DNA of 64,000 nt, taken from the NCBI RefSeq assembly GCF_013122565.1, contig NZ_CP053258.1; one strand, 5' to 3'. The position numbers were made by a program, and so were the translations under genes. Below, piece after piece: positions 1 through 64,000 of the stretch. This stretch comes from Escherichia coli (lineage in GTDB: Bacteria; Pseudomonadota; Gammaproteobacteria; Enterobacterales; Enterobacteriaceae). Each line of letters starts with the position of its first letter. Positions within the stretch are counted from its first letter, which is position 1. The notes under the pieces were generated by a model. It had not been told where the DNA came from and searched no databases. It was given only the letters and a program-made list of their open reading frames with translations.

Positions 1-559
1 GTATTGGATGTTAGCGGTAATGTTCCTGACCGCCTGCATGAGCGGCCTGTATGTGATTGGGGTAGCGAAAGATATCGCCCAAAGTCTGGCACACCTTGAT
101 GTGGTTTCCGCAGCCAATGCAGTAACGGTTATTTCCATCGCTAACCTTTCAGGTCGTCTGGTGCTGGGCATTCTGTCTGACAAAATCGCCCGTATCCGTG
201 TTATCACCATTGGTCAGGTGATTTCGCTGGTGGGTATGGCGGCCCTGCTGTTTGCACCATTAAATGCCGTGACGTTCTTTGCAGCGATTGCCTGCGTGGC
301 ATTTAACTTTGGCGGCACTATTACCGTCTTTCCGTCACTGGTCAGTGAGTTCTTCGGCCTCAATAACCTGGCGAAAAACTACGGTGTGATTTACCTCGGT
401 TTCGGTATCGGTAGCATTTGTGGTTCGATTATCGCCTCACTGTTTGGCGGCTTCTATGTGACCTTCTACGTGATTTTCGCCCTGCTGATTCTGTCATTGG
501 CGCTTTCTACGACGATTCGTCAGCCAGAACAGAAAATGTTGCGTGAGGCGCATATTTAG
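1..559 (+). CDS. yhjX: MFS-family transporter YhjX, C-terminal portion (gene begins upstream of window)
   Basis: Open frame runs from window edge to stop at 559; multi-pass hydrophobic protein matching remembered YhjX C-terminus; followed by hairpin terminator. Confidence 0.8.
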   Translation, partial: YWMLAVMFLTACMSGLYVIGVAKDIAQSLAHLDVVSAANAVTVISIANLSGRLVLGILSDKIARIRVITIGQVISLVGMAALLFAPLNAVTFFAAIACVAFNFGGTITVFPSLVSEFFGLNNLAKNYGVIYLGFGIGSICGSIIASLFGGFYVTFYVIFALLILSLALSTTIRQPEQKMLREAHI

Positions 560-588
560 AAATATGGCGCTACTAAAATAAATGCGAT

Positions 589-621
589 GAGGGAGACTTC
601 AAAGTCTCCTTTTTTATGGAC
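589..621 (+). terminator. Rho-independent terminator downstream of yhjX
   Basis: GC stem gggagacttc / gaagtctcc followed by T-run immediately after yhjX stop. Confidence 0.7.
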
Positions 622-880
622 ACATATTAAAAGAATAATATTATTCACGCATCAAATATATTTCATTTATTCATATATTACATAAATATAAATATATTCC
701 TAAAAAAATGATCTCAGGAAGCGTTTCTATGTGCAATTAATTGAAGTTGAAGTACATTTTCACTTATTGCAAAAATTAATATTCAGTAAAAACAATTTTC
801 TTTTATAGCACCATTTGTATAATCTGCGCCCTGTTGTATGAACAACATCAAGCATATTTATCTATATAAATGGAGTTTTA
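622..880 (+). promoter_or_regulatory. AT-rich upstream regulatory region of the lpf fimbrial operon
   Basis: Long, very AT-rich, curved-looking tract directly upstream of lpfA; lpf promoters are known to be H-NS silenced; no specific -10/-35 assigned. Confidence 0.4.
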
Positions 881-1408
881 ATGAAAAAGGTTTTCTTTGC
901 CTTATCTGCGCTTGCGCTGACCTCTACTTCCGTATTCGCAGCTGATGCGGGCGACGGTACTATCAAATTTACCGGTGAGATTGTTGATGCCGCTTGTGTT
1001 GTCTCTCCGGACTCTCAAAAACAAGAAGTTGTTCTGGGCCAGGTGAACAAGTCTGTGTTTACTGCTACCGGTGATAAATCCCCAGCAACGCCGTTCAAAA
1101 TCAAACTGGAAAACTGCGATATCTCCTCCACTGCCAAAAACGTGGAGATCAGCTTTAGCGGCGTTGGTGCTGCAGGCAACGAGGCACTGGTTTCTGTAAG
1201 CACAGAACCAGGTGCTGCAACTGGCGTTGGTATCGGTATTTATGATAACACCAATACGCTGGTTGACCTGAATACCGGTAAATCGGCTACCCTTCTGAAA
1301 GACGGCCAGACCGTTCTGTATTTCACCGCTAACTATGTCTCTATCAGCGATGTAGTAACCACGGGTTACGGTAACGCTGAAGTCGACTTCAACCTGACTT
1401 ACAACTAA
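881..1408 (+). CDS. lpfA: Long polar fimbriae major subunit (fimbrial pilin)
   Basis: 175 aa, signal peptide (ALALTSTSVFA-AD), conserved pilin Cys pair and C-terminal donor-strand motif; SD-like ggag upstream; matches remembered LpfA. Confidence 0.85.
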   Translation: MKKVFFALSALALTSTSVFAADAGDGTIKFTGEIVDAACVVSPDSQKQEVVLGQVNKSVFTATGDKSPATPFKIKLENCDISSTAKNVEISFSGVGAAGNEALVSVSTEPGAATGVGIGIYDNTNTLVDLNTGKSATLLKDGQTVLYFTANYVSISDVVTTGYGNAEVDFNLTYN

Positions 1409-1491
1409 TCGATCCTGACGGGGCGATCATCTCTCAATGGCAACAGATTATCTGTTGCCATTATTCACACCAATGACTCAGGGACCGAATC

Positions 1492-2178
1492 ATGAAACGT
1501 ATTAGCCTTACCGTTCTGGCGCTTTTAATGACTGCACAACAGTGTCTTGCTGGTGGCGTAGCCCTAAGCACGACGCGTGTTATTTATGACGGCGGCAAGA
1601 AAGAAGCGTCGCTGACCGTTGAGAATCATAATAAAAATGAAGAATTTTTGATCCAGTCATGGATTGATGATGTGAATGGAAATAAAAAAACACCGTTTAT
1701 TATTACACCACCATTATTCAAACTTGATCCTGATAAAAATAACGTATTACGTATCGTCAATATTGAAGATACCTTACCTCAAGATCGTGAATCCGTTTAC
1801 TGGATTAATGTAAAAGCCATTCCTGCGAAAAGTGCTGAAAATGAAAATAAAAATGTCTTACAGATAGCCGTTCGCACCCGTCTGAAGTTGTTCTATCGTC
1901 CAAAAGGTTTGCCGGGAAGCAACCTCGAGGCCATGAAGCAGTTACGTTTCCAGCGTCAAAATAACCAAATTGTGGTTAATAACGACTCCGCTTATAACCT
2001 GACCTTTAATCAGTTTTCCATTAATGGACAAAAGATTGAACGGGCGGGAATGGTTCTCGCGAAAGGAAAGTTAAATATTAACCTTCCAGCCGGTACAGGC
2101 AACGCGCACGAAGTGAAATACAGCATTATTAATGATTTCGGTGTTGCTGGCGAAATGCTGACGAAGCCGATTAACTGA
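1492..2178 (+). CDS. lpfB: Periplasmic fimbrial chaperone (PapD-like)
   Basis: 228 aa with signal peptide; chaperone-usher pathway chaperone features; operon position after pilin. Confidence 0.85.
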   Translation: MKRISLTVLALLMTAQQCLAGGVALSTTRVIYDGGKKEASLTVENHNKNEEFLIQSWIDDVNGNKKTPFIITPPLFKLDPDKNNVLRIVNIEDTLPQDRESVYWINVKAIPAKSAENENKNVLQIAVRTRLKLFYRPKGLPGSNLEAMKQLRFQRQNNQIVVNNDSAYNLTFNQFSINGQKIERAGMVLAKGKLNINLPAGTGNAHEVKYSIINDFGVAGEMLTKPIN

Positions 2179-2201
2179 TCCTTTTACAAGGCGCTTTTAC
2201 T

Positions 2202-4733
2202 ATGCATTGGATGCATTTACCTCTCTATCACTACAGAGCGCATTTTTCCTTCTCTCTGCTGGCATTAACGATTGCCAGCGCGTTACCTGCGTATGGCGGA
2301 AAATTTAACCCAAAATTTCTCGAAAACGTTCAGGGTATCGATCAACACGTCGACTTGTCGGTATACGACTCACCTGTCGGCCAGCAAATACCCGGTAAAT
2401 ACCGGGTTTCGGTGTTTGTAAACGAAGAAAAAATGGCTTCCCAGACGCTGGATTTTAGTACCGCCAGCGAAGCGAAACGCAAAGCCAGCGGTGAGTCGCT
2501 TATGCCTTGCCTTAGCCGGGTGCAACTGGAAGAAATGGGCGTACGCGTTGACAGCTTTCCGGCGCTGAAGATGTCGCCACCGGAAGCCTGCGTGGCATTT
2601 GATGAAATCATTCCTCAGGCTACCAGCCGCTTTGATTTTAATACTCAGACGCTGCATCTTTCCTTCCCTCAGGCGGCAATGATGATGACCGCGCGTGGCA
2701 CGGTTGATCCTTCTCGCTGGGACGAAGGAATACCGGCGCTGTTGCTTGATTACAGCTTTAGTGGCAGCAATGGACGCAATGAAGGTACAGGTTCATCTTC
2801 AGATTCGACCAGTGACAGTTATTACCTGAACCTGCGCAGCGGTTTGAACCTGGGGCCGTGGCGTTTACGGAATAACAGTATCTGGAACCGTACCGATGGC
2901 AAAAACCAATGGGATAACGTTGGTACATCATTAAACCGGGCGATTATCCCACTCAAGTCACAGATAACACTGGGTGATACCGCCACGCCTGGCGAGATTT
3001 TTGACAGCGTACAAATGCGTGGGGCATTACTGGCATCCGATGATGAAATGTTGCCGGATAGTCAGCGTGGCTTTGCTCCGGTGGTGCGGGGCATCGCCAA
3101 AAGCAACGCTGAAGTGAGTATCGAACAGAACGGATATGTTATTTATCGTACCTTTGTTCAGCCGGGCGCATTTGAGATTAACGATCTCTACGCAACCTCC
3201 GGCAGCGGCGACCTGACGGTGATCATTAAAGAAGCTGACGGAAGTGAGCAACGTTTTATCCAGCCGTTTTCGGCGGTGGCGATTTTCCAGCGTGAAGGGT
3301 ATCTGAAATACAGCCTGGCTGCCGGTGAGTATCGTGCGGGTAATTACGACAGCGATAAACCACGTTTCGGGCAGTTTACCGCCATGTACGGTTTACCGTG
3401 GGGGATGACCGCCTACGGTGGCGCATTGTTGTCGGCAGACTACAACGCTTTAGCTCTGGGGCTGGGGAAAAACTTCGGCACCATTGGCGCGGTGTCGGTG
3501 GATGTCACTCAGGCGAAAAGTCAGTTACGCAACAATGAAAAAGAGGAAGGCCAGTCTTATCGTTTCCTCTATTCGAAAAGTTTTGACGGCGGCACTGATC
3601 TGCGTCTGTTGGGCTACAAGTACTCAACCAGCGGCTACTACACTTTCCAGGAAGCGACCGATGTTCGCAGTGACGCCGACAGTGATTACCGTCGTTATCA
3701 CAAGCGTAGCCAGATACAGGGCAACATTACCCAGCAACTGGGAGACTACGGCTCTGTTTATTTCAATATGACGCAGCAGGATTACTGGAACGTTGGCGGT
3801 AAGGAAAATTCCTTAAGCGCCGGTTATCGCGGTCATATTGGTCGGGTGAATTACAGTGTTGCCTATACCTGGACGAGAAGCCCGGAATGGGAAGAGGACG
3901 ATCGCCTGTGGTCATTCAGTGTCTCGATCCCTCTGGGGAGTGCGTGGAGCAGTTATCGCATGACCACCGACCAGAATGGCAAGACGTCGCAACAGGCCTC
4001 TGTCAGCGGTACGTTACTGGAAGATCATAACCTGAACTATAACGTTCAGCAGGGTTACACCAGTAATGGTGTTGGCTACAGTGGTAGCGCCAGCATGGGG
4101 TATATGGGTGGTTCTGGCAACATTGACGTGGGCTATAACTATTCCAAAGATAACCAACAGGTTAACTATGGCGTGCGCGGCGGTGTCATCGTTCACAGTG
4201 AAGGTATAACGCTTTCGCAGCCTTTAGGCGAAAGTCTGGCGATTGTTTCTGCACCGGGCGCGCGTGGCGGACATGTGGTTAATAGCAGCGGCGTAGAAGT
4301 TGACTGGATGGGCAACGCCGTGGTGCCGTATCTCACGCCATATCGTGAAACCATTGTGGAATTGCGCAGCGATACGCTGGGGCAAAACGTTGAACTACAG
4401 GAAGCGTATCAGAAAGTCGTACCCACGCGTGGCGCGGTTGTGCGTTCCCGCTTTGATACTCGCGTCGGTTATCGTGTGCTGATGAGCTTAAAACAGGCGA
4501 ATGGCAACGCAGTACCGTTTGGTGCCACCGCAACTTTAATTGATGAGAGCAAACCTGCCAGCAGCATTGTGGGTGAAGAGGGGCAGCTTTATATCAGCGG
4601 GATGCCAGAAGAGGGCGAATTGCAGGTGAGCTGGGGGAACGAGCAGGCGCAACGTTGCCGTGTGCCATTCCGCTTGCCAGAGAACAAGGACAATGCGGCT
4701 ATCGTGATGGTTAATGCGGTATGCGAGAAATAA
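2202..4733 (+). CDS. lpfC: Outer-membrane fimbrial usher, full length
   Basis: 843 aa single intact ORF with usher-like beta-barrel composition; not split as in the O157 lpfC/lpfC-prime arrangement. Confidence 0.85.
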   Translation: MHWMHLPLYHYRAHFSFSLLALTIASALPAYGGKFNPKFLENVQGIDQHVDLSVYDSPVGQQIPGKYRVSVFVNEEKMASQTLDFSTASEAKRKASGESLMPCLSRVQLEEMGVRVDSFPALKMSPPEACVAFDEIIPQATSRFDFNTQTLHLSFPQAAMMMTARGTVDPSRWDEGIPALLLDYSFSGSNGRNEGTGSSSDSTSDSYYLNLRSGLNLGPWRLRNNSIWNRTDGKNQWDNVGTSLNRAIIPLKSQITLGDTATPGEIFDSVQMRGALLASDDEMLPDSQRGFAPVVRGIAKSNAEVSIEQNGYVIYRTFVQPGAFEINDLYATSGSGDLTVIIKEADGSEQRFIQPFSAVAIFQREGYLKYSLAAGEYRAGNYDSDKPRFGQFTAMYGLPWGMTAYGGALLSADYNALALGLGKNFGTIGAVSVDVTQAKSQLRNNEKEEGQSYRFLYSKSFDGGTDLRLLGYKYSTSGYYTFQEATDVRSDADSDYRRYHKRSQIQGNITQQLGDYGSVYFNMTQQDYWNVGGKENSLSAGYRGHIGRVNYSVAYTWTRSPEWEEDDRLWSFSVSIPLGSAWSSYRMTTDQNGKTSQQASVSGTLLEDHNLNYNVQQGYTSNGVGYSGSASMGYMGGSGNIDVGYNYSKDNQQVNYGVRGGVIVHSEGITLSQPLGESLAIVSAPGARGGHVVNSSGVEVDWMGNAVVPYLTPYRETIVELRSDTLGQNVELQEAYQKVVPTRGAVVRSRFDTRVGYRVLMSLKQANGNAVPFGATATLIDESKPASSIVGEEGQLYISGMPEEGELQVSWGNEQAQRCRVPFRLPENKDNAAIVMVNAVCEK

Positions 4734-4743
4734 GGATATTCAG

Positions 4744-5796
4744 ATGAAAATTAAAAATTTGTTGGCAGGTATGGTGCTGTTTGGGACGAGCACCTTTGCC
4801 GGGAATATATGGGCGGCGGATTGGGGGCCGTGCAGGACGGCAAGTGGTGATCCTTTTATTTTTACTACATCATTCACCAAAAATATTCAAAACCCGACGG
4901 ATAACGTTGCCGGGCAGACCTATACTGATTTTTACCAATGGGCGCTAGGTGATAAATATTCTGGTGTTTGTGAATGCCCATCACCGACACCGACAGAATC
5001 CCGACCAACGCTATATAAAGCTGAGTCAACACTACCTGCAGGGCATGACTCAACCTATTTTAAAATTACCAATAATCTTGAGGTTTCAAGCAAAGTATAT
5101 ATTGCCAACGTGGGCTATGTACAAGTTCCATTCGTTAATAGATCCAATGTACAGCCTGGGAAAGAGTGCGATCAACCCACTTCGGGGTGGACGACAGGAA
5201 GTAAGGGGCGGCTCTCACTTTATATCGCTAAACCGTTCGTTGGGGAACAAGACATTCCGCAAACCACGATAGTTTCTGTGTATGGTACAAAAGCAGCGAA
5301 TGTGTATGGTTCAGTTCCAATGTCTGAGGTGCTTCTTTCAGGAAAAGTAACCGTAACGCAAGGTTGTGAACTCGCCGCAGGTACTGCGCTGGATATTGAT
5401 TTCGGTGAATATCAGGCGCACGACTTTAAAGATCGCGTTGGCCAACCGCCGCAAAATGTTCGGAAGATACAAAAGGAGCTGACATTTAATTGCAACAATA
5501 TCTCTGATGGTGTCCATATTTACCTTAGCCTTGAAGGTTCATCAAATACGGCTTATCCCAGCGCAATTAACCTGGGTAATGCCGATGTCGGAGCCATTAT
5601 TGAAGATGGGAAAGGCAATATTCTGAAACCTAATGATGACAACTGCTTATTAGAAATGGATTCAGGAACACTGTATGAGGATGTTAAACGCACGGCGAAA
5701 ATCACGATAACGGCTTATCCCGTTAGCACGACAGGAAAATTGCCTACGGCCGGTGACTATGATGGCGTGGCAACAATGCATGTTGAACTGGAGTGA
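4744..5796 (+). CDS. lpfD: Fimbrial minor subunit / putative tip adhesin
   Basis: ATG at 4744 preceded by AAGGA; signal peptide; ~350 aa two-domain-sized fimbrial protein; ORF-track start 4714 is probably an upstream extension. Confidence 0.75.
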   Translation: MKIKNLLAGMVLFGTSTFAGNIWAADWGPCRTASGDPFIFTTSFTKNIQNPTDNVAGQTYTDFYQWALGDKYSGVCECPSPTPTESRPTLYKAESTLPAGHDSTYFKITNNLEVSSKVYIANVGYVQVPFVNRSNVQPGKECDQPTSGWTTGSKGRLSLYIAKPFVGEQDIPQTTIVSVYGTKAANVYGSVPMSEVLLSGKVTVTQGCELAAGTALDIDFGEYQAHDFKDRVGQPPQNVRKIQKELTFNCNNISDGVHIYLSLEGSSNTAYPSAINLGNADVGAIIEDGKGNILKPNDDNCLLEMDSGTLYEDVKRTAKITITAYPVSTTGKLPTAGDYDGVATMHVELE

Positions 5797-5801
5797 CGGT
5801 C

Positions 5802-6326
5802 ATGAAACAAATCGTGATTATGTTGTGCTTACTATCTTGTGCCTTTTCGCCACTGGCGGCAATTACGGATTTAGGGCCGAAAGGAACATTGAAATTCACC
5901 CTTAAAATCAGTCAGGGGGCCTGCGAACTGGTAAAAGACAGTGTTGAAGTTGACATGGGCACCGCAGTTCTCAAGAAGCCGGTAAGAATCGGAACGGAAC
6001 TGAACCCTACCGCTTTTTCAATTGGATTAAAAAACTGTAGTGAAGTGGTCAGAGTCTACGTCACTATGGATGGTACGCCAAATGCGGATGACCCCAATTT
6101 GTTTGCGTTAGATGCGGGTGGCGCTACAGGCGTTGGGCTGAAAATCAAAACCGCCGCGGGCGTACAACAGCTCCCCGAAAATACAACGCCGACACCGATT
6201 GAGTTCGCGATTAATGGTGATGGCGCGCATCAACTAAACTATATCGCCAGCTACGTGCCACTTCGCGCCGATGCAACCATTGGTCGCGCGGATGCAACGG
6301 TCGATTTTACTGTACAGTACGAATAA
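5802..6326 (+). CDS. lpfE: Fimbrial minor subunit
   Basis: ATG at 5802 with GGAG 8 nt upstream, overlapping lpfD stop; signal peptide; pilin-like C-terminus. Confidence 0.75.
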   Translation: MKQIVIMLCLLSCAFSPLAAITDLGPKGTLKFTLKISQGACELVKDSVEVDMGTAVLKKPVRIGTELNPTAFSIGLKNCSEVVRVYVTMDGTPNADDPNLFALDAGGATGVGLKIKTAAGVQQLPENTTPTPIEFAINGDGAHQLNYIASYVPLRADATIGRADATVDFTVQYE

Positions 6327-6337
6327 TTTCACATCTT

Positions 6338-6364
6338 AGGGGCCAGTTAACTGGCCCTTTTTAC
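6338..6364 (+). terminator. Rho-independent terminator ending the lpf operon
   Basis: Stem ggggccagtt / aactggccc followed by TTTTT right after lpfE stop. Confidence 0.75.
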
Positions 6365-6577
6365 TGCTTTTTGTAACGCCAAGTCTCTTTTCAAACTTGC
6401 ATTTTTGTAAATTTGTGCTTCATGCACACTCTTTCCCCACACTTTTTCCCTTTGCTGTGGTCTACTTATTCGCGCGTGTAGATTTTACTTATCTGACTAC
6501 CTCCGCACTTTTCCCCTGCCGGGCCTGAAAAGCCGCTTAGCAGGGTGTTATCACCTGTTTGTCCAGGGTTTGTTTGC

Positions 6578-8269
6578 ATGAGATACATCAAATCGATTAC
6601 ACAGCAGAAGCTGAGCTTTTTGCTTGCAATCTATATTGGCCTTTTTATGAATGGCGCGGTTTTTTACCGCCGCTTCGGCAGCTATGCGCACGATTTTACC
6701 GTCTGGAAAGGCATTTCTGCTGTTGTTGAACTGGTCGCCACCGTACTGGTGACCTTCTTTCTACTGCGTCTTCTTTCGCTGTTTGGCCGCCGCAGCTGGC
6801 GTATTCTGGCATCATTGGTGGTGCTCTTTTCCGCCGGTGCCAGCTATTACATGACCTTCCTTAATGTGGTTATTGGTTATGGCATCATCGCTTCCGTCAT
6901 GACCACCGATATCGACCTGTCAAAAGAAGTTGTTGGTCTGAACTTTATTCTCTGGTTAATCGCCGTTAGCGCATTGCCTCTTATCCTTATCTGGAATAAC
7001 CGCTGTCGCTATACCTTGCTCCGACAACTGCGAACCCCAGGGCAGCGTATTCGCAGCCTGGCAGTCGTCGTACTGGCGGGTATTATGGTTTGGGCACCGA
7101 TTCGTTTTCTGGATATCCAGCAGAAGAAAGTGGAGAGGGCGACCGGCGTTGATTTGCCGAGTTATGGCGGCGTCGTAGCGAACTCTTATCTGCCATCAAA
7201 CTGGCTTTCGGCATTGGGGCTGTACGCCTGGGCGCGGGTCGATGAATCTTCCGATAATAATTCATTGCTTAATCCGGCGAAGAAATTCACTTATCAGGCA
7301 CCGCAAAATGTTGATGACACTTATGTCGTGTTTATCATCGGTGAAACCACGCGTTGGGACCATATGGGCATTTTCGGCTATGAACGTAACACCACGCCGA
7401 AGCTGGCCCAGGAGAAAAATCTGGCGGCGTTCCGTGGTTACTCCTGTGATACCGCAACCAAACTCTCACTGCGTTGCATGTTTGTACGTCAGGGGGGCGC
7501 GGAAGATAATCCGCAGCGCACATTAAAAGAACAGAATATTTTCGCGGTGCTGAAGCAGTTAGGATTCAGTTCTGACCTCTACGCTATGCAAAGCGAAATG
7601 TGGTTCTACAGCAATACGATGGCGGACAACATTGCTTATCGTGAGCAGATTGGTGCGGAGCCACGTAACCGTGGCAAGCCGGTAGATGATATGCTGCTGG
7701 TAGACGAAATGCAGCAATCGCTGGGGCGCAACCCGGATGGTAAGCATCTGATCATTCTGCATACCAAAGGTTCGCACTTTAACTACACCCAGCGTTACCC
7801 GCGCAGCTTCGCGCAGTGGAAGCCGGAATGTATTGGTGTTGATAGCGGCTGTACCAAAGCGCAGATGATCAACTCCTACGACAACTCGGTGACCTATGTG
7901 GATCATTTTATTTCCAGCGTGATTGATCAGGTTCGCGATAAGAAAGCGATTGTGTTCTATGCAGCTGACCACGGTGAGTCAATTAACGAACGCGAGCACC
8001 TGCACGGCACGCCGCGTGAACTGGCACCGCCGGAGCAGTTCCGCGTGCCGATGATGGTCTGGATGTCAGATAAATATCTGGAAAATCCGGCCAATGCGCA
8101 GGCATTTGCGCAGCTGAAAAAAGAAGCCGACATGAAAGTGCCACGCCGTCACGTAGAGCTGTACGACACCATCATGGGTTGTCTTGGCTATACTTCACCG
8201 GATGGTGGAATTAACGAAAACAACAACTGGTGTCACATCCCGCAGGCAAAAGAGGCAGCGGCTAACTAA
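6578..8269 (+). CDS. eptB: Kdo2-lipid A phosphoethanolamine transferase
   Basis: 563 aa from ATG at 6578; N-terminal transmembrane helices plus C-terminal sulfatase-like domain; matches remembered EptB (YhjW). Confidence 0.9.
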
Positions 8270-8360
8270 GAGGCCTGCTGACTTTCTCGCCGATCAAAAG
8301 GCATTTTGCTATTAAGGGATTGACGAGGGCGTATCTGCGCAGTAAGATGCGCCCCGCATT

Positions 8361-8437
<77 letters not shown>

Positions 8438-8444
8438 ATTTAGA

Positions 8445-8473
8445 AAAACCAGCCTACGGGCTGGTTTTTTGCT
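8445..8473 (+). terminator. Rho-independent terminator after proK
   Basis: Stem aaaaaccagcc / ggctggtttttt with U-tract. Confidence 0.8.
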
Positions 8474-8516
8474 TTCTGCGGCCTGAAGAGGATGAGAACC
8501 TCCGGGGGCTGGGAGG

Positions 8517-8612
8517 TTCGACTCGACGTAGGCCTGATAAGACGCGCCAGCGTCGCATCAGGCAAATGTGCCGGCCCATTGTCGGATGCAGCGTACCCGT
8601 CTTATCCGACCT
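8517..8612. repeat. REP/BIME-type palindromic units
   Basis: Palindromes gcctgataagacgcgccagcgtcgcatcaggc and gtcggatgcagcgtacccgtcttatccgac typical of enterobacterial REP elements. Confidence 0.7.
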
Positions 8613-9188
8613 AAACGGCAGCACACCACACATTTCCCTGCCAAATTTGCGCCCCATATCTCACTATCCATTAACGGATTTGTGACAGAAACCATTGTCT
8701 TTTTTTATATTTGCTTAAATCTTTTTTTGCGTTACTTATGGCTGGCGCTGGCATTTTCCGCTGTGCGTTTTAGCGTTCATGGTATTAATCGCTCAGATAT
8801 CCACCTTTTCCTCAGATTTTTTTCATTAAATGCATAAAACTTAATCACCAAATGTTGCTAAATATTAAGCTGATTGTTCTGGTCATGTTGGAGTAGCACA
8901 AATTTCTCTGCTGCAAATAGCTGTTTGAAGTTTTTTTAATCTTTGTTTGTGGATTCTCACCGTTGGTGTAAATCCTGGTTGGCTGTATTGACGTTTTCAC
9001 ATTCTGTTGACAGATTGTAGGTCACGAGGGGCATTTTATGGAGGATCCGCACTGTTACACTGATGTTAATTAGTACGGCATCCCCACCTCATAACGTTGA
9101 CCCGACCGGGCAAAAAACAAAAAAGGTCAGGCAGCGACAACCCACTGCAAAGGGTTAAAACAACAAACATCACAATTGGAGCAGAATA

Positions 9189-10796
9189 ATGCGTATTTCC
9201 TTGAAAAAGTCAGGGATGCTGAAGCTTGGTCTCAGCCTGGTGGCTATGACCGTCGCAGCAAGTGTTCAGGCTAAAACTCTGGTTTATTGCTCAGAAGGAT
9301 CTCCGGAAGGGTTTAACCCGCAGCTGTTTACCTCCGGTACCACCTATGACGCCTCTTCCGTACCGCTTTATAACCGCCTGGTTGAATTTAAAATCGGCAC
9401 CACCGAAGTGATCCCGGGCCTCGCTGAAAAGTGGGAAGTCAGCGAAGACGGTAAAACCTATACCTTCCATCTGCGTAAAGGTGTGAAGTGGCACGACAAT
9501 AAAGAATTCAAACCGACGCGCGAAATGAATGCCGATGACGTGGTGTTCTCGTTCGATCGTCAGAAAAACGCGCAAAACCCGTACCATAAAGTTTCTGGCG
9601 GCAGCTACGAATACTTCGAAGGCATGGGCTTGCCGGAGCTGATCAGCGAAGTGAAAAAGGTGGACGACAACACAGTTCAGTTTGTGCTGACTCGCCCAGA
9701 AGCGCCGTTCCTCGCTGACCTGGCAATGGACTTCGCCTCTATTCTGTCAAAAGAATATGCTGACGCGATGATGAAAGCCGGTACACCGGAAAAACTGGAC
9801 CTCAACCCAATCGGCACCGGTCCGTTCCAGTTACAGCAGTACCAAAAAGATTCCCGTATCCGCTACAAAGCGTTTGATGGCTACTGGGGCACCAAACCGC
9901 AGATCGATACGCTGGTCTTCTCTATTACCCCTGACGCTTCCGTGCGTTACGCTAAATTGCAGAAAAATGAATGCCAGGTGATGCCGTACCCGAACCCGGC
10001 AGATATCGCTCGCATGAAGCAGGATAAATCCATCAATCTGATGGAAATGCCGGGGCTGAACGTCGGTTATCTCTCGTATAACGTGCAGAAAAAACCACTC
10101 GATGACGTGAAAGTTCGCCAGGCTCTGACCTACGCGGTGAACAAAGACGCGATCATCAAAGCGGTTTATCAGGGCGCGGGTGTATCAGCGAAAAACCTGA
10201 TCCCGCCAACCATGTGGGGCTATAACGACGACGTTCAGGACTACACCTACGATCCTGAAAAAGCGAAAGCCTTGCTGAAAGAAGCGGGTCTGGAAAAAGG
10301 TTTCTCCATCGACCTGTGGGCGATGCCGGTACAACGTCCGTATAACCCGAACGCTCGCCGCATGGCGGAGATGATTCAGGCTGACTGGGCGAAAGTCGGC
10401 GTGCAGGCCAAAATTGTCACCTACGAATGGGGTGAGTACCTCAAGCGTGCGAAAGATGGCGAGCACCAGACGGTAATGATGGGCTGGACTGGCGATAACG
10501 GGGATCCGGATAACTTCTTCGCCACCCTGTTCAGCTGCGCCGCCTCTGAACAAGGCTCCAACTACTCAAAATGGTGCTACAAACCGTTTGAAGATCTGAT
10601 TCAACCGGCGCGTGCTACCGACGACCACAACAAACGCGTTGAACTGTACAAGCAAGCGCAGGTGGTGATGCACGATCAGGCTCCGGCACTGATCATCGCT
10701 CACTCCACCGTGTTTGAGCCTGTACGCAAAGAAGTTAAAGGCTATGTGGTTGATCCATTAGGCAAACATCACTTCGAAAACGTCTCTATCGAATAA
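9189..10796 (+). CDS. dppA: Periplasmic dipeptide-binding protein
   Basis: 535 aa with signal peptide; SBP family 5 features; matches remembered DppA; long leader upstream. Confidence 0.93.
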   Translation: MRISLKKSGMLKLGLSLVAMTVAASVQAKTLVYCSEGSPEGFNPQLFTSGTTYDASSVPLYNRLVEFKIGTTEVIPGLAEKWEVSEDGKTYTFHLRKGVKWHDNKEFKPTREMNADDVVFSFDRQKNAQNPYHKVSGGSYEYFEGMGLPELISEVKKVDDNTVQFVLTRPEAPFLADLAMDFASILSKEYADAMMKAGTPEKLDLNPIGTGPFQLQQYQKDSRIRYKAFDGYWGTKPQIDTLVFSITPDASVRYAKLQKNECQVMPYPNPADIARMKQDKSINLMEMPGLNVGYLSYNVQKKPLDDVKVRQALTYAVNKDAIIKAVYQGAGVSAKNLIPPTMWGYNDDVQDYTYDPEKAKALLKEAGLEKGFSIDLWAMPVQRPYNPNARRMAEMIQADWAKVGVQAKIVTYEWGEYLKRAKDGEHQTVMMGWTGDNGDPDNFFATLFSCAASEQGSNYSKWCYKPFEDLIQPARATDDHNKRVELYKQAQVVMHDQAPALIIAHSTVFEPVRKEVKGYVVDPLGKHHFENVSIE

Positions 10797-10946
10797 TTAA
10801 AAGCCATACCCGGTGGCGCTGTGCCTCTGCGTGCAGCGCCATCCGGCAGCAATACTTCATTCCCTGCCCGACCTGGGCGGGAATTGATTTGTGAGCAATA
10901 CAGACACGCAGTTCCAGGCTGCGGGTCACTACAGAGAATCCGGGTT

Positions 10947-11966
10947 ATGTTGCAGTTTATTCTCCGACGTTTGGGACTCGTCATCCCCACGTTTATCGGT
11001 ATTACCCTTCTCACATTTGCCTTTGTCCACATGATCCCGGGCGATCCGGTGATGATCATGGCGGGCGAACGTGGGATCTCCCCAGAGCGTCACGCGCAGC
11101 TGCTGGCTGAACTCGGCTTAGATAAACCGATGTGGCAGCAGTATCTCCATTACATTTGGGGCGTTATGCATGGCGATCTAGGCATTTCAATGAAAAGCCG
11201 CATCCCTGTTTGGGAAGAGTTCGTGCCGCGCTTCCAGGCCACGCTGGAACTTGGTGTCTGCGCGATGATTTTTGCTACGGCAGTCGGTATTCCGGTTGGT
11301 GTGCTGGCTGCGGTTAAACGCGGTTCCATTTTCGATCACACGGCGGTTGGTCTGGCACTGACCGGCTACTCGATGCCGATCTTCTGGTGGGGCATGATGC
11401 TGATCATGCTGGTTTCAGTACACTGGAACCTGACGCCCGTCTCCGGTCGCGTGAGCGACATGGTGTTCCTCGATGACTCCAATCCGTTAACCGGTTTTAT
11501 GCTGATCGACACCGCCATCTGGGGTGAAGATGGCAACTTTATCGATGCCGTTGCCCATATGATCCTGCCCGCCATTGTGCTGGGTACTATTCCGCTGGCG
11601 GTCATTGTGCGTATGACACGCTCCTCGATGCTGGAAGTGCTGGGTGAAGATTACATCCGCACCGCGCGCGCCAAAGGGCTAACCCGCATGCGGGTGATTA
11701 TCGTCCATGCGCTGCGTAACGCGATGCTGCCGGTAGTGACCGTTATCGGCCTCCAGGTGGGAACATTGCTGGCGGGGGCGATTCTGACCGAAACCATCTT
11801 CTCGTGGCCCGGTCTGGGGCGCTGGTTGATTGACGCACTGCAACGCCGCGACTATCCGGTAGTGCAGGGCGGCGTATTGCTGGTGGCGACGATGATTATC
11901 CTCGTCAACTTGCTGGTCGATCTGCTGTACGGCGTGGTGAACCCGCGTATTCGTCATAAGAAGTAA
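10947..11966 (+). CDS. dppB: Dipeptide ABC transporter permease
   Basis: 339 aa from ATG at 10947 (MLQFILRRLG...); ORF-track start 10821 is an upstream extension. Confidence 0.9.
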   Translation: MLQFILRRLGLVIPTFIGITLLTFAFVHMIPGDPVMIMAGERGISPERHAQLLAELGLDKPMWQQYLHYIWGVMHGDLGISMKSRIPVWEEFVPRFQATLELGVCAMIFATAVGIPVGVLAAVKRGSIFDHTAVGLALTGYSMPIFWWGMMLIMLVSVHWNLTPVSGRVSDMVFLDDSNPLTGFMLIDTAIWGEDGNFIDAVAHMILPAIVLGTIPLAVIVRMTRSSMLEVLGEDYIRTARAKGLTRMRVIIVHALRNAMLPVVTVIGLQVGTLLAGAILTETIFSWPGLGRWLIDALQRRDYPVVQGGVLLVATMIILVNLLVDLLYGVVNPRIRHKK

Positions 11967-11975
11967 GGGGACATC

Positions 11976-12878
11976 ATGTCACAGGTTACTGAAAATAAAG
12001 TGATTAGCGCACCGGTGCCGATGACCCCGTTACAGGAGTTCTGGCACTATTTTAAACGCAACAAAGGCGCGGTCGTCGGGCTGGTTTACGTCGTCATCGT
12101 GCTGTTTATCGCGATCTTTGCCAACTGGATTGCACCCTATAACCCGGCGGAACAGTTCCGCGATGCACTGCTCGCCCCGCCAGCCTGGCAGGAAGGCGGC
12201 AGCATGGCGCACTTGCTGGGCACCGATGACGTCGGTCGTGATGTGCTGTCGCGCCTGATGTACGGTGCGCGATTGTCACTGCTGGTTGGCTGTCTGGTGG
12301 TGGTGTTATCGCTGATTATGGGCGTTATTCTCGGCCTGATCGCCGGTTACTTCGGCGGCCTGGTCGATAACATCATCATGCGCGTGGTCGATATCATGCT
12401 GGCGCTGCCAAGTCTGCTGTTGGCACTGGTGCTGGTGGCGATTTTCGGCCCGTCGATTGGTAACGCCGCGCTGGCGCTGACCTTCGTTGCCTTGCCGCAC
12501 TATGTGCGCTTAACACGCGCCGCCGTGCTGGTGGAGGTGAATCGCGATTACGTTACCGCGTCTCGCGTGGCAGGTGCCGGGGCGATGCGTCAGATGTTTA
12601 TTAACATCTTCCCGAACTGCCTTGCGCCTCTGATTGTTCAGGCGTCGCTCGGTTTCTCTAACGCCATTCTCGATATGGCTGCTCTTGGTTTCCTCGGCAT
12701 GGGGGCACAGCCGCCAACGCCTGAGTGGGGCACCATGCTCTCCGACGTGTTGCAGTTCGCGCAAAGCGCCTGGTGGGTCGTGACCTTCCCTGGTCTGGCG
12801 ATCCTGCTGACGGTGCTGGCATTTAACCTGATGGGTGACGGTCTGCGTGACGCGCTCGATCCCAAACTGAAGCAGTAA
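11976..12878 (+). CDS. dppC: Dipeptide ABC transporter permease
   Basis: 300 aa polytopic membrane protein, operon order. Confidence 0.9.
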
Positions 12879-12888
12879 GAGGTTCGAG

Positions 12889-13872
12889 ATGGCGTTATTA
12901 AATGTAGATAAATTATCGGTGCATTTCGGCGACGAAAGCGCACCGTTCCGCGCCGTAGACCGCATCAGCTACAGCGTAAAACAGGGCGAAGTGGTCGGAA
13001 TTGTGGGTGAGTCTGGCTCCGGTAAGTCGGTCAGTTCACTGGCTATTATGGGGCTGATTGATTATCCGGGCCGCGTAATGGCGGAAAAGCTGGAGTTTAA
13101 CGGTCAGGATTTACAGCGTATCTCAGAAAAAGAGCGCCGCAACCTGGTGGGTGCCGAAGTGGCGATGATCTTCCAGGACCCGATGACCAGCCTTAACCCG
13201 TGCTACACAGTGGGTTTCCAGATTATGGAAGCGATTAAGGTGCATCAGGGCGGTAATAAGAGCACTCGTCGTCAGCGGGCGATTGACCTGCTGAATCAGG
13301 TCGGTATTCCCGATCCGGCATCGCGTCTGGATGTTTACCCGCATCAGCTTTCCGGCGGCATGAGCCAGCGCGTGATGATCGCCATGGCGATTGCCTGTCG
13401 GCCAAAACTGCTGATTGCCGATGAACCAACCACTGCGCTGGACGTGACCATTCAGGCGCAAATCATTGAACTACTGCTGGAGCTACAGCAGAAAGAGAAC
13501 ATGGCGCTGGTGTTAATTACCCATGACCTGGCGCTGGTGGCGGAAGCGGCGCATAAAATTATCGTGATGTATGCCGGCCAGGTGGTGGAAACGGGCGATG
13601 CGCACGCCATCTTCCATGCGCCGCGTCACCCGTATACCCAGGCATTGCTGCGTGCGCTGCCGGAATTTGCTCAGGATAAAGAACGTCTGGCGTCGTTGCC
13701 AGGTGTTGTTCCCGGCAAGTATGACCGTCCGAACGGCTGCCTGCTTAACCCGCGCTGCCCCTATGCCACTGACAGATGCCGCGCTGAAGAACCGGCGTTG
13801 AATATGCTCGCTGACGGGCGTCAGTCCAAATGCCATTACCCACTTGATGATGCCGGGAGGCCGACACTATGA
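12889..13872 (+). CDS. dppD: Dipeptide ABC transporter ATP-binding protein
   Basis: 327 aa; Walker A GESGSGKS, signature LSGGMSQR, Walker B LIADEPT. Confidence 0.92.
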
Positions 13873-14873
13873 GTACGCATGAGGCCACCTCGCAACAACC
13901 GCTGTTGCAGGCTATCGACCTGAAAAAACATTATCCGGTGAAGAAAGGTTTGTTCGCACCGGAACGTCTGGTGAAGGCGCTGGATGGCGTTTCGTTTAAC
14001 CTTGAACGTGGCAAAACGCTGGCGGTAGTAGGTGAATCTGGCTGCGGTAAATCGACCCTCGGTCGGTTGCTGACGATGATTGAAACGCCCACCGGCGGCG
14101 AGCTGTATTACCAGGGGCAGGATCTGCTCAAGCACGATCCGCAGGCGCAGAAGTTGCGTCGGCAGAAAATCCAGATTGTCTTCCAGAACCCTTACGGTTC
14201 GCTGAATCCACGTAAAAAAGTCGGGCAAATTCTTGAGGAGCCGCTGCTGATTAATACCAGCTTAAGCAAAGAACAGCGTAGGGAAAAAGCCCTGTCGATG
14301 ATGGCGAAAGTCGGCCTGAAAACCGAGCACTATGACCGCTATCCGCATATGTTCTCCGGCGGTCAGCGTCAGCGTATCGCCATCGCCCGTGGTCTGATGC
14401 TCGACCCGGATGTGGTGATTGCCGATGAGCCGGTTTCCGCGCTGGACGTCTCAGTGCGTGCGCAGGTGCTCAACCTGATGATGGATTTGCAGCAGGAACT
14501 GGGGCTTTCTTATGTCTTTATCTCGCACGACCTGTCGGTTGTGGAGCACATTGCTGATGAAGTGATGGTGATGTACCTGGGCCGCTGCGTGGAGAAAGGG
14601 ACGAAGGACCAAATCTTCAATAACCCGCGCCACCCGTACACTCAGGCGCTGCTCTCCGCCACACCACGCCTGAACCCGGACGATCGTCGCGAACGCATCA
14701 AACTCACCGGTGAACTGCCAAGCCCGCTCAATCCACCGCCGGGTTGCGCCTTCAACGCCCGCTGTCGTCGGCGCTTCGGCCCCTGCACTCAGTTACAGCC
14801 ACCGCTGAAAGATTACGGCGGTCAACTGGTGGCCTGCTTTGCCGTTGATCAGGATGAAAATCCGCAGCGTTAA
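13869..14873 (+). CDS. dppF: Dipeptide ABC transporter ATP-binding protein
   Basis: 334 aa; Walker [10 protein letters not shown], signature FSGGQRQR; start overlaps dppD stop (ATGA). Confidence 0.92.
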
Positions 14874-14902
14874 CTCACAAAACCGGGGCCATGCGCTCCG
14901 GT

Positions 14903-16174
14903 TTACTCAATCAGCTTCAACAGTGGCGACAAGCATAGCAAAATGCCGTACAGCAGAATTAGCCAGGCTTTAAACCCGCGAAGTTTTTCCAGTTGTGCGA
15001 CTTTATAGATCAGGAAAAACGGAATGAGGCACGACACAATGCCATATAACGGGCTTCCCAACTGAAAGAACACCAGCACCGATACACGAAACGAAACCCA
15101 AATCGTCAACGTAATGACGATAAAAGCGCAGATCGCCAGAGTCAGTACGCGTGAGTTAATTTTCTTGGTATCAATAATTCGGCTTAACAGATTGAGAATA
15201 ATGCCTTTAATGGCCTCGTGGAAACCGAGATAAATGCCAAAGAATGCGGTGAGTACGGCAAAGATATTCAGCACCGTAGAGGTGATATGAATGATATGCC
15301 CAGGGATCACCTGCGCGGCCAGCGCCAGTGCCGAGATATTTTGTTCAAAGGCAGAAACGGCTTCTTCGTGGCTAATTGAGAAGGTAAACGAAAAAGCAAA
15401 AAACAGGATCACCGCGATGAGCGTGACATAACTAATTCGGTGGGTACGCAGCGCGAGCCGGGTTGCCAGTACTTTATCCGCTTCCCGTTTACGATAGGCA
15501 ATATTCATTGGGTTAAGTACCTGAATAAATACTGCAGAAAAGAAGCAAAATGGAATGGTAAGCAGGACATCGCGGAAAAAGACGGAGGCTTGTGGGAAGG
15601 CGGTTATATTGGCGAAATTCCAGTGCGGGATCATCGCAAAACCGAACACGACAATAATCCCTACTTTGACCACCACCATTGGCCCAGAAATCTTAAACAG
15701 TAATCGTTCACCACCAGACGCAATCGCCACCAGTACGGCGAAAATGGCGACTTTATAAAGTAGAGATTGTGAAAGATCGGCATCGGTTAAACCGAAGGTT
15801 TTCAGGTACGAGGCGCTGTCGAAAACCACGGAGAGAGAGTAGATAAAAATCCCGTGGATAATCATCAAAAAGTAGATAACTCCGAGGAAAATTCCCCAGT
15901 TCTTCCCCAGGTAATGACTGATAATATCGGTGTAGTCATTACAGGAATCGCTTTCAGAAAGGGTTTTTAAATAAATGTCCTGTACTACCCAGGTGGCAGG
16001 ATAAGCAATGATCGCTGCGGTAATAAATACCCAAATTCCCTTCAAGCCAATTTGTACTGGCATCAGCACGGTTCCGGCACCAATCGCCATGCCTATGCAT
16101 AATAAAACCCAGCCGAAGTCGTAGCGTGTAAACGGCAATTTCTGATCGTGTTTCGGTAGTGTGTTGTGCTGCAT
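14903..16174 (-). CDS. yhjV: Inner-membrane transporter YhjV (amino-acid permease-like)
   Basis: 423 aa from ATG at 16174 (MQHNTLPK...); multi-pass hydrophobic protein; ORF-track start 16237 is an upstream extension. Confidence 0.85.
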
Positions 16175-16532
16175 AAAGTCCTGTCCAGAAAGAAGTCGGC
16201 CTCGCAAAAATGAATAAACCCAGTTTCTCTTGCGCAACAGGTGGAGAAGTCGAATACGCAGTATGTAAAAAATGAGGCAACAGATTCACTGGGGAGGTCG
16301 CGAGGAGGCGCAATTCTACAAAATTGCGCATTTCACTACCAGTCTGGAGTCAGCCCGGATATGAACTGCAACTATTGCAAATAAAGAAATTAAGCTGGAA
16401 GGCATCACGCAATGAGGAAGATTGTCGGGTGCTGAGGGTAAAAAGCAATCGTAAAATCAGCGGCAAGCCGGAAGGGTTCCGGTGAGGCGCAATGTTGCGG
16501 GGGCTTTATCCCTGGTGGCATTGGTTGCTGGA

Positions 16533-16605
16533 GAGAGAAAACCCCCGCACGTTGCAGGTATGCACCTGACAACACCACGGGGGCTAATCTTGACTCTAGA
16601 CCACT
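16533..16605 (-). ncRNA. rdl: Rdl-type antisense RNA (type I antitoxin), copy 1; ends approximate
   Basis: Minus-strand segment antisense to the ldr leader ending in a GC hairpin plus U-tract (ccccgcacg.. / gggggttttctctc); placement by analogy to K-12 rdlD. Confidence 0.45.
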
Positions 16606-16649
16606 CAAGAATAGCCGCGAAACGTTGTCATTACAACACAGGCGGCTAT

Positions 16650-16757
16650 ATGACGCTCGCAGAGCTGGGCATGGCCTTCTGGCATGATTTAGCGGCTCCG
16701 GTCATTGCTGGCATTCTTGCCAGTATGATCGTGAACTGGCTGAATAAGCGGAAGTAA
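16650..16757 (+). CDS. ldr: Ldr-family small toxic peptide (type I toxin), copy 1
   Basis: 35-aa peptide MTLAELGMAFWHDLAAPVIAGILASMIVNWLNKRK, matching remembered LdrD-type toxin. Confidence 0.8.
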   Translation: MTLAELGMAFWHDLAAPVIAGILASMIVNWLNKRK

Positions 16758-17015
16758 CGTGTCATGCGGGCGTCAGGCTGCCGTAATGGCAATTTGCGCC
16801 CGGACCAGGCCGCAGGGGTGAAACTCTGCGGCCTTTTTCGTAAGAAAAATGCAACGGTTGCAAGCGGATAATATTCTGCGGAATGCGCAGCACAGAGTGA
16901 AGACGTGACGGATTTCGGAACAGAAAAACAGTCGTAGAATCAGCGGCAAGCCGGAAAGGTTCCGGTGAGGCGCAATGTTGCGGGGGCTTTATCCCTGGTG
17001 GCATTGGTTGCTGGA

Positions 17016-17088
17016 GAGAGAAAACCCCCGCACGTTGCAGGTATGCACCTGACAACATTACGGGGGCTAATCTTGAACCCAAACAACT
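17016..17088 (-). ncRNA. rdl: Rdl-type antisense RNA, copy 2; ends approximate
   Basis: Same arrangement in second repeat unit. Confidence 0.45.
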
Positions 17089-17132
17089 CAAGAATAGCCG
17101 CGAAACGTTGTCATTACAACACAGGCGGCTAT

Positions 17133-17240
17133 ATGACGCTCGCAGAACTGGGCATGGCCTTCTGGCATGATTTAGCGGCTCCGGTCATTGCTGGCATTCT
17201 TGCCAGTATGATCGTGAACTGGCTGAACAAGCGGAAGTAA
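17133..17240 (+). CDS. ldr: Ldr-family small toxic peptide, copy 2
   Basis: Identical 35-aa peptide in second repeat unit. Confidence 0.8.
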   Translation: MTLAELGMAFWHDLAAPVIAGILASMIVNWLNKRK

Positions 17241-17498
17241 CGTGTCATGCGGGCGTCAGGCTGCCGTAATGGCAATTTGCGCCCGGACCAGGCCGCAGGG
17301 GTGAAACTCTGCGGCCTTTTTCGTAAGAAAAATGCAACGATTGCAAGCGGATAATATTCTGCGGAATGCGCAGCACAGAGTGAAGACGTGACGGATTCCG
17401 GAGCAGAAAAACAGTCGTAGAATCAGCGGCAAGCCGGAAAGGTTCCGGTGAGGCGCAATGTTGCGGGGGCTTAATCCCTGGTGGCATTGGTTGCTGGA

Positions 17499-17571
17499 GA
17501 GAGAAAACCCCCGCACGTTGCAGGTATGCACCTGACAACATCACGGGGGCCATTCTTGAACCTGAACAACT
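17499..17571 (-). ncRNA. rdl: Rdl-type antisense RNA, copy 3; ends approximate
   Basis: Same arrangement in third repeat unit. Confidence 0.45.
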
Positions 17572-17615
17572 CAAGAATAGCCGCGAAACGTTGTCATTAC
17601 AACACAGGCGGCTAT

Positions 17616-17723
17616 ATGACGCTCGCAGAACTGGGCATGGCCTTCTGGCACGATTTAGCGGCTCCGGTCATTGCTGGCATTCTTGCCAGTATGATTGTGA
17701 ACTGGCTGAATAAGCGGAAGTAA
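17616..17723 (+). CDS. ldr: Ldr-family small toxic peptide, copy 3
   Basis: Identical 35-aa peptide in third repeat unit. Confidence 0.8.
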   Translation: MTLAELGMAFWHDLAAPVIAGILASMIVNWLNKRK

Positions 17724-17809
17724 CGTGTCATGCGGGCGTCAGGCTGCCGTAATGGCAATTTGCGCCCGGATCAGGCCGCAGGGGGTAAACTCTGCGGCCT
17801 TTTTCGTTC

Positions 17810-19489
17810 TTACTGCGGGTAAGGCACCCAGTCGCCGCCGTTCAGGCGAACGTACGGTTTATCCTGGTATTGAATAACTACTGCATTTGAGTTCTCGGAG
17901 ACCGGTGCTGTTTGTGGCAACCCACTGGTGAGTTTTTTCCAGTCAACATTGTCTTCGGTGAAAATCTTGCCATCAAGAACGCGAACCACCAGATCGGAGA
18001 TAGCCAGGAAGCTGCTCGGTTGGTCGATAACAATCGGTGCCCCCTGATGTGGTGCCTTCATGCCGAAGAATTTCACCCCAACGGGGACGTCGGTGATAGA
18101 CGGGCTAGGGATATCACGTAGGCCAGATACCTGCATTCTGTCGCCCTTCAGCGCGCCGCCGTGTTCCGGCACCACGACCACCATCACTTTACGACCCGAT
18201 TTCTCCAGTTCAGTAAAGAAGGCGTCCAGTTCATCAAAGAATTTCTGCGCCCGCGCTTTGTAATCCGCTGTTTTGCTGACGCCCGGATAATGGTTGCCGT
18301 CATGCAGTGGAAGTGTGTTGTAGAACGTGGCACTACGGCTGTTTTTATCTTTTTCGGTAACGTCCAGCCAGCGGTTAAGCACGGCGGTATCGTCATAAAC
18401 CGGCGAACCATCAAAGCCCAGCAAAATAATCGGCAGATTTGTTTGATCCATCAATTCAGTCTGCATGCCGCCATTTTCGCGAACTTCTTTCAAAAAACCG
18501 CCGAACTGGCCGTTATGTCCCATCATCAGGTGCTGGGTAAAGCCCAGTTTCGACAGGTTATCAAATAGATAGCAGTCGTTATTTGCCGGTTGATACAGAT
18601 TAGTGTGCGAAGTCTGCCCGCAGCTGGCGCGCAGTAAACGGATCGCCGCCGGGCCACTGTAGGAGGTGGCGGAGTTAAAGTTCTTGAACTCAATATCGAA
18701 ATGCGACCACAGCGGATGCGACATCAACCCGGCGGCTTCTATATCCGACCAGGAAAGCGAACAGATATTAATCACCAGTAGTTCAAATGGCTGAGCATCA
18801 GCGGGCAGCGAAGACGGGAAGGTCGATTTACGTTTCGCCTCCGCGTTATAGAAATTATTCAGCCAGGCGTTAAGGTTCGCCGTTGTTGGCGGTGCAGTTT
18901 GTGCGGGCATATCACCCACTACCGGTGCGCCACCCGTCGCCGCAACGGTTGCCGCTGCGTTACCACCCGTCGTTGTTACAGTGGTCGTCGGTTGTCCGGC
19001 TGGCCACAAGGAGAAACTTGGTCCCGCCAGGGTAAGTACGTTCAGCCATAGCAGTATGGCAACCACAAAAACGGTAATGCGAATCCATTGTGACAGGAAT
19101 AACCAGGCCACTAATAAAACAAAAATGGCCCCAATCATCTGCCAGTTAATAAAGCGTGTGACAAGGTCGATTAAATAATCGGTACTGAACCCCGCCACCT
19201 GCGAACCCTGGCTCATTATGCTTTCCGGGCCAGGCAACCAGGTGTCATGCCAGAACAAAGCAAAGCCGATCGGCAGGGCAATCCAGTGGCGCAAGCGATG
19301 CAGGCTGTAACGCGGAATGGGCATCAGCAGAAACGCGGCAAACACCAAATTGAGGAGCGGATGGAAGTTAAGATATCCCGCCCACAACAGGCCGAACTTA
19401 ACCAGAAAATAGAAGTTCCAGCCGGAAAGGCCGCGCCAGTATTGCCAGAGGGAAGAAGGCATGGCGGTATTATGCGTAAATTGAGTCAT
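17810..19489 (-). CDS. bcsG: Cellulose biosynthesis protein BcsG (phosphoethanolamine transferase for pEtN-cellulose)
   Basis: 559 aa; N-terminal TM helices plus alkaline-phosphatase-like periplasmic domain; matches remembered BcsG (YhjU). Confidence 0.9.
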
Positions 19490-19677
19490 TTTTTGGTTGC
19501 CCTGGCTTTTTCCGTGCGGCGTAACGTCCCGGCCGGTTTAACATAACGAGGTTTAGCAAAGAACAAACGTAAGGTGTCGCGAATGCGTCGCAAAGAGTGC
19601 CGCGCCAGATAGCCCAGCGGGAAAAATATCAGTGCGCAAACGACAATAATTTCAATGATATCGCTGATGGTCATCAT
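19486..19677 (-). CDS. bcsF: Cellulose biosynthesis small membrane protein BcsF
   Basis: 63 aa single-TM protein; start/stop overlaps with bcsE and bcsG. Confidence 0.85.
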
Positions 19678-21245
19678 GATGAGCGCTCCACAGCATCATC
19701 TAACAGTCGCATGGGTTCTGGTATTCGTCGCCAGTGGCGACCATCGTGCTCGGCATTGATGACCGGTTTAGAACTTTGCGTTAAAGGCAGCGGCATGCCC
19801 CATTGTTCTGGGGCAAGCAGGCGCATCTGCACCAGCTCGGCACTGATTTGATCATCTTCAAACCAGACCATACGGTTTGAGAAAATGTCGCCAGTAGGCA
19901 ATGGGAAAATATGATTCAACGCGGTATCCAGATCGTTAATCCGACAGAATGAGAGAAACAGCACCAGCCGATTACCGCCAATGGTCATGATATCGCCGGT
20001 ACGGTTAGGGCGACATAGCGTCAGGGCTTGCTCAACGCGGATACCCGGTACCGGACGTAGGGCAACCAGAACGCCTTTACCGTGGGCTGGCAGGAGAGGG
20101 TTATTCATCATGTTGTTGACGGCATTACAGAACACATCCCACTTCTGGAAACCACGCAGTTTGAGCGGCTGGGTCATTGACAGCAAGGTAGTGATATCTT
20201 CCGGCACATAGCGACTAAACTTCTGCCCTTGCACGCTTTCGATCATCGTCAGACAGCGGGAGAGTGGCGCATTCCACGGGATAACCATATTTGCACCGCA
20301 GGCTAATAACAAACGTTCATCGGTGGCGCGCAGGCTAGCGGTATTTTCCCGTACGAGGATTTTCATCGCACTACCGCGCTGGCGACGCAGAGTATGAATG
20401 CTGCGGGCCAGTGGCTCGATTTGTGCATTTTGCTGTAAAGAAAAGACTACCGTCGCCGCCTGAGCGGTACGGGCTTCATTGAACAGGACTTCGTTATTGT
20501 TGAACAGTTGCCAGTGTTCCGATAGCGGCGGCGCACCTTCCAGTACAGCAACATTACTCAGAATGCGTTTTTCGTCGCTGCGTGGTTGGATCTCCGCCTC
20601 TTCGCTTTGAACTAATGTCCAGATACCATTTTGTTGCTGAACGCTAAGCTGCTGACGGGCGCTGACCCCTTTTTCGTTGCACCAGAAGGCAATATCCAGC
20701 AAATGTTGGTCGCCCTGAAAACGCAAACTGGCAAGACCAAAAAGTGAACGGTATTCCTCAAGCAACAATGAAAATTGTTTATCGTTATTATTTCCGGGAT
20801 TAATTACCAAAAGCGAACAATGGTTTAACCTGCTCCATTTATTCAATTTATCCAACCATGAGCGAAGCCGCTCGGCAGGAATGTTTTGCCATGCGTTATT
20901 TGCGCAAACAAGAATAAAAAGGTAATTATGGGGATCAATAGAACACTGCAAATCACGGGCCAAATAGTATAGACCTTTTTCATGATTTAGCATCGAAAAT
21001 AATTTAATTTTTTCCGGCCCTTGAGAATCATCTAATTGAAAGATTTTCTCCGGATCGCTGTCCATGCTAATGACCGCGACGTGTGCGGTTTCAGCCTGGG
21101 ATGCAATTGTTTGATTCGCCAGACTGATAGCATCTTCATGGCGATCGACGTTAAACCACCAGACGCCGCCTGCTGGCATATGTCGCAGCTCATCCCATAA
21201 TGATGAGATACCGATAGAGAATACAGGGTCCACAATGTCCCTCAT
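19674..21245 (-). CDS. bcsE: Cellulose biosynthesis protein BcsE (c-di-GMP-binding)
   Basis: 523 aa; matches remembered BcsE (YhjS); first gene of divergent bcsEFG operon. Confidence 0.9.
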
Positions 21246-21517
21246 GTCACCATTTTGTCTGATTATCAGTTTACTAGCGAAAGCTAAGAAATAAACCTAC
21301 CATTGAAATTAAAACTTATCAGATTTAGCATGTGAATCAATTTAGCAGGTCATAAGACGTGTGATTTTAGTCTTTTCGTTTTTAACTTTTTCTGTTGCGT
21401 AACGGAAAGTCAAAAAGTGAGCAAATTCCCGTCTCGCCGTAAACAATAAACCGGCGAAATGCTCACGGTTAGAATTGTCTTATGAATGGTGCAGTTATTT
21501 CATAGGGATCAAGCAAA

Positions 21518-21706
21518 ATGAATAACAATGAACCAGATAATCTGCCTGATCCCGCGATAGGCTATATCTTCCAGAATGATATTTTGGCGTTAAAGCAGGC
21601 ATTTTCACTGCCTGATATTGATTATGCCGATATTTCCCAACGCGAACAGTTGGCCGCGGCATTAAAACGCTGGCCGTTGCTGGCAGAGTTTGCGCAACAA
21701 AAGTAG
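21518..21706 (+). CDS. bcsR: Cellulose biosynthesis regulator protein BcsR
   Basis: 62 aa; matches remembered YhjR; first gene of bcsRQABZC. Confidence 0.85.
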   Translation: MNNNEPDNLPDPAIGYIFQNDILALKQAFSLPDIDYADISQREQLAAALKRWPLLAEFAQQK

Positions 21707-21717
21707 GGGATTGGTGA

Positions 21718-22470
21718 ATGGCCGTACTGGGATTGCAGGGGGTGCGGGGAGGCGTGGGGACAACAACCATCACCGCCGCATTAGCCTGGTCATTACAAAT
21801 GTTGGGAGAAAATGTCCTGGTGGTCGATGCCTGCCCGGACAATTTGTTGCGCCTGTCATTTAATGTTGATTTTATCCACCGTCAGGGCTGGGCCAGAGCT
21901 ATGCTGGATGGTCAGGACTGGCGTGACGCTGGGTTGCGCTACACCTCGCAGCTCGATTTGCTGCCTTTTGGTCAGTTATCCATTGAAGAACAAGAAAATC
22001 CACATCACTGGCAAACCCGGTTGAGCGATATTTGCTCCGGCTTACAGCAACTAAAATCCAGCGGGCGTTACCAGTGGATTTTAATCGACTTACCGCGTGA
22101 TGCCTCGCAGATAACCCACCAGCTGCTGAGTTTGTGCGATCACTCGCTGGCAATCGTCAATGTGGATGCCAACTGCCATATCCGACTGCATCAGCAAGCA
22201 CTGCCGGATGGCGCACATATTTTGATTAATGACTTCTGTATTGGCAGTCAGGTTCAGGACGATATTTACCAGCTTTGGTTGCAAAGCCAGCGCCGATTAC
22301 TGCCGATGCTCATTCATCGTGATGAAGCGATGGCTGAATGCCTGGCGGCTAAGCAACCAGTCGGTGAATACCGCAGTGATTCGCTGGCGGCTGAAGAGAT
22401 ACTGACGCTGGCGAACTGGTGCCTGTTGAACTATTCCGGGCTGAAAACGCCAGTCGGGAGTAAATCATGA
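21718..22470 (+). CDS. bcsQ: Cellulose synthase operon protein BcsQ (MinD/ParA-like), intact
   Basis: 250 aa uninterrupted; codon 6 reads CAG (Gln) in atggccgtactgggattgCAGggg, where K-12 carries a TAG stop. Confidence 0.9.
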   Translation: MAVLGLQGVRGGVGTTTITAALAWSLQMLGENVLVVDACPDNLLRLSFNVDFIHRQGWARAMLDGQDWRDAGLRYTSQLDLLPFGQLSIEEQENPHHWQTRLSDICSGLQQLKSSGRYQWILIDLPRDASQITHQLLSLCDHSLAIVNVDANCHIRLHQQALPDGAHILINDFCIGSQVQDDIYQLWLQSQRRLLPMLIHRDEAMAECLAAKQPVGEYRSDSLAAEEILTLANWCLLNYSGLKTPVGSKS

Positions 22471-25085
22471 GTATCCTGACCCGGTGGTTGCTTATCCCGC
22501 CGGTCAACGCGCGGCTTATCGGGCGTTATCGCGATTATCGTCGTCACGGTGCGTCGGCTTTCAGCGCGACGCTCGGCTGTTTCTGGATGATCCTGGCCTG
22601 GATTTTTATTCCGCTGGAGCACCCGCGCTGGCAGCGTATTCGCGCAGAACATAAAAACCTGTATCCGCATATCAACGCCTCGCGTCCGCGTCCGCTGGAC
22701 CCGGTCCGTTATCTCATTCAAACATGCTGGTTACTGATCGGTGCATCGCGCAAAGAAACGCCGAAACCGCGCAGGCGGGCATTTTCAGGTCTGCAGAATA
22801 TTCGTGGACGTTACCATCAATGGATGAACGAGCTGCCTGAGCGCGTTAGCCATAAAACACAGCATCTTGATGAGAAAAAAGAGCTCGGCCATTTGAGTGC
22901 CGGGGCGCGGCGGTTGATCCTCGGTATCATCGTCACCTTCTCGCTGATTCTGGCGTTAATCTGCGTTACTCAGCCGTTTAACCCGCTGGCGCAGTTTATC
23001 TTCCTGATGCTGCTGTGGGGGGTAGCGCTGATCGTACGGCGGATGCCGGGGCGCTTCTCGGCGCTAATGTTGATTGTGCTGTCGCTGACCGTTTCTTGCC
23101 GTTATATCTGGTGGCGCTACACCTCTACGCTGAACTGGGATGATCCGGTTAGCCTGGTGTGCGGGCTTATTCTGCTCTTCGCCGAAACGTACGCGTGGAT
23201 TGTGCTGGTGCTCGGCTACTTCCAGGTAGTATGGCCGCTGAATCGTCAGCCGGTGCCATTGCCGAAAGATATGTCGCTGTGGCCGTCGGTGGATATCTTT
23301 GTCCCGACTTACAACGAAGATCTCAACGTGGTGAAAAATACCATTTACGCCTCGCTGGGTATCGACTGGCCGAAAGACAAGCTGAACATCTGGATCCTTG
23401 ATGACGGCGGCAGGGAAGAGTTTCGCCAGTTTGCGCAAAACGTGGGGGTGAAATATATCGCCCGTACTACTCATGAACATGCGAAAGCGGGCAACATCAA
23501 CAATGCGCTGAAATATGCCAAAGGCGAGTTCGTGTCGATTTTCGACTGCGACCACGTACCAACGCGATCGTTCCTGCAAATGACCATGGGCTGGTTCCTG
23601 AAAGAAAAACAACTGGCGATGATGCAGACGCCGCACCACTTCTTCTCGCCGGACCCGTTTGAACGCAACCTGGGGCGTTTTCGTAAAACACCGAACGAAG
23701 GCACGCTGTTCTATGGTTTGGTGCAGGATGGCAACGATATGTGGGACGCCACTTTCTTCTGCGGTTCCTGTGCGGTGATTCGCCGTAAGCCGCTGGATGA
23801 AATTGGCGGCATTGCTGTCGAAACCGTGACTGAAGATGCGCATACTTCTTTGCGTTTGCACCGTCGTGGCTATACCTCCGCGTATATGCGTATTCCGCAG
23901 GCGGCGGGGCTGGCGACCGAAAGTCTGTCGGCGCATATCGGTCAGCGTATTCGCTGGGCGCGCGGGATGGTACAAATCTTCCGTCTCGATAACCCGCTTA
24001 CCGGTAAAGGGCTGAAGTTTGCTCAGCGGCTATGTTACGTCAACGCCATGTTCCACTTCTTGTCGGGCATTCCACGGCTGATCTTCCTGACTGCGCCGCT
24101 GGCGTTCCTGCTGCTTCATGCCTACATCATCTACGCGCCTGCATTGATGATCGCCCTGTTTGTGCTGCCGCATATGATTCATGCCAGCCTGACTAACTCG
24201 AAGATCCAGGGCAAATATCGCCACTCGTTCTGGAGTGAAATCTACGAAACGGTTCTGGCGTGGTATATCGCACCACCGACGCTGGTGGCGCTGATTAACC
24301 CGCACAAAGGCAAATTTAACGTCACCGCCAAAGGTGGACTGGTGGAAGAAGAGTACGTCGACTGGGTGATCTCGCGGCCCTACATCTTCCTTGTTCTGCT
24401 CAACCTGGTGGGCGTTGCGGTAGGCATCTGGCGCTACTTCTATGGCCCGCCAACCGAGATGCTCACCGTGGTCGTCAGTATGGTGTGGGTATTCTACAAC
24501 CTGATTGTTCTTGGCGGCGCAGTTGCGGTATCGGTAGAAAGCAAACAGGTACGCCGATCGCACCGCGTGGAGATGACGATGCCCGCGGCAATTGCCCGCG
24601 AAGATGGTCACCTCTTCTCGTGTACCGTTCAGGATTTCTCCGACGGTGGTTTGGGGATCAAGATCAACGGTCAGGCGCAGATTCTGGAAGGGCAGAAAGT
24701 GAATCTGTTGCTTAAACGTGGTCAGCAGGAATACGTCTTCCCGACCCAGGTGGCGCGCGTGATGGGTAATGAAGTTGGGCTGAAATTAATGCCGCTCACC
24801 ACCCAGCAACATATCGATTTTGTGCAGTGTACGTTTGCCCGTGCGGATACATGGGCGCTCTGGCAGGACAGCTATCCGGAAGATAAGCCGCTGGAAAGTC
24901 TGCTGGATATTCTGAAGCTCGGCTTCCGTGGCTACCGCCATCTGGCGGAGTTTGCGCCTTCTTCGGTGAAGGGCATATTCCGTGTGCTGACTTCTCTGGT
25001 TTCCTGGGTTGTATCGTTTATTCCGCGCCGCCCGGAGCGGAGCGAAACGGCACAACCATCGGATCAGGCTTTGGCTCAACAATGA
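22467..25085 (+). CDS. bcsA: Cellulose synthase catalytic subunit BcsA
   Basis: 872 aa; GT2 motifs (DDG, DCD, QTP-type QxxRW region) and C-terminal PilZ region; start overlaps bcsQ stop. Confidence 0.93.
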   Translation: MSILTRWLLIPPVNARLIGRYRDYRRHGASAFSATLGCFWMILAWIFIPLEHPRWQRIRAEHKNLYPHINASRPRPLDPVRYLIQTCWLLIGASRKETPKPRRRAFSGLQNIRGRYHQWMNELPERVSHKTQHLDEKKELGHLSAGARRLILGIIVTFSLILALICVTQPFNPLAQFIFLMLLWGVALIVRRMPGRFSALMLIVLSLTVSCRYIWWRYTSTLNWDDPVSLVCGLILLFAETYAWIVLVLGYFQVVWPLNRQPVPLPKDMSLWPSVDIFVPTYNEDLNVVKNTIYASLGIDWPKDKLNIWILDDGGREEFRQFAQNVGVKYIARTTHEHAKAGNINNALKYAKGEFVSIFDCDHVPTRSFLQMTMGWFLKEKQLAMMQTPHHFFSPDPFERNLGRFRKTPNEGTLFYGLVQDGNDMWDATFFCGSCAVIRRKPLDEIGGIAVETVTEDAHTSLRLHRRGYTSAYMRIPQAAGLATESLSAHIGQRIRWARGMVQIFRLDNPLTGKGLKFAQRLCYVNAMFHFLSGIPRLIFLTAPLAFLLLHAYIIYAPALMIALFVLPHMIHASLTNSKIQGKYRHSFWSEIYETVLAWYIAPPTLVALINPHKGKFNVTAKGGLVEEEYVDWVISRPYIFLVLLNLVGVAVGIWRYFYGPPTEMLTVVVSMVWVFYNLIVLGGAVAVSVESKQVRRSHRVEMTMPAAIAREDGHLFSCTVQDFSDGGLGIKINGQAQILEGQKVNLLLKRGQQEYVFPTQVARVMGNEVGLKLMPLTTQQHIDFVQCTFARADTWALWQDSYPEDKPLESLLDILKLGFRGYRHLAEFAPSSVKGIFRVLTSLVSWVVSFIPRRPERSETAQPSDQALAQQ

Positions 25086-25095
25086 TGATAACGCG

Positions 25096-27435
25096 ATGAA
25101 AAGAAAACTATTCTGGATTTGTGCAGTGGCTATGGGGATGAGTGCGTTCCCCTCTTTCATGACGCAGGCGACGCCAGCAACGCAACCACTGATCAATGCT
25201 GAGCCAGCTGTAGCCGCCCAGACGGAACAGAATCCGCAGGTTGGGCAAGTGATGCCGGGCGTGCAGGGCGCTGATGCGCCAGTCGTGGCGCAGAACGGTC
25301 CTTCGCGTGATGTGAAGCTGACCTTTGCGCAAATTGCGCCGCCGCCGGGAAGCATGGTGCTACGTGGCATTAACCCGAACGGCAGCATTGAGTTTGGTAT
25401 GCGCAGCGATGAAGTGGTGACGAAGGCGATGCTCAACCTCGAATACACGCCATCGCCATCGTTACTGCCTGTCCAGTCGCAGTTAAAGGTTTATCTCAAT
25501 GATGAACTGATGGGCGTGTTGCCAGTGACCAAAGAACAGTTGGGTAAAAAAACGCTGGCGCAAATGCCCATTAACCCACTGTTTATTACCGACTTCAACC
25601 GTGTGCGGCTGGAGTTTGTCGGCCATTATCAGGACGTGTGCGAAAACCCGGCCAGCACCACGCTTTGGCTGGATGTTGGGCGGAGCAGTGGACTGGATTT
25701 GACCTATCAGACCCTGAATGTGAAGAATGACCTGTCACACTTCCCGGTACCATTCTTTGATCCGCGTGATAACCGTACTAACACCTTGCCGATGGTCTTT
25801 GCGGGTGCGCCGGATGTCGGGCTGCAACAAGCATCTGCCATTGTCGCCTCGTGGTTTGGTTCGCGTTCTGGCTGGCGTGGGCAGAACTTCCCGGTGCTCT
25901 ATAACCAGCTGCCGGATCGCAATGCCATTGTTTTTGCCACTAATGACAAACGCCCGGACTTCCTGCGCGATCATCCGGCGGTAAAAGCCCCGGTGATTGA
26001 GATGATCAACCATCCGCAGAATCCTTATGTCAAACTGCTGGTGGTGTTTGGTCGTGACGACAAAGACCTGTTGCAGGCAGCGAAAGGTATCGCTCAGGGT
26101 AACATTCTGTTCCGTGGTGAAAGCGTGGTAGTGAATGAAGTGAAACCGCTGCTACCGCGTAAGCCGTACGATGCGCCGAACTGGGTGCGTACCGATCGTC
26201 CGGTCACCTTTGGTGAACTGAAAACCTATGAAGAACAGTTACAATCCAGCGGTCTTGAGCCGGCAGCGATTAACGTTTCGCTAAACCTGCCACCGGATCT
26301 CTACCTGATGCGCAGTACCGGCATTGATATGGATATCAACTATCGCTACACCATGCCGCCGGTGAAAGACAGTTCGCGGATGGATATCAGCCTGAATAAC
26401 CAGTTCCTGCAATCTTTCAACCTGAGCAGCAAACAGGAGGCGAACCGCCTGCTGCTGCGGATTCCGGTATTACAAGGTTTGCTGGATGGCAAAACGGATG
26501 TCTCTATTCCGGCGCTGAAACTGGGCGCGACCAACCAGCTGCGCTTCGACTTTGAGTATATGAACCCGATGCCGGGCGGTTCGGTGGATAACTGTATTAC
26601 CTTCCAGCCGGTGCAGAATCATGTGGTGATTGGTGACGATTCCACCATCGACTTCTCGAAGTATTACCACTTCATCCCGATGCCGGATCTACGCGCCTTT
26701 GCTAACGCGGGCTTCCCGTTCAGCCGGATGGCGGATCTGTCGCAAACCATCACCGTGATGCCGAAAACGCCTAACGAAGCACAGATGGAAACGTTGCTGA
26801 ATACTGTTGGTTTTATCGGCGCACAGACGGGCTTCCCGGCGATTAATCTGACGGTGACCGATGATGGCAGCACCATTCAGGGCAAAGATGCCGACATCAT
26901 GATCATCGGTGGTATTCCGGACAAATTAAAAGACGATAAGCAAATCGACCTGTTGGTGCAGGCGACCGAAAGCTGGGTGAAAACACCGATGCGCCAGACC
27001 CCGTTCCCCGGCATTGTGCCGGACGAGAGCGATCGCGCGGCAGAAACCCAGTCAACGCTGACCTCTTCCGGTGCGATGGCGGCGGTGATTGGCTTCCAGT
27101 CGCCGTATAACGACCAGCGCAGCGTGATTGCGCTGCTGGCAGATAGCCCACGCGGTTATGAAATGCTTAACGATGCGGTGAACGATAGCGGCAAACGCGC
27201 CACCATGTTCGGTTCGGTCGCGGTGATCCGCGAGTCCGGTATCAACAGCCTACGTGTTGGCGACGTTTATTACGTAGGTCATCTGCCGTGGTTCGAGCGC
27301 TTGTGGTATGCGCTGGCAAACCATCCGATTCTGCTGGCGGTGCTGGCGGCTATCAGTGTGATATTGCTGGCATGGGTACTGTGGCGTCTGCTGCGTATTA
27401 TTAGTCGTCGTCGTCTTAACCCGGATAACGAGTAA
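25096..27435 (+). CDS. bcsB: Cellulose synthase periplasmic subunit BcsB
   Basis: 779 aa from ATG at 25096 (MKRKLFWICAVAMG...), signal peptide, C-terminal TM anchor; ORF-track start 25009 is an extension overlapping bcsA. Confidence 0.92.
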   Translation: MKRKLFWICAVAMGMSAFPSFMTQATPATQPLINAEPAVAAQTEQNPQVGQVMPGVQGADAPVVAQNGPSRDVKLTFAQIAPPPGSMVLRGINPNGSIEFGMRSDEVVTKAMLNLEYTPSPSLLPVQSQLKVYLNDELMGVLPVTKEQLGKKTLAQMPINPLFITDFNRVRLEFVGHYQDVCENPASTTLWLDVGRSSGLDLTYQTLNVKNDLSHFPVPFFDPRDNRTNTLPMVFAGAPDVGLQQASAIVASWFGSRSGWRGQNFPVLYNQLPDRNAIVFATNDKRPDFLRDHPAVKAPVIEMINHPQNPYVKLLVVFGRDDKDLLQAAKGIAQGNILFRGESVVVNEVKPLLPRKPYDAPNWVRTDRPVTFGELKTYEEQLQSSGLEPAAINVSLNLPPDLYLMRSTGIDMDINYRYTMPPVKDSSRMDISLNNQFLQSFNLSSKQEANRLLLRIPVLQGLLDGKTDVSIPALKLGATNQLRFDFEYMNPMPGGSVDNCITFQPVQNHVVIGDDSTIDFSKYYHFIPMPDLRAFANAGFPFSRMADLSQTITVMPKTPNEAQMETLLNTVGFIGAQTGFPAINLTVTDDGSTIQGKDADIMIIGGIPDKLKDDKQIDLLVQATESWVKTPMRQTPFPGIVPDESDRAAETQSTLTSSGAMAAVIGFQSPYNDQRSVIALLADSPRGYEMLNDAVNDSGKRATMFGSVAVIRESGINSLRVGDVYYVGHLPWFERLWYALANHPILLAVLAAISVILLAWVLWRLLRIISRRRLNPDNE

Positions 27436-27441
27436 TTGAAG

Positions 27442-28548
27442 ATGAATGTGTTGCGTAGTGGACTCGTGACGATGCTGCTGCTGGCTGCCTTTAGTGTTCA
27501 GGCAGCCTGTACCTGGCCTGCCTGGGAGCAGTTTAAAAAGGATTACATCAGTCAGGAAGGGCGCGTCATCGACCCCAGCGACGCGCGCAAAATCACCACC
27601 TCCGAAGGGCAAAGTTACGGTATGTTCTTTGCCCTGGCGGCTAACGACCGTGCAGCTTTCGATAATATTCTCGACTGGACGCAGAACAATCTCGCTCAGG
27701 GTTCTTTAAAAGAACGTTTGCCCGCCTGGCTGTGGGGCAAGAAAGAGAACAGTAAGTGGGAAGTGCTGGACAGCAATTCGGCCTCCGATGGTGATGTCTG
27801 GATGGCCTGGTCGTTGCTGGAGGCGGGGCGTTTGTGGAAAGAGCAGCGTTATACCGACATCGGCAGCGCGTTGCTAAAACGTATTGCGCGGGAGGAAGTG
27901 GTGACGGTGCCTGGGCTGGGTTCCATGTTGTTACCGGGCAAAGTGGGTTTTGCTGAGGATAACAGCTGGCGTTTTAACCCCAGCTACCTGCCGCCGACGC
28001 TGGCGCAGTATTTCACCCGCTTTGGCGCGCCGTGGACTACGCTGCGCGAAACCAATCAACGTTTATTGCTGGAAACCGCCCCGAAAGGCTTTTCGCCAGA
28101 CTGGGTGCGCTATGAGAAAGACAAAGGCTGGCAGCTAAAAGCCGAAAAAACATTGATCAGCAGCTACGACGCTATCCGCGTTTACATGTGGGTAGGCATG
28201 ATGCCTGACAGCGATCCGCAGAAAGCGCGGATGCTCAACCGGTTTAAACCGATGGCGACATTCACTGAGAAAAACGGTTATCCGCCGGAAAAAGTGGATG
28301 TGGCTACGGGGAAAGCGCAGGGTAAAGGACCGGTCGGTTTTTCTGCCGCCATGCTGCCCTTTTTACAAAACCGCGATGCGCAGGCCGTTCAGCGCCAGCG
28401 CGTGGCCGATAACTTTCCCGGCAGCGATGCCTATTACAACTATGTGCTGACCCTGTTTGGACAAGGCTGGGATCAACACCGTTTCCGCTTCTCGACAAAA
28501 GGTGAGTTATTACCTGACTGGGGCCAGGAATGCGCAAATTCACACTAA
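27442..28548 (+). CDS. bcsZ: Periplasmic endo-1,4-beta-glucanase (GH8)
   Basis: 368 aa from ATG at 27442 with signal peptide; matches remembered BcsZ. Confidence 0.9.
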
Positions 28549-31500
28549 ACATATTCACGCTTTCCCTCGGTCTGGCCGTCATGCCGATGGTCGAGGCAGC
28601 ACCAACCGCTCAGCAACAGTTGCTGGAGCAAGTTCGGTTAGGCGAAGCGACCCATCGTGAAGATCTGGTGCAACAGTCGTTATATCGGCTGGAACTTATT
28701 GATCCGAATAACCCGGACGTCGTTGCCGCCCGTTTCCGTTCTTTGTTACGTCAGGGCGATATTGATGGCGCGCAAAAACAGCTCGATCGGCTGTCGCAGT
28801 TAGCGCCGAGTTCAAATGCGTATAAATCGTCGCGGACTACGATGCTGCTTTCCACGCCAGATGGTCGTCAGGCACTGCAACAGGCAAGATTGCAGGCGAC
28901 GACTGGTCATGCAGAAGAAGCTGTGGCGAGTTACAACAAACTGTTCAACGGTGCGCCGCCGGAAGGTGACATTGCCGTCGAGTACTGGAGTACGGTGGCG
29001 AAAATTCCGGCTCGCCGTGGCGAAGCGATTAATCAGCTAAAACGCATTAATGCGGATACGCCGGGCAATACGGGCTTGCAAAACAATCTGGCGCTATTGC
29101 TGTTTAGTAGCGATCGCCGTGACGAAGGTTTTGCCGTCCTGGAACAGATGGCGAAATCGAACGCCGGGCGCGAAGGGGCCTCTAAAATCTGGTACGGGCA
29201 GATTAAAGACATGCCCGTCAGTGATGCCAGTGTGTCGGCGCTGAAAAAATATCTTTCGATCTTTAGTGATGGCGATAGCGTGGCGGCTGCGCAATCGCAA
29301 CTGGCAGAACAGCAAAAACAGCTGGCCGATCCTGCTTTCCGCGCTCGTGCGCAAGGTTTAGCGGCGGTGGACTCTGGTATGGCGGGTAAAGCCATTCCCG
29401 AACTACAACAGGCGGTGCGGGCGAACCCGAAAGACAGTGAGGCTCTGGGGGCGCTGGGCCAGGCGTATTCTCAGAAAGGCGATCGCGCCAATGCAGTGGC
29501 GAATCTGGAAAAAGCCCTCGCACTGGATCCGCACAGCAGCAACAACGACAAATGGAACAGTCTGCTGAAAGTAAACCGCTACTGGCTGGCGATCCAGCAG
29601 GGCGATGCTGCGCTGAAAGCCAATAATCCTGACCGGGCAGAACGCCTGTTCCAGCAGGCGCGTAATGTCGATAACACCGACAGTTATGCAGTGCTGGGGC
29701 TGGGCGATGTGGCGATGGCGCGAAAAGATTATCCCGCCGCCGAACGTTATTATCAGCAGACCTTGCGTATGGACAGCGGCAACACTAACGCCGTGCGCGG
29801 GCTGGCAAATATTTACCGCCAGCAATCGCCAGAAAAAGCTGCAGCGTTTATCGCCTCGCTCTCTGCCAGTCAGCGGCGTAGCATTGATGATATCGAACGC
29901 AGCCTGCAAAACGACCGTCTGGCACAGCAGGCAGAGGCACTGGAAAACCAGGGCAAATGGGCGCAGGCGGCAGCACTTCAGCGGCAACGACTGGCGCTGG
30001 ACCCCGGCAGTGTATGGATTACTTACCGACTTTCGCAGGATCTCTGGCAGGCCGGACAACGCAGCCAGGCTGATACGTTAATGCGCAATCTGGCGCAGCA
30101 GAAGCCGAACGACCCGGAGCAGGTTTACGCTTACGGGCTGTACCTCTCTGGTCATGACCAGGACAGAGCGGCGCTGGCGCATATCAACAGCCTGCCGCGT
30201 GCGCAGTGGAGCAGCAATATTCAGGAGCTGGTTAATCGACTGCAAAGCGATCAGGTGCTGGAAACCGCTAATCGCCTGCGAGAAAGCGGCAAAGCAGCTG
30301 AAGCGGAAGCGATGCTGCGTCAGCAACCACCTTCCACGCGTATTGACCTCACGCTGGCTGACTGGGCGCAGCAGCGACGTGATTACACCGCCGCCCGCGC
30401 TGCATATCAGAATGTCCTGACGCGGGAGCCAACTAACGCCGATGCCATTCTGGGGCTGACGGAAGTGGATATTGCTGCCGGTGACACAGCGGCGGCACGT
30501 AGCCAGCTGGCGAAACTGCCCGCTACCGATAACGCCTCGCTGAACACACAGCGGCGCGTGGCGCTGGCGCAGGCGCAGCTTGGCGATACCGCAGCGGCGC
30601 AGCAGACGTTTAATAAGTTGATCCCGCAGGCAAAATCTCAGCCACCGTCGATGGAAAGCGCGATGGTGCTGCGCGACGGTGCGAAGTTTGAAGCGCAGGC
30701 GGGCGATCCAAAGCAGGCGCTGGAAACCTACAAAGACGCCATGGTCGCATCCGGTGTGACTACGACGCGTCCGCAGGATAACGACACCTTTACCCGACTG
30801 ACCCGTAACGACGAGAAAGATGACTGGCTGAAACGCGGCGTGCGCAGCGATGCGGCGGACCTCTATCGCCAGCAGGATCTTAACGTCACCCTTGAGCATG
30901 ATTACTGGGGTTCGAGCGGCACCGGTGGTTACTCCGATCTGAAAGCCCACACTACCATGTTGCAGGTGGATGCGCCGTATTCTGACGGGCGGATGTTCTT
31001 TCGCAGTGATTTCGTCAATATGAATGTCGGCAGTTTCTCCACTAATGCCGATGGCAAATGGAATGACAACTGGGGCACCTGTACATTACAGGATTGTAGC
31101 GGCAACCGCAGCCAGTCGGATTCCGGTGCCAGCGTGGCGGTTGGCTGGCGCAACGACACCTGGAGCTGGGATATCGGCACCACGCCGATGGGCTTCAACG
31201 TGGTGGATGTGGTCGGCGGCATCAGTTACAGCGATGATATCGGGCCGCTGGGTTACACCGTTAACGCCCACCGTCGGCCCATCTCCAGTTCTTTGCTGGC
31301 CTTTGGCGGGCAAAAAGACTCCCCGAGCAATACCGGGAAAAAATGGGGCGGCGTGCGTGCCGACGGCGTGGGGCTAAGCCTGAGCTACGATAAAGGTGAA
31401 GCAAACGGCGTCTGGGCATCGCTTAGTGGCGACCAGTTAACCGGTAAAAATGTCGAAGATAACTGGCGTGTGCGCTGGATGACGGGCTATTACTATAAGG

Positions 31501-32003
31501 TCATCAACCAGAACAATCGCCGCGTCACAATCGGCCTGAACAACATGATCTGGCATTACGACAAAGACCTGAGTGGCTACTCACTAGGTCAGGGCGGTTA
31601 CTACAGCCCGCAGGAATACCTGTCGTTTGCCATACCGGTGATGTGGCGGGAGCGCACGGAAAACTGGTCGTGGGAGCTTGGGGCGTCTGGCTCGTGGTCG
31701 CATTCACGCACCAAAACCATGCCGCGTTATCCGCTGATGAATCTGATCCCGACCGACTGGCAGGAAGAAGCTGCGCGGCAATCCAACGATGGCGGCAGCA
31801 GTCAGGGCTTCGGCTACACGGCGCGGGCATTACTTGAACGACGTGTTACTTCCAACTGGTTTGTCGGCACGGCAATTGATATCCAGCAGGCGAAAGATTA
31901 CGCACCCAGCCATTTCCTGCTCTACGTACGTTATTCCGCCGCCGGATGGCAGGGTGACATGGATTTACCGCCGCAGCCGCTGATACCTTACGCCGACTGG
32001 TAA
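28530..32003 (+). CDS. bcsC: Cellulose synthase outer-membrane/TPR subunit BcsC
   Basis: 1157 aa; signal peptide, long TPR-rich region, C-terminal beta-barrel-like segment. Confidence 0.93.
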
Positions 32004-32084
32004 GTTTTCAGATAGCGCCTCTCTTAATGCCGCTGCGATCGGGTATACTCGGGCGGCAATCTGGGATTTCCGGGGGGAGACAAT

Positions 32085-34073
32085 TTGCGCGTAAGTCGCT
32101 CGTTAACAATCAAGCAGATGGCAATGGTGGCAGCCGTTGTCCTGGTGTTCGTTTTTATTTTTTGCACCGTTTTGCTGTTCCATCTGGTCCAGCAGAATCG
32201 CTATAACACGGCTACGCAACTGGAAAGCATTGCTCGCTCTGTCCGCGAACCCTTATCTTCAGCTATTTTGAAAGGCGATATTCCCGAAGCGGAAGCTATT
32301 CTTGCCAGCATTAAACCGGCTGGCGTGGTCAGCCGTGCCGATGTAGTGCTGCCTAACCAGTTCCAGGCGCTGCGTAAAAGATTTATTCCAGAGCGTCCGG
32401 TGCCGGTAATGGTTACTCGCCTGTTTGAGCTACCGGTTCAAATCTCGCTGGGCGTCTACTCGCTCGAACGTCCGGCAAATCCGCAGCCAATTGCCTATCT
32501 GGTGCTACAGGCGGATTCCTTCCGTATGTATAAGTTCGTGATGAGCACCCTCTCAACGTTAGTGACCATTTACTTACTTTTGTCGCTTATCCTGACCGTC
32601 GCCATCAGCTGGTGTATTAATCGACTGATTTTACATCCGTTACGCAATATTGCTCGCGAACTTAACGCCATCCCTGCCCAGGAGCTTGTTGGTCACCAAC
32701 TGGCATTACCACGTCTGCATCAGGATGATGAAATCGGTATGTTGGTGCGCAGTTACAACCTTAACCAGCAATTGCTGCAGCGCCATTATGAAGAACAGAA
32801 CGAAAATGCGATGCGCTTCCCGGTGTCGGATTTGCCGAACAAAGCCTTGCTGATGGAGATGCTGGAGCAGGTTGTCGCGCGTAAACAAACCACCGCGCTG
32901 ATGATCATCACCTGTGAAACCCTGCGTGATACTGCGGGCGTGCTGAAAGAGGCGCAACGAGAAATTCTGCTGCTGACGCTGGTGGAAAAACTCAAATCGG
33001 TACTGTCGCCACGTATGATCCTCGCGCAGATTAGCGGTTATGACTTTGCTGTCATTGCCAATGGTGTACAGGAACCGTGGCACGCAATCACCTTAGGTCA
33101 GCAAGTGCTCACTATCATGAGCGAGCGCCTGCCGATTGAACGTATTCAACTCCGTCCGCACTGTAGCATTGGCGTGGCGATGTTCTACGGCGATCTCACC
33201 GCCGAACAGCTTTACAGTCGCGCTATTTCTGCGGCATTTACCGCTCGCCATAAAGGCAAGAATCAGATTCAGTTCTTTGATCCGCAGCAGATGGAAGCCG
33301 CCCAGAAGCGGTTGACGGAAGAGAGCGATATCCTTAATGCACTGGAAAATCATCAGTTTGCTATTTGGTTACAGCCACAGGTCGAGATGACCAGCGGTAA
33401 ACTGGTCAGTGCGGAAGTGTTACTGCGTATCCAGCAACCGGATGGCAGTTGGGACCTGCCGGATGGCTTAATCGATCGCATTGAGTGCTGTGGGCTGATG
33501 GTTACCGTCGGTCACTGGGTGCTGGAAGAGTCCTGTCGATTGCTTGCAGCCTGGCAAGAGCGCGGCATTATGCTGCCCTTGTCGGTAAACCTCTCTGCGC
33601 TGCAACTGATGCACCCAAATATGGTGGCGGATATGCTGGAACTGTTAACCCGCTATCGCATTCAGCCGGGAACACTGATTCTGGAAGTGACAGAAAGCCG
33701 ACGTATTGACGACCCTCATGCTGCGGTGGCAATCCTCCGTCCGCTGCGCAATGCCGGAGTTCGGGTGGCGCTGGATGATTTCGGCATGGGCTACGCAGGG
33801 CTGCGTCAGCTGCAGCATATGAAATCGTTGCCAATCGACGTACTGAAAATCGACAAAATGTTTGTTGAAGGCTTGCCGGAAGATAGCAGCATGATTGCTG
33901 CAATTATCATGCTGGCGCAGAGCCTGAACTTACAAATGATTGCCGAAGGCGTGGAGACTGAAGCACAACGCGACTGGCTGGCAAAAGCGGGCGTTGGTAT
34001 TGCCCAGGGCTTCCTTTTTGCTCGCCCACTCCCTATTGAAATCTTCGAAGAGAGTTACCTGGAAGAAAAGTAG
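32085..34073 (+). CDS. pdeK: c-di-GMP phosphodiesterase PdeK (HAMP-GGDEF-EAL)
   Basis: 662 aa from TTG start as in ORF track; N-terminal TM/HAMP, degenerate GGDEF, EAL domain with LILEVTE motif; matches remembered YhjK. Confidence 0.85.
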
Positions 34074-34219
34074 CTACCCCAAACTGATTACAAAACTTTA
34101 AAAAGTGCTGGTTTGTGCGAGCCAGCTCAAACTTTTTAACCTTTTTGTTTCAATTATGATCCAGGTACATTTCTGTGATGTTGTCTGGGTGTTATTTTAA
34201 GGCCGCAGGTACCCCATAA

Positions 34220-35542
<1,323 letters not shown>

Positions 35543-35555
35543 TCTCATCACTTAT

Positions 35556-35590
35556 GCCCGCACTCCCTTCCCCGAGTGCGGGTGTTTGCG
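35556..35590 (+). terminator. Rho-independent terminator after dctA
   Basis: Stem gcccgcactc / gagtgcgggtg followed by TTTG. Confidence 0.65.
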
Positions 35591-35762
35591 CATAATTGAC
35601 CCCTGTGCCTGAACTTACCACCTGGGTGAGTTCAGGTTTATTTCACTTCTTCCGTGACATTTTCATGTTCTTGCGGTCTAACACGAAGTGTTTTTAACGT
35701 CATTTAGACTGACCGACAACGGGCAGTTTTTTTATTACCAGGATAGTTGATCAGGGGTTCAC

Positions 35763-37259
35763 ATGCAGGGCACAAAAATTCGACTTTTAGCGGGCGGTTT
35801 GCTGATGATGGCCACTGCTGGCTATGTGCAGGCAGATGCGCTCCAGCCTGATCCAGCATGGCAACAGGGGACGCTTTCCAACGGTTTACAGTGGCAAGTG
35901 CTGACCACCCCCCAGCGTCCCAGCGATCGTGTTGAAATTCGCCTGCTGGTTAATACCGGTTCGCTCGCCGAAAGTACACAACAGAGCGGGTACAGTCACG
36001 CCATCCCTCGTATTGCGCTAACGCAAAGCGGTGGCCTTGACGCAGCACAGGCGCGTTCATTGTGGCAGCAGGGGATCGACCCTAAACGCCCTATGCCGCC
36101 GGTAATTGTCTCTTATGACACCACGCTGTTTAATCTGAGTTTGCCCAATAACCGTAACGACTTGCTGAAAGAAGCGCTCTCTTATCTGGCAAATGCCACT
36201 GGCAAACTGACCATCACACCAGAAACCATCAACCACGCGCTGCAAAGTCAGGACATGGTGGCAACCTGGCCTGCCGATACTAAAGAGGGCTGGTGGCGTT
36301 ATCGTCTGAAAGGATCAACCCTGTTAGGTCACGATCCTGCCGATCCGCTGAAACAACCCGTTGAAGCGGAAAAAATTAAAGATTTCTATCAGAAATGGTA
36401 CACCCCGGATGCAATGACGCTGCTGGTGGTGGGAAACGTTGATGCGCGCTCGGTCGTCGACCAAATCAACAAAACGTTTGGCGAACTGAAAGGCAAACGT
36501 GAAACGCCAGCTCCGGTGCCGACGCTTTCTCCGCTGCGTGCGGAAGCGGTGAGTATTATGACTGACGCGGTGCGTCAGGACCGGTTATCTATCATGTGGG
36601 ATACGCCGTGGCAGCCGATTCGTGAATCAGCCGCACTGCTGCGCTACTGGCGTGCGGACCTGGCCCGTGAGGCGCTGTTCTGGCATGTTCAGCAAGCGTT
36701 AAGCGCCAGTAACAGCAAAGACATCGGTCTTGGATTTGACTGCCGTGTGCTGTATCTGCGTGCGCAGTGTGCCATCAACATCGAATCACCAAACGACAAG
36801 CTGAACAGCAACCTTAATCTGGTGGCGCGTGAACTGGCGAAGGTTCGCGATAAAGGTCTGCCGGAAGAAGAGTTCAATGCGTTAGTGGCGCAAAAGAAAC
36901 TGGAGCTGCAGAAACTGTTTGCCGCCTATGCGCGAGCTGATACCGATATTCTGATGGGCCAGCGGATGCGTTCGTTGCAAAATCAGGTTGTCGATATCGC
37001 GCCGGAGCAATATCAGAAACTGCGCCAGGATTTCCTTAATAGCCTGACGGTAGAGATGTTAAATCAGGATCTGCGTCAGCAGTTGTCGAATGATATGGCA
37101 TTAATACTGCTGCAGCCTAAAGGCGAGCCGGAATTTAACATGAAAGCGTTGCAGGCGGCCTGGGATCAAATCATGGCCCCATCTACCGCCGCTGCGACCA
37201 CCTCTGTCGCCACGGATGACGTACATCCTGAAGTTTCGGATATTCCACCCGCACAGTAA
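35763..37259 (+). CDS. yhjJ: Periplasmic M16-family peptidase-like protein YhjJ
   Basis: 498 aa with signal peptide; matches remembered YhjJ. Confidence 0.88.
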   Translation: MQGTKIRLLAGGLLMMATAGYVQADALQPDPAWQQGTLSNGLQWQVLTTPQRPSDRVEIRLLVNTGSLAESTQQSGYSHAIPRIALTQSGGLDAAQARSLWQQGIDPKRPMPPVIVSYDTTLFNLSLPNNRNDLLKEALSYLANATGKLTITPETINHALQSQDMVATWPADTKEGWWRYRLKGSTLLGHDPADPLKQPVEAEKIKDFYQKWYTPDAMTLLVVGNVDARSVVDQINKTFGELKGKRETPAPVPTLSPLRAEAVSIMTDAVRQDRLSIMWDTPWQPIRESAALLRYWRADLAREALFWHVQQALSASNSKDIGLGFDCRVLYLRAQCAINIESPNDKLNSNLNLVARELAKVRDKGLPEEEFNALVAQKKLELQKLFAAYARADTDILMGQRMRSLQNQVVDIAPEQYQKLRQDFLNSLTVEMLNQDLRQQLSNDMALILLQPKGEPEFNMKALQAAWDQIMAPSTAAATTSVATDDVHPEVSDIPPAQ

Positions 37260-37264
37260 TAAAT

Positions 37265-37296
37265 AACCCGGCAGCGTTTCTTCTGCGCTGCCGGGA
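37265..37296 (+). terminator. Hairpin downstream of yhjJ (possible terminator)
   Basis: Stem cccggcagcg / cgctgccggg right after yhjJ stop; weak U-tract. Confidence 0.5.
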
Positions 37297-37457
37297 TTAA
37301 CGGTAATGAATAAGTTGCCGTGATATACCCGCAGAGATTTTTCCAGGCACGGCGGTAGCGTGCAGATAACCATTCATTATTAGAATAAACTTACGGCTGT
37401 GTGAGTTTAATTATTTATTGGCTGAATAAATTGCCAGGAAATAGATGGTGTTAAATA

Positions 37458-37718
37458 ATGGCCTATCATATAGAAATATGGGAAATTGAAGAAACTGATA
37501 AAGTAGTAAAATATGAATTTGGACCTATATCTTCTGACTATTGTAGATCTGATTACGGCGAGTTCGTGATAGATAAAAGAACGGGGGAGATGACATTAGT
37601 CAGACTGGTTAAAAACGATTCGGCTAATAAATTTTATTTGCGAGCGAGTTTTAAGATTCTGACCTGTTGGCGAAAGGGCTATTTGCCAAAAACAAGGAAT
37701 GAGCTTCTTAATAAGTAA
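37458..37718 (+). CDS. Hypothetical small protein (island ORF 1)
   Basis: 86-aa ORF in AT-rich DNA, first of five co-oriented small ORFs; weak SD; no recognised family. Confidence 0.4.
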   Translation: MAYHIEIWEIEETDKVVKYEFGPISSDYCRSDYGEFVIDKRTGEMTLVRLVKNDSANKFYLRASFKILTCWRKGYLPKTRNELLNK

Positions 37719-37731
37719 CTTTGCATAATAA

Positions 37732-38028
37732 GTGAATTTTCCCATTTTTGGGGGGCAGTCGTTGATTCTTACACAGTTTATGTTATGGGTGCAGAAAAAC
37801 ACTGGGCATAATATTAAAAGCAATGCCAATACCTTATCAACCAGCATAGTTATTGATTTTGATAATGATATCCATATTGCCAGATTTACAGGTTGGGATG
37901 ATTTAAGTTGTATGTCAGAAGTTATATGCGTTGAATCGGGTGATTATAAATTAAATCAGCGAAATGAATTCCATACTTATGATTCGCTAAGGATAATATT
38001 TGATGCTTTAATAGAAAGCATACAGTAA
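37732..38028 (+). CDS. Hypothetical small protein (island ORF 2)
   Basis: 98-aa ORF starting 13 nt after ORF 1 stop (GTG in track; internal ATG possible); no recognised family. Confidence 0.35.
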   Translation: MNFPIFGGQSLILTQFMLWVQKNTGHNIKSNANTLSTSIVIDFDNDIHIARFTGWDDLSCMSEVICVESGDYKLNQRNEFHTYDSLRIIFDALIESIQ

Positions 38029-38088
38029 CTTTTTTCTTAGTAAGAAAATAATATACACGAGTATATCTAATTAAATTTAGGATAGGCT

Positions 38089-38568
38089 ATGGATTTTCAC
38101 CTGGATATTTTGCTCCCTACACGTTTCGCTCCAGAGGAACTAGATCTACAAGAGGTTATGGTTCACTGGGGTGGGGAAACCTTTCATCGCGACCCTCCTG
38201 TATACGCCTGGTGTAATCATTATCTCTTGCAGAGATGTAATATACCGATTACTTATGGCCAACCTTTAGATGAGCACATAGACTTTAATGAATACCATAT
38301 TTACAACTTCAATGGTTCTATAGTCGATGAGCTGGAAATGGCTGTGAATAAAGGAAAGGATATTTCAACCGATCCTATAATTAAAATTATTAACAACCTG
38401 ATTAGCAAAAAGTACAGGGGGTGGTTAATCTTGTCATTAGATGATGAAAAAATAGAAGTAATTAAAAATATAAGTTCCCAGTGTTCTTTTCAATCGTTAT
38501 TAGTTGATGGACTAAAATGGGAAAGACCACATGGGGTGGCAATATTATATAATTCACACTTAATTTAA
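38089..38568 (+). CDS. Hypothetical protein (island ORF 3)
   Basis: 159-aa ORF with SD-like aggatagg before ATG; no signal peptide; no recognised family. Confidence 0.5.
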   Translation: MDFHLDILLPTRFAPEELDLQEVMVHWGGETFHRDPPVYAWCNHYLLQRCNIPITYGQPLDEHIDFNEYHIYNFNGSIVDELEMAVNKGKDISTDPIIKIINNLISKKYRGWLILSLDDEKIEVIKNISSQCSFQSLLVDGLKWERPHGVAILYNSHLI

Positions 38569-38585
38569 TTAATGAAAGGAAACAT

Positions 38586-38888
38586 ATGTATCGTGCAAAG
38601 GTTGTTTGGCTTACAGATAAAGAAGGTGGTAGAAGGAGCGCTCCTCCCATCGGTAGATACTATCCCGTCTCCAGATTTCCAGAGGAGCAAACTGACTGGC
38701 AAAATAATGCATGGAGTGTTGTTTTTGAATTGGAAAAACCTAATGTAACCGATGGACGTATCGTTTCAATGGGGGGCGTTCAGTTCCTTTTCGATACTGC
38801 CCCTGCACAATGGATGACTAAGTACGAGGCATTTGAAATCTACGAAGGACCAAGAAAAGTCGCAGATGTATTCTTGATAGAAAATTAA
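38586..38888 (+). CDS. Hypothetical small protein (island ORF 4)
   Basis: 100-aa ORF with good SD (aaaggaaacatATG) 17 nt after ORF 3; less AT-rich than neighbours; no recognised family. Confidence 0.55.
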   Translation: MYRAKVVWLTDKEGGRRSAPPIGRYYPVSRFPEEQTDWQNNAWSVVFELEKPNVTDGRIVSMGGVQFLFDTAPAQWMTKYEAFEIYEGPRKVADVFLIEN

Positions 38889-38948
38889 TTTTATTTATGT
38901 CAGTCAATTTAAGCATATTTGCGACTCAACGCATGTTCAGGAGTGTAA

Positions 38949-39482
38949 ATGCGCTACAAAAAAGTCATGCTATTATTGCTAACAGTCATTCTTTGCTTAA
39001 CCGGTCTTTATTCCTGCAACAAAAATTTTCTCTTACTCTGGGATGCCAATAATATTTATGTCAGTACAAAAAATAATATCGATAAAGACAAGGTGAAAAT
39101 AGAATTCGGCATCAGCGTCAACACGATCAACCGAGAAACGGATGCCGAATTATTTGCTGACAGAGATAAGTATACCGTGCTCTTCGATGGTAGCCTGAAA
39201 AGCAAGATGATAAACGAGTACGGCGAAAATGATTTTTTAATTACCTACGATGACCGCTGCTATTTATCATTTCGTCAATTTAAAACCAATCGTCGTCATC
39301 AACATGACTATTATTTTTACTTCTTTAACAAGGATGGGAATGTCTTCGTCACGGTCGAAATTAAAGGTGAGAACCCGCTTAAATTTACACGTAGTTTAAA
39401 TGATATGCGTCAGCAGTTTTCACCATTCCGTAAGGGTAGCACTTCTCACTCCTGCAAGGTTATTTCTTCAGATCCTTCTTAA
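38949..39482 (+). CDS. Hypothetical exported protein / possible lipoprotein (island ORF 5)
   Basis: 177-aa ORF with SD aggag before ATG; N-terminal signal-like segment MRYKKVMLLLLTVILCLTGLYSC; 3-prime end overlaps the convergent lipoprotein gene. Confidence 0.5.
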   Translation: MRYKKVMLLLLTVILCLTGLYSCNKNFLLLWDANNIYVSTKNNIDKDKVKIEFGISVNTINRETDAELFADRDKYTVLFDGSLKSKMINEYGENDFLITYDDRCYLSFRQFKTNRRHQHDYYFYFFNKDGNVFVTVEIKGENPLKFTRSLNDMRQQFSPFRKGSTSHSCKVISSDPS

Positions 39483-41502
39483 ACACTGGTTCTGGACAAT
39501 CACGACCAAAATGCGCAGCCCAGTCAAAAAATTTACCGTTTTTCACGTAGCGTTGATAAATTAATGCACCGGTTTCTGGATCAAGATATCTGACCCAACT
39601 TGCAGCATGGCATAAGACGGCAGCCCATGCTTGGGTTTTAGGGTGAAGTAAATAGGCAGATTGTTCGGCCCATTCCGCAGCCTGCCAGCGGTAATGCAAA
39701 AAGTGATCATCAGCGGTGGGGATCGCGTGGCGAATACGTTTATTTTCTTTACGACTTATCCATTGATCGTTATTGCTGTATTCAAAGGGGGACGAATATT
39801 GCCCGCTGGTAATGGCATAATCGGGATACATTTCATAAGCCACTAATTCGATACCACTGAAACGCAAAAGCCGCGCAGCTTCGTATTGTGCCTGGGCGCG
39901 TTGCTTATCAGGGATGTTTTTATTTTTCGCTATCGCCATTAAATCAGCCAGTTTTTGTGCGGCCTGGCGATAATTGGGAATATCAAACCAATTGATGGCC
40001 TGCTGATATTGACCATGACGTATTAATCGTCTCCCTAATAGCGCACGTAATTTAACATCCGTTGGAATGATATCTGGCGAAATATAATAACCGTAATTGC
40101 TATTGTTTAAATCTACAGGTTTTAAAGGGTGCTGAGGTGCCGGTACGTTGTTTTCAACAAACGCCTGTAACTCCGGCAAGGTCAAAACGTTTTCTGCAAC
40201 CCAGGCTAAATCGGCCCAATAGAGATCTTTCGCCTGGTAAAACAATGCAGCCGCCTGAAGATAATCATCGCGTTTTAATGCTAAAATCGCCTGCTCACTG
40301 GCAATACGGCAAGATGGGATAGTAACTTTATCTCCATGATAATAAGGGCTTTCCTGGTCCATACTTCCCCACATTTCATCGGTCGGGAACAGCGGGACTG
40401 CGCGAGCATAGTGACGCGTTGCCAGTGGAATATCTCCGGCTCGTAATGCCATTTTTGCTTTTAACCATTCGCTTAATCCACTTTCTGGCGCATCCTCCAA
40501 CAGCGTTTGTGCTAACGAATAATTTCCTGCCCGATACGCCAGTGCTGCCAGTCGATCGCTATAACTAAATCCTTTAACTCTGTGTTGACTTAGCAACTTA
40601 ATTAAACGGTCGCGATGCGTTGGACAGGTATAATCTACAAGGTCTTCAGTACAGGCTTCGCTAACATACCCCCAGTCATGACGAATAAAGAGCTCTGCGA
40701 TTACCAGTTGCTGAACCAGTGGATCATCAATAACCGATTCCAGCAGTGGTAAATTTTTCTCCCTGGTTAGATATAGCGAAATCATTCGTAACGAAGCTTT
40801 CCCGGAGGGCGAACCCTGGGCCGCTTGCCGGGCATAAATTTTTACTGCCGCAGCGACATCACCTTTTTTCAGATAATAATGCCCAATCTGACCGAGACTG
40901 GCGAGAGAGAGCTGCTCAGGATCGGCTGCGCCATTACGGACCTCTTCAATGATTTGCTGATAACGTTGTATGGCCTGCTCAGCAATTTCCTGATTAAAGC
41001 CGCCTTTATTGATTATAAGATCGAGATTGTCGTCAGTGGCATCAAATCCCCCTCTTGCCAGACTATATAGCGCAGCAAGACGCCATTCCCCTTGCTCTGT
41101 TTTCGGTAAGGCTAATAATTGCTGAAAGTAAGGGCTATCGTATTTTCCCTGATGAAAATCCTTAGCTCCTGAATAATAAAGCCACTGCGCATCAGATAAT
41201 GGTTTCTGCAATTTTTGCGCGATTTCCAGTGACCTATTTTGCACAGGAGACTCAGCATCATCATCTGTATTTTCCTGCGTTGCCTCCGCGGGCGTATTTT
41301 CATGCCATATTGGTAAACCAGGATCGCGTTTAGCCAACTGTTGTACTTCAAAGACAAAACTGCCATTTGGCATTTCCAGCAGTGCGCTATTGCGGTCAGT
41401 TAACAGATGGTTAGGAATAAATGGTCCACAGGCATTAACATTGGCGCTAATTAGTGAGAGAAATACAATAACGGAAATCCGCGATCTATTAGGGGATAAC
41501 AT
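39460..41502 (-). CDS. Hypothetical ~680 aa putative lipoprotein with helical-repeat (TPR-like) character
   Basis: Long intact ORF; likely start is ATG at 41502 preceded by strong SD aaggagag, giving signal peptide MLSPNRSRISVIVFLSLISANVNA-C; ORF-track GTG start at 41565 is an alternative; overlaps upstream gene stop; not present at this locus in K-12 as I remember it. Confidence 0.7.
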   Translation of the reverse strand: MLSPNRSRISVIVFLSLISANVNACGPFIPNHLLTDRNSALLEMPNGSFVFEVQQLAKRDPGLPIWHENTPAEATQENTDDDAESPVQNRSLEIAQKLQKPLSDAQWLYYSGAKDFHQGKYDSPYFQQLLALPKTEQGEWRLAALYSLARGGFDATDDNLDLIINKGGFNQEIAEQAIQRYQQIIEEVRNGAADPEQLSLASLGQIGHYYLKKGDVAAAVKIYARQAAQGSPSGKASLRMISLYLTREKNLPLLESVIDDPLVQQLVIAELFIRHDWGYVSEACTEDLVDYTCPTHRDRLIKLLSQHRVKGFSYSDRLAALAYRAGNYSLAQTLLEDAPESGLSEWLKAKMALRAGDIPLATRHYARAVPLFPTDEMWGSMDQESPYYHGDKVTIPSCRIASEQAILALKRDDYLQAAALFYQAKDLYWADLAWVAENVLTLPELQAFVENNVPAPQHPLKPVDLNNSNYGYYISPDIIPTDVKLRALLGRRLIRHGQYQQAINWFDIPNYRQAAQKLADLMAIAKNKNIPDKQRAQAQYEAARLLRFSGIELVAYEMYPDYAITSGQYSSPFEYSNNDQWISRKENKRIRHAIPTADDHFLHYRWQAAEWAEQSAYLLHPKTQAWAAVLCHAASWVRYLDPETGALIYQRYVKNGKFFDWAAHFGRDCPEPVFKKDLKK

Positions 41503-42694
41503 TGAACTCTCCTTGTATTTTTTTATTGCAGCGCGCCCATCCCAGCGGACTGCTTTCTCCGGCACGCAGCTGCCTGTCGCTTATCCTTACAAAATGCAGG
41601 CTGGATGAGCCAGGTTGCACCTGATAGTGGCTTACTCCATCAGCGAATAGACAATCTGCATTGGGCAGAATTATTTGTTTTGGCAACGGCGCATCAATTA
41701 CGCCGCTGTTTTTAAAGGCCAGATCAAAAAGTTGCTTGTCTGTATGTTGAGTAATTATTAACGACCAGCGCGGAGTCAGCGGTTGATGTCGAATCACGGC
41801 TTCCAGTGTTGTCAGTGACCAGGCGCGGCGATCGCCTGCTAACGGTAGCCGAAACCATACCAACCCCTGTAATCCACGCGGTGGTTGCTGTTCTATATAT
41901 TGAATAAACTCGGCAATCGTTTGTGGAGATACACTTAGTTCTTGCATTTCATCAGCAACGTATAGCGGGGATTCGCTTTCGACACGATTATCACTGGTGA
42001 GTGCGGAGCCATAAGCGGGCAATGCGATGAAAAAAGGGTGCGTGGTTTGCCTGGCATATTGCTTTACCCAACGCTGCGCCAGACTGACATCTAACAGGCC
42101 TTTTTCGGGCGACAGCACGTTATGTACCTGGAAAACCGAAGTGTCCGCAATCCGCAATAATCGAGCGAGATGTGGTGATTCAAGCCAGGTGGGCAGGGCG
42201 GTAACGCTGAGTTTTAGATTTGTGGGAAGTGCCTGATGTAACGCACTAAGTAGGGTCTGATATTCCGGCAATTTTGCTGTTGGCGCGTCATAATCAATTT
42301 CCACCCCTGCCAGTGTAATACCTGCGTTTTGCCACTCACGTTGGGTTTGTTGAATATGCTGTATTATTTGCTGGTTATTAAGCCCTGTTAGCTGACCATC
42401 GAGTCGCGCGACCAGCCAGACCGGGCGACCATCCTGCTTAATAAGCGAAGTATTCACCGCAAAATGTCGGATGCCTTCCTGTAGATGAAATTGCATCCCG
42501 AGTATGCGCAGTGTAGAAAAAAGTGAACGGCTTTGTTTTAGAGCGCTGGTATGTTCTGCTGTCCATACACGTTGCCAGATATAGGCTTGCTGATCAAAGC
42601 GAAGCGGCTGTGAGGGGGTAAATAAATTATGCAGCCCATAACCCAGGCAGATCAGAAGAAGTGAAGCTGCAATAATCCTTTTGCAAGATGGCAT
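41489..42694 (-). CDS. Hypothetical secreted protein (~400 aa)
   Basis: 401-aa ORF with N-terminal signal peptide MPSCKRIIAASLLLICLGYGL; lies just downstream of the kdgK terminator on the same strand; stop overlaps next gene start. Confidence 0.7.
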   Translation of the reverse strand: MPSCKRIIAASLLLICLGYGLHNLFTPSQPLRFDQQAYIWQRVWTAEHTSALKQSRSLFSTLRILGMQFHLQEGIRHFAVNTSLIKQDGRPVWLVARLDGQLTGLNNQQIIQHIQQTQREWQNAGITLAGVEIDYDAPTAKLPEYQTLLSALHQALPTNLKLSVTALPTWLESPHLARLLRIADTSVFQVHNVLSPEKGLLDVSLAQRWVKQYARQTTHPFFIALPAYGSALTSDNRVESESPLYVADEMQELSVSPQTIAEFIQYIEQQPPRGLQGLVWFRLPLAGDRRAWSLTTLEAVIRHQPLTPRWSLIITQHTDKQLFDLAFKNSGVIDAPLPKQIILPNADCLFADGVSHYQVQPGSSSLHFVRISDRQLRAGESSPLGWARCNKKIQGEFNVIP

Positions 42695-42747
42695 ATTGTC
42701 ACGGCATAACGATCATCAACAGGGCGGTAGTGTACTGCCGAAACTAT

Positions 42748-42776
42748 TAACGGAGAACGAATATCTACCCGTTCTC
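42748..42776 (-). terminator. Hairpin terminator after kdgK
   Basis: Stem cggagaacg / cgttctccg immediately downstream of kdgK stop on the minus strand. Confidence 0.55.
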
Positions 42777-42788
42777 CGTCAAAAACCA

Positions 42789-43718
42789 TTATGCAGGCAT
42801 TGCTTCACGCGGGATAATCGCGCCGCGATACTGAATAACGGTACTTGCGGTCAGGTGCCCGCGTTTCGCCGCGTCTTCCGCACTGCCGCCCGTCAAACGT
42901 ACCGCCAGATAACCGGCACTGAAAGAGTCGCCAGCTGCGGTGGTATCGATCACTTTTTCTTTCGGCAGTTTCACCGCTGGAACATCCACTAACCCTTCGC
43001 CAGCAATAGACACCAGGCAAGAATCCGCCCCGCGTTTCACCACCACTTCTTTCACGCCCGCGTTATGGGTGCGCGCAATGACGTCTTCCACCGGCTGTTG
43101 ACCCCACAGCGCGTCTTCATCGTCCAGCGTCAGGAAGGCGATATCCGTGCATTCCAGCATTTGTTGGTACACCTGCTGTGTCTCTTCTTTGCTGGCCCAC
43201 AGGCGCGGACGATAGTTATTGTCGAAAATCACTTTTCCGCCGTTGGCGCGGCATTCGCGCAGCAGGGAAAGCAGCTTTTCGCGGCTGGTCGGGCTTAAGA
43301 TCGCCAGGCTAATCCCGCTCAGGTAGAGATAATCGAAATTCGCCAGCTCTGCACAAATCGCCGCAGACTGCTCGCTCTCCAGCCAGAATTTGGCAGCGGC
43401 TTCGTTACGCCAGTAGTAGAACGTACGTTCGCCGGTGCTGTCGGTTTCAATGTAGTAAAGGCCCGGCAGACGGTTTTCCATCCGTTGGGTCAGGGAAGTA
43501 TCAACGTTCTCGCCGTGCCAGGCGTCCAGCATCTGCTGGCTAAAACTGTCCGTTCCCAGCGCCGTTACGTAATGAACGGTTAATGCCGCAGGATCGACCT
43601 GACGGGCGATATAGACGGAAGTGTTCAGGGTATCGCCGCCGAAACCGCGCTTAACGTCCGCGCCTTTCTCGGAAAGCTCAATCATGCATTCGCCAATCAC
43701 GGCAATCTTTTTGGACAT
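42789..43718 (-). CDS. kdgK: 2-dehydro-3-deoxygluconokinase
   Basis: 309 aa from ATG at 43718 (MSKKIAVIGECMIEL...); PfkB-family sugar kinase; ORF-track start 43802 is an extension. Confidence 0.92.
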   Translation of the reverse strand: MSKKIAVIGECMIELSEKGADVKRGFGGDTLNTSVYIARQVDPAALTVHYVTALGTDSFSQQMLDAWHGENVDTSLTQRMENRLPGLYYIETDSTGERTFYYWRNEAAAKFWLESEQSAAICAELANFDYLYLSGISLAILSPTSREKLLSLLRECRANGGKVIFDNNYRPRLWASKEETQQVYQQMLECTDIAFLTLDDEDALWGQQPVEDVIARTHNAGVKEVVVKRGADSCLVSIAGEGLVDVPAVKLPKEKVIDTTAAGDSFSAGYLAVRLTGGSAEDAAKRGHLTASTVIQYRGAIIPREAMPA

Positions 43719-43948
43719 AGTCGTGAACCTGATCTGTAAAAAATTAGCGTTAGTTTGCGCTGTGGTGGTTTGCTGGTCAACCATATTAAAACAGTGTTCC
43801 ATTATTTTTTTGAGCCAGAACGTATTCCTGAAAGATTCCGTTGTAGAGGGGGAAATTTACCCCGGCCAGGCGGTAAAGTTCTGCCCTTGCGCGCCGATAA
43901 TCTTTGTCGAGTCCGGGCAGCATCACTTTTAAACACAGGACATCTTTG

Positions 43949-44716
43949 ATGATAAGGCAGGTTATCCAGCGAATAAGCAACCCTGAAGCAAGCATCGAGA
44001 GCTTGCAGGAACGGCGTTTTTGGTTGCAGTGTGAGCGTGCTTACACCTGGCAGCCGATCTATCAAACATGCGGACGGTTAATGGCCGTGGAGCTATTAAC
44101 GGTGGTCACGCATCCCTTGACCCCTTCGCAACGCCTGTCGCCGGATCGCTATTTTACTGAAATCACCGTCAGCCATCGGATGGAGGTTGTGAAAGAGCAG
44201 ATTGATTTGCTGGCGCAAAAAGCCGACTTCTTTATAGAACACGGCCTGCTGGCATCGGTCAATATTGATGGCCCTACGCTCATCGCTCTGCGTCAGCAAC
44301 CAAAAATCCTGCGCCAGATTGAGCGTCTTCCCTGGCTGCGTTTCGAACTGGTGGAACACATCCGTCTGCCGAAAGATTCAACCTTTGCCTCGATGTGTGA
44401 ATTTGGCCCGCTGTGGCTGGATGATTTTGGTACCGGGATGGCAAATTTCTCTGCGCTAAGTGAAGTGCGTTATGACTACATCAAAATCGCGCGAGAACTG
44501 TTTGTGATGCTGCGTCAGTCGCCGGAAGGCCGCACACTCTTTTCTCAGCTTTTACATCTAATGAATCGCTATTGTCGCGGGGTGATTGTCGAGGGCGTAG
44601 AAACACCGGAAGAGTGGCGTGATGTTCAGAACTCGCCCGCATTCGCCGCACAAGGCTGGTTTCTTTCACGCCCGGCACCGATAGAAACGCTGAATACGGC
44701 GGTTCTGGCGCTATAA
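43949..44716 (+). CDS. pdeH: c-di-GMP phosphodiesterase PdeH (EAL domain)
   Basis: 255 aa from ATG at 43949 with agga SD; EAL-domain motifs (ELLTVVTHP, DDFGTG); matches remembered YhjH. Confidence 0.9.
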   Translation: MIRQVIQRISNPEASIESLQERRFWLQCERAYTWQPIYQTCGRLMAVELLTVVTHPLTPSQRLSPDRYFTEITVSHRMEVVKEQIDLLAQKADFFIEHGLLASVNIDGPTLIALRQQPKILRQIERLPWLRFELVEHIRLPKDSTFASMCEFGPLWLDDFGTGMANFSALSEVRYDYIKIARELFVMLRQSPEGRTLFSQLLHLMNRYCRGVIVEGVETPEEWRDVQNSPAFAAQGWFLSRPAPIETLNTAVLAL

Positions 44717-44785
44717 GCTGCCTCATTTTCCGCCTGGCTGGACTATCTTTAGGACTGGCACAGGAAGAATATGAGGAAGCGAACG

Positions 44786-46846
44786 ATGAGCAAGGCAGGC
44801 AAAATAACCGCTGCGATTTCAGGGGCTTTCTTGTTGTTGATTGTCGTGGCGATCATTTTGATTGCAACTTTTGACTGGAATCGACTCAAACCGACCATCA
44901 ACCAGAAAGTCTCTGCGGAGTTGAATCGTCCGTTCGCTATCCGTGGCGATCTGGGCGTGGTGTGGGAGCGGCAAAAACAGGAAACCGGCTGGCGCAGCTG
45001 GGTGCCGTGGCCCCATATACACGCGGAAGACATCATTCTCGGCAACCCACCAGATATTCCCGAAGTCACGATGGTGCATTTGCCACGCGTAGAGGCAACG
45101 CTGGCACCGCTGGCGCTGCTGACCAAAACGGTCTGGCTGCCGTGGATCAAGCTCGAAAAGCCCGACGCGCGCCTGATTCGCCTCTCTGAAAAGAACAATA
45201 ACTGGACGTTTAATCTTGCCAACGATGACAACAAAGACGCGAATGCAAAGCCGTCGGCATGGTCGTTTCGGCTGGATAATATTCTGTTCGATCAAGGGCG
45301 GATCGCTATTGATGACAAAGTAAGCAAAGCGGATCTGGAAATTTTTGTTGATCCGTTAGGCAAGCCGCTGCCGTTCAGTGAAGTTACTGGATCGAAAGGT
45401 AAAGCGGATAAAGAAAAGGTCGGCGATTACGTTTTTGGCCTGAAGGCGCAGGGACGTTATAACGGTGAACCGCTCACGGGTAAGGGGAAAATTGGCGGTA
45501 TGCTGGCGCTGCGTGGCGAAGGGACGCCGTTTCCGGTACAGGCTGATTTCCGTTCAGGTAATACCCGTGTTGCTTTTGATGGCGTCGTGAATGACCCAAT
45601 GAAGATGGGCGGTGTCGATTTACGGCTTAAATTTTCTGGCGATTCACTGGGTGATCTCTATGAACTGACGGGCGTTCTGCTGCCCGATACCCCGCCGTTT
45701 GAAACGGATGGTCGGCTGGTAGCGAAAATCGACACAGAAAAATCGTCGGTCTTTGATTATCGCGGCTTTAATGGGCGCATTGGCGATAGCGATATCCACG
45801 GTTCTCTGGTCTACACCACCGGCAAGCCACGACCAAAACTGGAAGGTGATGTCGAGTCGCGGCAATTGCGGCTGGCGGACCTGGGACCGTTGATTGGCGT
45901 TGATTCCGGGAAAGGAGCAGAAAAGTCGAAACGGTCTGAACAGAAGAAGGGTGAAAAAAGCGTTCAGCCTGCGGGCAAAGTGCTGCCTTATGATCGCTTC
46001 GAAACCGATAAATGGGACGTTATGGATGCCGATGTTCGCTTCAAAGGCCGACGTATCGAGCATGGCAGTAGCCTGCCGATTAGCGATCTTTCTACTCATA
46101 TCATCCTCAAAAATGCTGACCTGCGCCTGCAACCGCTGAAATTTGGCATGGCGGGCGGCAGCATTGCGGCGAATATTCATCTGGAAGGCGATAAAAAGCC
46201 GATGCAGGGGCGGGCAGATATTCAGGCTCGTCGACTGAAACTGAAAGAACTGATGCCCGATGTGGAACTGATGCAGAAGACGCTGGGGGAAATGAACGGT
46301 GACGCGGAACTACGCGGTAGCGGTAACTCGGTGGCGGCACTTTTAGGCAACAGTAACGGCAACCTGAAACTGTTGATGAATGACGGGCTGGTGAGCCGCA
46401 ACCTGATGGAGATTGTTGGGCTGAATGTCGGCAACTACATTGTCGGTGCGATATTTGGTGACGATGAGGTGCGGGTGAACTGCGCGGCGGCGAATCTTGA
46501 TATTGCCAACGGCGTGGCGCGCCCGCAGATCTTTGCTTTCGATACGGAGAACGCGTTGATTAACGTTACCGGCACGGCAAGTTTTGCTTCGGAACAGCTG
46601 GATTTGACTATTGATCCGGAGAGTAAAGGAATTCGGATTATCACACTGCGTTCGCCGCTGTATGTGCGTGGGACGTTTAAAAATCCGCAGGCTGGGGTGA
46701 AAGCCGGGCCGTTGATTGCTCGCGGAGCCGTTGCGGCGGCACTGGCAACGCTGGTTACGCCAGCGGCGGCGTTACTGGCGCTGATCTCACCTTCCGAAGG
46801 GGAGGCTAATCAGTGTCGGACGATTTTGTCGCAGATGAAGAAGTGA
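44786..46846 (+). CDS. yhjG: AsmA-family inner-membrane-anchored protein YhjG
   Basis: 686 aa from ATG at 44786 (MSKAGKITAAISGAFLLL...) with gaggaag SD; N-terminal TM anchor. Confidence 0.88.
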   Translation: MSKAGKITAAISGAFLLLIVVAIILIATFDWNRLKPTINQKVSAELNRPFAIRGDLGVVWERQKQETGWRSWVPWPHIHAEDIILGNPPDIPEVTMVHLPRVEATLAPLALLTKTVWLPWIKLEKPDARLIRLSEKNNNWTFNLANDDNKDANAKPSAWSFRLDNILFDQGRIAIDDKVSKADLEIFVDPLGKPLPFSEVTGSKGKADKEKVGDYVFGLKAQGRYNGEPLTGKGKIGGMLALRGEGTPFPVQADFRSGNTRVAFDGVVNDPMKMGGVDLRLKFSGDSLGDLYELTGVLLPDTPPFETDGRLVAKIDTEKSSVFDYRGFNGRIGDSDIHGSLVYTTGKPRPKLEGDVESRQLRLADLGPLIGVDSGKGAEKSKRSEQKKGEKSVQPAGKVLPYDRFETDKWDVMDADVRFKGRRIEHGSSLPISDLSTHIILKNADLRLQPLKFGMAGGSIAANIHLEGDKKPMQGRADIQARRLKLKELMPDVELMQKTLGEMNGDAELRGSGNSVAALLGNSNGNLKLLMNDGLVSRNLMEIVGLNVGNYIVGAIFGDDEVRVNCAAANLDIANGVARPQIFAFDTENALINVTGTASFASEQLDLTIDPESKGIRIITLRSPLYVRGTFKNPQAGVKAGPLIARGAVAAALATLVTPAAALLALISPSEGEANQCRTILSQMKK

Positions 46847-46890
46847 TGAGGTTGGATTGTGTTTGCTGGTGAGTTCGGGAGCAGCGTGTT

Positions 46891-47065
46891 CCCCTCACCC
46901 TAACCCTCTCCCCAAAGGGGCGAGGGGACTGTTTTGTGCGTGTTGAAACAACGAGTACCGCTTTTCCGTTCACTTTCTGGGGGGAGGGCTGTTATGTTCG
47001 CGATATAACATCTCGCTCCGCTTTTCTCCCTCTCCCTTTCAGGGAGAGGGCTGGGGTGAGGGTGG
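46891..47065. repeat. GC-rich imperfect palindromic intergenic repeats (two inverted copies)
   Basis: cccctcaccctaaccctctccccaaaggggcgagggg at 46891-46928 and its inverted relative ctctccctttcagggagagggctggggtgagggtg near 47027-47065. Confidence 0.7.
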
Positions 47066-47080
47066 CAGCCCGCACGATAC

Positions 47081-48403
47081 TTACAACGACTGATGTCGCG
47101 TCTCATGGGTCAGCAGCAGGGCGATTAACGTCAAGCCAGCCATCGCCGCCAGATATAACCCCACCGCACCTAACCCGTAGTTAGTCTGCAACCAGGCTGC
47201 GATATACGGCGCAACGGAAGCCCCGAGAATCGACGATACGTTGTAAGAGAACGATGCTCCGGTGTAACGCACTTCTGTCGGAAACAGCTCTGGTAACAGC
47301 GCACCCATCGGCCCGAAGGTCAGCCCCATCAGACTTAACCCCAGCAGCAGGAAGGCAAAAACCAGAATGGGGTTGCCAGAACCGAGCAGCGGGTTAAAGG
47401 CGAACAGCGCGAACAGGATGATCAGCGTGGTGATAATTACCATGCTTTTACGGCGACCAAAGGCATCAGCCAGTAATCCGGCGACTGGCACCATCACGCC
47501 AAAACCAATAACTGCCATCATCAGCATCCACAACACTTCGTTACGTGGCAGGCCAAGCCCAACTGGCGCGGCGGCGGTACTAAAGGTCATAGAGTAGACC
47601 GTCATGATGTAAAACAGCGTATAGGTTGCCAGCATGATGAAGGTACCGAGCACCGTGACGCGAACATGTTTGGTCAGCAGCGTACCCAGCGGGATCTTCA
47701 CCTGTTTTTTCGCTTTAGCGACTTTCTCAAACACCGGCGACTCATGCAGCGACACGCGAACATACAGGCCGATAATGACCAGCACCGCCGAGAAGATAAA
47801 CGGCACACGCCAGCCCCAGCTCATAAACTGCTCGTCGGTCAGTAGCCAGGAAAGCAGCAAGAAAGTGCCGTTGGCAAAGAAGAAGCCAATCGGTGCGCCC
47901 AGCTGCGGGAAGGAGCCATACAGTGCACGTTTACGCGGTGGGGCGTTTTCAGTCGCCAGCAGCGCCGCGCCGCCCCATTCACCGCCTAAGCCCAGACCCT
48001 GACCAAATCGAGCCAGCGCCAGCAGCAGCGGGGCGAAAATACCAATCGTGGCATAGCCCGGCAGCAGACCAATCACCACGGTCGAAATCCCCATCGTTAG
48101 CAACGAGGCGACCAGCGTCGCTTTACGCCCAACGCGATCGCCAAAATGACCAAATACGGCAGAGCCAATGGGGCGCGCGACGAAGGCGATGGCGAAGGTG
48201 GCGAGCGACTGTAGCGTTGCTGCCGTTGGATCGCCCTGCGGAAAGAAGATATGCGGAAACACAATAACGGCCGCAGTGGCGTAAATGTAAAAGTCGAAGA
48301 ACTCAATGGCCGTGCCAATGAGAGAGGCGACAAGGACTTTATTACGCGAGTTGATCGGCGTGTATTCTTGCTCGTGGTCGAGTGTTGTGGCTGTTGCTTG
48401 CAT
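47081..48403 (-). CDS. yhjE: MFS transporter YhjE
   Basis: 440 aa, 12-TM sugar-porter-like composition; matches remembered YhjE. Confidence 0.9.
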   Translation of the reverse strand: MQATATTLDHEQEYTPINSRNKVLVASLIGTAIEFFDFYIYATAAVIVFPHIFFPQGDPTAATLQSLATFAIAFVARPIGSAVFGHFGDRVGRKATLVASLLTMGISTVVIGLLPGYATIGIFAPLLLALARFGQGLGLGGEWGGAALLATENAPPRKRALYGSFPQLGAPIGFFFANGTFLLLSWLLTDEQFMSWGWRVPFIFSAVLVIIGLYVRVSLHESPVFEKVAKAKKQVKIPLGTLLTKHVRVTVLGTFIMLATYTLFYIMTVYSMTFSTAAAPVGLGLPRNEVLWMLMMAVIGFGVMVPVAGLLADAFGRRKSMVIITTLIILFALFAFNPLLGSGNPILVFAFLLLGLSLMGLTFGPMGALLPELFPTEVRYTGASFSYNVSSILGASVAPYIAAWLQTNYGLGAVGLYLAAMAGLTLIALLLTHETRHQSL

Positions 48404-48720
48404 AATCTTTTCTTATTTTTTGGCTAACGAATAGCCATATTACGCACAGCAAAAGTGATATTTCAATGTGTAACAAATCGCGGAAATGGTCAAAAATAAG
48501 GCAAAAAGGGGATAATGTTTAGGCCAGTGATTTTTCTTCTATGAAATGCTTCACATAATTTTATAAATAGTGGATAAAACTGGTTTCAGGTTAAATAAAA
48601 GTTACCAACTGGATTTATATGCTGGGGTTATGAGTTGGTATGAAATTGTTTGCTCCTGAAGAGATGTGGTTTCAGGTGGTTATGTGCATGTCATTGCCTG
48701 GTCTCTGGCTGGCTTGTACC

Positions 48721-48757
48721 CCCTCACCCTAACCCTCTCCCCGGAGGGGCGAGGGGA
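48721..48757. repeat. Third copy of the GC-rich palindromic repeat
   Basis: ccctcaccctaaccctctccccggaggggcgagggga, near-identical to the copy at 46891. Confidence 0.7.
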
Positions 48758-48794
48758 TCGACCGTGCGTTTATCAGGCATTATAAACCAATGAA

Positions 48795-49808
48795 TTACCG
48801 CTGCGTTTTCCCCGGCATTCGCGGGTCGTCTTTATATTCGGCGGTGGCAATCCACGCCGCGCAAAACAGCGTCAAACGGGCGAAGAAGTAGAAAAATGCC
48901 ATCAGCCCCAGCACGGAACCAAATGCTGCGCCAGAGGGGGATTTCATCAACGATGGCAGGGTGTAGGTCATCACGATTTTAATCACTTCAAAACCAATAG
49001 CAGCCAGAAATGTTCCGCGAATCAGGGCTTTTTTGCGCGGACGGTGGCGCGGTAACCGCCAGAAGATCCAGAAGAAAAGCAGATAGTTGGCGAAGATGGA
49101 AATCGCCAGGCCAATCAACCGCCACGTCGGTTTCAGCCACTCAATGCTGTTCAGGTGCAGGGCGCTAATAATCATTTGCTGCGCCGAACCGGCAACCGAG
49201 GTGATCGAAAGCGTCACAATCAGCGCAATCAACAAACCAATCAGCGAAATAAAATCACGCAGATATTTTACCCAGAACTTCTCCTGATCTTGCGGCGAGC
49301 GTTCCCAGACATCGCGCGACTGGGCACGAATCGCTTCACGCAGGTTACCCATCCAGTTGATGCCGGAATAAAGTGCCACCGCCAGGCCGACAAGCCCTAC
49401 AGTCGTACGCTGCTGAACGGCGGTGTTGATGGTGTTTTTCAATGTGGCGGCTAGCGTCGGATCGCTGATGTTTTGCAGAATTTTGTCGAAGATATCCTGT
49501 AGCAACATCGGATGGGAGGCCAGCACAAAGCCCCCTGCGGCAAACGACACCATCAAAATCGGGATCATCGACAAAAATGAGAAATAGGTGATAGCTGCAC
49601 CAAACTGGTTACCCAGCCGATCGTTAAAGCGTTCTGTCGCGCGAATCAGGTGCGCAATAACCGGTTGGCGTTGGACTTTTTCGGCAGTGGTGGTGACGGT
49701 TTCCAGCGCCTGGCTAACTTTGCCGCCTTTCTCGCTATTATCCAACGGCTTAATCGGCTCGTGCTCCAGATCCTGGGTGGGACGTTTGATCTCGTTTTCC
49801 TGCGTCAT
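48795..49808 (-). CDS. yhjD: Inner-membrane protein YhjD (YihY/virulence-factor BrkB family)
   Basis: 337 aa polytopic membrane protein; matches remembered YhjD. Confidence 0.88.
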   Translation of the reverse strand: MTQENEIKRPTQDLEHEPIKPLDNSEKGGKVSQALETVTTTAEKVQRQPVIAHLIRATERFNDRLGNQFGAAITYFSFLSMIPILMVSFAAGGFVLASHPMLLQDIFDKILQNISDPTLAATLKNTINTAVQQRTTVGLVGLAVALYSGINWMGNLREAIRAQSRDVWERSPQDQEKFWVKYLRDFISLIGLLIALIVTLSITSVAGSAQQMIISALHLNSIEWLKPTWRLIGLAISIFANYLLFFWIFWRLPRHRPRKKALIRGTFLAAIGFEVIKIVMTYTLPSLMKSPSGAAFGSVLGLMAFFYFFARLTLFCAAWIATAEYKDDPRMPGKTQR

Positions 49809-49856
49809 CCGCTCTTTTGTCCTTCTGTCGTGGTCATTCTTAAAAAGTATAGTCGG

Positions 49857-50756
49857 TCAGTCCAGGTACTCTTTCATTACGCCAGCCAGCCACTGCATAA
49901 ACAGGTTTACACGCCGGGAAAGCTCCCGACGCTGCGGATAAACCAGCGAAAGGGAGAGCGGCTCGGCACGGTAGCCTGGCAACACTTCAATAAGCCGCCC
50001 GGCACGCAGGGCTTCGCGCACGGCAATGCGCGGGATCTGAATAATCCCCAGACCGGCAAGACCGGCGGCGAGATAGTTTTCGCTACTGTTTACCGTCAAC
50101 ATGCCGCCAGACTTAAACCACTGGACGCCATTAACGCTGGCAACCTCAAAACCTAACGGATGTACACCCAGGTGCGGTGTATAACGCACTATTGCGTGTG
50201 AAGTCAGATCATCGGGGCTTTGCGGATAACCAAAGCGCGTCAGATAGTGCGGACTGGCACAGTTGACCATGGTCAGTTTGCCGAGGGGACGGGCGATAAC
50301 GCCATCTTCCGGTAACGCGCCAGTGCGTATCACGCAATCAAAACCATCATGAAGAATATCTACCGGACGGTCATGGCTACTCAGTTCCAGCTCAATTCCC
50401 GGATGCAGATAGAGAAATTCCGACAGGCGCGGCAGTAACAGGCTTTTCGCGATTCCTGGCGGGATGTCGATGCGTAATTTACCGCTGATACTGGTGGCAT
50501 CCTGTTGAAACAGACCGTCCAGTTCGCTGAGATTACTCAACACATCTTTTGCCCGTTGATAATAGGTCATGCCTTCTGGCGTGAGTTTGACCCGTCGCGT
50601 GGTGCGCTGGAGAAGCTGGGTGCCAAGTTGATGTTCCAGTGCCTGTATCTGGCGCGAAACACTTCCCTTTGGCAAAGCAAAGAAATCCGCCGCGCGGGAA
50701 AAACTTTCCAGCTCCGCGACTTTGATGAACAACTGCATTGCGTGAATTTTATCCAT
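49857..50756 (-). CDS. yhjC: LysR-family transcriptional regulator YhjC
   Basis: 299 aa from ATG at 50756 (MDKIHAMQLFIKVAELESFSRAA... HTH); ORF-track start 50828 is an extension. Confidence 0.88.
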   Translation of the reverse strand: MDKIHAMQLFIKVAELESFSRAADFFALPKGSVSRQIQALEHQLGTQLLQRTTRRVKLTPEGMTYYQRAKDVLSNLSELDGLFQQDATSISGKLRIDIPPGIAKSLLLPRLSEFLYLHPGIELELSSHDRPVDILHDGFDCVIRTGALPEDGVIARPLGKLTMVNCASPHYLTRFGYPQSPDDLTSHAIVRYTPHLGVHPLGFEVASVNGVQWFKSGGMLTVNSSENYLAAGLAGLGIIQIPRIAVREALRAGRLIEVLPGYRAEPLSLSLVYPQRRELSRRVNLFMQWLAGVMKEYLD

Positions 50757-51274
50757 TTCTTTGACCGATTGTTGTTCACAGCGAAACAGTAACGCGCATA
50801 TCGCATTGTTTATTGTTTTTTCTAACATCTAATGCCGGGTTTCACAATGTTGTCATAACGAATGTGGCGATTTCTCAGCAGGAAAAGGGCGGAATAGCTT
50901 TATGAGAAGGTGAATCCCCTTAAACAGAGCGTATTTTTCAGCGATTCCCTTTAAAGTGAATAGAGGATGTATTGGCTATTTGTGCTTATTTTTGTCTCAT
51001 TGCCGTTTGTTATTTTGGCTTGTGGTCGCGGAATTTCATTTTTAATTGCATGCGTACTAACCACCAATATAAGGAAATCCTCAAAATTGTTTTAAATAGT
51101 GCCCTCGACATGTAATTTCAGGCGTTTAGCTGTAACTATTTATATCGGTAACTATTTTCTACGCGTCATCTCTGTAGAATGGCCACCGCCAAATGGCGAA
51201 TTCTTATTTTTTCTCGCGGGTAATACCCTTCCACTACTTAAGTCTTTTTAACGTATTCAGGTGGAGATTCAGTT

Positions 51275-51877
51275 ATGCAAATAGTCATGTTTGACAGGCA
51301 GTCAATATTTATTCATGGAATGAAAATCAGTTTACAGCAGCGTATTCCAGGAGTGAGTATTCAGGGGGCCAGTCAGGCAGACGAGTTATGGCAAAAGCTG
51401 GAAAGTTACCCTGAAGCCTTAGTTATGCTCGATGGCGATCAGGATGGTGAGTTTTGCTACTGGTTGCTGCAAAAAACCGTGGTGCAATTTCCTGAGGTTA
51501 AGGTGTTAATTACGGCGACGGATTGCAATAAACGGTGGTTACAGGAAGTTATCCATTTTAATGTGCTGGCCATTGTGCCTCGTGATTCAACCGTCGAGAC
51601 ATTTGCGTTGGCGGTAAATAGTGCGGCGATGGGGATGATGTTTCTGCCTGGAGACTGGCGAACGACGCCGGAAAAGGACATTAAAGATCTCAAATCGTTA
51701 AGCGCCCGCCAGCGGGAGATTTTAACCATGTTAGCGGCGGGTGAATCAAATAAAGAGATCGGCAGGGCGCTGAATATCAGTACCGGAACGGTAAAAGCGC
51801 ATCTGGAATCCCTGTATCGCCGTCTGGAAGTGAAAAATCGCACCCAGGCGGCAATGATGTTAAATATCTCCTCCTGA
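51275..51877 (+). CDS. yhjB: LuxR/FixJ-type regulator YhjB
   Basis: 200 aa; receiver-like N-terminus and C-terminal LuxR HTH (SAREREILTMLAAGESNKEIG). Confidence 0.88.
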   Translation: MQIVMFDRQSIFIHGMKISLQQRIPGVSIQGASQADELWQKLESYPEALVMLDGDQDGEFCYWLLQKTVVQFPEVKVLITATDCNKRWLQEVIHFNVLAIVPRDSTVETFALAVNSAAMGMMFLPGDWRTTPEKDIKDLKSLSARQREILTMLAAGESNKEIGRALNISTGTVKAHLESLYRRLEVKNRTQAAMMLNISS

Positions 51878-51885
51878 AGAGGATA

Positions 51886-51926
51886 ATTTTACAGCCAGCA
51901 GGAAGTTAGCGGCTGGCTGTAAAAAT
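51886..51926. terminator. Bidirectional hairpin between convergent yhjB and treF
   Basis: Stem acagccagc / gctggctgt flanked by A/T runs on both sides. Confidence 0.6.
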
Positions 51927-51927
51927 A

Positions 51928-53607
<1,680 letters not shown>

Positions 53608-53860
53608 TTATCGGGCTTTTCTTTAAGGGTAGTCATTCGCTCCGCCTGGTGGGCGACAAAGCGTGCGGTGGATCACGTTTATTAACCTGTCAAAAAATAT
53701 AACGCACTAATATCCATGGAATTTATAAAAATACAGATTTCGTGTTGTTTTTCATTTTCAGAACATTCAATCCTGCTCTCGCCGCAATCATGATATGCCA
53801 TTCCTGATCTGGGTAATAGGCACAGGCTATCTTATTGATAGTTTATATTCATGTAATTGA

Positions 53861-53874
53861 TTGATTCCTATCAA
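53861..53874. promoter_or_regulatory. FNR/CRP-type binding site (TTGAT-N4-ATCAA) upstream of yhjA
   Basis: Exact match ttgattcctatcaa about 108 bp upstream of yhjA ATG; yhjA is reported as FNR- and OxyR-dependent. Confidence 0.6.
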
Positions 53875-53981
53875 AAAGCGTATCTCCCTGTTTTTTATGA
53901 TGGCTTTGTCTCGCAGAGACGTTTGCAGCATTCTGGAAAATTTTCTGGGTCACAATAACTCACCACCGTGAGGGAAGAATA

Positions 53982-55379
53982 ATGAAAATGGTCTCACGTA
54001 TTACCGCGATCGGCCTGGCTGGCGTCGCGATTTGCTATTTAGGGTTATCTGGTTATGTGTGGTACCACGATAATAAACGTAGTAAACAGGCCGATGTTCA
54101 GGCATCTGCTGTCAGTGAAAATAATAAGGTTTTAGGCTTTCTCCGCGAAAAAGGATGCGACTATTGTCATACGCCTTCGGCAGAATTACCCGCCTATTAT
54201 TATATTCCTGGCGCGAAACAGTTGATGGATTACGACATAAAGCTTGGATATAAATCTTTTAACCTCGAGGCCGTGCGTGCGGCTCTGCTGGCTGATAAAC
54301 CCGTTTCGCAAAGCGATCTGAATAAGATTGAATGGGTGATGCAGTATGAAACTATGCCGCCAACGCGTTATACCGCGCTACACTGGGCGGGTAAGGTGAG
54401 TGATGAAGAGCGCGCGGAAATACTCGCCTGGATTGCAAAACAGCGCGCGGAATATTACGCCAGCAATGATACTGCTCCGGAGCATCGCAATGAACCGGTG
54501 CAGCCCATCCCGCAAAAACTGCCTACCGATGCGCAAAAAGTGGCGTTGGGCTTTGCGCTGTATCACGATCCCCGTTTATCGGCTGATAGCACCATTTCAT
54601 GCGCTCATTGCCATGCGTTGAATGCGGGGGGTGTCGATGGCAGAAAAACATCGATTGGTGTTGGTGGCGCAGTTGGGCCGATTAACGCGCCGACGGTATT
54701 TAACTCAGTATTTAACGTTGAGCAGTTCTGGGATGGTCGTGCGGCAACATTGCAGGATCAGGCTGGTGGACCGCCGTTGAACCCGATTGAAATGGCGTCG
54801 AAATCCTGGGACGAAATTATTGCTAAGCTGGAAAAAGATCCGCAGCTTAAAGCGCAGTTCCTCGAAGTCTATCCGCAAGGTTTCAGTGGCGAAAATATTA
54901 CTGATGCCATTGCTGAATTTGAGAAAACATTAATTACGCCGGATTCCCCATTTGATAAATGGTTACGTGGAGATGAGAATGCGCTGACGGCGCAACAGAA
55001 AAAAGGCTATCAATTATTTAAAGATAATAAATGTGCAACTTGTCATGGTGGAATTATTCTCGGCGGACGTTCCTTCGAACCGTTGGGGCTGAAAAAAGAC
55101 TTTAACTTTGGGGAAATTACGGCGGCGGATATTGGTCGTATGAATGTGACTAAAGAAGAGCGTGATAAATTGCGTCAGAAAGTACCCGGTTTACGTAACG
55201 TTGCTTTAACGGCACCGTACTTCCATCGCGGTGACGTGCCGACGCTGGACGGGGCGGTGAAACTGATGTTGCGCTATCAGGTAGGCAAAGAGCTGCCGCA
55301 GGAGGATGTGGATGATATCGTAGCTTTCCTGCACAGTCTGAACGGGGTGTACACGCCGTATATGCAGGATAAACAATAA
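53982..55379 (+). CDS. yhjA: Di-haem cytochrome c peroxidase
   Basis: 465 aa; multiple CxxCH haem motifs (CDYCH, CAHCH, CATCH); N-terminal TM anchor. Confidence 0.9.
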   Translation: MKMVSRITAIGLAGVAICYLGLSGYVWYHDNKRSKQADVQASAVSENNKVLGFLREKGCDYCHTPSAELPAYYYIPGAKQLMDYDIKLGYKSFNLEAVRAALLADKPVSQSDLNKIEWVMQYETMPPTRYTALHWAGKVSDEERAEILAWIAKQRAEYYASNDTAPEHRNEPVQPIPQKLPTDAQKVALGFALYHDPRLSADSTISCAHCHALNAGGVDGRKTSIGVGGAVGPINAPTVFNSVFNVEQFWDGRAATLQDQAGGPPLNPIEMASKSWDEIIAKLEKDPQLKAQFLEVYPQGFSGENITDAIAEFEKTLITPDSPFDKWLRGDENALTAQQKKGYQLFKDNKCATCHGGIILGGRSFEPLGLKKDFNFGEITAADIGRMNVTKEERDKLRQKVPGLRNVALTAPYFHRGDVPTLDGAVKLMLRYQVGKELPQEDVDDIVAFLHSLNGVYTPYMQDKQ

Positions 55380-55589
55380 TTAATTTGATCGCCCGAACAG
55401 GAATGTTTGGGCGATTTTTATTACGATAATAAAGTCTGTTTTTAATATTATCATGTTAAATGTTTATATTATAAAAAGTCGTTTTTCTGCTTAGGATTTT
55501 GTTATTTAAATTAAGCCTGTAATGCCTTGCTTCCATTGCGGATAAATCCTACTTTTTTATTGCCTTCAAATAAATTTAAGGAGTTCGAA

Positions 55590-56990
55590 ATGGACCAGAA
55601 GCTGTTAACGGATTTCCGCTCAGAACTACTCGATTCACGTTTTGGCGCAAAGGCCATTTCTACTATCGCGGAGTCAAAACGATTTCCGCTGCACGAAATG
55701 CGCGATGATGTCGCATTCCAGATTATCAATGATGAATTATATCTTGATGGCAACGCTCGTCAGAACCTGGCCACTTTCTGCCAGACCTGGGACGACGAAA
55801 ACGTCCATAAATTGATGGATTTGTCGATCAATAAAAACTGGATCGACAAAGAAGAATATCCGCAATCTGCAGCCATCGACCTGCGTTGCGTAAACATGGT
55901 TGCCGATCTGTGGCATGCGCCTGCGCCGAAAAATGGTCAGGCCGTTGGCACCAACACCATTGGTTCTTCCGAGGCCTGTATGCTTGGCGGGATGGCGATG
56001 AAATGGCGTTGGCGCAAGCGTATGGAAGCTGCAGGCAAACCAACGGATAAACCAAACCTGGTGTGCGGTCCGGTGCAAATCTGCTGGCATAAATTCGCCC
56101 GCTACTGGGATGTGGAGCTGCGTGAGATCCCTATGCGCCCCGGTCAGTTGTTTATGGACCCGAAACGCATGATTGAAGCCTGCGACGAAAACACCATCGG
56201 CGTGGTGCCGACTTTCGGCGTGACCTACACCGGTAACTATGAGTTCCCGCAACCGCTGCACGATGCGCTGGATAAATTCCAGGCCGACACCGGTATCGAC
56301 ATCGACATGCACATCGACGCCGCCAGCGGTGGCTTTCTGGCACCGTTCGTCGCCCCGGATATCGTCTGGGACTTCCGCCTGCCGCGTGTGAAATCGATCA
56401 GTGCTTCAGGCCACAAATTCGGTCTGGCTCCGCTGGGCTGCGGCTGGGTTATCTGGCGTGACGAAGAAGCGCTGCCGCAGGAACTGGTGTTCAACGTTGA
56501 CTACCTCGGTGGTCAGATTGGTACTTTCGCCATCAACTTCTCCCGCCCGGCGGGTCAGGTAATTGCACAGTACTATGAATTCCTGCGCCTCGGTCGTGAA
56601 GGCTATACCAAAGTACAGAACGCCTCTTACCAGGTTGCCGCTTATCTGGCGGATGAAATCGCCAAACTGGGGCCGTATGAGTTCATCTGTACTGGTCGCC
56701 CGGACGAAGGCATTCCGGCGGTTTGCTTCAAACTGAAAGATGGTGAAGATCCGGGATACACCCTGTACGACCTCTCTGAACGTCTGCGTCTGCGTGGCTG
56801 GCAGGTTCCGGCCTTCACTCTCGGCGGTGAAGCCACCGACATCGTGGTGATGCGCATTATGTGTCGTCGCGGCTTCGAAATGGACTTTGCTGAACTGTTG
56901 CTGGAAGACTACAAAGCCTCCCTGAAATATCTCAGCGATCACCCGAAACTGCAGGGTATTGCCCAGCAGAACAGCTTTAAACACACCTGA
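55590..56990 (+). CDS. gadA: Glutamate decarboxylase A
   Basis: 466 aa from ATG at 55590 ([22 protein letters not shown]...); PLP-lysine region [15 protein letters not shown]; ORF-track TTG start 55527 is an extension. Confidence 0.93.
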
Positions 56991-57007
56991 TAACATAACG
57001 TTGTAAA

Positions 57008-57057
57008 AACCGAATGCCCAGCCTTTAAAAAAACAGCTGGGCATTCGGTTGCTTATT
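57008..57057 (+). terminator. Rho-independent terminator after gadA
   Basis: Long stem aaccgaatgcccagc / gctgggcattcggtt followed by gcttatt. Confidence 0.75.
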
Positions 57058-57359
57058 AATCGCAATAATATATTGGCTGTCTATTCATCGTGTTAATAAG
57101 ATATATGCTATATGAATGTTTATTAAATGTAGCGATTATATGTAATGTCACGAAAAGGGATTATTTGCTTACTATTAATTTCCCTACGTTCTTAAACATG
57201 TTTTTTGTATTATAAATCCAGTCATCCTGCCCGTAGAACATCACACATTATCATCCTGTTCTCCCGCTTCGTTTAAATTTTTTATCAATCAATTTGACTT
57301 AAGAGGGCGGCGTGCTACATTAATAAACAGTAATATGTTTATGTAATATTAAGTCAACT

Positions 57360-58184
57360 ATGCAATCACTACATGGGAATTGTCTAATTGCGTACGCTAG
57401 ACATAAATATATTCTCACCATGGTTAATGGTGAATATCGCTATTTTAATGGCGGTGACCTGGTTTTTGCGGATGCAAGCCAAATTCGAGTAGATAAGTGT
57501 GTTGAAAATTTTGTATTAGTATCAAGGGATACACTTTCATTATTTCTCCCGATGCTCAAGGAGGAGGCATTAAATCTTCATGCACATAAAAAAGTTCTTT
57601 CATTACTCATTCATCACTGTAGCAGAGATATTCCTTTTTTTCAGGAAGTTGCGCAACTATCGCAGAATAAGAATCTTCGCTATGCAGAAATGTTACGTAA
57701 AAGAGCATTAATCTTTGCGTTGTTATCTGTTTTTCTTGAGGATGAGCACTTTATACCGCTGCTTCTGAACGTTTTACAACCGAACATGCGAACACGAGTT
57801 TGTACGGTTATCAATAATAATATCGCTCATGAGTGGACACTAGCTCGAATCGCCAGCGAGCTATTGATGAGTCCAAGCCTGTTAAAGAAAAAATTGCGCG
57901 AAGAAGAGACATCATATTCACAGTTGCTTACTGAGTGTAGAATGCAACGTGCTTTGCAACTTATTGTTATACATGGATTTTCAATTAAGCGAGTCGCAGT
58001 GTCCTGTGGATATCACAGCGTGTCGTATTTCATTTACGTCTTTCGAAATTATTATGGGATGACGCCCACAGAGTATCAGGAGCGATCGGCGCAGGGATTG
58101 TCGAACTGTGACTCGGCGGCAAGTATGGTTGCGCAAGGAAATTTTTACGGTATTGACTGTTCTGCGGAAGAAATAAGATTATAG
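57360..58184 (+). CDS. gadX: AraC-family acid-resistance regulator GadX
   Basis: 274 aa; C-terminal AraC-type HTH; matches remembered GadX. Confidence 0.92.
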   Translation: MQSLHGNCLIAYARHKYILTMVNGEYRYFNGGDLVFADASQIRVDKCVENFVLVSRDTLSLFLPMLKEEALNLHAHKKVLSLLIHHCSRDIPFFQEVAQLSQNKNLRYAEMLRKRALIFALLSVFLEDEHFIPLLLNVLQPNMRTRVCTVINNNIAHEWTLARIASELLMSPSLLKKKLREEETSYSQLLTECRMQRALQLIVIHGFSIKRVAVSCGYHSVSYFIYVFRNYYGMTPTEYQERSAQGLSNCDSAASMVAQGNFYGIDCSAEEIRL

Positions 58185-58200
58185 AGTTTTACTCAGGCAT

Positions 58201-58306
58201 AAAAAAAACCCGGCATAGGGGACCGGGAAGAGGATAGTCTGCCGTCTCCAGACTAATAAACCGTTATAACACTCCCTGTTGGCACGGGAAACTTTGTGCT
58301 CTCAGT
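58201..58306 (-). ncRNA. gadY: Small RNA GadY (antisense to gadX 3-prime UTR)
   Basis: Reverse complement of 58201-58306 reads actgagagcacaaagtttcccgtgccaacaggg...cccggtcccctatgccgggtttttttt, matching remembered GadY including its terminator. Confidence 0.8.
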
Positions 58307-58552
58307 AAGTTAAATATAACTTTTACTGGAAATAAGATCAGCCATTTTTTTATAAACATAAGCTATACGCTGTGTGAAAATATATTCTTATTGCATTTAC
58401 TAATTTTTAATCAACTGTTATGCAAAACTACTTTTTGGATAAATTTTGGTCCTACCAAATATGGCAGTTTTTGCACTAAGAAACAGTCTGGCATCATTTC
58501 ATTAGTATACTGAAATTGAAATAATCGCAGTAATGAAATATAAGGGATAATC

Positions 58553-59281
58553 ATGACTCATGTCTGCTCGGTGATCCTCGTTCGTCGTTCATTCGATATT
58601 TATCATGAACAGCAAAAAATATCGCTGCATAACGAGAGTATCCTGCTGCTGGAGAAAAATTTGGCAGACGATTTTGCGTTTTGTTCACCGGATACGCGAC
58701 GACTGGATATCGATGAGCTGACAGTTTGCCATTACTTACAAAATATTCGTCAGCTACCACGCAATTTAGGGTTACATAGCAAAGACCGTTTGTTAATTAA
58801 CCAGTCACCCCCCATGCCACTGGTGACGGCGATTTTTGATAGCTTCAATGAATCCGGGGTAAATTCACCGATACTGAGCAATATGCTCTACCTTTCCTGT
58901 TTATCGATGTTTTCTCATAAGAAAGAACTTATCCCCTTACTTTTCAATAGCATCAGCACTGTTTCAGGAAAAGTTGAACGCCTTATTAGCTTTGATATCG
59001 CTAAACGTTGGTATCTGCGCGATATCGCGGAAAGAATGTATACCAGCGAGAGTCTCATCAAAAAAAAGTTGCAGGATGAAAACACCTGTTTCAGTAAAAT
59101 ATTACTCGCCTCCAGGATGTCGATGGCCAGACGATTACTCGAGTTACGTCAAATTCCTCTGCATACTATTGCGGAAAAATGTGGCTATAGCAGTACATCG
59201 TACTTTATAAACACATTTCGACAATATTATGGTGTAACGCCACATCAGTTTGCGCAACATTCGCCAGGTACCTTTTCCTGA
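58553..59281 (+). CDS. gadW: AraC-family acid-resistance regulator GadW
   Basis: 242 aa; AraC-type HTH; matches remembered GadW. Confidence 0.92.
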   Translation: MTHVCSVILVRRSFDIYHEQQKISLHNESILLLEKNLADDFAFCSPDTRRLDIDELTVCHYLQNIRQLPRNLGLHSKDRLLINQSPPMPLVTAIFDSFNESGVNSPILSNMLYLSCLSMFSHKKELIPLLFNSISTVSGKVERLISFDIAKRWYLRDIAERMYTSESLIKKKLQDENTCFSKILLASRMSMARRLLELRQIPLHTIAEKCGYSSTSYFINTFRQYYGVTPHQFAQHSPGTFS

Positions 59282-59643
59282 CATATTTCGCATTTGAATA
59301 TTGGTCAGGATCTCACACCTGCTTCATGTGAAACTCTTCCCTGATGATTTCTGCCGGGCTACCGGCTAGTTCTCTTTCGCAGTTTGCCAGGCGGTATAGG
59401 TATTTTCAGGAGGAAAAGACTCGGCATGTTTGGGATTATTAAGCTGACAATTCATACGATTACGGGAATGTGGGTCAGTATTGTGTTGTTCAAATTGATG
59501 ACGAATGGCTGGAGTGGTTTCTACTTTCAGTGCTGTGTACTAAGCCTGGTATTCCTGACGGTTAGCTGGTTGTTGAGTGGTGAATGGTTAGCAGGAAAGA
59601 GTAAGGCTGAACCCTCACGTTCAACCTTACTCTCATTTACACG

Positions 59644-62600
59644 TTACGCTTTTTTAAAGCGGACAAAGAGATGTTCCACTACAACAAAAAAGACCGGAAC
59701 GAAGTAAATTGCCAGCACTGTTGCGGCAAACATCCCGCCCATCACGCCGGTACCTACCGCGTTTTGCGCGCCAGAACCGGCACCATGACTGATAACCAGC
59801 GGCAGCACGCCGAGAATAAAGGCCAGAGAGGTCATCAGGATTGGGCGTAAACGCATCCGTGCCGCTTCGATGATTGCCTCTATCGGCGTTTTCCCTTCTT
59901 TCTGCATCATCTCAACGGCAAATTCGACAATCAGGATGGCGTTCTTGGCGGAAAGCCCGATGGTGGTCAGCAAACCAACCTGGAAGTAGACGTCATTACT
60001 TAAGCCGCGCAGATCGGTGGCCAGTAATGCGCCAACGACGCCTAACGGAACAACCAACATCACCGAGAACGGAATTGACCAGCTCTCATAGAGTGCGGCG
60101 AGGGCGAGGAACACCACGACCAGTGAAATGGCATACAGTGCAGGAGCCTGGTTTGAGGATAACGCTTCCTGATACGACAGCCCGGTCCATGAGTAGCCGA
60201 CGCCTGCCGGAAGTTTAGCGACCAGGTCTGCCATAAATTTCATAGCGTCGCCGGTACTTTTCCCGGCCGCCGCTTCACCTAAAATCTCCATTGACGGGAT
60301 GCCGTTGTAGCGTTCCAGTCGCGGTGAACCATAGGTCCATTCGGTAGACGAGTAGGCAGAAAGCGGTGCCATCGTGCCAGAGGCGTTGCGTACATACCAT
60401 TGGTTGATGTTATCCGGCAACATACGGAATGGCGTGCCTGCCTGGACATACACTTTTTTCACCCGCCCCTGGTTGAGGAAGTCGTTCACGTAGCTGCTGC
60501 CGAAGGCGGTGGAAATTGTCTGGTTGATATCAGACAGCGCCACGCCCATCGCTTCAGCTTTCGCAGCGTTGACGTTGACTTTGAACATCGGCGTATCTTC
60601 CAGGCCGTTCGGGCGTACCCCGGTGACCTGATTCGGTGATTGCGCTGCCAGTGATAACAGCTCGTTTCGCGCCTGGGTTAGTTTTTCGTGCCCCAGGTTA
60701 CCGTTGTCCAGCAGTTCCATATCAAAACCTGACGCGGTACCCAGTTCAGCCACCGCGGGTAAGTTGAATGGGAAGACGACGGCTTTATTGATACTGCTTA
60801 ACGCAATCATTGCCCGCTGAATGATCGCGGTAACCGAGTTTTCCTCACCGACACGTTCAGACCACGGCTTGAGACTGATAAACGCCAGGCCGTTGTTTTG
60901 CCCCTGGCCGCTGAAGCCAAAGCCGCCAACGGTAAATACCGACTGGACATTATCTTTCTCTTTAGTCAGATAATAATCCGTCACCTGTTGCAGCACTTTC
61001 GTGGTGTTAACCATGGTGGCACCGGAAGGTAACTGCGCGGTGGTCATAAATACCCCCTGATCCTCTTCTGGTAAGAAAGAGGTCGGCGTGCGCAGGAACA
61101 GCACCGCCATCCCGGCGCAAATCAGGAGGTAGACCACCATGTAGCGACCGGTACAACGCAACAGCGAGCGGGTGCTATCGGTATAGTGCTGAGTTGATTT
61201 TTCAAACAGCGTGTTGAAGCGTGCGAACAGGGCGTTAGGTTTATGACCGCCTTCCGGCGCGGCTTTCAGAATGGTGGCGCACAGGGCAGGGGTCAGGCTC
61301 ATTGCCACAAATACTGAAAGCAGCATGGAGGAGATCAGCGTGATGGAGAACTGGCGGTAGATCTCCCCGGTTGCACCGCTCATAAAGGCCATCGGCATAA
61401 ACACTGCGGAAAGAACAACGGCAATCCCGACCAGCGCACGTTGGATCTGCCCCATCGATTTATGCGTCGCTTCCTTCGGCGGTAGCTTATCTTCCGCAAT
61501 GACACGCTCGACGTTCTCCACCACCACGATGGCGTCATCCACCAGTAACCCTATCGCCAGCACCATCCCGAACATAGTCAACGTGTTGATGGTGAAACCG
61601 ACCGCCGACAAGATCGCAAACGTCCCGAGAATAACCACCGGTACGGCAATCGTCGGGATGATTGTGGCACGGAAATTCTGCAAAAACAGATACATGACCA
61701 GGAAGACGAGGATGATAGCCTCAACCAGTGTTTTGAAAACTTCCTGAATAGAAATTTCGATAAACGGCGTGGTGTCGTAAGGATAAACCGTCTTCAGACT
61801 TGCCGGGAAATAGGCTGATAAGCGGTTCAGTTCCTCTTTGACTGCCCGCGAGGTATCCAGGGCGTTTGCTCCGGCAGCCAGTTTGATGGCGATCCCGGCA
61901 GCAGGTTTGCCGTTATAGCGCGCCACGGTGGAATAATCTTCCGCCCCAAGTTCGACGCGGGCGACATCACGCAGCAGCACTTGCGAACCATCTTGCTGAA
62001 CTTTCAACAGGATTTTGCCAAATTCTTCCGGCGTTTGCAGACGCGTCTGCACAATGATCGAGGCGTTTAGTTGCTGGTCTGCTGCCTGTGGCATGCCACC
62101 CAGTTGACCACCAGAAATCTGGTTGTTCTGCACCTTAATCTGGGAAATAACATCGGAAGGTACCAGGTTATATTTATTGAGTTTTTGCGGATCCAGCCAG
62201 ATCCGCATGGCGTACTCGGAACCAAAGAGCTGTACGCTACCAACGCCCGCGGTACGGCTTAGTGGGTCTTTGATATTAGACGCTACATAGTCCGCGATAT
62301 CGTACTGGTTGAGGCTGCCGTTATCAGAAATAAACGCCGCTACCATTAGGATATTACTGCTCGATTTATCGACGCTAATCCCCTGCTGCTGCACTGCTTC
62401 AGGTAATGAAGGCATAGCGAGTTGCAGTTTATTTTGCACCTGAACCTGTGCGATATCAGGAGATGTCCCAGTCTCGAAGGTCAGAGTGATAGAGGCATTA
62501 CCCGCCGCATCACTGGTTGAAGACATGTACATCAGGCCATCAAGCCCATTCATATTTTGCTCAATCACCTGAGTGACCGAGTCTTCTACCGTTTGCGCAT

Positions 62601-62757
62601 CGGCACCCGGATAGGTAGCGCTGACGGTAATGGTCGGTGGCGCAATCTGCGGATACTGCGCAACCGGTAAGTTCATGATCGCCAGACCACCTGCAAGCAT
62701 CATAATAATGGCAAGTACCCAGGCAAAAACCGGGCGATCAATAAAATAGTTAGCCAT
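59644..62757 (-). CDS. mdtF: RND multidrug efflux pump inner-membrane transporter
   Basis: 1037 aa; AcrB-family RND topology; matches remembered MdtF. Confidence 0.93.
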
Positions 62758-62781
62758 GAAAGTCCCCTTAAGCCTGCAACG

Positions 62782-63939
62782 TTATTGTTTCGATTCGGTG
62801 CTGGCGTTTTCCTGGCCGGAGGAAATTGCTCGTGCTTTGATACCCGGACGAATGCGTTGCAAACCGGAAACGATCACCCGATCGCCAGCCTGCAAGCCAG
62901 AGGTGACGACCCACTGGTCGCCGATGGCTTTGCTGGCTTCAATTTCGCGTAGCTGCACGACATCGTCTTTATCCAGAATGAGCGCCGTTGCTTTACCCTG
63001 GGCGTTGTGGGTGACGCCTTCCTGCGGCACCAGTAATACATTCTGGCGGCTACCTTCATCCACTAATGCCGTGACATACATGCCAGGCAGCAAGTCACCA
63101 TTTGGGTTGGGGAAAATCGCCCGTAACGTCACGGAGCCCGTGGTTTCATCCACCGTCGGGTCGGAGAATTTCAACGTGCCGGTCTGGCTGTAACGTTTAC
63201 CATTTTCCAGATTGAGCTGTACTGGCGTACTGCCCTGAATCTGTTTGATTTGCCCATTGGCGACCTCTTCTTTCATACGCAAGAAATCCTGCACCGACTG
63301 CGTGAGATCGACATAAATCGGGTCCAGACGTTGTATGGTAACCAGCGAATCTGCCTGATTAGCGGTAACGAGTGCGCCAACGGTCACCGACGATTTCCCG
63401 CTGACGCCCGTAATCGGCGAGGTGACATTCGCGTATTGCAGATTGATCGTCGCCTGTTCAACAGCCGCTTTGGCGACGGTGACATTGGCTTCTGCTTCAT
63501 TCAGCTGGGTGCGCGCGGTGTCGTAATCCTGACGGCTAACGTAGTTGGTCTTCAGCAACGATGCCTGGCGGTTAAAGGTGATGCGGGCATTGCTGGCGGT
63601 AGAGAGCGCTTTCGCCAGCGAGCCTTTGGCGGAGTTTAGCTCGGCCTGTAAAGGTGCAGGGTCAATCTGGTACAGCGAATCGCCCTGGTTCACTTTATCG
63701 CCTTCGATAAAGTTGCGTTTAATGATAATACCACCCACCTGGGGACGTATCTCGGCAACTTCATAAGGAACGGTTCTACCGGGCAATTCGCTCAACACAT
63801 TGACCGAACCGGGGGAGAGTGTGACGACACCGACCTCAGGCGTCATGGCGGCGGCGTTTTCCGCCGATTTGTCATCGCAGGCGGTGAGCATCGCGCCGCA
63901 GAATAACAACGGTATTAACAGCTTTCTTCTTCTGTTCAT
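62782..63939 (-). CDS. mdtE: RND efflux membrane fusion protein
   Basis: 385 aa with lipoprotein signal (LLFCGAMLTAC); AcrA-family; matches remembered MdtE. Confidence 0.93.
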   Translation of the reverse strand: MNRRRKLLIPLLFCGAMLTACDDKSAENAAAMTPEVGVVTLSPGSVNVLSELPGRTVPYEVAEIRPQVGGIIIKRNFIEGDKVNQGDSLYQIDPAPLQAELNSAKGSLAKALSTASNARITFNRQASLLKTNYVSRQDYDTARTQLNEAEANVTVAKAAVEQATINLQYANVTSPITGVSGKSSVTVGALVTANQADSLVTIQRLDPIYVDLTQSVQDFLRMKEEVANGQIKQIQGSTPVQLNLENGKRYSQTGTLKFSDPTVDETTGSVTLRAIFPNPNGDLLPGMYVTALVDEGSRQNVLLVPQEGVTHNAQGKATALILDKDDVVQLREIEASKAIGDQWVVTSGLQAGDRVIVSGLQRIRPGIKARAISSGQENASTESKQ

Positions 63940-64000
63940 TTTAGTCCCTGAAAATTCTTGAGAAATAACGGTTCTTTAAATTGCGCGCGAGGAGAGATAT

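Follow-up and report, generated by a model that had tools for sequence, protein, structure and literature searches.

A chromosomal lpfABCDE fimbrial operon at the yhjX-eptB site of Escherichia coli with rare pilin and tip-adhesin genes

Long polar fimbriae (Lpf) are recognised as a colonisation factor and serve in the typing of pathogenic E. coli, and the lpfABCDE operon of Salmonella enterica is the founding member of the family. Here, we compare the described systems with a locus found in a 64,000-nucleotide stretch of an E. coli genome (assembly GCF_013122565.1, contig NZ_CP053258.1), which we call the window. The Salmonella operon has the same gene order, lies directly upstream of eptB and passes the NCBIfam Lpf models, but its lpfA-C are only about 71-73% identical to those of the window at the nucleotide level, LpfD is 47% identical in amino acids, and yhjX is missing from the left flank. 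The lpf1 operon of E. coli O157:H7 (O-island 141, lpfABCC'DE) shares the chromosomal site and the five-gene plan with the window, yet it represents a deeply different lineage: amino acid identities are 71% for LpfA, 65% for LpfB, 68% for LpfC, 38% for LpfD and 44% for LpfE. The O157 operon is about as far from the window as those of Salmonella and Enterobacter. The initial annotation had regarded the operon as an allelic variant of the lpf1 island, which is right as to site and family; from O157 lpf1, with which it had been compared, the operon is very distant (65-71% for LpfA-C, 38-44% for LpfD and LpfE).

Much closer are two other types. The lpfA1-2 type (L001, strain 2013C_3964), known from non-O157 STEC and EHEC-2/EPEC-2, has the same site, gene order and gene sizes, and an intact usher. 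Its LpfB and LpfC are 98% identical to those of the window and its LpfE 90%, whereas LpfD reaches only 62% and its lectin domain about 41-49%. In the adherent-invasive strains LF82/NRG857c, the site and organisation are again the same, and the LpfD lectin domain is of the same class as in the window (86% amino acid identity), with identities to LF82 of 87% for LpfA, 96% for LpfC and 89% for LpfE, and a dS of about 0.8 in the lpfD-lpfE region. Since LpfA and LpfD of the window are 10-14% different from the closest proteins that have been studied, the receptor and antigenic properties of the latter are not transferable with certainty. Type 1 fimbriae (fimAICDFGH) follow the same assembly logic (LpfC-FimD, E = 1e-212; LpfB-FimC, E = 1e-44), but they are encoded at another locus and, unlike lpf, possess the invertible fimS switch, recombinases and a larger set of minor subunits. 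The LpfD score against the FimH model is 85.7 bits vs. a cut-off of 472, and the adhesin is thus not FimH. Taken together, the comparisons leave us highly confident that the locus is a chromosomal lpfABCDE chaperone-usher operon in the canonical position of lpf1 (O-island 141) and that its clade is the lpfA1-2/LF82 one, not that of O157.

Gene content and boundaries of the locus

Five open reading frames on the + strand, all intact, lie between yhjX and eptB in the order lpfA-lpfB-lpfC-lpfD-lpfE; the ORFs, their Pfam domains and the flanks bear out the five-gene chaperone-usher operon that the initial annotation had read from the sequence. On the left, the 3′ part of yhjX (8..559, +) encodes an MFS transporter (Pfam MFS_1; annotated yhjX in matching genomes) and shares 97.6% identity with K-12 as far as position 553; the junction sits just before the stop codon, so that the final codons are not those of K-12. 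On the right, eptB (6578..8269, +) encodes Kdo2-lipid A phosphoethanolamine transferase (NCBIfam PRK11560, 1161 bits) and is so annotated in all matching genomes. A blastn comparison with K-12 TG1, along with reading of the junction sequences, delimited the segment absent from K-12 to 554..6339 (5,786 bp, +), in place of which K-12 carries 96 bp within a yhjX-eptB spacer of 323 bp. The bounds of 560-6365 proposed initially were therefore a good approximation, and the K-12 spacer is indeed short. At the borders of the segment, a repeat search and the ORF list revealed no direct repeats, integrase, IS element or mobility genes, and Rfam gave no RNA family within the operon.

The flanks of the window are 97-98% identical to E. 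coli vs. 75-89% to "unclassified Escherichia", which identifies the source as E. coli and not a cryptic clade, though of a lineage at most about 98% identical to any complete RefSeq genome. Complete E. coli genomes with the operon annotated at the yhjX-eptB site, in the same order and with the same flanks, number in the hundreds. This site (yhjX-eptB/yhjW) is that of lpf1, and O157:H7, LF82 and the lpfA1-2-type strain share the arrangement.

All five proteins exceed the NCBIfam equivalog cut-offs for LpfA-E, which supports the initial assignment to lpf1-type long polar fimbriae, and their exact sequences are already in GenBank under the names LpfA-E (QJU26444-QJU26448); the protein sizes below follow the GenBank starts (350 aa for LpfD, 174 aa for LpfE). 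The major pilin gene lpfA (881..1408, +; 175 aa; exact protein QJU26444.1) scores 319.7 bits vs. a cut-off of 221, encodes a signal peptide, an N-terminal donor strand and a Cys pair, and in the alignment has one codon more than other alleles. The product of lpfB (1492..2178, +; 228 aa) is a periplasmic PapD-like chaperone with PapD_N and PapD_C domains (Pfam) and an LpfB score of 471 bits vs. 360. The two cleft residues, Arg8 and Lys112, are conserved in the alignment with SfaE/FimC, the former lying in GVALSTTR of the mature protein and the latter in RLKLFYRP, both aligned to SfaE. The gene lpfD (4744..5796, +; 484 bits vs. 412) encodes a two-domain tip adhesin of 350 aa, with the lectin domain at residues ~25-205 and the pilin domain at 206-350; residues 25-350 align with residues 1-326 of the solved LF82 LpfD (PDB 5AFO) at 86% identity (E = 2e-192). 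Although its ORF might start at 4714, the start at 4744 is preceded by an AGGA Shine-Dalgarno sequence and agrees with GenBank. Finally, lpfE (5802..6326, +; 174 aa; 298.9 bits vs. 169; exact protein QJU26448.1 with the same start at 5802, preceded by the SD sequence GGAG) encodes a minor pilin, presumably an adaptor, although the choice of this role over that of a terminator is a guess. The Pfam Fimbrial domain is present in LpfA, LpfE and the C-terminal half of LpfD, and the translations of the pilin subunits contain signal peptides and the N-terminal strands GTIKFTGEIV and GTLKFTLKI. The locus thus combines a PapD-like chaperone, an intact usher and Fimbrial-domain subunits, as chaperone-usher operons do, with the five Lpf equivalog scores and a two-domain LpfD homologous to the solved one.

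The usher gene lpfC (2202..4733, +) is a single unbroken frame of 843 codons. LpfC aligns end to end with the NCBIfam model (1815 bits vs. 1271), its PapC_N, Usher and PapC_C domains (Pfam) span residues 34-827 of 843, and it matches FimD structures at full length. The initial annotation had set this intact frame against the split usher of O157:H7. The O157 lpfC is indeed a pseudogene with an internal stop, so the contrast is real, but the intact state is not unusual: both the lpfA1-2-type strain and LF82 carry an intact LpfC of 843 aa, and of the 15 proteins listed from the LpfC cluster, which comprises 2,323 members, most are of this length. An intact usher is the norm in the lpfA1-2/LF82 clade, and the internal stop occurs only in the O157 lineage.

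Upstream region, hairpins and proposed assembly

As the initial annotation had stated, the region upstream of the operon is AT-rich: GC content over 401-1000 is 0.31-0.34 vs. about 0.50 in the flanks. GC content and sequence reading define a putative regulatory region of lpfA at 616..880 (+), with promoter-like sites at positions 617-644 and at 670-698, and with an SD-like GGAG ahead of the lpfA start codon (ATG, 881). However, a promoter scan gave no more matches than shuffled sequence did, and both sites are therefore weak evidence. The regulatory region is 100% identical in two other genomes (L004 and L005), 89% identical to the lpfA1-2 type and only 82% identical to LF82, so that the bile-salt/FhlA control of LF82 cannot be assumed for the window.

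Two hairpin terminators were found by sequence reading and folding, whereas a simple terminator scan gave neither. The first, at 590..615 (+), is the inverted repeat GGGAGACTT-CAA-AGTCTCC followed by TTTTTT (-15.5 kcal/mol, z = -2.6); with it, the lpf segment likely provides yhjX with an intrinsic terminator. The second, at 6339..6375 (+), is an intrinsic terminator, GGGGCCAG-TTAA-CTGGCCC followed by TTTTTACTGCTTTTT (-16.4 kcal/mol, z = -3.6), which serves lpfE. The initial annotation had taken it for the operon's own terminator, but the same element follows yhjX in the lpf-less K-12 (L006, 2150-2185) and hence belongs to the backbone. A further element, a perfect 13-bp stem-loop revealed as an inverted repeat and by folding, lies between lpfA and lpfB (1436..1462, +). 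Its position is conserved across E. coli types, Enterobacter and Pseudocitrobacter, and one of its base pairs shows a compensatory change; in Enterobacter it is followed by a T-run, and the allele of the window has no clean T-run. It is likely an attenuator or an mRNA-stabilising hairpin that sets the pilin-to-machinery stoichiometry.

By homology to the type 1, P and Lpf systems, we infer the following course of expression and assembly. Transcription would start, probably, in the AT-rich region upstream of lpfA and end at the old yhjX terminator, with the conserved hairpin after lpfA probably keeping pilin mRNA in excess over that of the assembly machinery. The subunits would be exported by Sec, and LpfB would cap each of them in the periplasm by donor-strand complementation. 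The LpfB-LpfD complex would be recruited first by LpfC, which would then polymerise LpfE, the probable adaptor, and after it many copies of LpfA by donor-strand exchange, so that the extruded fibre would carry the two-domain adhesin LpfD at its tip. H-NS probably silences lpf until host cues relieve it, as in O157 lpf1 and LF82. For O157, PMC5357955 cites H-NS/Ler control, bile-salt induction of lpf and roles in M-cell translocation and interaction with Peyer's patches, and for LF82 it likewise cites bile-salt/FhlA induction.

Typing and mosaic structure of the operon

To place lpfA among the typed alleles, we used the primers of the Torres et al. 2009 scheme as given in the supplement of PMC5962669, the comparison covering lpfA1-1, -2, -3 and -5. 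The nearest typed allele is lpfA1-2 (91.5% nucleotide and 90% amino acid identity), but lpfA of the window matches none of the lpfA1-1, -2, -3 and -5 primers. Of the lpfA1-2 primers, the forward one differs from the window at 3 positions, 2 of them among its last 5 nt, and the reverse one at a single position, also among its last 5 nt, whereas neither shows a mismatch to the control strain 2013C_3964; together with the 91.5% identity, this rules out lpfA1-2. Alleles lpfA1-1, lpfA1-3 and lpfA1-5 are ruled out by 5-11 mismatches per primer. To the O157, O145 and next most distant groups, one of which presumably holds the E2348/69 (lpfA1-1) type, lpfA is 72-74% identical at the nucleotide level. 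About 78% of complete E. coli genomes lack lpfA1, and among the 5,426 complete genomes compared, no lpfA reached 95% identity to that of the window (best, 91.9% nt). LpfA is the sole member of its 90% cluster.

As judged from the alignments, this copy is a rare mosaic in which lpfB and lpfC are of the lpfA1-2 type, the lectin domain of lpfD is of the LF82 class, and lpfA and lpfE are divergent. A donor of the divergent lpfE was sought among the members of its cluster, where full-length identity was about 91% at most. Synonymous divergence of the lpf genes is about twice or more that of the flanking eptB. Against four other alleles, from which it is separated by a dS of up to 0.8, every gene has a dN/dS of 0.04-0.34, indicating purifying selection. 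An lpf operon at its usual site is already known, and what is unusual here is confined to the rare mosaic pilin and tip-adhesin genes. One might go further and propose an lpf1 type not described before, amounting to a sixth lpfA1 allele with a divergent LpfD of the LF82 class, restricted to a poorly sampled E. coli lineage, with an antigenically distinct pilin and an adhesin whose receptor preference would be unlike that of the LF82 and lpfA1-2 types, and missed by current lpfA typing PCRs; in this full form, we consider the proposal rather doubtful and put it forward tentatively.

Alternative readings and the origin of the site

The idea that another chaperone-usher family (fim, sfm, stg or lpf2) had been miscalled lpf1 could appeal to the weaker matches of LpfA to FimA/FimI/FimF, of LpfB to FimC and of LpfC to FimD models. 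All of these fall below the models' own cut-offs, whereas the scores against the Lpf models are far above the cut-offs. LpfD shares 86% identity with 5AFO, and the position is the lpf1 site and not glmS-pstS, which we take to be the location of lpf2; the yhjX-eptB locus also rules out lpf2 (O-island 154)/lpfO113 as a candidate. The probability of such a miscall is negligible. Pilin identity and flanking context, named beforehand as the points on which the lpf1 reading would stand or fall, speak in its favour: the pilin is LpfA, and the flanks are those of the lpf1 (OI-141) site. A weightier objection is that the operon, even if intact, might be effectively cryptic, i.e., permanently silenced (for instance by H-NS, and with no Ler, as no LEE is in evidence), adding nothing to the phenotype and kept only through recent recombination. 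A good many of the chaperone-usher operons on E. coli chromosomes are not expressed in the laboratory, the DNA upstream of lpfA is strongly AT-rich, about 78% of complete genomes do without lpfA1, and tight repression of O157 lpf1 by H-NS is cited in PMC5357955. Nevertheless, the five genes are all intact, their dN/dS at such a dS shows long-term purifying selection, and the regulatory region is fully conserved in the three genomes carrying the variant. We thus regard a cryptic state as unlikely, if the most serious of the alternatives.

Nor does the site look like a recent landing place. The initial annotation had called the operon inserted, which is correct relative to K-12, but lpf is likewise linked to eptB in Salmonella, Enterobacter, Pseudocitrobacter, E. 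albertii and cryptic Escherichia; the Salmonella and cryptic Escherichia loci were recovered by a search for the encoding contigs, an earlier, narrow peptide-pattern scan having given 5 loci. A genomic island newly acquired into a formerly K-12-like empty spacer would agree with the short spacer of K-12 and most E. coli and with the higher synonymous divergence of lpf than of eptB. It would also agree with cryptic Escherichia, whose lpfB/C are 95% identical to those of the window and eptB only 75%, which shows horizontal movement of lpf DNA. However, the borders lack integrase, IS element and direct repeats, the linkage to eptB recurs in all the genera named, and homologous replacement via the conserved flanks best explains the movement, so that recent acquisition appears quite improbable. 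From the linkage across genera, the ancestral site probably already carried lpf, and loss is the better reading of the K-12 state; since the 96-bp filler of K-12 gave only chance matches of 10-14 nt to lpf and no recognisable remnant, the direction of change is not proven. The preferred reading is that of a locus ancient in Enterobacteriaceae and evolving by allelic replacement.

The rare allele has little practical weight and leaves the known Lpf mechanism unchanged. It shows that those parts of an lpf operon which encode pilin, machinery and adhesin recombine independently of one another, and that PCR schemes built on lpfA1-1 to -5 may not cover the natural diversity. In addition, the cross-genus synteny supports the view of yhjX-eptB as an old polymorphic fimbrial locus, lost in K-12, rather than a pathogen-specific "O-island".

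The lpf operon and its clade

Five plus-strand ORFs make up the operon: lpfA (881-1408, 175 aa; Pfam Fimbrial), lpfB (1492-2178, 228 aa; PapD_N and PapD_C), lpfC (2202-4733, 843 aa; PapC_N, Usher and PapC_C), lpfD (4714/4744-5796, 360/350 aa; Fimbrial, in the C-terminal half only) and lpfE (5793/5802-6326, 177/174 aa; Fimbrial). The GenBank records place the lpfD and lpfE starts at 4744 and 5802, and a Shine-Dalgarno motif is found at both. These pilin, chaperone and usher domains bear out the five-gene chaperone-usher operon proposed in the initial annotation, and its assignment to lpf was confirmed by the NCBIfam models: 5/5 proteins exceeded the curated equivalog cut-offs in end-to-end alignments. 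NCBIfam models for the related Fim, Bcf and Sti families scored far below their own cut-offs on LpfA-E. The solved LpfD structure from adherent-invasive E. coli LF82 (PDB 5AFO) aligned with the entire mature length of the window LpfD (E = 2e-192), FimD structures aligned along the full LpfC, and the cleft residues Arg8 and Lys112 are kept in LpfB when aligned with SfaE/FimC. Identical E. coli proteins, named LpfA-E, are present in GenBank (QJU26444-QJU26448). We conclude that the system is a known lpf operon at a known site, with an annotation that is already correct, and that the initial account was right in essentials.

The amino acid identities to the lpfA1-2-type strain 2013C_3964, LF82 and O157:H7, respectively, are 90, 87 and 71% for LpfA, 98, 97 and 65% for LpfB, 98, 96 and 68% for LpfC, 62, 86 and 38% for LpfD, and 90, 89 and 44% for LpfE. 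The operon sits at the lpf1 site (O-island 141) yet belongs to the lpfA1-2/LF82 clade. The O157 lpf1 is about as far from the window as the Salmonella or Enterobacter lpf. The usher had been noted as intact, unlike that of O157; this is correct, since the window lpfC encodes 843 aa while an internal stop makes O157 lpfC a pseudogene, but unremarkable, as intact 843-aa ushers are the rule within the clade.

Boundaries and history of the yhjX-eptB site

The neighbours of the lpf segment, the 3' part of yhjX (MFS transporter) on the left and eptB (Kdo2-lipid A phosphoethanolamine transferase) on the right, are so annotated in every matching E. coli genome, in support of the proposed position. The expected AT-rich upstream region was also found, with GC down to 0.31-0.34 immediately 5' of lpfA. 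K-12 (TG1) is collinear with window 1-553 and from 6340 on, and has 96 bp in place of 554-6339. The segment borders show neither direct repeats nor an integrase or IS element, and no lpf remnant was detectable in the 96-bp filler. The hairpin and T-run 3' of lpfE (6339-6375; -16.4 kcal/mol, z = -3.6) recur in K-12, where they follow yhjX; therefore, the operon ends at an old backbone terminator and not, as had been supposed, at one of its own. A separate hairpin with T6 (590-615), directly 3' of yhjX, is supplied by the lpf segment. Between lpfA and lpfB lies a perfect 13-bp stem-loop (1436-1462). Other E. coli types, Enterobacter and Pseudocitrobacter also have a hairpin at this position, with one compensatory change, and with a T-run in Enterobacter; it may act as an attenuator or a stabiliser favouring the pilin mRNA.

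The lpfABCDE genes lie immediately 5' of eptB in Salmonella enterica (with yhjY, and no yhjX, on their left), E. sichuanensis (Enterobacter), a Pseudocitrobacter MAG, E. albertii and 'unclassified Escherichia', and at the same place in Enterobacter quasihormaechei, whose contig ends before eptB. The linkage in several genera is therefore old, so that 'inserted' holds as a description relative to K-12 only, and loss is the simplest explanation for the empty site in K-12. In the cryptic ('unclassified') Escherichia, identity to the window is 95% for lpfB and lpfC and only 75% for eptB; therefore, lpf alleles move between lineages, presumably through homologous replacement. In these cryptic loci (L015/L016; eptB at 8836-10527, 75% nucleotide identity), yhjX is 89% identical, and the striking eptB discordance suggests that eptB has deep allelic lineages or that recombination breakpoints lie at the lpfE-eptB border. 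In Salmonella (L013/L014, 10982-13709), the region 3' of eptB, occupied by dppA in E. coli, holds a phage-integrase fragment and a Schlafen-AlbA_2/Fic-like_C protein; in Salmonella, the tRNA-Pro side of the locus is thus an apparent hot spot for integration.

Other variable elements in the window

In the window, tRNA-Pro(CGG) (8361-8437) is followed by a minus-strand naRNA4/REP-type element (8531-8611); K-12 carries an RtT sRNA annotation at this position, and the difference of about 60 bp indicates repeat-copy variation. The rdlD antitoxin RNA occurs in three tandem minus-strand copies (16536-16601, 17019-17084, 17502-17567), forming an Ldr/Rdl type I toxin-antitoxin array; E. coli 042 has five ldr copies, so the copy number varies. 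A second variable segment lies at 37400-42750, between yhjJ and kdgK; it is at least 80% covered in only 2 of the 5,426 complete genomes, at 88% identity, and about 3.3 kb of it (39419-42746) is missing in E. coli 042. Its minus strand encodes a weakly TPR-like protein of 701 aa (39460-41565) and a DUF3142 protein (41489-42694), and its plus strand a run of small ORFs, one of which (37732-38028) matches the TriTu immunity-protein family. The segment may represent an orphan toxin-immunity gene array; PADLOC gave no hits on it.

A rare mosaic allele

An lpfA1-like gene is present at the yhjX-eptB locus in 1,198 of the 5,426 complete E. coli genomes. Its nucleotide identity to the window lpfA is 90-95% in 636 genomes, 80-90% in 61 and 60-80% in 501, and reaches 95% in none (0 genomes). 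In a comparison with the typed alleles, using the Torres 2009 primers re-listed in the PMC5962669 supplement, the lpfA1-2 pair matched strain 2013C_3964 perfectly and the lpfA1-3 pair matched O157. The window lpfA, which has one extra codon, falls with the lpfA1-2/LF82 clade but is mismatched by every pair compared, with 3 and 1 mismatches for the lpfA1-2 primers, some within the last five 3' bases, and 5-11 per primer for lpfA1-1, -3 and -5.

The 90% cluster of LpfA, among about 15 billion proteins, has the window protein as its sole member, found on two contigs; three proteins make up the LpfD cluster. The same variant occurs in two draft E. coli genomes, with 98% identity over 9 kb in patchy blocks of 93-100%. 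In its lectin domain (residues 25-205), LpfD shares 86% identity with the LF82 class but only 36-49% with the other E. coli LpfD classes; in the pilin domain, it shares about 80-84% with every class. Synonymous divergence from lpfA1-2 is 0.2 for lpfC; it is 0.5-0.8 for lpfD and lpfE and 0.1-0.2 for the flanking eptB. The window as a whole (1-64000) shows at most about 98% identity to any of the 5,426 complete RefSeq E. coli genomes; the source E. coli is of a poorly represented lineage, or one missing from that set.

Judging from the homologous type 1 and P pili and from published work on Lpf, LpfB would be the chaperone of the Lpf subunits, and LpfC would assemble them by donor-strand exchange, starting with LpfD as the tip and continuing with LpfE and the LpfA rod. 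Expression, regulation and receptor of this copy we infer by analogy. PMC5357955 describes O157 Lpf as needed for M-cell translocation and Peyer's patch interaction, O157 lpf as subject to H-NS repression and to control by LEE-encoded regulators, with induction by bile salts, and LF82 lpf as induced by bile salts via FhlA. The window regulatory region shares only 82-89% identity with those studied, and a promoter scan 5' of lpfA gave promoter-like matches no better than chance.

Throughout the operon dN/dS is 0.04-0.34, with the maximum in lpfA and the LpfD lectin domain, which indicates purifying selection with some surface diversification. The sole distinctive feature of the operon is a rare mosaic allele, apparently untyped as judged from the lpfA1-1, -2, -3 and -5 primers.

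Follow-up and report, generated by a model that had tools for sequence, protein, structure and literature searches.

An intact nine-gene bcs locus with an uninterrupted bcsQ and a rare BcsQ allele in Escherichia coli

Organization and integrity of the bcs locus

The sequence analyzed here (the window) is a stretch of 64,000 nucleotides of the Escherichia coli contig NZ_CP053258.1 (assembly GCF_013122565.1). It carries a bcs locus in which bcsR and bcsQ lie upstream of bcsA on the plus strand, bcsB, bcsZ and bcsC are all encoded downstream of bcsA (order bcsA-B-Z-C, 22467-32003), and bcsEFG runs divergently on the minus strand. When every MG1655 gene from rcdB to eptB was compared with the window by BLAST, bcsG, bcsF, bcsE, bcsR, bcsQ, bcsA, bcsB, bcsZ and bcsC gave end-to-end gapless matches with 97.9-100% identity. 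From the bcsG stop codon to the yhjJ stop codon, the 19,450 bases differ from MG1655 by 264 substitutions, mostly transitions, and contain no indels. All nine Bcs proteins matched NCBIfam equivalog and Pfam models over their full length, with scores far above the curated cut-offs. An initial annotation, made by reading the sequence, had described a complete bcsRQABZC/bcsEFG arrangement of nine full-length genes. This description was borne out by the equivalog matches and by the genes themselves, which have the same lengths as in MG1655, proper start and stop codons and no internal stops. The same annotation had worried that a frameshift or stop in bcsA, bcsB or bcsC might have been missed by eye; BLAST and translation against MG1655 revealed none.

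On the minus strand, bcsG (17810..19489) encodes a phosphoethanolamine (pEtN) transferase of 559 aa that matches TIGR03368 with 817 bits and retains Ser278, and its gapless alignment to MG1655 shows 98.9% identity. The adjacent bcsF (19486..19677, minus strand, 63 aa) is identical to MG1655 at the nucleotide level (100%) and scores 116 bits against TIGR03493. The c-di-GMP-binding regulator gene bcsE (19674..21245, minus strand, 523 aa) aligns without gaps at 98.7% identity, matches NF011619 over its full length with 1188 bits, and encodes both I-site motifs (R306ATD and R415TGD). The earlier assignment of bcsEFG as the module for pEtN modification is supported by the literature (PMC7397504, PMC11470070). 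The divergent intergenic region between bcsE and bcsR (21246..21517, 272 bp), which contains the promoters, has the same length as in MG1655 and differs from it by six substitutions, with neither an indel nor an IS. In a comparison of 10 strains, the substitutions at 21353, 21481, 21487 and 21493 in this promoter and 5'-UTR segment were private to this strain. Three of the four cluster in a 13-base stretch located 25-37 nt ahead of the bcsR start.

On the plus strand, bcsR (yhjR; 21518..21706, 62 aa) matches NF040717 with 75.8 bits and differs from its K-12 counterpart by T8N and V23L. The cellulose synthase gene bcsA (22467..25085, 872 aa) matches NF008558 over residues 1-872 with 1794 bits, as well as PF00535 and PF07238. 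BcsA thus contains a GT2 catalytic domain and, at its C terminus, a PilZ domain bearing the RxxxR motif for c-di-GMP. All 37 nucleotide differences between bcsA and its MG1655 counterpart are silent, leaving the proteins 100% identical; strong purifying selection on BcsA has also been reported (PMC5944007). Downstream, bcsB (25096..27435, plus strand, 779 aa) is stop-free and gapless at 97.9% identity (NF008325, 1387 bits). The GH8 endoglucanase gene bcsZ (27442..28548, plus strand, 368 aa) is gapless at 99.3% (NF008305, 595 bits; PF01270), and bcsC (28530..32003, plus strand, 1157 aa), encoding TPR repeats and an outer-membrane channel, is gapless at 98.2% and matches NF008520 over its full length with 2197 bits; its C-terminal barrel matches PF05420. 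Beside the operon lies an intact pdeK (yhjK/hmsP; 32085..34073, plus strand), gapless at 99.1% identity to MG1655, whose c-di-GMP phosphodiesterase product is a local c-di-GMP sink for cellulose synthase (PMC7397504).

We also examined the functional residues named in two studies of the Bcs system (PMC7840130, PMC11470070). Every such residue that we examined is present, except R174 of BcsQ, which is replaced by Cys. In BcsA these are FFCGS430, TED455, QRIRW493, R367, R792 and the PilZ motif RRSHR696-700; in BcsR, D21 and the plug residues I22, L25, F29, L31, I34 and Y36; and in BcsG, S278.

Several other features of the window differ from MG1655. Relative to that genome, a 5.5-kb insertion occupies 37260-42788 between yhjJ and kdgK. 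Among the products of this island are a homologue of the TriTu immunity protein (37732-38028), a protein of 701 aa that matches TPR models weakly (39460-41565, minus strand) and a DUF3142 protein (41489-42694, minus strand); its four remaining small ORFs have no family match in Pfam or NCBIfam. It is covered to at least 80% in only 2 of 5,426 complete E. coli genomes, at ~89% identity, and in some E. coli this site holds partial versions with 89-93% identity, the shorter ones at ~93%. The initial annotation held that the bcs genes give context for this adjacent island, a view that our data do not support. Between bcsC and the island lie 5.2 kb that hold pdeK, dctA and yhjJ. No functional link to cellulose emerged: the only domains found with Pfam and NCBIfam were DUF3142, weak TPR and TriTu, and a literature search on DUF3142 returned nothing relevant.

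A second insertion relative to MG1655, of 5.8 kb (554-6339), lies between yhjX and eptB and is a chaperone-usher fimbrial operon, with a fimbrial subunit (881-1408), a PapD-like chaperone (1492-2178), an usher (2202-4733) and two further fimbrial-domain proteins (4714-5796 and 5793-6326). It presumably sits where O157:H7 carries its lpf (long polar fimbriae) island. Between yhjV and bcsG, the ldrD/rdlD type I toxin-antitoxin module is present as a tandem array of three copies (16441-17807), compared with one at this site in MG1655 and two in WL297; the array has a 483-bp period with a 96% match between copies, and yields three Rfam rdlD matches and three ldrD ORFs. At the Rfam gathering score, the window also contains the sRNA GadY (58196-58309), naRNA4 (8531-8611) and a tRNA (8361-8434) at the position of proK (tRNA-Pro) in MG1655, all of which are expected in this chromosomal region.

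The bcsQ reading frame and its frequency in E. coli

The bcsQ gene (21718..22470, plus strand) encodes a SIMIBI/MinD-like ATPase of 250 aa. Translation of the window ORF gave an open ATG...TGA frame of 250 codons, free of internal stops, in agreement with the earlier claim that the frame is uninterrupted. The protein scores 535.9 bits against the NCBIfam equivalog NF007460 (cut-off 399), covering residues 1-249 of 250, and 379 bits against PF06564, and it matches the BcsQ structure in PDB entry 6YBU with an E value of 1.7e-165. The deviant Walker A motif (G-x-R-G-G-V-G-T-T) is present, residues 8-17 being GVRGGVGTTT.

The codon on which K-12 and this strain differ had been misassigned. The gene begins ATG GCC GTA CTG GGA TTG CAG in the window and ATG GCC GTA CTG GGA TAG CAG in MG1655, so that codon 6 (21733-21735, plus strand) is TTG (Leu) and the CAG given as codon 6 by the initial annotation is codon 7. 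This slip leaves the conclusion intact, as the bcsQ frame is still open. The statement that K-12 carries TAG at codon 6 was correct: the stop is seen in the MG1655 sequence, where bcsQ (b3534) is annotated as a pseudogene, and the lesion has been described as TTG/TAG, 17 T>A (PMC5944007). The pairwise alignment with MG1655 bcsQ that had been proposed as a check gave genes of equal length, TTG facing TAG at codon 6; base by base, both are 753 nt long, with 16 substitutions and no indels. The K-12 laboratory null allele (TAG, nt 17 T>A) is therefore absent from the window. Restoring codon 6 from TAG to TTG in W3110 produced AR3110, which is thereby cellulose-proficient (PMC7397504, PMC5014196).

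The K-12 stop had also been described as polar on bcsA. The bcsQ stop codon overlaps the bcsA start codon (ATGA). Translation of the two genes could thus be coupled, in which case a nonsense codon early in bcsQ could be polar. Polarity on bcsA is, however, only one of two alternative explanations that have been offered (PMC5944007). BcsQ is itself essential for cellulose secretion.

To place the allele in the species, codon 6 was surveyed in 5,426 complete E. coli genomes using 33-mers chosen so that each 28-base seed within them covers nt 17. The TTG allele was found in at least 4,679 of them (3,592 + 1,087), codon 9 being silently changed from GTG to GTT in the latter 1,087, and the TAG allele in 349. 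Among 60 TAG genomes listed, 59 had laboratory or K-12-type names (for example MG1655, DH5alpha, C600 and J53), and the sole other name was WCHEC035053S1G0. All eight natural genomes that we sampled carry TTG at codon 6. An intact bcsQ is thus the species norm and is not unusual.

The integrity of all nine bcs genes is somewhat more informative than that of bcsQ alone, although it is still the ancestral and common state. Of eight arbitrarily chosen natural E. coli genomes, three carry bcs pseudogenes: 1504D004 has a stop at bcsQ codon 193, in CB7286 bcsA is frameshifted and bcsC is interrupted by a stop at codon 399, and CE0011b has stops at bcsQ codon 68, bcsA codon 387 and bcsZ codon 341. 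Cellulose loss is reported to be frequent and convergent in E. coli: of the 76 commonest STs, 74 include strains with bcs loss-of-function mutations, and for some clones an association between bcs inactivation and higher virulence has been described (PMC10881479). The pseudogenes in the three genomes fit this published pattern. With its intact bcs genes, the strain studied here has not taken this common evolutionary route of cellulose inactivation.

A rare BcsQ allele on a long branch

Compared with K-12, BcsQ carries L6 (a stop in K-12), T53I, Q96H, A114S, R174C, A222S and A249K. Codon 174 (22237..22239, plus strand) is TGT (Cys), where other enterobacteria have Arg. Four of the substitutions (T53I, Q96H, R174C and A222S) are lineage-private: none of them occurs in the bcsQ genes of nine other E. 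coli or in 11 other Escherichia BcsQ proteins. The exact BcsQ protein was found on only two contigs in a collection of 15 billion proteins. The alleles of BcsQ, BcsC, BcsE, BcsG and BcsR are likewise rare there (two to three contigs), whereas the exact BcsB protein occurs on at least 1000 contigs.

The strain itself is a member of a deep-branching E. coli lineage that is poorly sampled, and it sits on a long branch. Among the 5,426 complete RefSeq genomes, the nearest is only ~98.4-98.7% identical over the bcs region, and the neighbouring 14 kb reaches at most 98.6% identity to its nearest relative, which places the whole window on the long branch. Such a branch explains the many "private" substitutions. 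To explain the cluster of private changes, we considered import of the bcsR-bcsQ segment alone from an unsampled lineage; an event specific to bcs is unsupported, since the neighbouring 14 kb is divergent as well. A sequencing or assembly artefact as the origin of the uninterrupted frame or the unusual BcsQ residues was rejected because an independent short-read assembly (Logan, SRR11451224) is identical to the window over 4,753 bases and because GenBank holds the exact Bcs proteins (QJU26459-QJU26467, from a 4.82-Mb contig). Elsewhere in the window, dppF (13869-14873) is 94.2% identical to MG1655, with 58 substitutions, compared with 96.7-98.7% for neighbouring genes, and this divergence probably reflects import by recombination.

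The substitutions raise the question of whether the locus, though its frames are intact, is attenuated or altered. In this reading, R174C chiefly, possibly Q96H, and the promoter-region changes would lower or otherwise alter cellulose output, and would represent a missense or regulatory route to the attenuation that is common in E. coli; we consider it improbable. In its favor, of 124 Escherichia, Salmonella and Citrobacter BcsQ sequences, 123 have Arg at position 174 and 122 have Gln at position 96, so that both residues are almost invariant in this group, whereas positions 53, 114, 222 and 249 vary among the same homologues. Moreover, R174 belongs with R201 and E203 to a set of conserved residues that likely prevent nucleotide release and stabilize the dimer (PMC7840130). 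In this vestibule or dimer-floor cluster, R201 and E203 are kept and position 174 is Cys. However, R174 and Q96 had to be rejected as family-wide invariants. Among 98 distant representatives, with 27-63% identity, the residue at 174 is Asp in 42, Asn in 16, Ser in nine, Gln in seven, Arg in four and Cys in two, and position 96 is variable or gapped; neither residue is therefore indispensable for the fold or for ATPase function. No BcsQ residue that is conserved across the family is altered, A222S shifts the protein towards the family consensus, and the NF007460 score is only 7 bits below that of a consensus E. coli BcsQ. Also against attenuation, the residues of the ATP sandwich dimer are all intact (T16, T17, N152, R156, N171 and the R10-D150 pair), and these were shown by mutagenesis to matter (PMC7840130); C39, D41 and R219 are present as well.

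Substitution rates bear on the same question from both sides. The Nei-Gojobori dN/dS of bcsQ is 0.26 against K-12 and 0.29 against O55:H7, 5-8 fold above the 0.03-0.06 between other strains. Where dS could be measured, the other bcs genes give values of 0-0.12 against K-12 and O55:H7, with bcsE reaching up to 0.15 against UTI89, and the ratio for bcsR is undefined because it has no synonymous differences. Private changes show a similar tendency: their non-synonymous to synonymous ratio is 4:3 for bcsQ and 10:39 for the other eight genes together (Fisher p = 0.058), although the counts behind this contrast are small. The frequent convergent loss of cellulose in the species, seen also in three of our eight sampled genomes, lends attenuation some prior weight. 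Nevertheless, the bcsQ ratio remains well under 1, and the other eight genes are under strongly purifying selection, with no amino-acid change in BcsA, which makes a dead pathway hard to reconcile with the data.

We regard the rare BcsQ allele with R174C as the only mildly unusual feature of the locus. A further proposal is that the R174C protein, evolving faster in a deep-branching lineage, alters ATP retention or the coupling of BcsRQ to BcsA or BcsE and so tunes cellulose up or down without pseudogenization; this is speculative and we think it distinctly unlikely. Whatever its effect, the R174C/Q96H allele could serve as a natural variant for probing the role of R174/R201/E203 in BcsRQ.

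Cellulose production and comparison with known bcs loci

Overall, we interpret the locus as an ordinary, ancestral E. coli type II Bcs locus with nine intact genes and TTG at bcsQ codon 6, which permits synthesis of pEtN-cellulose, and we assign this reading a probability of roughly 0.9. Judged by its sequence, the locus is very probably competent. By analogy with the published system, BcsA-BcsB would polymerize UDP-glucose upon binding of c-di-GMP to the BcsA PilZ domain. An ATP-bound BcsR2Q2 complex would be essential for assembly and activation and, together with dimeric BcsE, would form a cytosolic vestibule around BcsA; BcsF is expected to recruit BcsE. BcsG would transfer phosphoethanolamine via Ser278, and BcsZ and BcsC would perform the periplasmic and outer-membrane steps.

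The initial annotation concluded from the intact genes that the strain is predicted to make cellulose. Nine intact bcs genes with a wild-type bcsQ do make the genotype permissive for pEtN-cellulose synthesis, and this part of the prediction stands. However, an intact locus is necessary and not sufficient, and the genes for the DgcC/CsgD/RpoS cascade that activates the system lie beyond the window. Activation of the synthase needs c-di-GMP made by DgcC under CsgD/RpoS control (PMC7397504, PMC5014196), and csgD, dgcC and rpoS are absent from the window, which runs from yhjX to mdtE. A fully functional locus could thus reside in a strain that is cellulose-negative under standard conditions through regulation outside the window, by way of the csgD promoter, rpoS, dgcC or high phosphodiesterase (PDE). 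There is precedent in BL21 and H10407, in which all bcs genes are present and open, yet no calcofluor signal was detectable under the conditions of that study (PMC5944007). The PDE genes within the window, pdeK and pdeH, are nevertheless ordinary alleles, and we judge such regulatory silence unlikely here. Actual output depends on these externally encoded regulators and on how active the unusual BcsQ allele is. If the regulators allow, the strain could form biofilms of pEtN-cellulose and curli.

An intact wild-type bcs locus is normal for this well-characterized system, and its presence here matters little beyond strain annotation. Comparison with known loci places it accordingly. Naturally attenuated loci, such as those of ST95 and many other STs (PMC10881479) and of 1504D004, CB7286 and CE0011b, occupy the same chromosomal context and are the same locus, but they carry nonsense or frameshift mutations in bcsQ, bcsA, bcsZ, bcsC, bcsE or bcsG, whereas the window carries none. 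K-12 MG1655 and W3110 share with the window gapless collinearity from bcsG to yhjJ and identical gene lengths; they differ in that K-12 has TAG in bcsQ and is cellulose-negative, whereas the window has TTG. A further close parallel is the type II Bcs system of strains 1094 and AR3110 (PMC5944007, PMC7397504, PMC11470070). In contrast to these strains, the window shows ~1.3-1.5% nucleotide divergence, its BcsQ carries T53I, Q96H, A114S, R174C and A222S, and its BcsR, BcsE, BcsG and BcsC have a few conservative changes. Like them, it has the nine genes, identically ordered and oriented, and TTG at bcsQ codon 6, together with the PilZ RxxxR and QxxRW motifs, the two RxxD motifs of BcsE, S278 of BcsG and the ATP-site residues of BcsQ, and its BcsA protein is identical to that of K-12 and AR3110.

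Follow-up and report, generated by a model that had tools for sequence, protein, structure and literature searches.

The cassette described here occupies positions 37458 to 39482 of the window (the whole 64-kb stretch of DNA analysed) and consists of five co-oriented open reading frames on the plus strand, ORF1 to ORF5, with a coding density of about 93% and intergenic gaps of 13, 60, 17 and 60 nt in that order. In the E. coli chromosome this island lies between the core genes yhjJ and kdgK, and its neighbours are yhjJ, a gene for a 701-aa secreted protein, a DUF3142 gene and kdgK. A first-pass annotation had listed five frames of 86, 98, 159, 100 and 177 aa; all are present at their positions, with caveats for the start of ORF2 and for a frameshift in ORF1. 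Plus-strand frames of at least 86 codons span 1896 nt of the cassette, compared to a mean of 47 nt and a maximum of 879 nt in 1000 shuffles. Good Shine-Dalgarno sequences precede ORF3 (AGGA), ORF4 (AAGGAA) and ORF5 (CAGGAG), which accounts for the three noted before, and the AT-richness reported for the region is evident from a GC content of 36.3% against 53-54% in each flank. Promoter and terminator searches of the island yielded nothing that stood out above chance, and neither did searches around it for an integrase or recombinase, a tRNA gene or a flanking repeat. No description of a yhjJ-kdgK island was found in a literature search.

By sequence, ORF2 (plus strand, 37732-38028; 98 aa if read from GTG) is a member of the TriTu immunity family. 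It matches Pfam PF24689 (TriTu) with an E-value of 9e-17 and Salmonella TriTu (PDB 7ZHM_C) with an E-value of 5e-27, sharing 49 of 85 residues; residues 13-97 of ORF2 pair with residues 2-86 of the 87 in TriTu, an identity of 58% across the full length. The earlier statement that no recognisable motif is apparent in the cassette was too pessimistic in this respect. Based on the alignment to TriTu, translation likely starts at TTG 37762 (88 aa, GGGGGG upstream) or ATG 37780 and not at GTG 37732. TriTu is the immunity protein for TreTu, the toxin of the Salmonella Typhimurium Rhs-main protein (PMC9825190). TreTu ADP-ribosylates EF-Tu, and TriTu blocks TreTu by covering its NAD+ pocket (PMC9825190; PDB 7ZHM). 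In Citrobacter a TriTu homologue sits after a TreTu homologue (7ZHL_A, E 2e-58), and a truncated copy in E. coli N3 is labelled "immunity protein TriTu family protein" in RefSeq.

ORF4 (plus strand, 38586-38888; 100 aa) is the predicted immunity protein for a Rhs C-terminal toxin of about 105 aa, here called toxA, and the gene order of the pair is conserved. Homologues of ORF4 lie directly 3' of toxA in 8 of 14 distinct non-Escherichia contexts that were inspected, to which Brenneria adds a partial toxA. Carriers of toxA include Photorhabdus, Yersinia, Morganella, Citrobacter, Methylobacterium and others; in Photorhabdus luminescens the toxA context is a full-length Rhs protein of at least 1415 aa. 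The identities of toxA and of the ORF4 homologue drop in parallel: both are 68% in Citrobacter, and in Methylobacterium they are down to 49% and 37%, respectively. Orphan ORF4 homologues are found in the Rhs arrays of Serratia, Burkholderia and locus L022.

ORF1 (plus strand, 37458-37718; 86 aa) belongs to a family of proteins of about 80 aa whose genes sit where an immunity gene is expected, directly after a conserved C-terminal toxin domain. In loci L012-L014, ORF1 homologues are located 6 nt 3' of a 154-aa orphan Rhs-CT (NPYGYVHNPAKWVDPYGL...), and in L015 the homologue overlaps the stop codon of a 358-aa protein whose C-terminal domain is homologous to the L012-L014 toxin. The toxin-immunity gene order of the ORF1 family is conserved in two distinct delivery contexts. 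A search of other genomes for toxin-adjacent homologues, as suggested in the first-pass annotation, was successful for the ORF1 and ORF4 families. The toxA and ORF1-cognate toxin domains could not be assigned to any family in Pfam, NCBIfam or PDB sequences, and none of the complete E. coli genomes contains DNA resembling either of them. The C-terminal WAS motif of the ORF1 family is conserved (family alignment A3). Compared to E. coli 042, ORF1 of the window has lost one nucleotide from an A-run near 37688-37694; the resulting frameshift affects the last six codons and swaps out the conserved C-terminus, and it may impair the protein. A weak match of the ORF1 profile to cadherin repeats was judged to reflect a short common FxID..TGE motif and not homology.

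Upstream of ORF1, a sixth gene, ORF0, has been deleted except for its final 27 nt (plus strand, 37432-37458), and the stop codon of this remnant overlaps the ORF1 ATG (TAATG). ORF0 comprises 141 aa in E. coli 042 and 2013C-4282, and DNA alignment to L001 and L002 identified the 432-bp deletion that removed it from the window. A homologue (42% identity, E 4e-30) is part of the Rhs orphan array of locus L022. ORF0 was considered as a toxin partner of ORF1 and rejected; it does not resemble the toxins found ahead of ORF1 homologues.

ORF3 (plus strand, 38089-38568; 159 aa, cytoplasmic) has so far been seen only at the yhjJ-kdgK locus of Escherichia. Only four clusters were recovered in a search of 5.8 billion proteins, and both clusters with contigs examined lie between yhjJ and kdgK. 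ORF3 found no match in Pfam, NCBIfam, PADLOC, PHROGs or the PDB, and its dN/dS is 0.35-0.45. Its tentative placement in the immunity class, like that of ORF5, is by position only.

ORF5 (plus strand, 38949-39482; 177 aa) combines an N-terminal membrane anchor or signal with a predicted periplasm-facing beta-sandwich. The N-terminus is basic and hydrophobic with Cys16 and Cys23, in line with the signal-like N-terminus with a Cys noted at first pass; a lipoprotein signal is nevertheless the less likely reading, since homologues in Bacteroidota have neither a Cys nor a lipobox, and an uncleaved membrane anchor is more likely. The fold search returned only generic transthyretin-like sandwiches, with the lipoproteins TssJ and IglE among the weak matches, and did not link ORF5 structurally to any immunity protein known so far. 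An immunity function of ORF5 is possible. The competing view, that ORF5 (perhaps together with ORF3) is an unrelated envelope protein of Bacteroidota origin standing beside a three- or four-gene immunity array, is a serious one to which we give somewhat less than an even chance. The lack of a structural match speaks for it, as do the unusual conservation of the family, whose relatives are mostly from Bacteroidota (45-60% identity across phyla, many invariant residues), the core-like context of the homologue in Riemerella and the fact that ORF5 has been kept in more genomes than any other island gene (200 versus 170 for ORF3 and ORF4). Two of the four ORF5-family contexts examined look unrelated to conflict systems. 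Against it, ORF5 is co-oriented with ORF4 at a distance of 60 nt, and homologues in Marivirga and Tenacibaculum are located in arrays with Imm33, or with DUF1963 and SMI1_KNR4. Also, immunity proteins that counter envelope-acting effectors are commonly anchored in the membrane and face the periplasm.

Taken together, the cassette is probably a heterogeneous polyimmunity locus, i.e. an orphan immunity island without a toxin of its own. Translated in all six frames, neither the island nor the whole window shows a DPxGL or Rhs-CT junction; the 64-kb window holds no rhs-sized frame and no TreTu, Rhs or T6SS gene, and the island itself no Rhs remnant. Pfam identified no toxin, nuclease, NTPase or enzymatic domain in the island proteins, so that domain and junction-motif scans agree with the absence of a toxin domain noted at first pass. 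The orphan immunity array proposed in that annotation is borne out for ORF1, ORF2 and ORF4 by homology and by neighbourhood in other genera, and it does not extend in the same way to ORF3 and ORF5; as ORF3 has neither an outside homologue nor a domain and the contexts of ORF5 are mixed, positive evidence applies to three of the five genes only. In locus L022 homologues of TriTu, ORF4 and ORF0 occur together, and in Citrobacter TreTu+TriTu and toxA+ORF4 are found within one array; the island genes therefore travel with Rhs arrays.

Because at least three of the five genes derive from families that elsewhere stand behind contact-delivered Rhs toxins, protection against the toxins of neighbours is the most likely role of the island as judged from sequence comparison. 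In such a scenario a set of unrelated small immunity genes, arranged in tandem and probably co-transcribed, would each provide a product that binds and blocks one toxin domain injected by competitors via T6SS-delivered Rhs proteins. ORF2 would act as a cap over the NAD+ pocket in ADP-ribosyltransferases of the TreTu type, for example that of Rhs-main in Salmonella Typhimurium, ORF4 would neutralise toxA, and ORF1 would neutralise a third toxin family. Expression of the island products, their binding and the actual protection they would confer are what we infer from these data.

The island is carried by about 3% of the complete E. coli genomes, and its gene content varies among strains via deletion and replacement. 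TriTu is deleted in 170 genomes, is lacking in E. coli 042 and is frameshifted in E. coli N3; in N3 and GF43 an unrelated 163-aa gene takes the place of ORF3 and ORF4, and one strain shows an IS1 insertion in the island. Other strains preserve the reading frames, with dN/dS values of about 0.2-0.45 (from small counts), which answers positively the question, raised at first pass, of whether the frames are kept with dN/dS below 1. Divergence of the island between strains resembles that of flanking yhjJ (dS 0.1-0.2), and relatives occur at apparently the same locus in other Escherichia species, so the island looks like an old resident which has been lost from most lineages. For the horizontal origin suggested previously this means that the base composition fits but a recent import does not. 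Given the frequent decay, parts of the island may no longer be functional.

These patterns also bear on the idea that the cassette is a decaying relic, namely the 3' tail of an ancient Rhs/T6SS effector locus, an unselected graveyard of immunity genes that is being lost piecemeal. Deletions, frameshifts and the IS1 insertion differing between strains, the low number of genomes that keep the island, the co-occurrence of the same gene families in true Rhs arrays and dN/dS values far above those of the core neighbours (0-0.04) would all be expected from such a relic. In contrast, dN/dS of ORF3, ORF4 and ORF5 is still clearly below 1, frames are intact over strains separated by dS 0.1-0.2 and in other Escherichia species, strong Shine-Dalgarno sequences have been kept, and no Rhs core or C-terminal fragment is left although relic arrays usually keep such pieces. 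We therefore consider a relic improbable. The small anti-phage defence or toxin-antitoxin module also offered by the first-pass annotation is highly improbable and was dropped because PADLOC (no match at E<=1 for any of the five proteins), NCBIfam (no match for any of the five) and PHROGs (only matches at E>0.05) gave nothing significant, no enzymatic or toxin domain was detected by Pfam and three members show specific homology or synteny to Rhs immunity proteins, even though the AT-rich, accessory nature of the island, its small genes and variable content, and the occasional proximity of GmrSD or AbiTii genes to ORF5 homologues would suit such a module.

Within the polyimmunity reading, ORF4 deserves separate consideration. 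Its predicted fold is the beta-barrel of EF-Tu domain III (e.g. PDB 4IW3_B, 5I4Q_C). ORF4 has no match to Pfam GTP_EFTU_D3 at E<=0.1, and its similarity to E. coli EF-Tu is not significant (hhalign E 0.31; Smith-Waterman z at most 2.1), so the link to EF-Tu rests on the predicted fold. In contrast to domain III within EF-Tu, ORF4 is a standalone protein of 100 aa without a G domain or domain II. There is a sequence hint of similarity between toxA and TreTu, consisting of one 18-column N-terminal hhalign match (P 0.0024) and an HMM score test (p about 0.02 against shuffles). A speculative model, for which we have rather low confidence, would see ORF4 as a widespread immunity family that arose by exaptation of EF-Tu domain III and acts as a decoy mimicking the target or docking site of toxA on EF-Tu, with toxA maybe a distant TreTu-like ADP-ribosyltransferase. 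The island would then hold two mechanistically different antidotes to toxins acting on one translation factor, TriTu as a lid and ORF4 as an EF-Tu decoy. Neither the EF-Tu-like immunity family nor its toxin seems to have been described before; a literature search found no description of an EF-Tu-like immunity protein.

Orphan immunity islands illustrate how bacteria could survive the contact-dependent toxins of competitors without carrying the weapons themselves. An intact TriTu in commensal or pathogenic E. coli could blunt T6SS Rhs killing by Salmonella Typhimurium, a point of relevance for gut colonisation resistance. Our results also pair a previously unnamed Rhs toxin domain (toxA) with a previously unnamed immunity family (that of ORF4), and mimicry of EF-Tu domain III provides a concrete structural hypothesis for this family that points to the target of toxA.

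Among known systems, the TreTu/TriTu pair (Jurenas et al. 2022, PMC9825190) is represented by ORF2, which is 58% identical to TriTu but an orphan here. Orphan Rhs/CdiA-CT arrays (Poole et al. 2011, PMC3150448; Koskiniemi et al. 2014, PMC3967940) have gene families in common with the island: in Citrobacter, Serratia, Burkholderia and L022, arrays that follow PAAR-Rhs genes contain homologues of ORF0, ORF2 and ORF4. These arrays keep toxin fragments with DPxGL junctions and adjoin full-length rhs genes, whereas the island has neither. The AID clusters of gut Bacteroidales (Ross et al. 2019, bioRxiv 10.1101/471110) likewise consist of immunity genes that lack their cognate toxins, and they too are believed to defend against toxins delivered by the T6SS of other species. 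They are, however, located on mobile elements or accompanied by a recombinase, whereas the island occupies a fixed chromosomal site in Escherichia without mobility genes, and ORF5 is the only island gene with Bacteroidota relatives. Polyimmunity loci (Zhang, de Souza, Anantharaman, Iyer and Aravind 2012, PMC3482391) are defined as runs of immunity genes from several unrelated families that share one orientation, are separated by small gaps and have no toxin genes or cassettes between them; loci with at least four unrelated immunity families are termed "extended", and a recombinase is often adjacent but not obligatory (PMC3482391). Compared to these the island is short (5-6 genes, 3-4 of them with evidence for immunity), lacks the adjacent recombinase that many such loci have, and has no member in the SUKH or Imm families catalogued there. 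It is like them in its tandem, co-oriented and closely spaced genes uninterrupted by toxins and in a content that differs between strains (ORF0 missing from the window, TriTu from 042, the 163-aa swap in N3 and GF43), and for both, pre-emptive protection against the toxins of non-kin is proposed.

The five plus-strand open reading frames of the cassette lie at 37458-37718 (ORF1, 86 aa), 37732-38028 (ORF2, 98 aa), 38089-38568 (ORF3, 159 aa), 38586-38888 (ORF4, 100 aa) and 38949-39482 (ORF5, 177 aa), exactly where the first-pass annotation had placed them. Its description of gaps of about 13 to 60 nt (13, 60, 17 and 60 nt, in order), of clear Shine-Dalgarno sequences for three frames (strong ones precede ORF3, ORF4 and ORF5) and of a higher AT content than the flanks (36.3% GC versus 53-54% on both sides) is equally accurate. 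Plus-strand frames of at least 86 codons span 1896 nt of the cassette, whereas shuffled sequences (n=1000) averaged 47 nt and reached at most 879 nt; a chance origin of such long frames is unlikely in DNA this rich in AT. The flanking genes (bcsC, pdeK/hmsP, dctA and yhjJ to the left; kdgK, pdeH and yhjG to the right) follow the E. coli order. Since yhjJ and kdgK are separated by just 95 bp in K-12, the cassette is part of an accessory island, at which no tRNA, integrase or flanking repeat was found. A promoter/terminator scan of the cassette gave no signal above chance. Directly 3' of the yhjJ stop codon, at 37264-37295, lies a perfect GC-rich hairpin (CCCGGCAGCG-N10-CGCTGCCGGG), which is kept in island-bearing strains, whereas the K-12 sequence differs there; it is absent from the terminator-scan report because it has no T-run.

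The island is completed by two minus-strand genes convergent with the cassette, one for a secreted protein of 701 aa that gives weak TPR signals (39460-41565, overlapping ORF5 tail to tail by 23 nt) and one for a DUF3142 protein (41489-42694, Pfam E 8e-75). Unlike the cassette, both have a GC content of 47%; E. coli 2013C-4282 has the two genes, 042 lacks them. Identity to 2013C-4282 is 91% for the 701-aa protein but only 67% for the DUF3142 protein, which suggests that this segment is a mosaic.

ORF3 and ORF4 were found in 170, and ORF5 in 200, of 5426 complete E. coli genomes, of which only two carry an ORF2-like sequence, at the same site. Every examined copy of the island genes occupies this chromosomal site, mostly with 90-95% identity to the window. 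The ORF5 protein is identical to one on a 4.8-Mb E. coli contig and has relatives with 80-87% identity in E. whittamii, other Escherichia species and Shigella. Gene content varies: E. coli 042 and 2013C-4282 carry ORF0 (141 aa), an additional gene that overlaps the start of ORF1 with its stop codon, and a 278-bp deletion has removed most of their ORF2; in the window ORF2 is intact and ORF0 was lost through a 432-bp deletion. Strains N3 and GF43 retain ORF0, ORF1 and ORF2 (the latter frameshifted in N3), with an unrelated 163-aa gene in place of ORF3 and ORF4. In strain LP-26-E1-261 (NZ_CM144251.1, hits H3 and H28) an IS1A is inserted within the ORF3-ORF4 segment. Between the window and 042 or 2013C-4282, dS is 0.10-0.21 for ORF3-5, similar to yhjJ (0.09-0.14), and 0.02-0.07 for ORF1, where changes are very few. 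The island appears to be long established and to have disappeared from most lineages. Frame conservation, which had been proposed as a check on whether these genes are real, speaks in their favor: dN/dS is 0.22-0.45 for the island frames versus 0-0.04 for dctA and yhjJ, estimates that rest on small counts, with too few changes in ORF1 to judge. The island genes are real and constrained, but weakly.

One member of the set has a Pfam assignment: ORF2 matches PF24689 ("Immunity protein TriTu", E 9e-17). It also matches the solved Salmonella TriTu (7ZHM_C, E 5e-27, 49/85 identical) over all 87 residues of the latter. As this alignment begins at ORF2 residue 13, the true start is probably TTG 37762, with GGGGGG ahead of it, or ATG 37780. 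TriTu neutralizes TreTu, an ADP-ribosyltransferase that forms the C-terminus of Rhs-main, a T6SS protein of S. Typhimurium, and that modifies Asp21 of EF-Tu; TriTu acts as a lid over the NAD+ pocket of the toxin (PMC9825190).

For ORF4, a search of 5.8 billion proteins gave only 12 clusters. A VgrG-DUF2169-PAAR-Rhs gene set in Citrobacter werkmanii is followed downstream by an orphan array that includes a homologue (68% identity). This homologue is preceded, at a distance of 22 nt, by an orphan Rhs C-terminal fragment, reading ...PYGYVHNPLSWIDPLGL and then a domain of about 105 aa, KVLYRSMSLDEY..., here called toxA. The same pair occurs on a metagenome contig (toxin 68%, immunity protein 59% identical). 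The ORF4 family alignment, run against 100,044 species genomes, yielded 12 loci. ToxA precedes the ORF4 homologue by 4-30 nt in Yersinia nurmii, Affinibrenneria salicis, Morganella morganii, two Photorhabdus species and Methylobacterium indicum; Brenneria has a partial copy, and in P. luminescens DSM 3368 toxA forms the C-terminus of an uninterrupted Rhs protein of at least 1415 aa. Orphan ORF4 homologues within other Rhs arrays occur in Serratia marcescens, Burkholderia and contig L022. Conserved order and co-variation, here spanning seven genera, are the usual genomic hallmark of a gene for cognate immunity, the role predicted for ORF4. Searches of Pfam, NCBIfam and PDB with the toxA sequence gave no match, and complete E. 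coli genomes contain no toxA-like DNA.

An AlphaFold2 model of ORF4 (8-sequence family alignment, pLDDT 80.6) is an all-beta barrel. Two motifs of the sequence recall EF-Tu domain III, EGGR close to the N-terminus and FEIYEGP.KVA close to the C-terminus. Sequence similarity to EF-Tu is not significant (hhalign E 0.31, Smith-Waterman z at most 2.1), although the best local alignments land on the equivalent EGGR segment. Standalone EF-Tu domain III-like proteins of about 100 aa, nearly all uncharacterised, occur in many phyla among the AFDB50 matches to the model, including Providencia, Proteus, Roseburia, Bacteroides xylanisolvens, Gimesia, Brevibacillus and Rhizobium. No EF-Tu-like immunity protein was found in the literature searched, including a catalogue of more than 90 immunity families (PMC3482391).

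TriTu and ORF4 homologues occur together in three otherwise different arrays (the window, C. werkmanii and L022), and in the Citrobacter array the TriTu homologue directly follows an orphan homologue of TreTu (7ZHL_A, E 2e-58). Each of the two immunity-family genes in Citrobacter is preceded by its own orphan Rhs C-terminus, TreTu-like or toxA. In hhalign the first 18 residues of toxA and TreTu align (P 0.0024), with the invariant toxA residues R5 and E11 falling on TreTu R6 and E12, both of which touch NAD+ (PMC9825190). The HMM score compared to shuffles gives p of about 0.02, and a HMMER search of PDB with toxA gave no hit. These values are only a hint that toxA may be related to TreTu. If toxA also acts on EF-Tu, ORF4 as a look-alike of EF-Tu domain III would be a target-mimic immunity protein, a scenario we regard as rather unlikely.

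ORF1 falls into a family of proteins 79-85 aa long (31-42% identity; full HMMER scan over 1.84 billion representative proteins) whose C-terminus is conserved (...LP..T.WAS). In CP133647.1 a homologue lies 6 nt 3' of a 154-aa orphan Rhs C-terminal fragment beginning NPYGYVHNPAKWVDPYGL, and on a metagenome contig a homologue overlaps the stop codon of the gene for a 358-aa protein, which ends in a homologue of that toxin domain. The ORF1 family therefore stands in immunity position in two contexts. In the window a 1-nt deletion in an A-run alters the last six residues, and because this frameshift removed the conserved C-terminus, ORF1 may be impaired here. E. coli ORF0 was rejected as its toxin partner, being unrelated to the toxins preceding ORF1 homologues; an ORF0 homologue (42% identical) lies in the L022 Rhs array. 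At 3.67-3.69 Mb of CP133647.1, directly downstream of a full-length Rhs gene, a unit of about 6.65 kb is present in three tandem copies. Alongside an orphan Rhs-CT toxin and an ORF1-family immunity gene, the unit encodes a primase (Toprim/DnaG zinc ribbon), a tyrosine integrase, an HTH regulator and a SymE-like toxin, and it resembles a mobile element with a spare toxin-immunity module. Cadherin repeats are weakly matched by the ORF1 profile (A3), in desmoglein-3 (E 4.5e-5) and in two giant proteins of the representative library (3597 and 4839 aa, one with ten stretches); the match, via an F.ID..TGE.T motif, is probably convergent.

ORF3 forms only four clusters, the two with examined contigs (P0014, P0016) both being at this Escherichia locus, and sequence searches gave no domain or structure match. 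ORF5 homologues belong to arrays of small co-oriented genes in two of four contexts examined, together with Imm33 in Marivirga and with DUF1963 and SMI1_KNR4 genes in Tenacibaculum; the others are a core-like Riemerella locus and a MAG with a Fic gene upstream. That ORF5 is an immunity protein is plausible but unproven. Its identity to Bacteroidota proteins (L009, L010, L018, L019) is 45-60%, with many invariant residues (YGENDFLITYD, SFRQFK.NRRHQHDY). Such conservation is unusually high for a cross-phylum accessory gene and implies a constrained envelope protein that would have moved between phyla.

An anti-phage or toxin-antitoxin cassette, offered in the first-pass annotation as an alternative, is not supported: PADLOC, NCBIfam and PHROGs gave no significant match for the cassette proteins. 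Neither the island nor the rest of the 64-kb window holds a DPxGL junction, an rhs gene or a toxin domain; for toxin domains in the cassette that annotation had itself noted this. Its main proposal, an orphan immunity-gene array, is largely right, because the cassette has most of the traits that define a heterogeneous polyimmunity locus (PMC3482391); direct support for putative immunity-family membership covers only three of the five genes (ORF1, ORF2 and ORF4, not ORF3 and ORF5). Unlike many such loci the cassette has no recombinase, an optional component; like them, it consists of tandem, co-oriented and closely spaced genes, uninterrupted by toxins and varying in content by strain, and its genes come from unrelated families, three of them probable immunity families. 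The kind of system is already known, and what is new is this E. coli island, the predicted toxA/ORF4 toxin-immunity pairing and the modelled EF-Tu domain III-like fold of the ORF4 family.

Follow-up and report, generated by a model that had tools for sequence, protein, structure and literature searches.

A mobile gene pair of Escherichia coli encodes a DUF3142 barrel protein and a helical-repeat partner: a candidate envelope glycosidase module

A stretch of 64,000 nt of Escherichia coli DNA (contig NZ_CP053258.1 of RefSeq assembly GCF_013122565.1), here referred to as the window, raises the question of what is made, and on what it acts, by two minus-strand genes that lie between the cellulose genes and pdeK on one side and pdeH on the other. 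An initial annotation, prepared from the sequence alone, had described a translationally coupled module for a secreted protein of ~400 aa and a putative lipoprotein of ~680 aa, with a plausible role in envelope or exopolysaccharide processing. Its observation is confirmed and its interpretation is supported in part only. Both ORFs were recovered at the sizes and coordinates given, and the setting is as described, with bcsC, hmsP/pdeK, dctA and yhjJ on one flank and kdgK, pdeH and yhjG on the other; the annotated neighbours in RefSeq orthologue loci also include yhjE and yhjD.

41489..42694, minus strand: gene 1, a DUF3142-family protein of 401 aa (ORF; Pfam PF11340; RefSeq orthologues named 'DUF3142 domain-containing protein'; AlphaFold model)
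39460..41502, minus strand: gene 2, an all-helical, TPR-like partner of 680 aa belonging to an unnamed family

The maximal ORF of gene 2 comprises 701 aa (39460-41565, minus strand). RefSeq orthologues of the two genes are annotated as 401 aa and 680 aa, and gene 2 starts in them at the same ATG (41502) that had been proposed here. Both genes are under purifying selection (dN/dS 0.17-0.25).

The junction of the two genes bears directly on whether their products belong together. Gene 2 had been said to begin about 14 nt inside gene 1; the overlap is exactly 14 nt, with the TAA of gene 1 ending at 41489, and the strong Shine-Dalgarno sequence claimed for ATG 41502 is an AAGGAG placed 6 nt ahead of it in the junction sequence caAGGAGagttcaATG.

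41489..41502, minus strand: 14 nt shared by the end of gene 1 (stop) and the beginning of gene 2 (ATG) (ORFs and sequence)
41509..41514, minus strand: AAGGAG Shine-Dalgarno sequence of gene 2, within Gln-Gly-Glu codons of gene 1 (sequence)

Among 87 examined junctions, 83 have a start codon at −14 relative to the last nucleotide of the gene 1 stop, and 72 have AAGGAG or AGGAG just ahead of the gene 2 start, GC-rich Pseudomonas included, where both the overlap and the Shine-Dalgarno sequence are kept at the cost of using the rare codons CAA and GGA. This conservation is not chance, and the two-gene module holds across genera. The arrangement fits that of a translationally coupled pair, with a start-stop overlap and the Shine-Dalgarno sequence inside the upstream gene, and the genes may share a transcript. 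Since the start codon of gene 2 lies 14 nt inside gene 1, we propose that the two proteins are made together.

Upstream of the pair, the initial annotation had placed a kdgK terminator, and of this a perfect 16-bp hairpin is present, but it has no U-tract and is absent from terminator-scan calls.

42747..42782, minus strand: 16-bp hairpin directly 3′ of the kdgK stop, 52 nt ahead of the gene 1 ATG (RNA fold)

The 101-nt spacer between kdgK and gene 1 folds with −38.3 kcal/mol (z −4.3), and the hairpin is found in 042-type E. coli genomes too. No sigma-70-like promoter was detected in the 95 nt upstream of gene 1.

The association of the two genes extends well beyond E. coli. They lie side by side in the same orientation in 79 of 80 genomes, ranging from Escherichia to Pseudomonas, and they are also adjacent in 3/3 distant metagenomic relatives; Hafnia paralvei carries gene 1 without gene 2, so the requirement for the partner is not absolute. 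A profile of the long DUF3142 form (about 400 aa) matches 2124 clusters at 50% identity. One apparent enzyme-partner fusion of 1176 aa (P0330) was rejected as Rosetta-stone evidence; it probably reflects a frameshift or read-through, because the signal peptide of the partner is kept internally and the end of the enzyme is lost.

The surroundings of the pair are unrelated between genera (panM, the pair and rpoH in Serratia; the pair followed by lysE-lrp in Pseudomonas), and among the 80 loci no gene family besides the pair itself is conserved at any neighbouring position. The pair occurs in 30 of 5426 complete E. coli genomes, in the variable yhjJ-kdgK spacer, which is empty in K-12. Alignment of the E. 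coli 042 locus with the window breaks off at about 39419-39462 and resumes at 42746, the intervening 3.3 kb being missing from 042; within this polymorphic E. coli spacer the pair forms an exact indel, and it is a self-contained unit.

39463..42745, minus strand: the module as a discrete unit, present here and absent from E. coli 042-type genomes (locus alignment)

A reading of the yhjJ-kdgK slot as a defence island or prophage was unsupported, as searches of NCBIfam, PADLOC and PHROGs returned no match for either protein or for five nearby small ORFs; three of the five small ORFs had no match in Pfam.

Could the pair be an accessory of the adjoining cellulose/c-di-GMP system, processing or exporting an exopolysaccharide in the manner of BcsZ/BcsC, PelA/PelB or PgaB/PgaA? 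The tie to these genes that the initial annotation had suggested is one of position only, peculiar to Escherichia, the contexts in 77 other genomes being unrelated, and we regard this reading as very unlikely. Homologues of bcsC, pdeH and kdgK stand beside the pair in Escherichia only, at a site that is itself a variable spacer, empty in K-12. Across genera, the pair is accompanied by no synthase, glycosyltransferase or outer-membrane barrel, and its right flank is common to Pseudomonas strains with or without a glycosyltransferase operon. GGDEF/EAL matches in six Pseudomonas loci, 5-7 kb away, were judged generic and discarded as a c-di-GMP link. Unlike PgaB-PgaA, PelA-PelB, BcsZ-BcsC and AlgL/AlgK, the pair comes without a synthase, an outer-membrane porin domain or any other conserved operon partner. 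Gene 2 is wholly helical and has no porin domain, and it is a TPR-like protein of no named family, unlike the TPR members of synthase-dependent exopolysaccharide systems.

The products themselves are more informative than their surroundings. Gene 1 matches Pfam DUF3142 (PF11340) over residues 88-285 (E 7.7e-75), which covers the full model (1-201 of 202). Its AlphaFold model (mean pLDDT 88.9) consists of an N-terminal helix, an eight-strand barrel and a β-sandwich, and the glycoside-hydrolase-like barrel that the initial annotation had envisaged is indeed present, as a (β/α)8 barrel of the GH18 type.

42620..42688, minus strand: codons 3-25 of gene 1, N-terminal hydrophobic helix, a putative signal anchor or signal peptide, with KR and then IIAASLLLICLGYGL (model helix at residues 3-25)
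41792..42595, minus strand: codons 34-301 of gene 1, eight-stranded β/α barrel, GH18-chitinase-like
42281..42310, minus strand: codons 129-138 of gene 1, AGVEIDYDAP, which closes strand 4 and corresponds to the GH18 motif DGxDxDWEYP (alignment; model strand 128-135)
41495..41767, minus strand: codons 310-400 of gene 1, C-terminal β-sandwich domain with invariant Cys348 and Cys389 (model and alignment)

Set against FDGLDLDWEYP from the verified sequence of human chitotriosidase (CHIT1), with residues equated by motif alignment and not by superposition, the motif of gene 1 (A129-G-V-E132-I-D134-Y-D136) has Asp in place of the GH18 catalytic Glu and Ala in place of the first Asp; the GH18 DxxDxDxE motif, with its catalytic Glu at the end of strand 4, is not found in gene 1. 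Pfam Glyco_hydro_18 gave no match, DUF3142 being the sole family reported at E<=10. An hhalign comparison of the family profile with CHIT1 was not significant (probability 0.4%; sole local match ALPAYG/GMPTYG), and the same comparison with E. coli ChiA yielded nothing informative. Gene 1 also differs from the GH18 enzymes (chitinases, endo-β-N-acetylglucosaminidases and the spore cortex-lytic SleL) in having no counterpart of the α+β insertion domain of many chitinases. Catalysis by gene 1 is thus not assured, given the two motif substitutions, the lack of a Pfam GH18 match and the non-significant comparison with CHIT1.

The replaced catalytic Glu (AGVEIDYD) would suit a non-catalytic chitinase-like lectin that, with its partner, senses or anchors a glycan of the envelope or the environment, and inactive GH18-fold proteins do occur among the structural neighbours of gene 1, namely narbonin, the xylanase inhibitor XIP-I, tamarind lectin and chitinase-like proteins. 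We nevertheless consider such a lectin unlikely, as the three acidic motif residues, E132, D134 and D136, are invariant across 40 aligned sequences, down to 44% identity, and the same D-x-D is present in TfeC, a DUF3142 protein deposited and cited as an active chitinase.

To our knowledge, TfeC, a secreted antifungal chitinase, is the single characterised member of DUF3142, and in a full-text literature search the domain name itself surfaced in a single paper, as an entry in a table. TfeC is reportedly delivered by T6SS4 against Candida, in work said to be by Zhu et al. in Nat Microbiol 2025. Gene 1 is homologous to this solved family member in both sequence and structure: the similarity crosses the motif region (E 4.8e-5 with a single sequence, 3.5e-11 with a profile), where the TfeC segment GLQIDFDAG aligns to the gene 1 motif and the D-x-D is common to both. 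The entry titles of the TfeC structures, PDB 8y6t/9vtv, name a chitinase, and two papers describe TfeC of Yersinia pseudotuberculosis as a T6SS4 antifungal chitinase (PMC13162877, PMC13008689). At 262 aa, TfeC has no equivalent of the C-terminal β-sandwich domain of gene 1.

The classical signal peptide that had been ascribed to gene 1 stands as an N-terminal hydrophobic segment, but a clear cleavage site is missing in Escherichia and Serratia, where the segment looks like a signal anchor. True lipoboxes occur in the gene 1 orthologues of Pseudomonas and Klebsiella (LLSGC, LATC) and in none of those of Escherichia or Serratia, all signal-peptide and lipobox assignments being rule-based.

These features bear on the idea of an enzyme aimed outward, as a weapon or for feeding, which would leave the cell via type II secretion or in vesicles, to attack fungal or insect chitin or to harvest chitin, with the partner serving as chaperone, secretion helper or self-protection factor. 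The homology to an antifungal chitinase points that way, as do the enrichment of the pair in genera associated with soil, plants and insects (Serratia, the Pseudomonas fluorescens group, Budvicia and Enterobacillus) and a linkage as tight as that of effector-immunity pairs. However, the N-terminus of gene 1 is of the Sec type, bearing an anchor for the membrane or a lipobox, unlike the signal-less architecture of T6SS cargo; the hydrophobic helix of gene 1, the lipoboxes of its orthologues and the absence of T6SS genes among the annotated neighbours of the pair set it apart from TfeC-type effectors. T2SS genes are likewise absent from the annotated neighbours, and typical immunity proteins are far smaller than a 680-aa partner, which makes the outward-aimed enzyme improbable.

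Gene 2 has no family assignment in Pfam or NCBIfam. The TPR-like helical-repeat character attributed to it was borne out by structure, which is an all-helical, TPR-like solenoid of helix-turn-helix repeats with no β-strand or porin domain. At the sequence level, its best TPR profile match is weak (TPR_16, E 0.074); among 43 members of its family, matches at E<=0.001 were obtained for TPR_12 in three and for TPR_16 in one, and the gene 2 profile found weak consensus-TPR matches only among PDB sequences.

The N-terminus of gene 2 is where we depart most clearly from the initial annotation, which had seen a lipoprotein. That assignment is not convincing, as a strict lipobox ([LVI][ASTVI][GAS]C) is present in 1 of 94 homologues.

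41428..41502, minus strand: codons 1-25 of gene 2, predicted signal peptide ending ...NVNA, then invariant Cys25 (Gly-Pro) (alignment; −1/−3 statistics)

A24, C25 and G26 are invariant in the alignment. Of the 94 homologues, 93 have Ala immediately before the Cys (−1) and 91 have S/A/G/V at −3; position −2 varies and is mostly Q/Y/L/H/N/R (V-N-A-C in the window). Such a site, with predicted cleavage between Ala and Cys-Gly-Pro, fits signal peptidase I (AXA type) and not a lipobox. The conserved Cys residues of gene 2 are C25, C398, C631 and C669. The prediction that both products are extracytoplasmic is supported by an export signal at each N-terminus and by the conserved Cys residues in each protein. 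Distant homologues of gene 2 end in a TM helix and an Arg-rich tail, consistent with a body that lies in the periplasm. As regards known TPR regulators or scaffolds of peptidoglycan enzymes (NlpI, LpoA, LpoP and CpoB/YbgF), the matches of gene 2 span only ~95-130 residues and do not surpass those to eukaryotic TPR proteins. Sequence homology to these regulators is absent, and we know of none of these proteins that is encoded in an overlapping pair with its enzyme.

Our data favour, with moderate confidence, a model where the pair encodes a membrane-tethered periplasmic glycosidase that is made together with its scaffold or regulator and acts on a GlcNAc-containing polymer. The gene 1 product would be Sec-exported and kept tethered to the inner membrane, the tether being a signal anchor (Escherichia, Serratia) or a lipid anchor (Pseudomonas, Klebsiella). 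Its GH18-like barrel would be the catalytic domain, and the β-sandwich that follows is probably substrate-binding. By analogy with GH18 enzymes and TfeC, Asp134 and Asp136 may carry out substrate-assisted hydrolysis of a β-linked N-acetylhexosamine polymer, for which peptidoglycan glycan strands, chito-oligosaccharides and poly-GlcNAc are candidates. The gene 2 product would be exported and cut by signal peptidase I, leaving an N-terminal Cys-Gly-Pro, and its solenoid probably binds the enzyme and then positions or regulates it.

A more far-reaching version of this model is offered tentatively, and it may well prove wrong. In it, the long-form DUF3142 protein and its helical-repeat partner would constitute an unrecognised, widespread two-component system that remodels a glycan of the envelope of the producing cell itself, with peptidoglycan as the most plausible target. 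The enzyme would use a GH18-derived Asp-Asp site for an N-acetylglucosaminidase-type or related activity without a periplasmic counterpart in E. coli K-12, under the control of a partner with an invariant processed N-terminus, Cys-Gly-Pro-x-F-P.

Overall, most of the DUF3142 family is built unlike TfeC, being about 400 aa long, exported, predicted to be membrane-tethered and equipped with an extra β-sandwich, and in nearly every genome examined this long form is locked to a large partner without a family name. Since most E. coli strains lack the pair, natural comparisons of strains with and without it are at hand. Should the pair prove to be no more than an accessory chitinase, the value of these findings would be that of routine annotation. 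If instead it forms an active envelope glycosidase complex, it would represent a new kind of periplasmic GlcNAc-polymer hydrolase in the biology of the Gram-negative envelope, and the orphan protein family to which gene 2 belongs would gain a function.

The two minus-strand ORFs that the initial annotation placed within 39460-42694 were confirmed, and its choice of the ATG at 41502 for gene 2 agrees with the RefSeq orthologues, the loci of E. coli FDAARGOS_944 and SMS-3-5 being annotated with products of 401 and 680 aa:

41489-42694, minus strand, gene 1 ORF, 401 aa
39460-41565, minus strand, maximal ORF of gene 2; the ATG at 41502 gives 680 aa

RefSeq names the gene 1 product 'DUF3142 domain-containing protein' and that of gene 2 'tetratricopeptide repeat protein' or 'hypothetical protein', and a literature search found no description of the pair. 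The minus strand across the junction reads ...caAGGAGagttcaATGttatcccctAA; as originally proposed, the gene 2 ATG lies 14 nt within gene 1, with a consensus Shine-Dalgarno sequence 6 nt before it, and gene 1 has no obvious Shine-Dalgarno sequence. This junction is remarkably fixed across homologues. At 83 of 87 junctions a start codon is placed 14 nt ahead of where the upstream stop codon ends, and AAGGAG or AGGAG stands just 5′ of the gene 2 start at 72 of the 87, including those of GC-rich Pseudomonas, where keeping the motif forces CAA and GGA codons. One homologous protein (P0330, 1176 aa) carries a truncated DUF3142 domain and the full partner in a single ORF, with the partner signal peptide retained internally, and was discarded, its likeliest origin being a frameshift or read-through call where the two genes overlap.

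The conserved unit is the pair. Scanning one genome per species gave 314 gene 1 relatives, from which 80 loci were kept; a gene 2 homologue lies directly next on the same strand in 79/80, and also adjoins gene 1 in three far more distant representatives. The gene 1 profile matches 2124 clusters at 50% identity, most of approximately 400 aa. Hafnia paralvei (L010, 10001-11134) is the sole one of the 80 with a DUF3142 gene and no partner gene within 10 kb downstream.

In the window, the neighbours of the pair are bcsC, hmsP (pdeK), dctA and yhjJ to one side, and kdgK, pdeH and yhjG to the other. Its location in Escherichia and a likeness of general architecture are the only points in favour of the pair being an accessory of an exopolysaccharide or cellulose system. 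The cellulose link raised by the initial annotation finds no support: homologues of kdgK, pdeH and bcsC lie beside the pair in Escherichia only, and no further gene family has a fixed position beside it across the 80 loci. The pair lies between panM and rpoH in Serratia and adjoins lysE-lrp in Pseudomonas, where two kinds of left flank occur, an unrelated lysR-GST-reductase set and a GT-GT-methyltransferase-acyltransferase-methyltransferase operon, the latter matching the order of the P. aeruginosa CPA genes pa5455-pa5459 (PMC3560663). Because the right flank is identical with this operon present or absent, we read the adjacency as positional. The operon is directly upstream of the pair at L045 (3996-9751) and at approximately 20 further Pseudomonas loci (e.g. 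L028, L036, L052 and L064), and comprises two GT4-like genes, two methyltransferases and a predicted 385 aa acyltransferase, which has no NCBIfam family and was assigned from sequence appearance and position in the pa5455-pa5459 order; an epimerase/reductase-like gene runs divergently from the operon. In gene order this resembles the common polysaccharide antigen locus of P. aeruginosa (pa5455-pa5459/rmd).

K-12 has 95 nt between yhjJ and kdgK. Homology between the window and K-12 ends at the yhjJ stop (37260) and returns at the kdgK stop (42789), and the intervening 5.5 kb of the window are strain-specific and in two parts: the module, with a GC of about 0.45-0.48, and a low-GC part (0.32-0.40) holding four small ORFs and a 177 aa lipoprotein-like ORF, which also occurs in 170 complete E. 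coli genomes, e.g. strain 042. Alignment of strain 042 to the window runs up to about 39419-39462 and resumes at 42746, so that 042 lacks exactly the stretch between the gene 2 stop codon and a point 51 nt upstream of gene 1. Among 5426 complete E. coli genomes, only 30 have 80% or more of the module. Across E. coli the spacer 37261-42788 is a polymorphic slot with four states:

K-12: empty, 95 nt
042-type: four small ORFs and lipoprotein-like gene, 170 complete genomes
SMS-3-5-type: lipoprotein-like gene and module
This window: small ORFs, lipoprotein-like gene and module

37458-38888, plus strand, four small ORFs, 86-159 aa, GC 0.32-0.38
38949-39482, plus strand, 177 aa ORF, lipoprotein-like N-terminus LTGLYSC

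The small ORFs are ~94% identical in many E. coli, strain 042 included; NCBIfam, PADLOC and PHROGs gave no match for any of them, nor did Pfam for the two scanned against it, of 159 aa and 100 aa. The 177 aa ORF is convergent with gene 2, overlapping its 3′ end by 23 nt. Its 042 version (194 aa) extends into the kdgK 3′ end, and the module indel therefore alters the C-terminus of the lipoprotein-like protein. Both module genes are under purifying selection (dN/dS 0.17-0.25), weaker than that on kdgK and yhjJ (0.02-0.07), and synonymous divergence is generally higher in the pair (dS 0.12-0.32 versus 0.05-0.10).

Directly past the kdgK stop is a perfect 16 bp hairpin (42747-42782, minus strand) with no U-tract after it. 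The hairpin also occurs in 042-type genomes but not in K-12, which has an unrelated spacer; the 101-nt spacer that contains the hairpin folds at -38.3 kcal/mol (z -4.3). Since the hairpin has no U-tract and no sigma-70-like promoter was found in the 95 nt separating kdgK from gene 1, read-through from kdgK is possible. The mechanical kdgK ORF spans 42789-43802 (minus strand, ATG 43802, 337 aa); RefSeq and K-12 have a 309 aa form starting at 43718.

Pfam places DUF3142 at gene 1 residues 88-285 (E 7.7e-75), and NCBIfam has no model for this gene. AlphaFold gives a confident model (mean pLDDT 88.9):

Residues 3-25, N-terminal helix
Residues 34-301, eight beta/alpha units
Residues 310-400, beta-sandwich

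In a 40-sequence alignment reaching down to 44% identity, E132, D134 and D136 are invariant in the block AGVEIDYDAP, among many invariant residues. Against the GH18 signature FDGLDLDWEYP of human chitotriosidase (sequence verified against PDB 1lg1), gene 1 has Ala at the first Asp, Glu132 at the second and Asp134 at the third, whereas the catalytic Glu of GH18 is replaced by Asp136, an equivalence drawn from motif alignment and strand position rather than residue-level superposition. As these residues differ, and the comparison of the gene 1 profile with the chitotriosidase sequence was not significant, gene 1 is a GH18-like enzyme by fold and a DUF3142 member, not GH18 by the defining motif. 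The missing Glu makes a non-catalytic lectin possible, but the three acidic residues are invariant, and the same D-x-D is found in TfeC, the Yersinia pseudotuberculosis DUF3142 chitinase, which is reported active.

The architecture of the module had been read correctly, except that gene 2 is probably not a lipoprotein. Directly past its hydrophobic N-terminus, Ala24-Cys25-Gly26(-Pro27) is invariant in the alignment, with three more conserved Cys. Among 94 homologues, Ala occupies position -1 in 93 and Ser, Ala, Gly or Val occupies position -3 in 91, the residue at -2 varies and is frequently large or polar, and a strict lipobox occurs in one; under the rule-based calls used for both genes, this pattern belongs to signal peptidase I. 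Distant homologues (Pseudomonas and Xanthomonadales) have an extra C-terminal hydrophobic helix with an Arg-rich tail, which would fit a periplasmic body with an inner-membrane anchor. Gene 1 has neither a lipobox nor a clear cleavage site in Escherichia and Serratia by the same rules, whereas lipoboxes of the LLSGC or LATC type are present in its orthologues from Pseudomonas and Klebsiella. Likeness to TfeC and the soil- and insect-associated hosts suggest an outward-directed chitinase, serving as a weapon or feeding enzyme, but this clashes with the predicted membrane tether.

For the module, the analysis shows the fold and family, the motif, the export signals, the overlapping gene arrangement and the pairing, and we favour a model in which the enzyme would be exported and stay on the periplasmic side of the inner membrane, bound to it. 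The partner, predicted to be exported and processed, would be produced together with the enzyme by way of the overlapping start codon. A complex of the two proteins is probable, and in it the partner solenoid may position or control the barrel hydrolase, with Asp134 and Asp136 as putative catalytic residues. The most probable substrates would be N-acetylhexosamine polymers accessible in the periplasm, with peptidoglycan ahead of chito-oligosaccharides and these ahead of poly-GlcNAc, a ranking suggested by the structural neighbours SleL, Cwp19, chitinases and PgaB. In one distant metagenomic relative (L086, 5174-8572), a Peptidase_M14 gene stops 4 nt short of the DUF3142 gene, a single case that possibly hints at peptidoglycan peptides. 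Overall, we place the module in a GH18-derived hydrolase family known through TfeC, a T6SS4 effector; here the family takes a form that is predicted to be exported and has two components, the partner being unnamed.

Follow-up and report, generated by a model that had tools for sequence, protein, structure and literature searches.

A 23-nt convergent overlap at the tail-to-tail junction of two gene modules in an Escherichia coli island

Introduction

When two genes run towards each other and their reading frames cross at the ends, the overlap may be a regulatory device, the sign of a wrongly called frame or just an accident of how both genes came together. This question is raised by a chromosome segment of Escherichia coli (contig NZ_CP053258.1 of assembly GCF_013122565.1), from which a stretch of 64,000 nucleotides, hereafter the window, was analysed. 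In an island of this segment, a plus-strand frame here called ORF5 and a minus-strand gene for a TPR-containing putative lipoprotein end inside each other. The first-pass annotation of the window took this arrangement as an indication of transcriptional interference or antisense coupling between two halves of the island, or else of a spurious frame.

Convergent overlapping pairs were reportedly traced by Fukuda and colleagues in 1999 to the loss or displacement of a stop codon and the elongation of the 3′ end. A survey of 58 species found that the phase 123:132 is the commonest one (49%) among convergent overlaps of at least 5 nt, that a stop-codon-mutation model fits the origin of convergent overlaps, and that 58 of them can be counted in the E. 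coli genome (Lillo and Krakauer 2007, PMC2174442). Among well-characterised overlaps, the convergent ones amount to about 7%, and overlaps have been ascribed to 3′ extension after deletion or disruption of a stop codon (Palleja et al. 2008, PMC2478687).

The Island between yhjJ and kdgK

The window contains an Escherichia-type chromosome segment with the gene order pdeK, dctA, yhjJ, island, kdgK, pdeH and yhjG, as seen by comparison with the order in K-12. The division of the island into two halves, already advanced in the first-pass annotation, is clearly visible in its composition: an AT-rich plus-strand array with 31–42% GC faces a DUF3142-TPR operon with 43–50%, and both lie between flanks of 50–58% (Table 1). 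Such a step in GC across the junction points to two modules of different origins. K-12 itself was discarded as an "empty site" from which the borders of the insertion could be drawn, its yhjJ-kdgK spacer being unrelated sequence.

The four small ORFs upstream of ORF5 form part of an array whose content differs from strain to strain in the loci compared. The 98-aa ORF at 37732–38028 (+) is a clear homologue of the TriTu immunity proteins (Pfam PF24689, E = 7.5e-17), and the other three small ORFs gave no match in a Pfam search. As no toxin gene was seen, the array looks like an orphan immunity-type array. Several other ORFs of 50–100 aa that overlap real genes in different frames, such as a 54-aa ORF at 39400–39564 (+) across the junction, look like chance frames.

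Table 1. Features of the island (positions in the window) and gene arrangements found at the yhjJ-kdgK site.
Feature	Position or loci	Strand	Basis or remark
Island	~37300-42745		between yhjJ and kdgK
Four small AT-rich ORFs upstream of ORF5	37458-37718, 37732-38028, 38089-38568, 38586-38888	+	ORF listing
ORF5, 177 aa, stop TAA 39480-39482	38949-39482	+	predicted lipoprotein or membrane-anchored beta-sandwich protein
ORF5 conserved core, aa 24-155	39018-39413	+	alignment, purifying selection, confident strands E35-E149
ORF5 variable C-terminal tail, aa 156-177	39414-39479	+	alignment, pN/pS, pLDDT
TGCAAGGTTA, last stretch common to all Escherichia ORF5 tail alleles	39453-39462	+	nucleotide alignment
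Convergent overlap, exactly 23 nt	39460-39482	.	ORF listing and sequence
TPR-containing putative lipoprotein gene, 681 aa from ATG 41505	39460-41505	-	second gene of DUF3142-TPR operon
TPR non-conserved C-terminal tail KKDLKK	39463-39480	-	C-termini of 28 homologues
DUF3142 gene, 401 aa, first of operon	41492-42694	-	Pfam PF11340, E=5e-75
Hairpin downstream of kdgK	42750-42779	.	island's right border; read through by ORF5 in strains lacking the TPR operon
Arrangement A: ORF5 facing TPR-DUF3142	L002, L003, L011		
Arrangement B: at least four small plus-strand ORFs and ORF5 facing TPR-DUF3142	window, L001, L012		
Arrangement C: small ORFs and ORF5, without operon	~170 complete E. coli genomes		
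Arrangement E: longer plus-strand array	L007		
Arrangement F: TPR-DUF3142 and only last ~94 nt of ORF5	L008 (Escherichia sp.)		
Arrangement G: TPR with tail TAVIKR, 100-nt spacer, no ORF5	L009, L010		

ORF5 and Its Variable Tail

The first-pass annotation had suspected that one of the two frames, most likely the C-terminus of ORF5, was not real, and this suspicion was borne out only in part. ORF5 is a genuine gene, and its reality rests on its homologues, the selection acting on its core, its Shine-Dalgarno (SD) sequence and its fold. Database searches returned 172 homologues, with 50–63% identity in Bacteroidota, from which all the named examples outside Escherichia/Shigella come (Riemerella, Marivirga, Tenacibaculum and Cyclobacteriaceae), and an AGGAG motif lies 6 nt upstream of the ATG. 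The family alignment reveals 31 residues that are invariant, all of them lying between aa 24 and 148, together with the motifs YGENDFL, SFRQFK and RRHQHDY; all the family-invariant residues are present in the Escherichia protein, and the ORF is intact in every genome examined with arrangement A or B. Moreover, comparison of six Escherichia alleles gave for the core a pS of 0.39 and a pN of 0.063 (pN/pS 0.16), and the AlphaFold (AF2) model, with a pLDDT of 83.8, shows an N-terminal helix followed by a beta-sandwich at residues 35–150. A side observation is the low GC content of the gene (36–39%), which together with the restriction of the named homologues to Bacteroidota suggests a cross-phylum transfer of ORF5.

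A rather different picture is offered by the tail, and it is here that the earlier suspicion stands: the C-terminal ~22 residues (QQFSPFRKGSTSHSCKVISSDPS) are lineage-specific and do not align with the tail of the Bacteroidota proteins (YxCNxPxDSAGxIYNMIEL), constraint on aa 156–170 is relaxed (pN/pS 0.58), and the last three blocks of the model are of low confidence (pLDDT 74, 64 and 49). These traits could be taken as indications that ORF5, or at any rate the overlapping frame, does not truly code for protein and is a decaying remnant, in which case there would be no true overlap, and the same could be said of the strains in which IS5 cuts the gene, of another one that keeps a 94-nt remnant, and of the lack of any Pfam or NCBIfam family match. 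A decaying frame, however, is at odds with the clear purifying selection on the core (pN/pS 0.16, pS 0.39), with the complete set of invariant residues, the intact ORF in all A and B genomes examined, the strong SD and the confident fold, so that we find the remnant explanation very hard to believe. No in-frame stop precedes the tail either, so that any translation of the gene would include it.

As to what the protein does, ORF5 gave no significant match against Pfam and NCBIfam, no match in a sequence-profile search of the PDB and, when its AF2 model was compared with the PDB by Foldseek, no hit at E ≤ 0.001; the best Foldseek match, a transthyretin-like structure (E = 0.075, TM 0.33), was taken as noise. 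The predicted leader of the protein ends with a lipobox-like motif (…LTGLYSC, judged by eye), and UniRef labels one homologue (P0002) as "Lipoprotein". The Cys of this motif is present in the Escherichia copies and missing from the Bacteroidota homologues. In its position, as the last gene of a strain-variable AT-rich array with a TriTu homologue, ORF5 resembles the members of variable orphan immunity-type arrays (TriTu, PF24689), but unlike them it has no counterpart among the known immunity families, shows a putative signal or lipoprotein leader and lies near no toxin gene. In this regard, a search for signs of a polymorphic-toxin immunity protein pointed only to the neighbouring ORF as TriTu, and in two Bacteroidota ORF5 loci neither a conserved neighbourhood nor a toxin-domain gene was found among the Pfam-annotated neighbours. 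Our best guess is that ORF5 would be an envelope-anchored beta-sandwich protein, encoded in a variable array of small genes with a TriTu immunity homologue among them.

The DUF3142-TPR Operon

On the opposite strand, the TPR gene stops with a TAA at 39462–39460. Its longest ORF form, from a GTG at 41565, would encode 701 aa. AGGAG stands in front of the ATG at 41505, and the gene read from there agrees with the PGAP gene models of 664–680 aa in E. coli. We found 93 homologues in Escherichia, Pseudocitrobacter, Serratia, Klebsiella, Budvicia and Pseudomonas. The putative signal peptide ends …VNAC-GPF, and the …ACGP… N-terminus, with its Cys, is invariant in all the homologues (the lipobox was judged by eye). 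The TPR label is plausible but weak: the Pfam TPR models remain under the gathering threshold (18.2 bits vs 27.9 for TPR_7), and support comes from precomputed TPR matches in some distant homologues and from PGAP, which names some alleles "tetratricopeptide repeat protein".

The C-termini of 28 homologues show that the conserved domain ends with the motif FG(R/Y)xCPxP(V/E/D)F, whose last Phe codon lies at 39481–39483 in the window. What follows is variable: three homologues (P0156, P0162 and P0166) lack any tail and end at …PEF/PVF, and the others have either unrelated tails of 3–17 residues, with TAVIKR, RKELKK and RMELKK as examples, or a long C-terminal extension with a predicted transmembrane anchor. 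Since the conserved sequence stops at this Phe, the share of the TPR gene in the overlap is reduced to the variable KKDLKK and the stop codon. The conservation of both C-termini, which the first-pass annotation had proposed to check, thus turned out to be low on either side of the junction, in aa 156–177 of ORF5 as in KKDLKK, which is variable or absent among TPR homologues.

The TPR gene also showed a mosaic structure when the window (39650–41400) was compared with L008, L012 and L009: its central ~1.8 kb is only 52–73% identical between allele classes, and conservation across the classes is found in the DUF3142 gene (82–95%) and in the last ~200 nt of TPR (90–95% identical). Such a distribution of identity is characteristic of allelic replacement, or of diversifying selection, on what would be an envelope protein.

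The first gene of the operon matches DUF3142 with 252.4 bits, well above the Pfam gathering cut-off of 30, and its end overlaps the start of TPR co-directionally by 14 nt (41492–41505). An identical 14-nt overlap occurs in Pseudocitrobacter and Serratia, and TPR is the second gene of a DUF3142-TPR pair in all the loci read; conservation of this overlap suggests translational coupling of a two-gene operon, which, as far as gene order tells, is spread across Enterobacterales and Pseudomonas. The copy in the window is like those operons elsewhere in its gene order, the 14-nt overlap, the ACGP N-terminus and the FGxxCPxPxF C-terminal motif. It differs from them in what lies beyond the TPR stop codon: only the Escherichia version abuts ORF5, whereas the others are followed by a spacer of 71–304 nt.

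The Overlap and Its Phase

The first-pass annotation had put the convergent overlap between the 177-aa ORF and the ~680-aa gene at about 23 nt, and we can now give this length as exact. On the plus strand it comprises codons 171–177 of ORF5 plus its TAA, and on the minus strand the codons for KKDLKK, the TAA and two bases of the Phe codon, with a codon-position pairing of 1:1, 2:3 and 3:2, that is, phase 123:132. It is a convergent overlap of the ordinary 3′-extension kind, and it already stands in the RefSeq annotation: RefSeq/PGAP shows the identical 23-nt overlap in E. coli, where the junction is present in 30 of 5,426 complete genomes, and in all of those 30 two features are annotated under it. 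The overlap is restricted, on the alignments of both families, to non-conserved tails of the two proteins.

The length of 23 nt was found in every genome having both genes, despite the allele classes of TPR being only 52–73% identical in their centre. Within the overlap, the alleles differ by four substitutions, which both frames tolerate. For TPR these amount to K>R, K>M, D>E and one silent change, and the same four positions read in ORF5 as two silent changes, D>V and TAA>TGA, the stop thus being kept as either TAA or TGA. Judging from these substitutions, neither frame looks tightly constrained. A constant length and a stop that is always TAA or TGA could reflect selection, of which they are the sole hint, although shared descent of a block that is 90–95% identical explains them equally well. 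Moreover, when the frame of ORF5 is followed along the antisense of the TPR gene, stops are met at 28 of the 681 codons (4.1% per codon), which gives a probability of about 22% of finding the first stop within six codons past the junction. A read-on of six codons is therefore unremarkable, and the 23-nt length is compatible with chance.

Rearrangements at the Junction

Between yhjJ and kdgK lies a hotspot of rearrangement: at least six arrangements of this intergenic site were distinguished among the window and loci L001–L013 (Table 1). Insertions of IS5 or ISKpn26 are found at the site (L005, H15), including the IS5 copies that interrupt ORF5 in some strains, and the DUF3142 gene is split in both examples of arrangement G. 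In arrangement A, the commonest form among the carriers, ORF5 is the sole plus-strand gene beside TPR, and in arrangement F the segment 37314–39388 is missing. We considered a recent and simple deletion leading from B to C as the origin of arrangement C and rejected it, as the ORF5 tail (after 39419) is there a strongly diverged allele.

The end of ORF5 changes with its surroundings: 171 aa in L007, 176–177 aa in arrangements A and B, and 194 aa in L004. The shortest form belongs to arrangement E, where the protein ends …SSCEIK*, the stop comes two codons past the shared motif and a co-directional gene is found directly next; a homologue with such an earlier end is one of the observations that the first-pass annotation had named as speaking against its reading of the locus. 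The longest form was observed in arrangement C (L004 4051–4635, E. coli THO-008), in which the frame crosses the kdgK hairpin and enters a 29-nt convergent overlap with the 3′ end of kdgK.

A nucleotide alignment of the tails from five arrangements (A, B, C, E and F) located the point at which they part. All the alleles can be aligned up to the end of TGCAAGGTTA, and past it they run into the antisense of TPR, into the kdgK hairpin or into a stop of their own after two codons, followed by another gene. The breakpoint, at ~39462, coincides with the TPR stop codon. That ORF5 alleles are homologous up to this point and then run into differing downstream sequence indicates that the overlap is a by-product of the junction. 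Both modules also exist separately: a DUF3142-TPR pair without any ORF5 homologue, and with spacers of 71–304 nt, is found in Pseudocitrobacter, Serratia and an Escherichia variant, and ORF5 homologues without TPR occur in Bacteroidota. The block formed by the last ~200 nt of TPR and the tail of ORF5 is 90–95% identical and is kept even where the centre of TPR is only 52–73% identical. The junction itself was seen only in Escherichia genomes and in metagenome contigs carrying the same yhjJ-kdgK locus.

Such a joint inheritance could also mean that ORF5 and the DUF3142-TPR envelope proteins are partners in function, and that the junction keeps the three genes linked as a transferable unit. In this line, the ORF5, TPR and DUF3142 proteins all carry signal sequences, the three genes of arrangement A stand close together between yhjJ and kdgK, the tail of ORF5 and the 3′ end of TPR have stayed joined also where the TPR centre has been replaced, and the Escherichia ORF5 has gained a lipobox-like Cys (LTGLYSC) that the Bacteroidota homologues lack. 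We nevertheless regard a partnership as very unlikely, because the loci read in Serratia, Klebsiella, Pseudocitrobacter and Pseudomonas have DUF3142-TPR pairs without an ORF5 neighbour, the Bacteroidota homologues of ORF5 have neither DUF3142 nor TPR within 7 kb, ~170 E. coli genomes keep ORF5 without the operon, and in other strains ORF5 sits inside a variable array of small ORFs.

Terminators and Regulatory Coupling

Bidirectional intrinsic terminators between convergent genes were reportedly described by Ju and colleagues in 2019. Further reports of such elements are available (bioRxiv 10.1101/2022.10.23.513370). The ORF5-TPR locus resembles those loci in that both convergent gene ends need termination in a small space, but it differs from them at the decisive point, as no GC-rich hairpin with flanking A and U tracts was found at the convergent ends. 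The claim in the first-pass annotation that there is no room for a terminator between the genes can even be extended: on neither strand did the scan reveal a terminator-like site closer to the junction than ~400 nt, the nearest plus-strand candidate, a weak one, lying at 39887. When 131-nt segments around the junction were folded, none of the four was more stable than its shuffles (z from -0.16 to +1.84), an Rfam search of the junction (E ≤ 1) gave no match, and no promoter enrichment was found there. In other loci, no terminator 3′ of the TPR homologues could be assigned to the TPR operon, the single match, in Serratia, being on the opposite strand. Without such a hairpin, termination must be Rho-dependent, collision-based or located inside the opposite gene. 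Each transcript would then have to finish within the opposite gene, which makes some antisense RNA likely.

From here it is a short step to a selected regulatory device, in which the ORF5 array and the DUF3142-TPR operon would repress each other through polymerase collision or antisense RNA. What defines an excludon, as known from Listeria, is a set of long antisense transcripts that have been mapped, together with opposite functions of the units involved. Our locus is like them in having oppositely oriented units with no terminator between, so that reciprocal antisense transcription is physically possible, and it is unlike them in that it is described here from its sequence and that the comparative data speak against a selected arrangement. 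A device of this kind would agree with the absence of an intrinsic terminator at or near the junction on both strands, with a 23-nt overlap and an ORF5 stop position that are kept in all the genomes with both genes, diverged TPR alleles included, and with the three-gene arrangement A being the commonest carrier form. Conservation, however, goes no further than a single Escherichia block with 90–95% identity, for which descent is explanation enough, and the comparison of genomes and metagenome contigs revealed neither an independent origin nor conservation beyond close relatives, as would be expected of an excludon-like element. Carriers are also a small minority (30 among 5,426 complete E. coli genomes), and a structured element, an Rfam family and promoter enrichment were all looked for at the junction and not found. 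Either partner also occurs alone, and in genomes that lack the operon ORF5 makes another convergent overlap, that of 29 nt with kdgK, which argues for accident and against design. For these reasons the antisense coupling or interference advanced in the first-pass annotation finds no comparative support, and we consider a selected device distinctly unlikely.

We give even less credit to a more specific version, in which the zero-spacer junction would work as a terminator-less collision site or Rho site that makes expression of the array and of the operon mutually exclusive. If true, a horizontally acquired island of Escherichia would contain a natural switch of the excludon type.

Origin of the Overlap

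The explanation that we hold as probable, and with good confidence, is that two genuine genes converge here with no spacer at all, and that their overlap would be a neutral by-product of 3′ extension and not a regulatory device. The AT-rich plus-strand array, with ORF5 as its last gene, and the DUF3142-TPR operon would have been brought together by their 3′ ends in the interval between yhjJ and kdgK. At the joint, the own sequence of ORF5 ends at ~39462, and the frame continues through the antisense of the last six codons of TPR until it meets the TAA at 39480–39482, a read-on that adds only seven unconstrained and probably disordered residues (VISSDPS) to the protein. Thereafter the arrangement would have been inherited by descent in a minority lineage of Escherichia. 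The order of the rearrangements is inferred, and the event behind it may have been an insertion or a deletion.

General E. coli biology offers Rho-dependent termination, polymerase collision and H-NS silencing of an AT-rich island as ways of dealing with transcripts in such a setting. By any of the three, the transcripts of both modules may end inside the opposite gene, giving rise at most to incidental antisense RNA, with no selected coupling.

Compared with the convergent overlaps known to come from 3′ extension, the one described here is equally short, has the phase 123:132 and consists of one frame running on to the next stop. As in those cases, it is confined to non-conserved C-termini and kept only among close relatives, and hairpin terminators, often missing from genes with known overlaps of this class, are missing here as well. 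Two differences are worth mentioning. Instead of going back to a simple point mutation in a stop codon, the read-on of ORF5 is tied to a rearrangement junction between two differently derived modules, and ORF5 shows three different ends in three arrangements.

Both gene models are correct as called, ORF5 being no artefact and only its last residues accidental. The matter is of little weight for biology, and its practical value lies in annotation. The locus can serve as a worked example of how a rearrangement junction gives rise to a convergent overlap, and as a warning against taking such overlaps for regulatory signals before transcripts have been mapped.

Other Observations

Some of the side findings may prove more useful than the overlap itself, namely the presence of a protein family of Bacteroidota type at an Escherichia hotspot, the mosaic structure of the TPR lipoprotein gene and the many arrangements between yhjJ and kdgK. 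Regarding the DUF3142 protein, a literature search gave a single incidental mention of the domain, and no mention was found of the PDB code 8Y6T. Solved structures (8y6t and 9vtv) do exist for a "DUF3142 domain-containing protein", and residues 110–190 of the protein encoded in the window match chain 8y6t weakly (E = 4.8e-5).

Follow-up and report, generated by a model that had tools for sequence, protein, structure and literature searches.

The closest described relatives of the repeats reported here form a single family under three names: BoxC (Bergler 1992), PIT, for potential intrastrand triplex elements (Hoyne & Maher 2000, 2002), and the TMECO triplex motifs (Holder 2015, PMC4666352). 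BoxC was first noted upstream of envM/fabI (Bergler 1992). The TMECO consensus is 5'-CCCTCNCCC-N3-6-GGGNGAGGG-N3-GGGNGAGGG-3' (Holder 2015, PMC4666352). Elements are sorted by the second loop, which is TTA in type A and CCG or a variant in type B, and the stem has no more than one mismatch (PMC4666352). Literature counts for E. coli K-12 range from 23 to 32 copies, with 23 found by consensus (PMC4666352), and a repeat survey gave the length of BoxC as 56 bp (from the literature) or 50 bp (from the survey's own model). The catalogue of Holder 2015 holds 63 TMECO loci, and 3,610 copies were reported in 262 proteobacterial genomes (PMC4666352). Type A and type B oligonucleotides, studied as isolated single strands, formed an intrastrand purine-motif triplex by CD and NMR, and in vivo DMS footprinting did not confirm the triplex (Holder 2015, PMC4666352). 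PIT elements stop DNA polymerase in vitro (Hoyne & Maher 2002, as reported in PMC4666352).

We examined a window of 64,000 nucleotides (64 kb) of E. coli DNA in which a first-pass annotation had noticed three GC-rich palindromic repeats around the gene yhjE. Judged from their sequence, these three repeats and a fourth, decayed copy are ordinary members of the known BoxC family. The best explanation as a whole combines BoxC membership, a chance haplotype around yhjE and a passive structural role, and we estimate its probability at roughly 0.85. The repeats and their neighbours are arranged as follows.

44771..46846, + strand: yhjG, AsmA-family protein, convergent with yhjE (ORF; annotation of matching E. 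coli records)
46888..46939, core 46892-46926, - strand: BoxC/TMECO copy 1, type A mm (exact consensus match)
46929..47027, no strand: spacer from copy 1 to copy 2, locus-specific (single-copy in E. coli genomes)
~46958..46990, + strand: fourth, decayed B-type BoxC copy (aligned with copy 2 and with four B-type copies of K-12)
47015..47075, core 47028-47062, + strand: BoxC/TMECO copy 2, type B (exact consensus match, alignment with K-12 copies)
47081..48403, - strand: yhjE, MFS transporter, with repeats on both sides (ORF; annotation of matching E. coli records)
48716..48769, core 48721-48755, - strand: BoxC/TMECO copy 3, type A mm (exact consensus match)
48795..49808, - strand: yhjD, inner membrane protein (ORF; annotation of matching E. 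coli records)

The repeat search and the motif search agreed with the layout described at first pass, in which the motif occurs at 46891 and 48721 in the same orientation and in inverted form near 47027-47065. The three copies in the 64-kb window span 46891-46928, 47028-47062 (inverted) and 48720-48757. Copies 1 and 3 form a 38-nt direct repeat with 95% identity, separated by 1,829 bp, and copy 2 is the inverted partner of copy 1 (35-nt arms, 83% complementarity, 101-nt gap). Copies do lie on both sides of yhjE, with yhjG ending at 46846, yhjE at 47081-48403 and yhjD ending at 48795. Allowing up to three mismatches, the first-pass motif matched only three places in the window, where shuffles expect 0.01. 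The BoxC consensus matched copies 1, 2 and 3 with 0 mismatches and nothing more in the window, with 0.00 matches expected by chance.

On the G-rich strand the unit is tripartite, running from a C-block through a short loop to a complementary G-block and then through a 3-nt loop to a second G-block. It is thus more than a plain palindrome. To the three intact matches the decayed copy at ~46958-46990 has to be added. Copies 1 and 3 are of the 'type A mm' form, with TTA as the second loop and a single stem mismatch. On the - strand, the core of copy 1 reads CCCTCGCCCC-TTT-GGGGAGAGGG-TTA-GGGTGAGGG and that of copy 3 reads CCCTCGCCCC-TCC-GGGGAGAGGG-TTA-GGGTGAGGG. The copy 1 core is identical to K-12 nos. 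7, 11 and 15 in Table 1 of Holder 2015 (fepB-entC, ygfF-gcvP and frlR-yhfS). The core of copy 2 is CCCTCTCCC-TTTCA-GGGAGAGGG-CTG-GGGTGAGGG; its second loop, CTG, recurs in K-12 no. 8, a copy assigned to type B. A direct check found the same element in K-12 ahead of fabI, at the locus where BoxC was first noted.

Comparison of six further K-12 loci revealed that the conserved unit reaches into the flanks. Type A elements end in ...GTC on the hairpin side and have GAAC on the tail side, and type B elements are flanked by GC.CGTTTTCT and T..TTCGCAC. Copies 1 and 2 have the K-12 flanks of their respective types, in agreement with a BoxC size of 50-56 bp. In copy 1 both the GTC on the hairpin side and the GAAC on the tail side are conserved, and window positions 46887-46940 matched further genomic BoxC copies at 94%. 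Copy 2 has K-12 B-type flanks on both sides (5' GCTCCGCTTTTCT, 3' T..CGCAC). The flanks of copy 3 are less typical than those of copies 1 and 2. The decayed copy precedes copy 2 by 62 nt, in register; its 5' flank CCGCTTTTC is kept, its C-arm is eroded to CGTTCACTT, and its G-block GGGGGGAGGG and the CTG are retained.

The copies resemble described BoxC/PIT/TMECO elements in their exact consensus, in the presence of types A and B, in their shared flanks and intergenic position, and in varying among strains with small deletions. They also resemble them in that a type A copy stands in inverted pairing with a type B copy. The geometry of the pair is different: the five inverted BoxC pairs of K-12 are all B(+)..A(-), with G-tails inward and cores 16-29 nt apart, whereas the window pair is A(-)..B(+), with hairpins inward, cores 101 nt apart and the additional, decayed B copy in between. 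Across E. coli genomes the family was multi-copy and dispersed, with a median of 5-6 BoxC places per genome detectable by megablast, and the copies in the window are intergenic.

An Rfam scan of positions 46000-49500 returned a chance-level match only (E = 0.69), and a scan of the whole window at gathering thresholds returned nothing at the copies. The supplements of Holder 2015 contain no yhjE, yhjD or yhjG; the table there that names genes is confined to K-12, a strain lacking BoxC at this locus. The catalogued family had been missed at first pass, where the repeats were said only to differ from REP; comparison with known repeats gives BoxC/PIT/TMECO with an exact consensus match. The repeats around yhjE thus belong to a family that was already known, catalogued since 1992 and studied biophysically. 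As the rediscovery of a known repeat family, they carry little weight for new biology, and for annotation they are best labelled as BoxC/TMECO and not as yhjE regulators.

Strain variation at the two sites was surveyed in 5,426 complete E. coli genomes, with the left allele counted at a coverage of at least 80%. At the left site (yhjG/yhjE), the window-type BoxC spacer was present in 1,598-1,600 of the 5,426 genomes (29%) and the K-12-type REP allele in 3,578 of 5,426 (66%). UTI89 showed a third state at this site, a near-empty 40-bp spacer with only a small native hairpin. At the right site (yhjD/yhjE), 599 of the 5,426 genomes (11%) had the window-type segment with copy 3, and the other strains examined had REP/BIME. 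K-12 MG1655 carries REP/BIME at both of these intergenic sites and BoxC at neither. Its homology with the window breaks off at the stop codons of yhjG and yhjE and within the final codon of yhjD. This codon lies within the variable segment and encodes Arg in BoxC alleles and Pro in K-12.

Combinations of the two alleles were estimated from an evenly spaced sample of ranked matches in which kinship was ignored: left only was found in ~27%, right only in ~8%, neither in ~60% and both in ~2-3%. Genomes with both alleles occupied roughly rank 1 to a rank somewhere between 93 and 184 of 5,432 records. Independence of the two sites predicts ~177 such genomes, or 3.2%, close to the ~2-3% found. The exact configuration of the window, with the full pair plus copy 3, occurred in five genomes. 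The left and right BoxC alleles segregate independently, and because of this the bracketing of yhjE is a rare chance haplotype. With frequencies of 29% and 11% at the two sites and ~2-3% for both, it is therefore a rare haplotype of two independent polymorphisms. The association with yhjE proposed at first pass did not hold up: the family is abundant and known, and the sites are filled by REP/BIME or are near-empty where BoxC is not present. The position of BoxC beside yhjE marks no yhjE-specific, functional or mobile module.

We then considered whether the copies serve the neighbouring genes. Copies 1 and 2 sit between the convergent yhjG and yhjE, and copy 3 sits just past yhjD. Counted from the stop codon of the adjoining gene, copy 1 begins after 45 nt (yhjG), copy 2 ends at a distance of 18 nt (yhjE) and copy 3 follows after 39 nt (yhjD); the yhjE start codon is 317 nt downstream of copy 3. 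Every copy is thus 18-45 nt past a stop codon, in slots that K-12 fills with REP/BIME, which would suit a role as transcript 3'-end elements (terminators or 3' exonuclease barriers) for yhjG, yhjE and yhjD, like that of REP elsewhere. RNA folding, which the first-pass annotation had asked for, bore out its expectation of stable hairpins, with single units at -19.7 to -26.5 kcal/mol and z ~ -2; this stability also favours a 3'-end role. The left BoxC allele does not have the small native hairpin of K-12 and UTI89 (TTGCCGGATGTCTGACATCCGGCAA), which leaves the BoxC hairpins as the sole strong structures past yhjG and yhjE. They could have taken over a 3'-end role at the left site. In the direction of yhjG, copy 1 presents a 10-bp GC stem followed by the U-rich GACUGUUUUGUG, and it is the only copy with a U-rich stretch.

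Other observations argue against such a role. None of the three copies was picked up in a consensus scan for terminators and promoters. The copies resemble Rho-independent terminators as GC-rich stem-loops shortly past stop codons, but copies 2 and 3 lack a proper U-tract: AGAAAAG comes after copy 2 read with yhjE, and UUAGGGUGAGGG after copy 3 read with yhjD. Tests on other copies of the family found PIT elements to have no promoter or terminator activity and no in vivo effect, as the work is summarised in a later paper (Hoyne & Maher 2002, per PMC4666352). The family is also not tied to 3' ends: K-12 copies are found in a divergent promoter region (fepB-entC), upstream of genes, between co-directional genes and between convergent genes, and BoxC therefore has no consistent functional position. 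A 3'-end function for these copies is, on balance, rather unlikely, and the first-pass suggestion of terminators or mRNA-stabilising elements gained no positive support.

We infer that the BoxC copies have no locus-specific function here. Most likely, 3' intergenic DNA tolerates the repeats, whose consequence would be structural and passive. In this passive role they would give the transcripts of yhjG, yhjE and yhjD 3' untranslated regions with GC-rich hairpins.

The inverted pair has a structure of its own. RNA folding of copy 1, the spacer and copy 2 together gave one long hairpin of -95.8 kcal/mol (z = -5.6). Such a unit might be mobile, in the manner of a MITE or REPIN, and might compete with REP/BIME for the slots; REP and BoxC alternate at both slots, the exact consensus is found in distant lineages, and the head-to-head (-)(+) arrangement was seen in 28 of 34 close pairs among the matches listed, which come mostly from Mitsuaria chitosanitabida. 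The likeness to REPINs and MITEs extends to the inverted pair folding as one long hairpin; the body of the unit is different. The spacer between copies 1 and 2 occurred in exactly one place in each of 1,600 genomes and in a second place in none, and the pair is therefore no multi-copy MITE. No target-site duplication was evident at the allele boundaries, the alleles are stable haplotypes common to many genomes, and we found no evidence of movement. REPs are present in hundreds of copies per genome and are linked to RAYT transposases. BoxC is present in tens of copies and is not known to have a mobilising enzyme or associated transposase. Membership in a MITE or REPIN family was accordingly rejected on the single-copy body and the boundaries, and a mobile unit of this kind is quite improbable. 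A broader version, in which BoxC and REP/BIME are alternative occupants of the slots through targeted delivery or exchange and the head-to-head pair with its variable spacer is a mobile or functional unit, is decidedly improbable.

Another reading makes yhjE a mobile or excisable cassette, a recombination module with copies 1 and 3 as its direct-repeat termini. In its favour, these copies are 95% identical and flank yhjE with 1,829 bp separating them, and the BoxC family has been associated with variable loci (PMC4666352). Against this, 5,419 of the 5,426 complete E. coli genomes had yhjE in this position, whatever its flanks. The two flanking alleles mostly occur apart, at the frequencies given above, the sequence outside the repeats is collinear with K-12, and the repeats are only 38 nt long. 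We consider an excisable yhjE cassette highly improbable, and favour BoxC membership with a chance haplotype. Within yhjE itself, differences from K-12 and LR-28 were almost all at third codon positions.

That the copies are chance resemblances or mere REP/BIME variants has next to no probability: their GC-richness, palindromic form and intergenic position are all that speaks for it, three matches stand against 0.00-0.01 expected from shuffles, the 64-kb window has no match to the REP consensus (GCCGGATGCGGCGTGAACGCCTTATCCGGCCTAC-like) even when three mismatches are allowed, and K-12 REPs from the same two sites fail to align with the copies. The first-pass statement that these are not canonical REP sequences was correct. 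BoxC and REP/BIME are alike as short GC-rich palindromic intergenic repeats and share the same two slots, which REP/BIME occupies in K-12 and most strains. They are unlike in that their sequences are unrelated and not homologous, and REP has neither a third block nor triplex potential. The locus is a clean natural example of REP/BIME and BoxC in the same intergenic slots of different strains. A candidate REP remnant to the left of copy 1 (GGGAGCAGCGTG compared with GGATGCGGCGTG) was rejected, since it agrees with the semi-conserved tail-side flank found in further type A copies.

The left allele also varied in length. Of the 1,600 left-allele genomes, 1,469 were full-length and ~131 were without 62 bp. 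At the deletion junction the decayed B copy is joined to copy 2 at a shared GAGGGCYG, so that the hairpin of copy 2 is gone while both G-blocks remain, as would be expected after slippage or unequal exchange between two tandem B-type units. Small intergenic deletions and 'mutated TMECOs' are much commoner around TMECOs than at control sites (Holder 2015, PMC4666352). The natural 62-bp deletion fits this published tie of BoxC motifs to local instability, and the locus offers a clean natural example of a deletion between tandem BoxC copies in support of it. Of the recombination-prone module suggested at first pass, the instability finds support in the published work and in the 62-bp deletion; the module does not, as there is no yhjE module and the alleles at the two sites are independent.

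The composition of the unit suggests how such deletions may arise. Self-complementary, directly repeated blocks would promote slippage or unequal recombination and so lead to small indels. In DNA folding the C-block paired with either G-block, and a triplex has been proposed because of this dual pairing. In single-stranded nucleic acid the C-block (CCCTCNCCC) can pair with either G-block, and in single-stranded DNA the G-rich strand is able to adopt an intrastrand triplex of the purine motif. The step that leads to instability may then be the formation of a hairpin or triplex as the DNA is replicated. This mechanism is unproven, because the triplex was detected neither in double-stranded DNA nor in vivo (Holder 2015, PMC4666352).

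To place the motif outside E. coli, one genome per species was scanned with the exact consensus, which returned at least 120 loci from few genomes and gives no balanced taxonomic picture. Among the matches listed, most were from M. chitosanitabida, a betaproteobacterium with more than 100 copies, and others were from a Methylomirabilota MAG and a Contendobacter MAG. A copy from Contendobacter, again among the matches listed, was a near match to E. coli type A. The close pairs among the matches listed had spacers of 15-272 nt. In the head-to-head pairs among these matches, the spacers often held short tandem repeats.

In the window strain, both intergenic slots flanking yhjE (46847-47080 and 48673-48797) were occupied by BoxC, an E. 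coli intergenic repeat family also known as PIT or TMECO. Comparison of the window with L001 (K-12), L006 (UTI89), L007 and L008 revealed REP/BIME at both of these positions in K-12 and most strains. The left slot of UTI89 was nearly empty: its 40-bp spacer contained only the hairpin TTGCCGGATGTCTGACATCCGGCAA.

The start of the right variable segment fell within yhjD itself (window 48795-48800; K-12 L001 1371-1376). The final residue of YhjD was Pro in K-12 versus Arg in strains with the BoxC allele, and in the six non-K-12 strains examined the YhjD accessions WP_000191259.1 and WP_000191257.1 followed the allele.

Divergence of yhjE (47081-48403) within E. coli is unusually high. K-12 and UTI89 were only 93.7% identical over the gene and the window and UTI89 93.4%, with nearly all differences of K-12 or the window from UTI89 at third codon positions. 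Identity to the window over the yhjE region stayed at or below approximately 98.4% in all complete genomes.

Approximately 131 E. coli genomes, including strains 222 and 2012C-4221 (L004 and L005), carried a 62-bp deletion in the left slot (window 46958-47020) that joined copy 2, the type B copy next to yhjE, to a degraded BoxC copy of type B. Among the best-ranked 60 records, all deletion-variant genomes possessed the right-hand BoxC copy, suggesting that the deletion variant is one haplotype lineage.

Distant bacteria were rich in the exact E. coli TMECO consensus among the matches listed:

L023-L134, mostly Mitsuaria chitosanitabida
L015-L022, Methylomirabilota MAG
L030-L032, Contendobacter MAG

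Among these listed matches, the majority of close pairs were inverted in a head-to-head arrangement. The spacers of these pairs varied between 15 and 272 nt, frequently with short tandem repeats inside them. The listed Mitsuaria copies had a GCTTGC loop in common, as well as TCTTCGGG as their 3' flank. Upstream of fabI in K-12, a type A BoxC copy was followed 157 nt on by a hairpin-only B-like remnant (L003 3397-3419), head-to-head as in the window pair; the remnant overlaps the 3' end of ycjD, which encodes a DUF559 protein. A 38-nt BoxC perfectly matching copy 1, the type A copy of the left slot, was seen at 1627-1664 of the 154,743-bp E. coli plasmid record NZ_CP074792.1. This was one of only 7 plasmid places, versus more than 25,000 chromosomal ones.

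Elsewhere in the window, RNA genes were matched as follows, the last three above the Rfam gathering threshold:

16536-16601, - strand, rdlD antitoxin sRNA
17019-17084, - strand, rdlD antitoxin sRNA
17502-17567, - strand, rdlD antitoxin sRNA
58196-58309, - strand, GadY sRNA
8361-8434, + strand, tRNA gene
8531-8611, - strand, naRNA4 (nucleoid-associated RNA family), adjoining the tRNA gene

The three rdlD matches are in tandem, spaced approximately 483 bp apart, which would imply three putative ldr/rdl toxin-antitoxin units at 16536-17567; the corresponding K-12 locus presumably has a single ldrD/rdlD.
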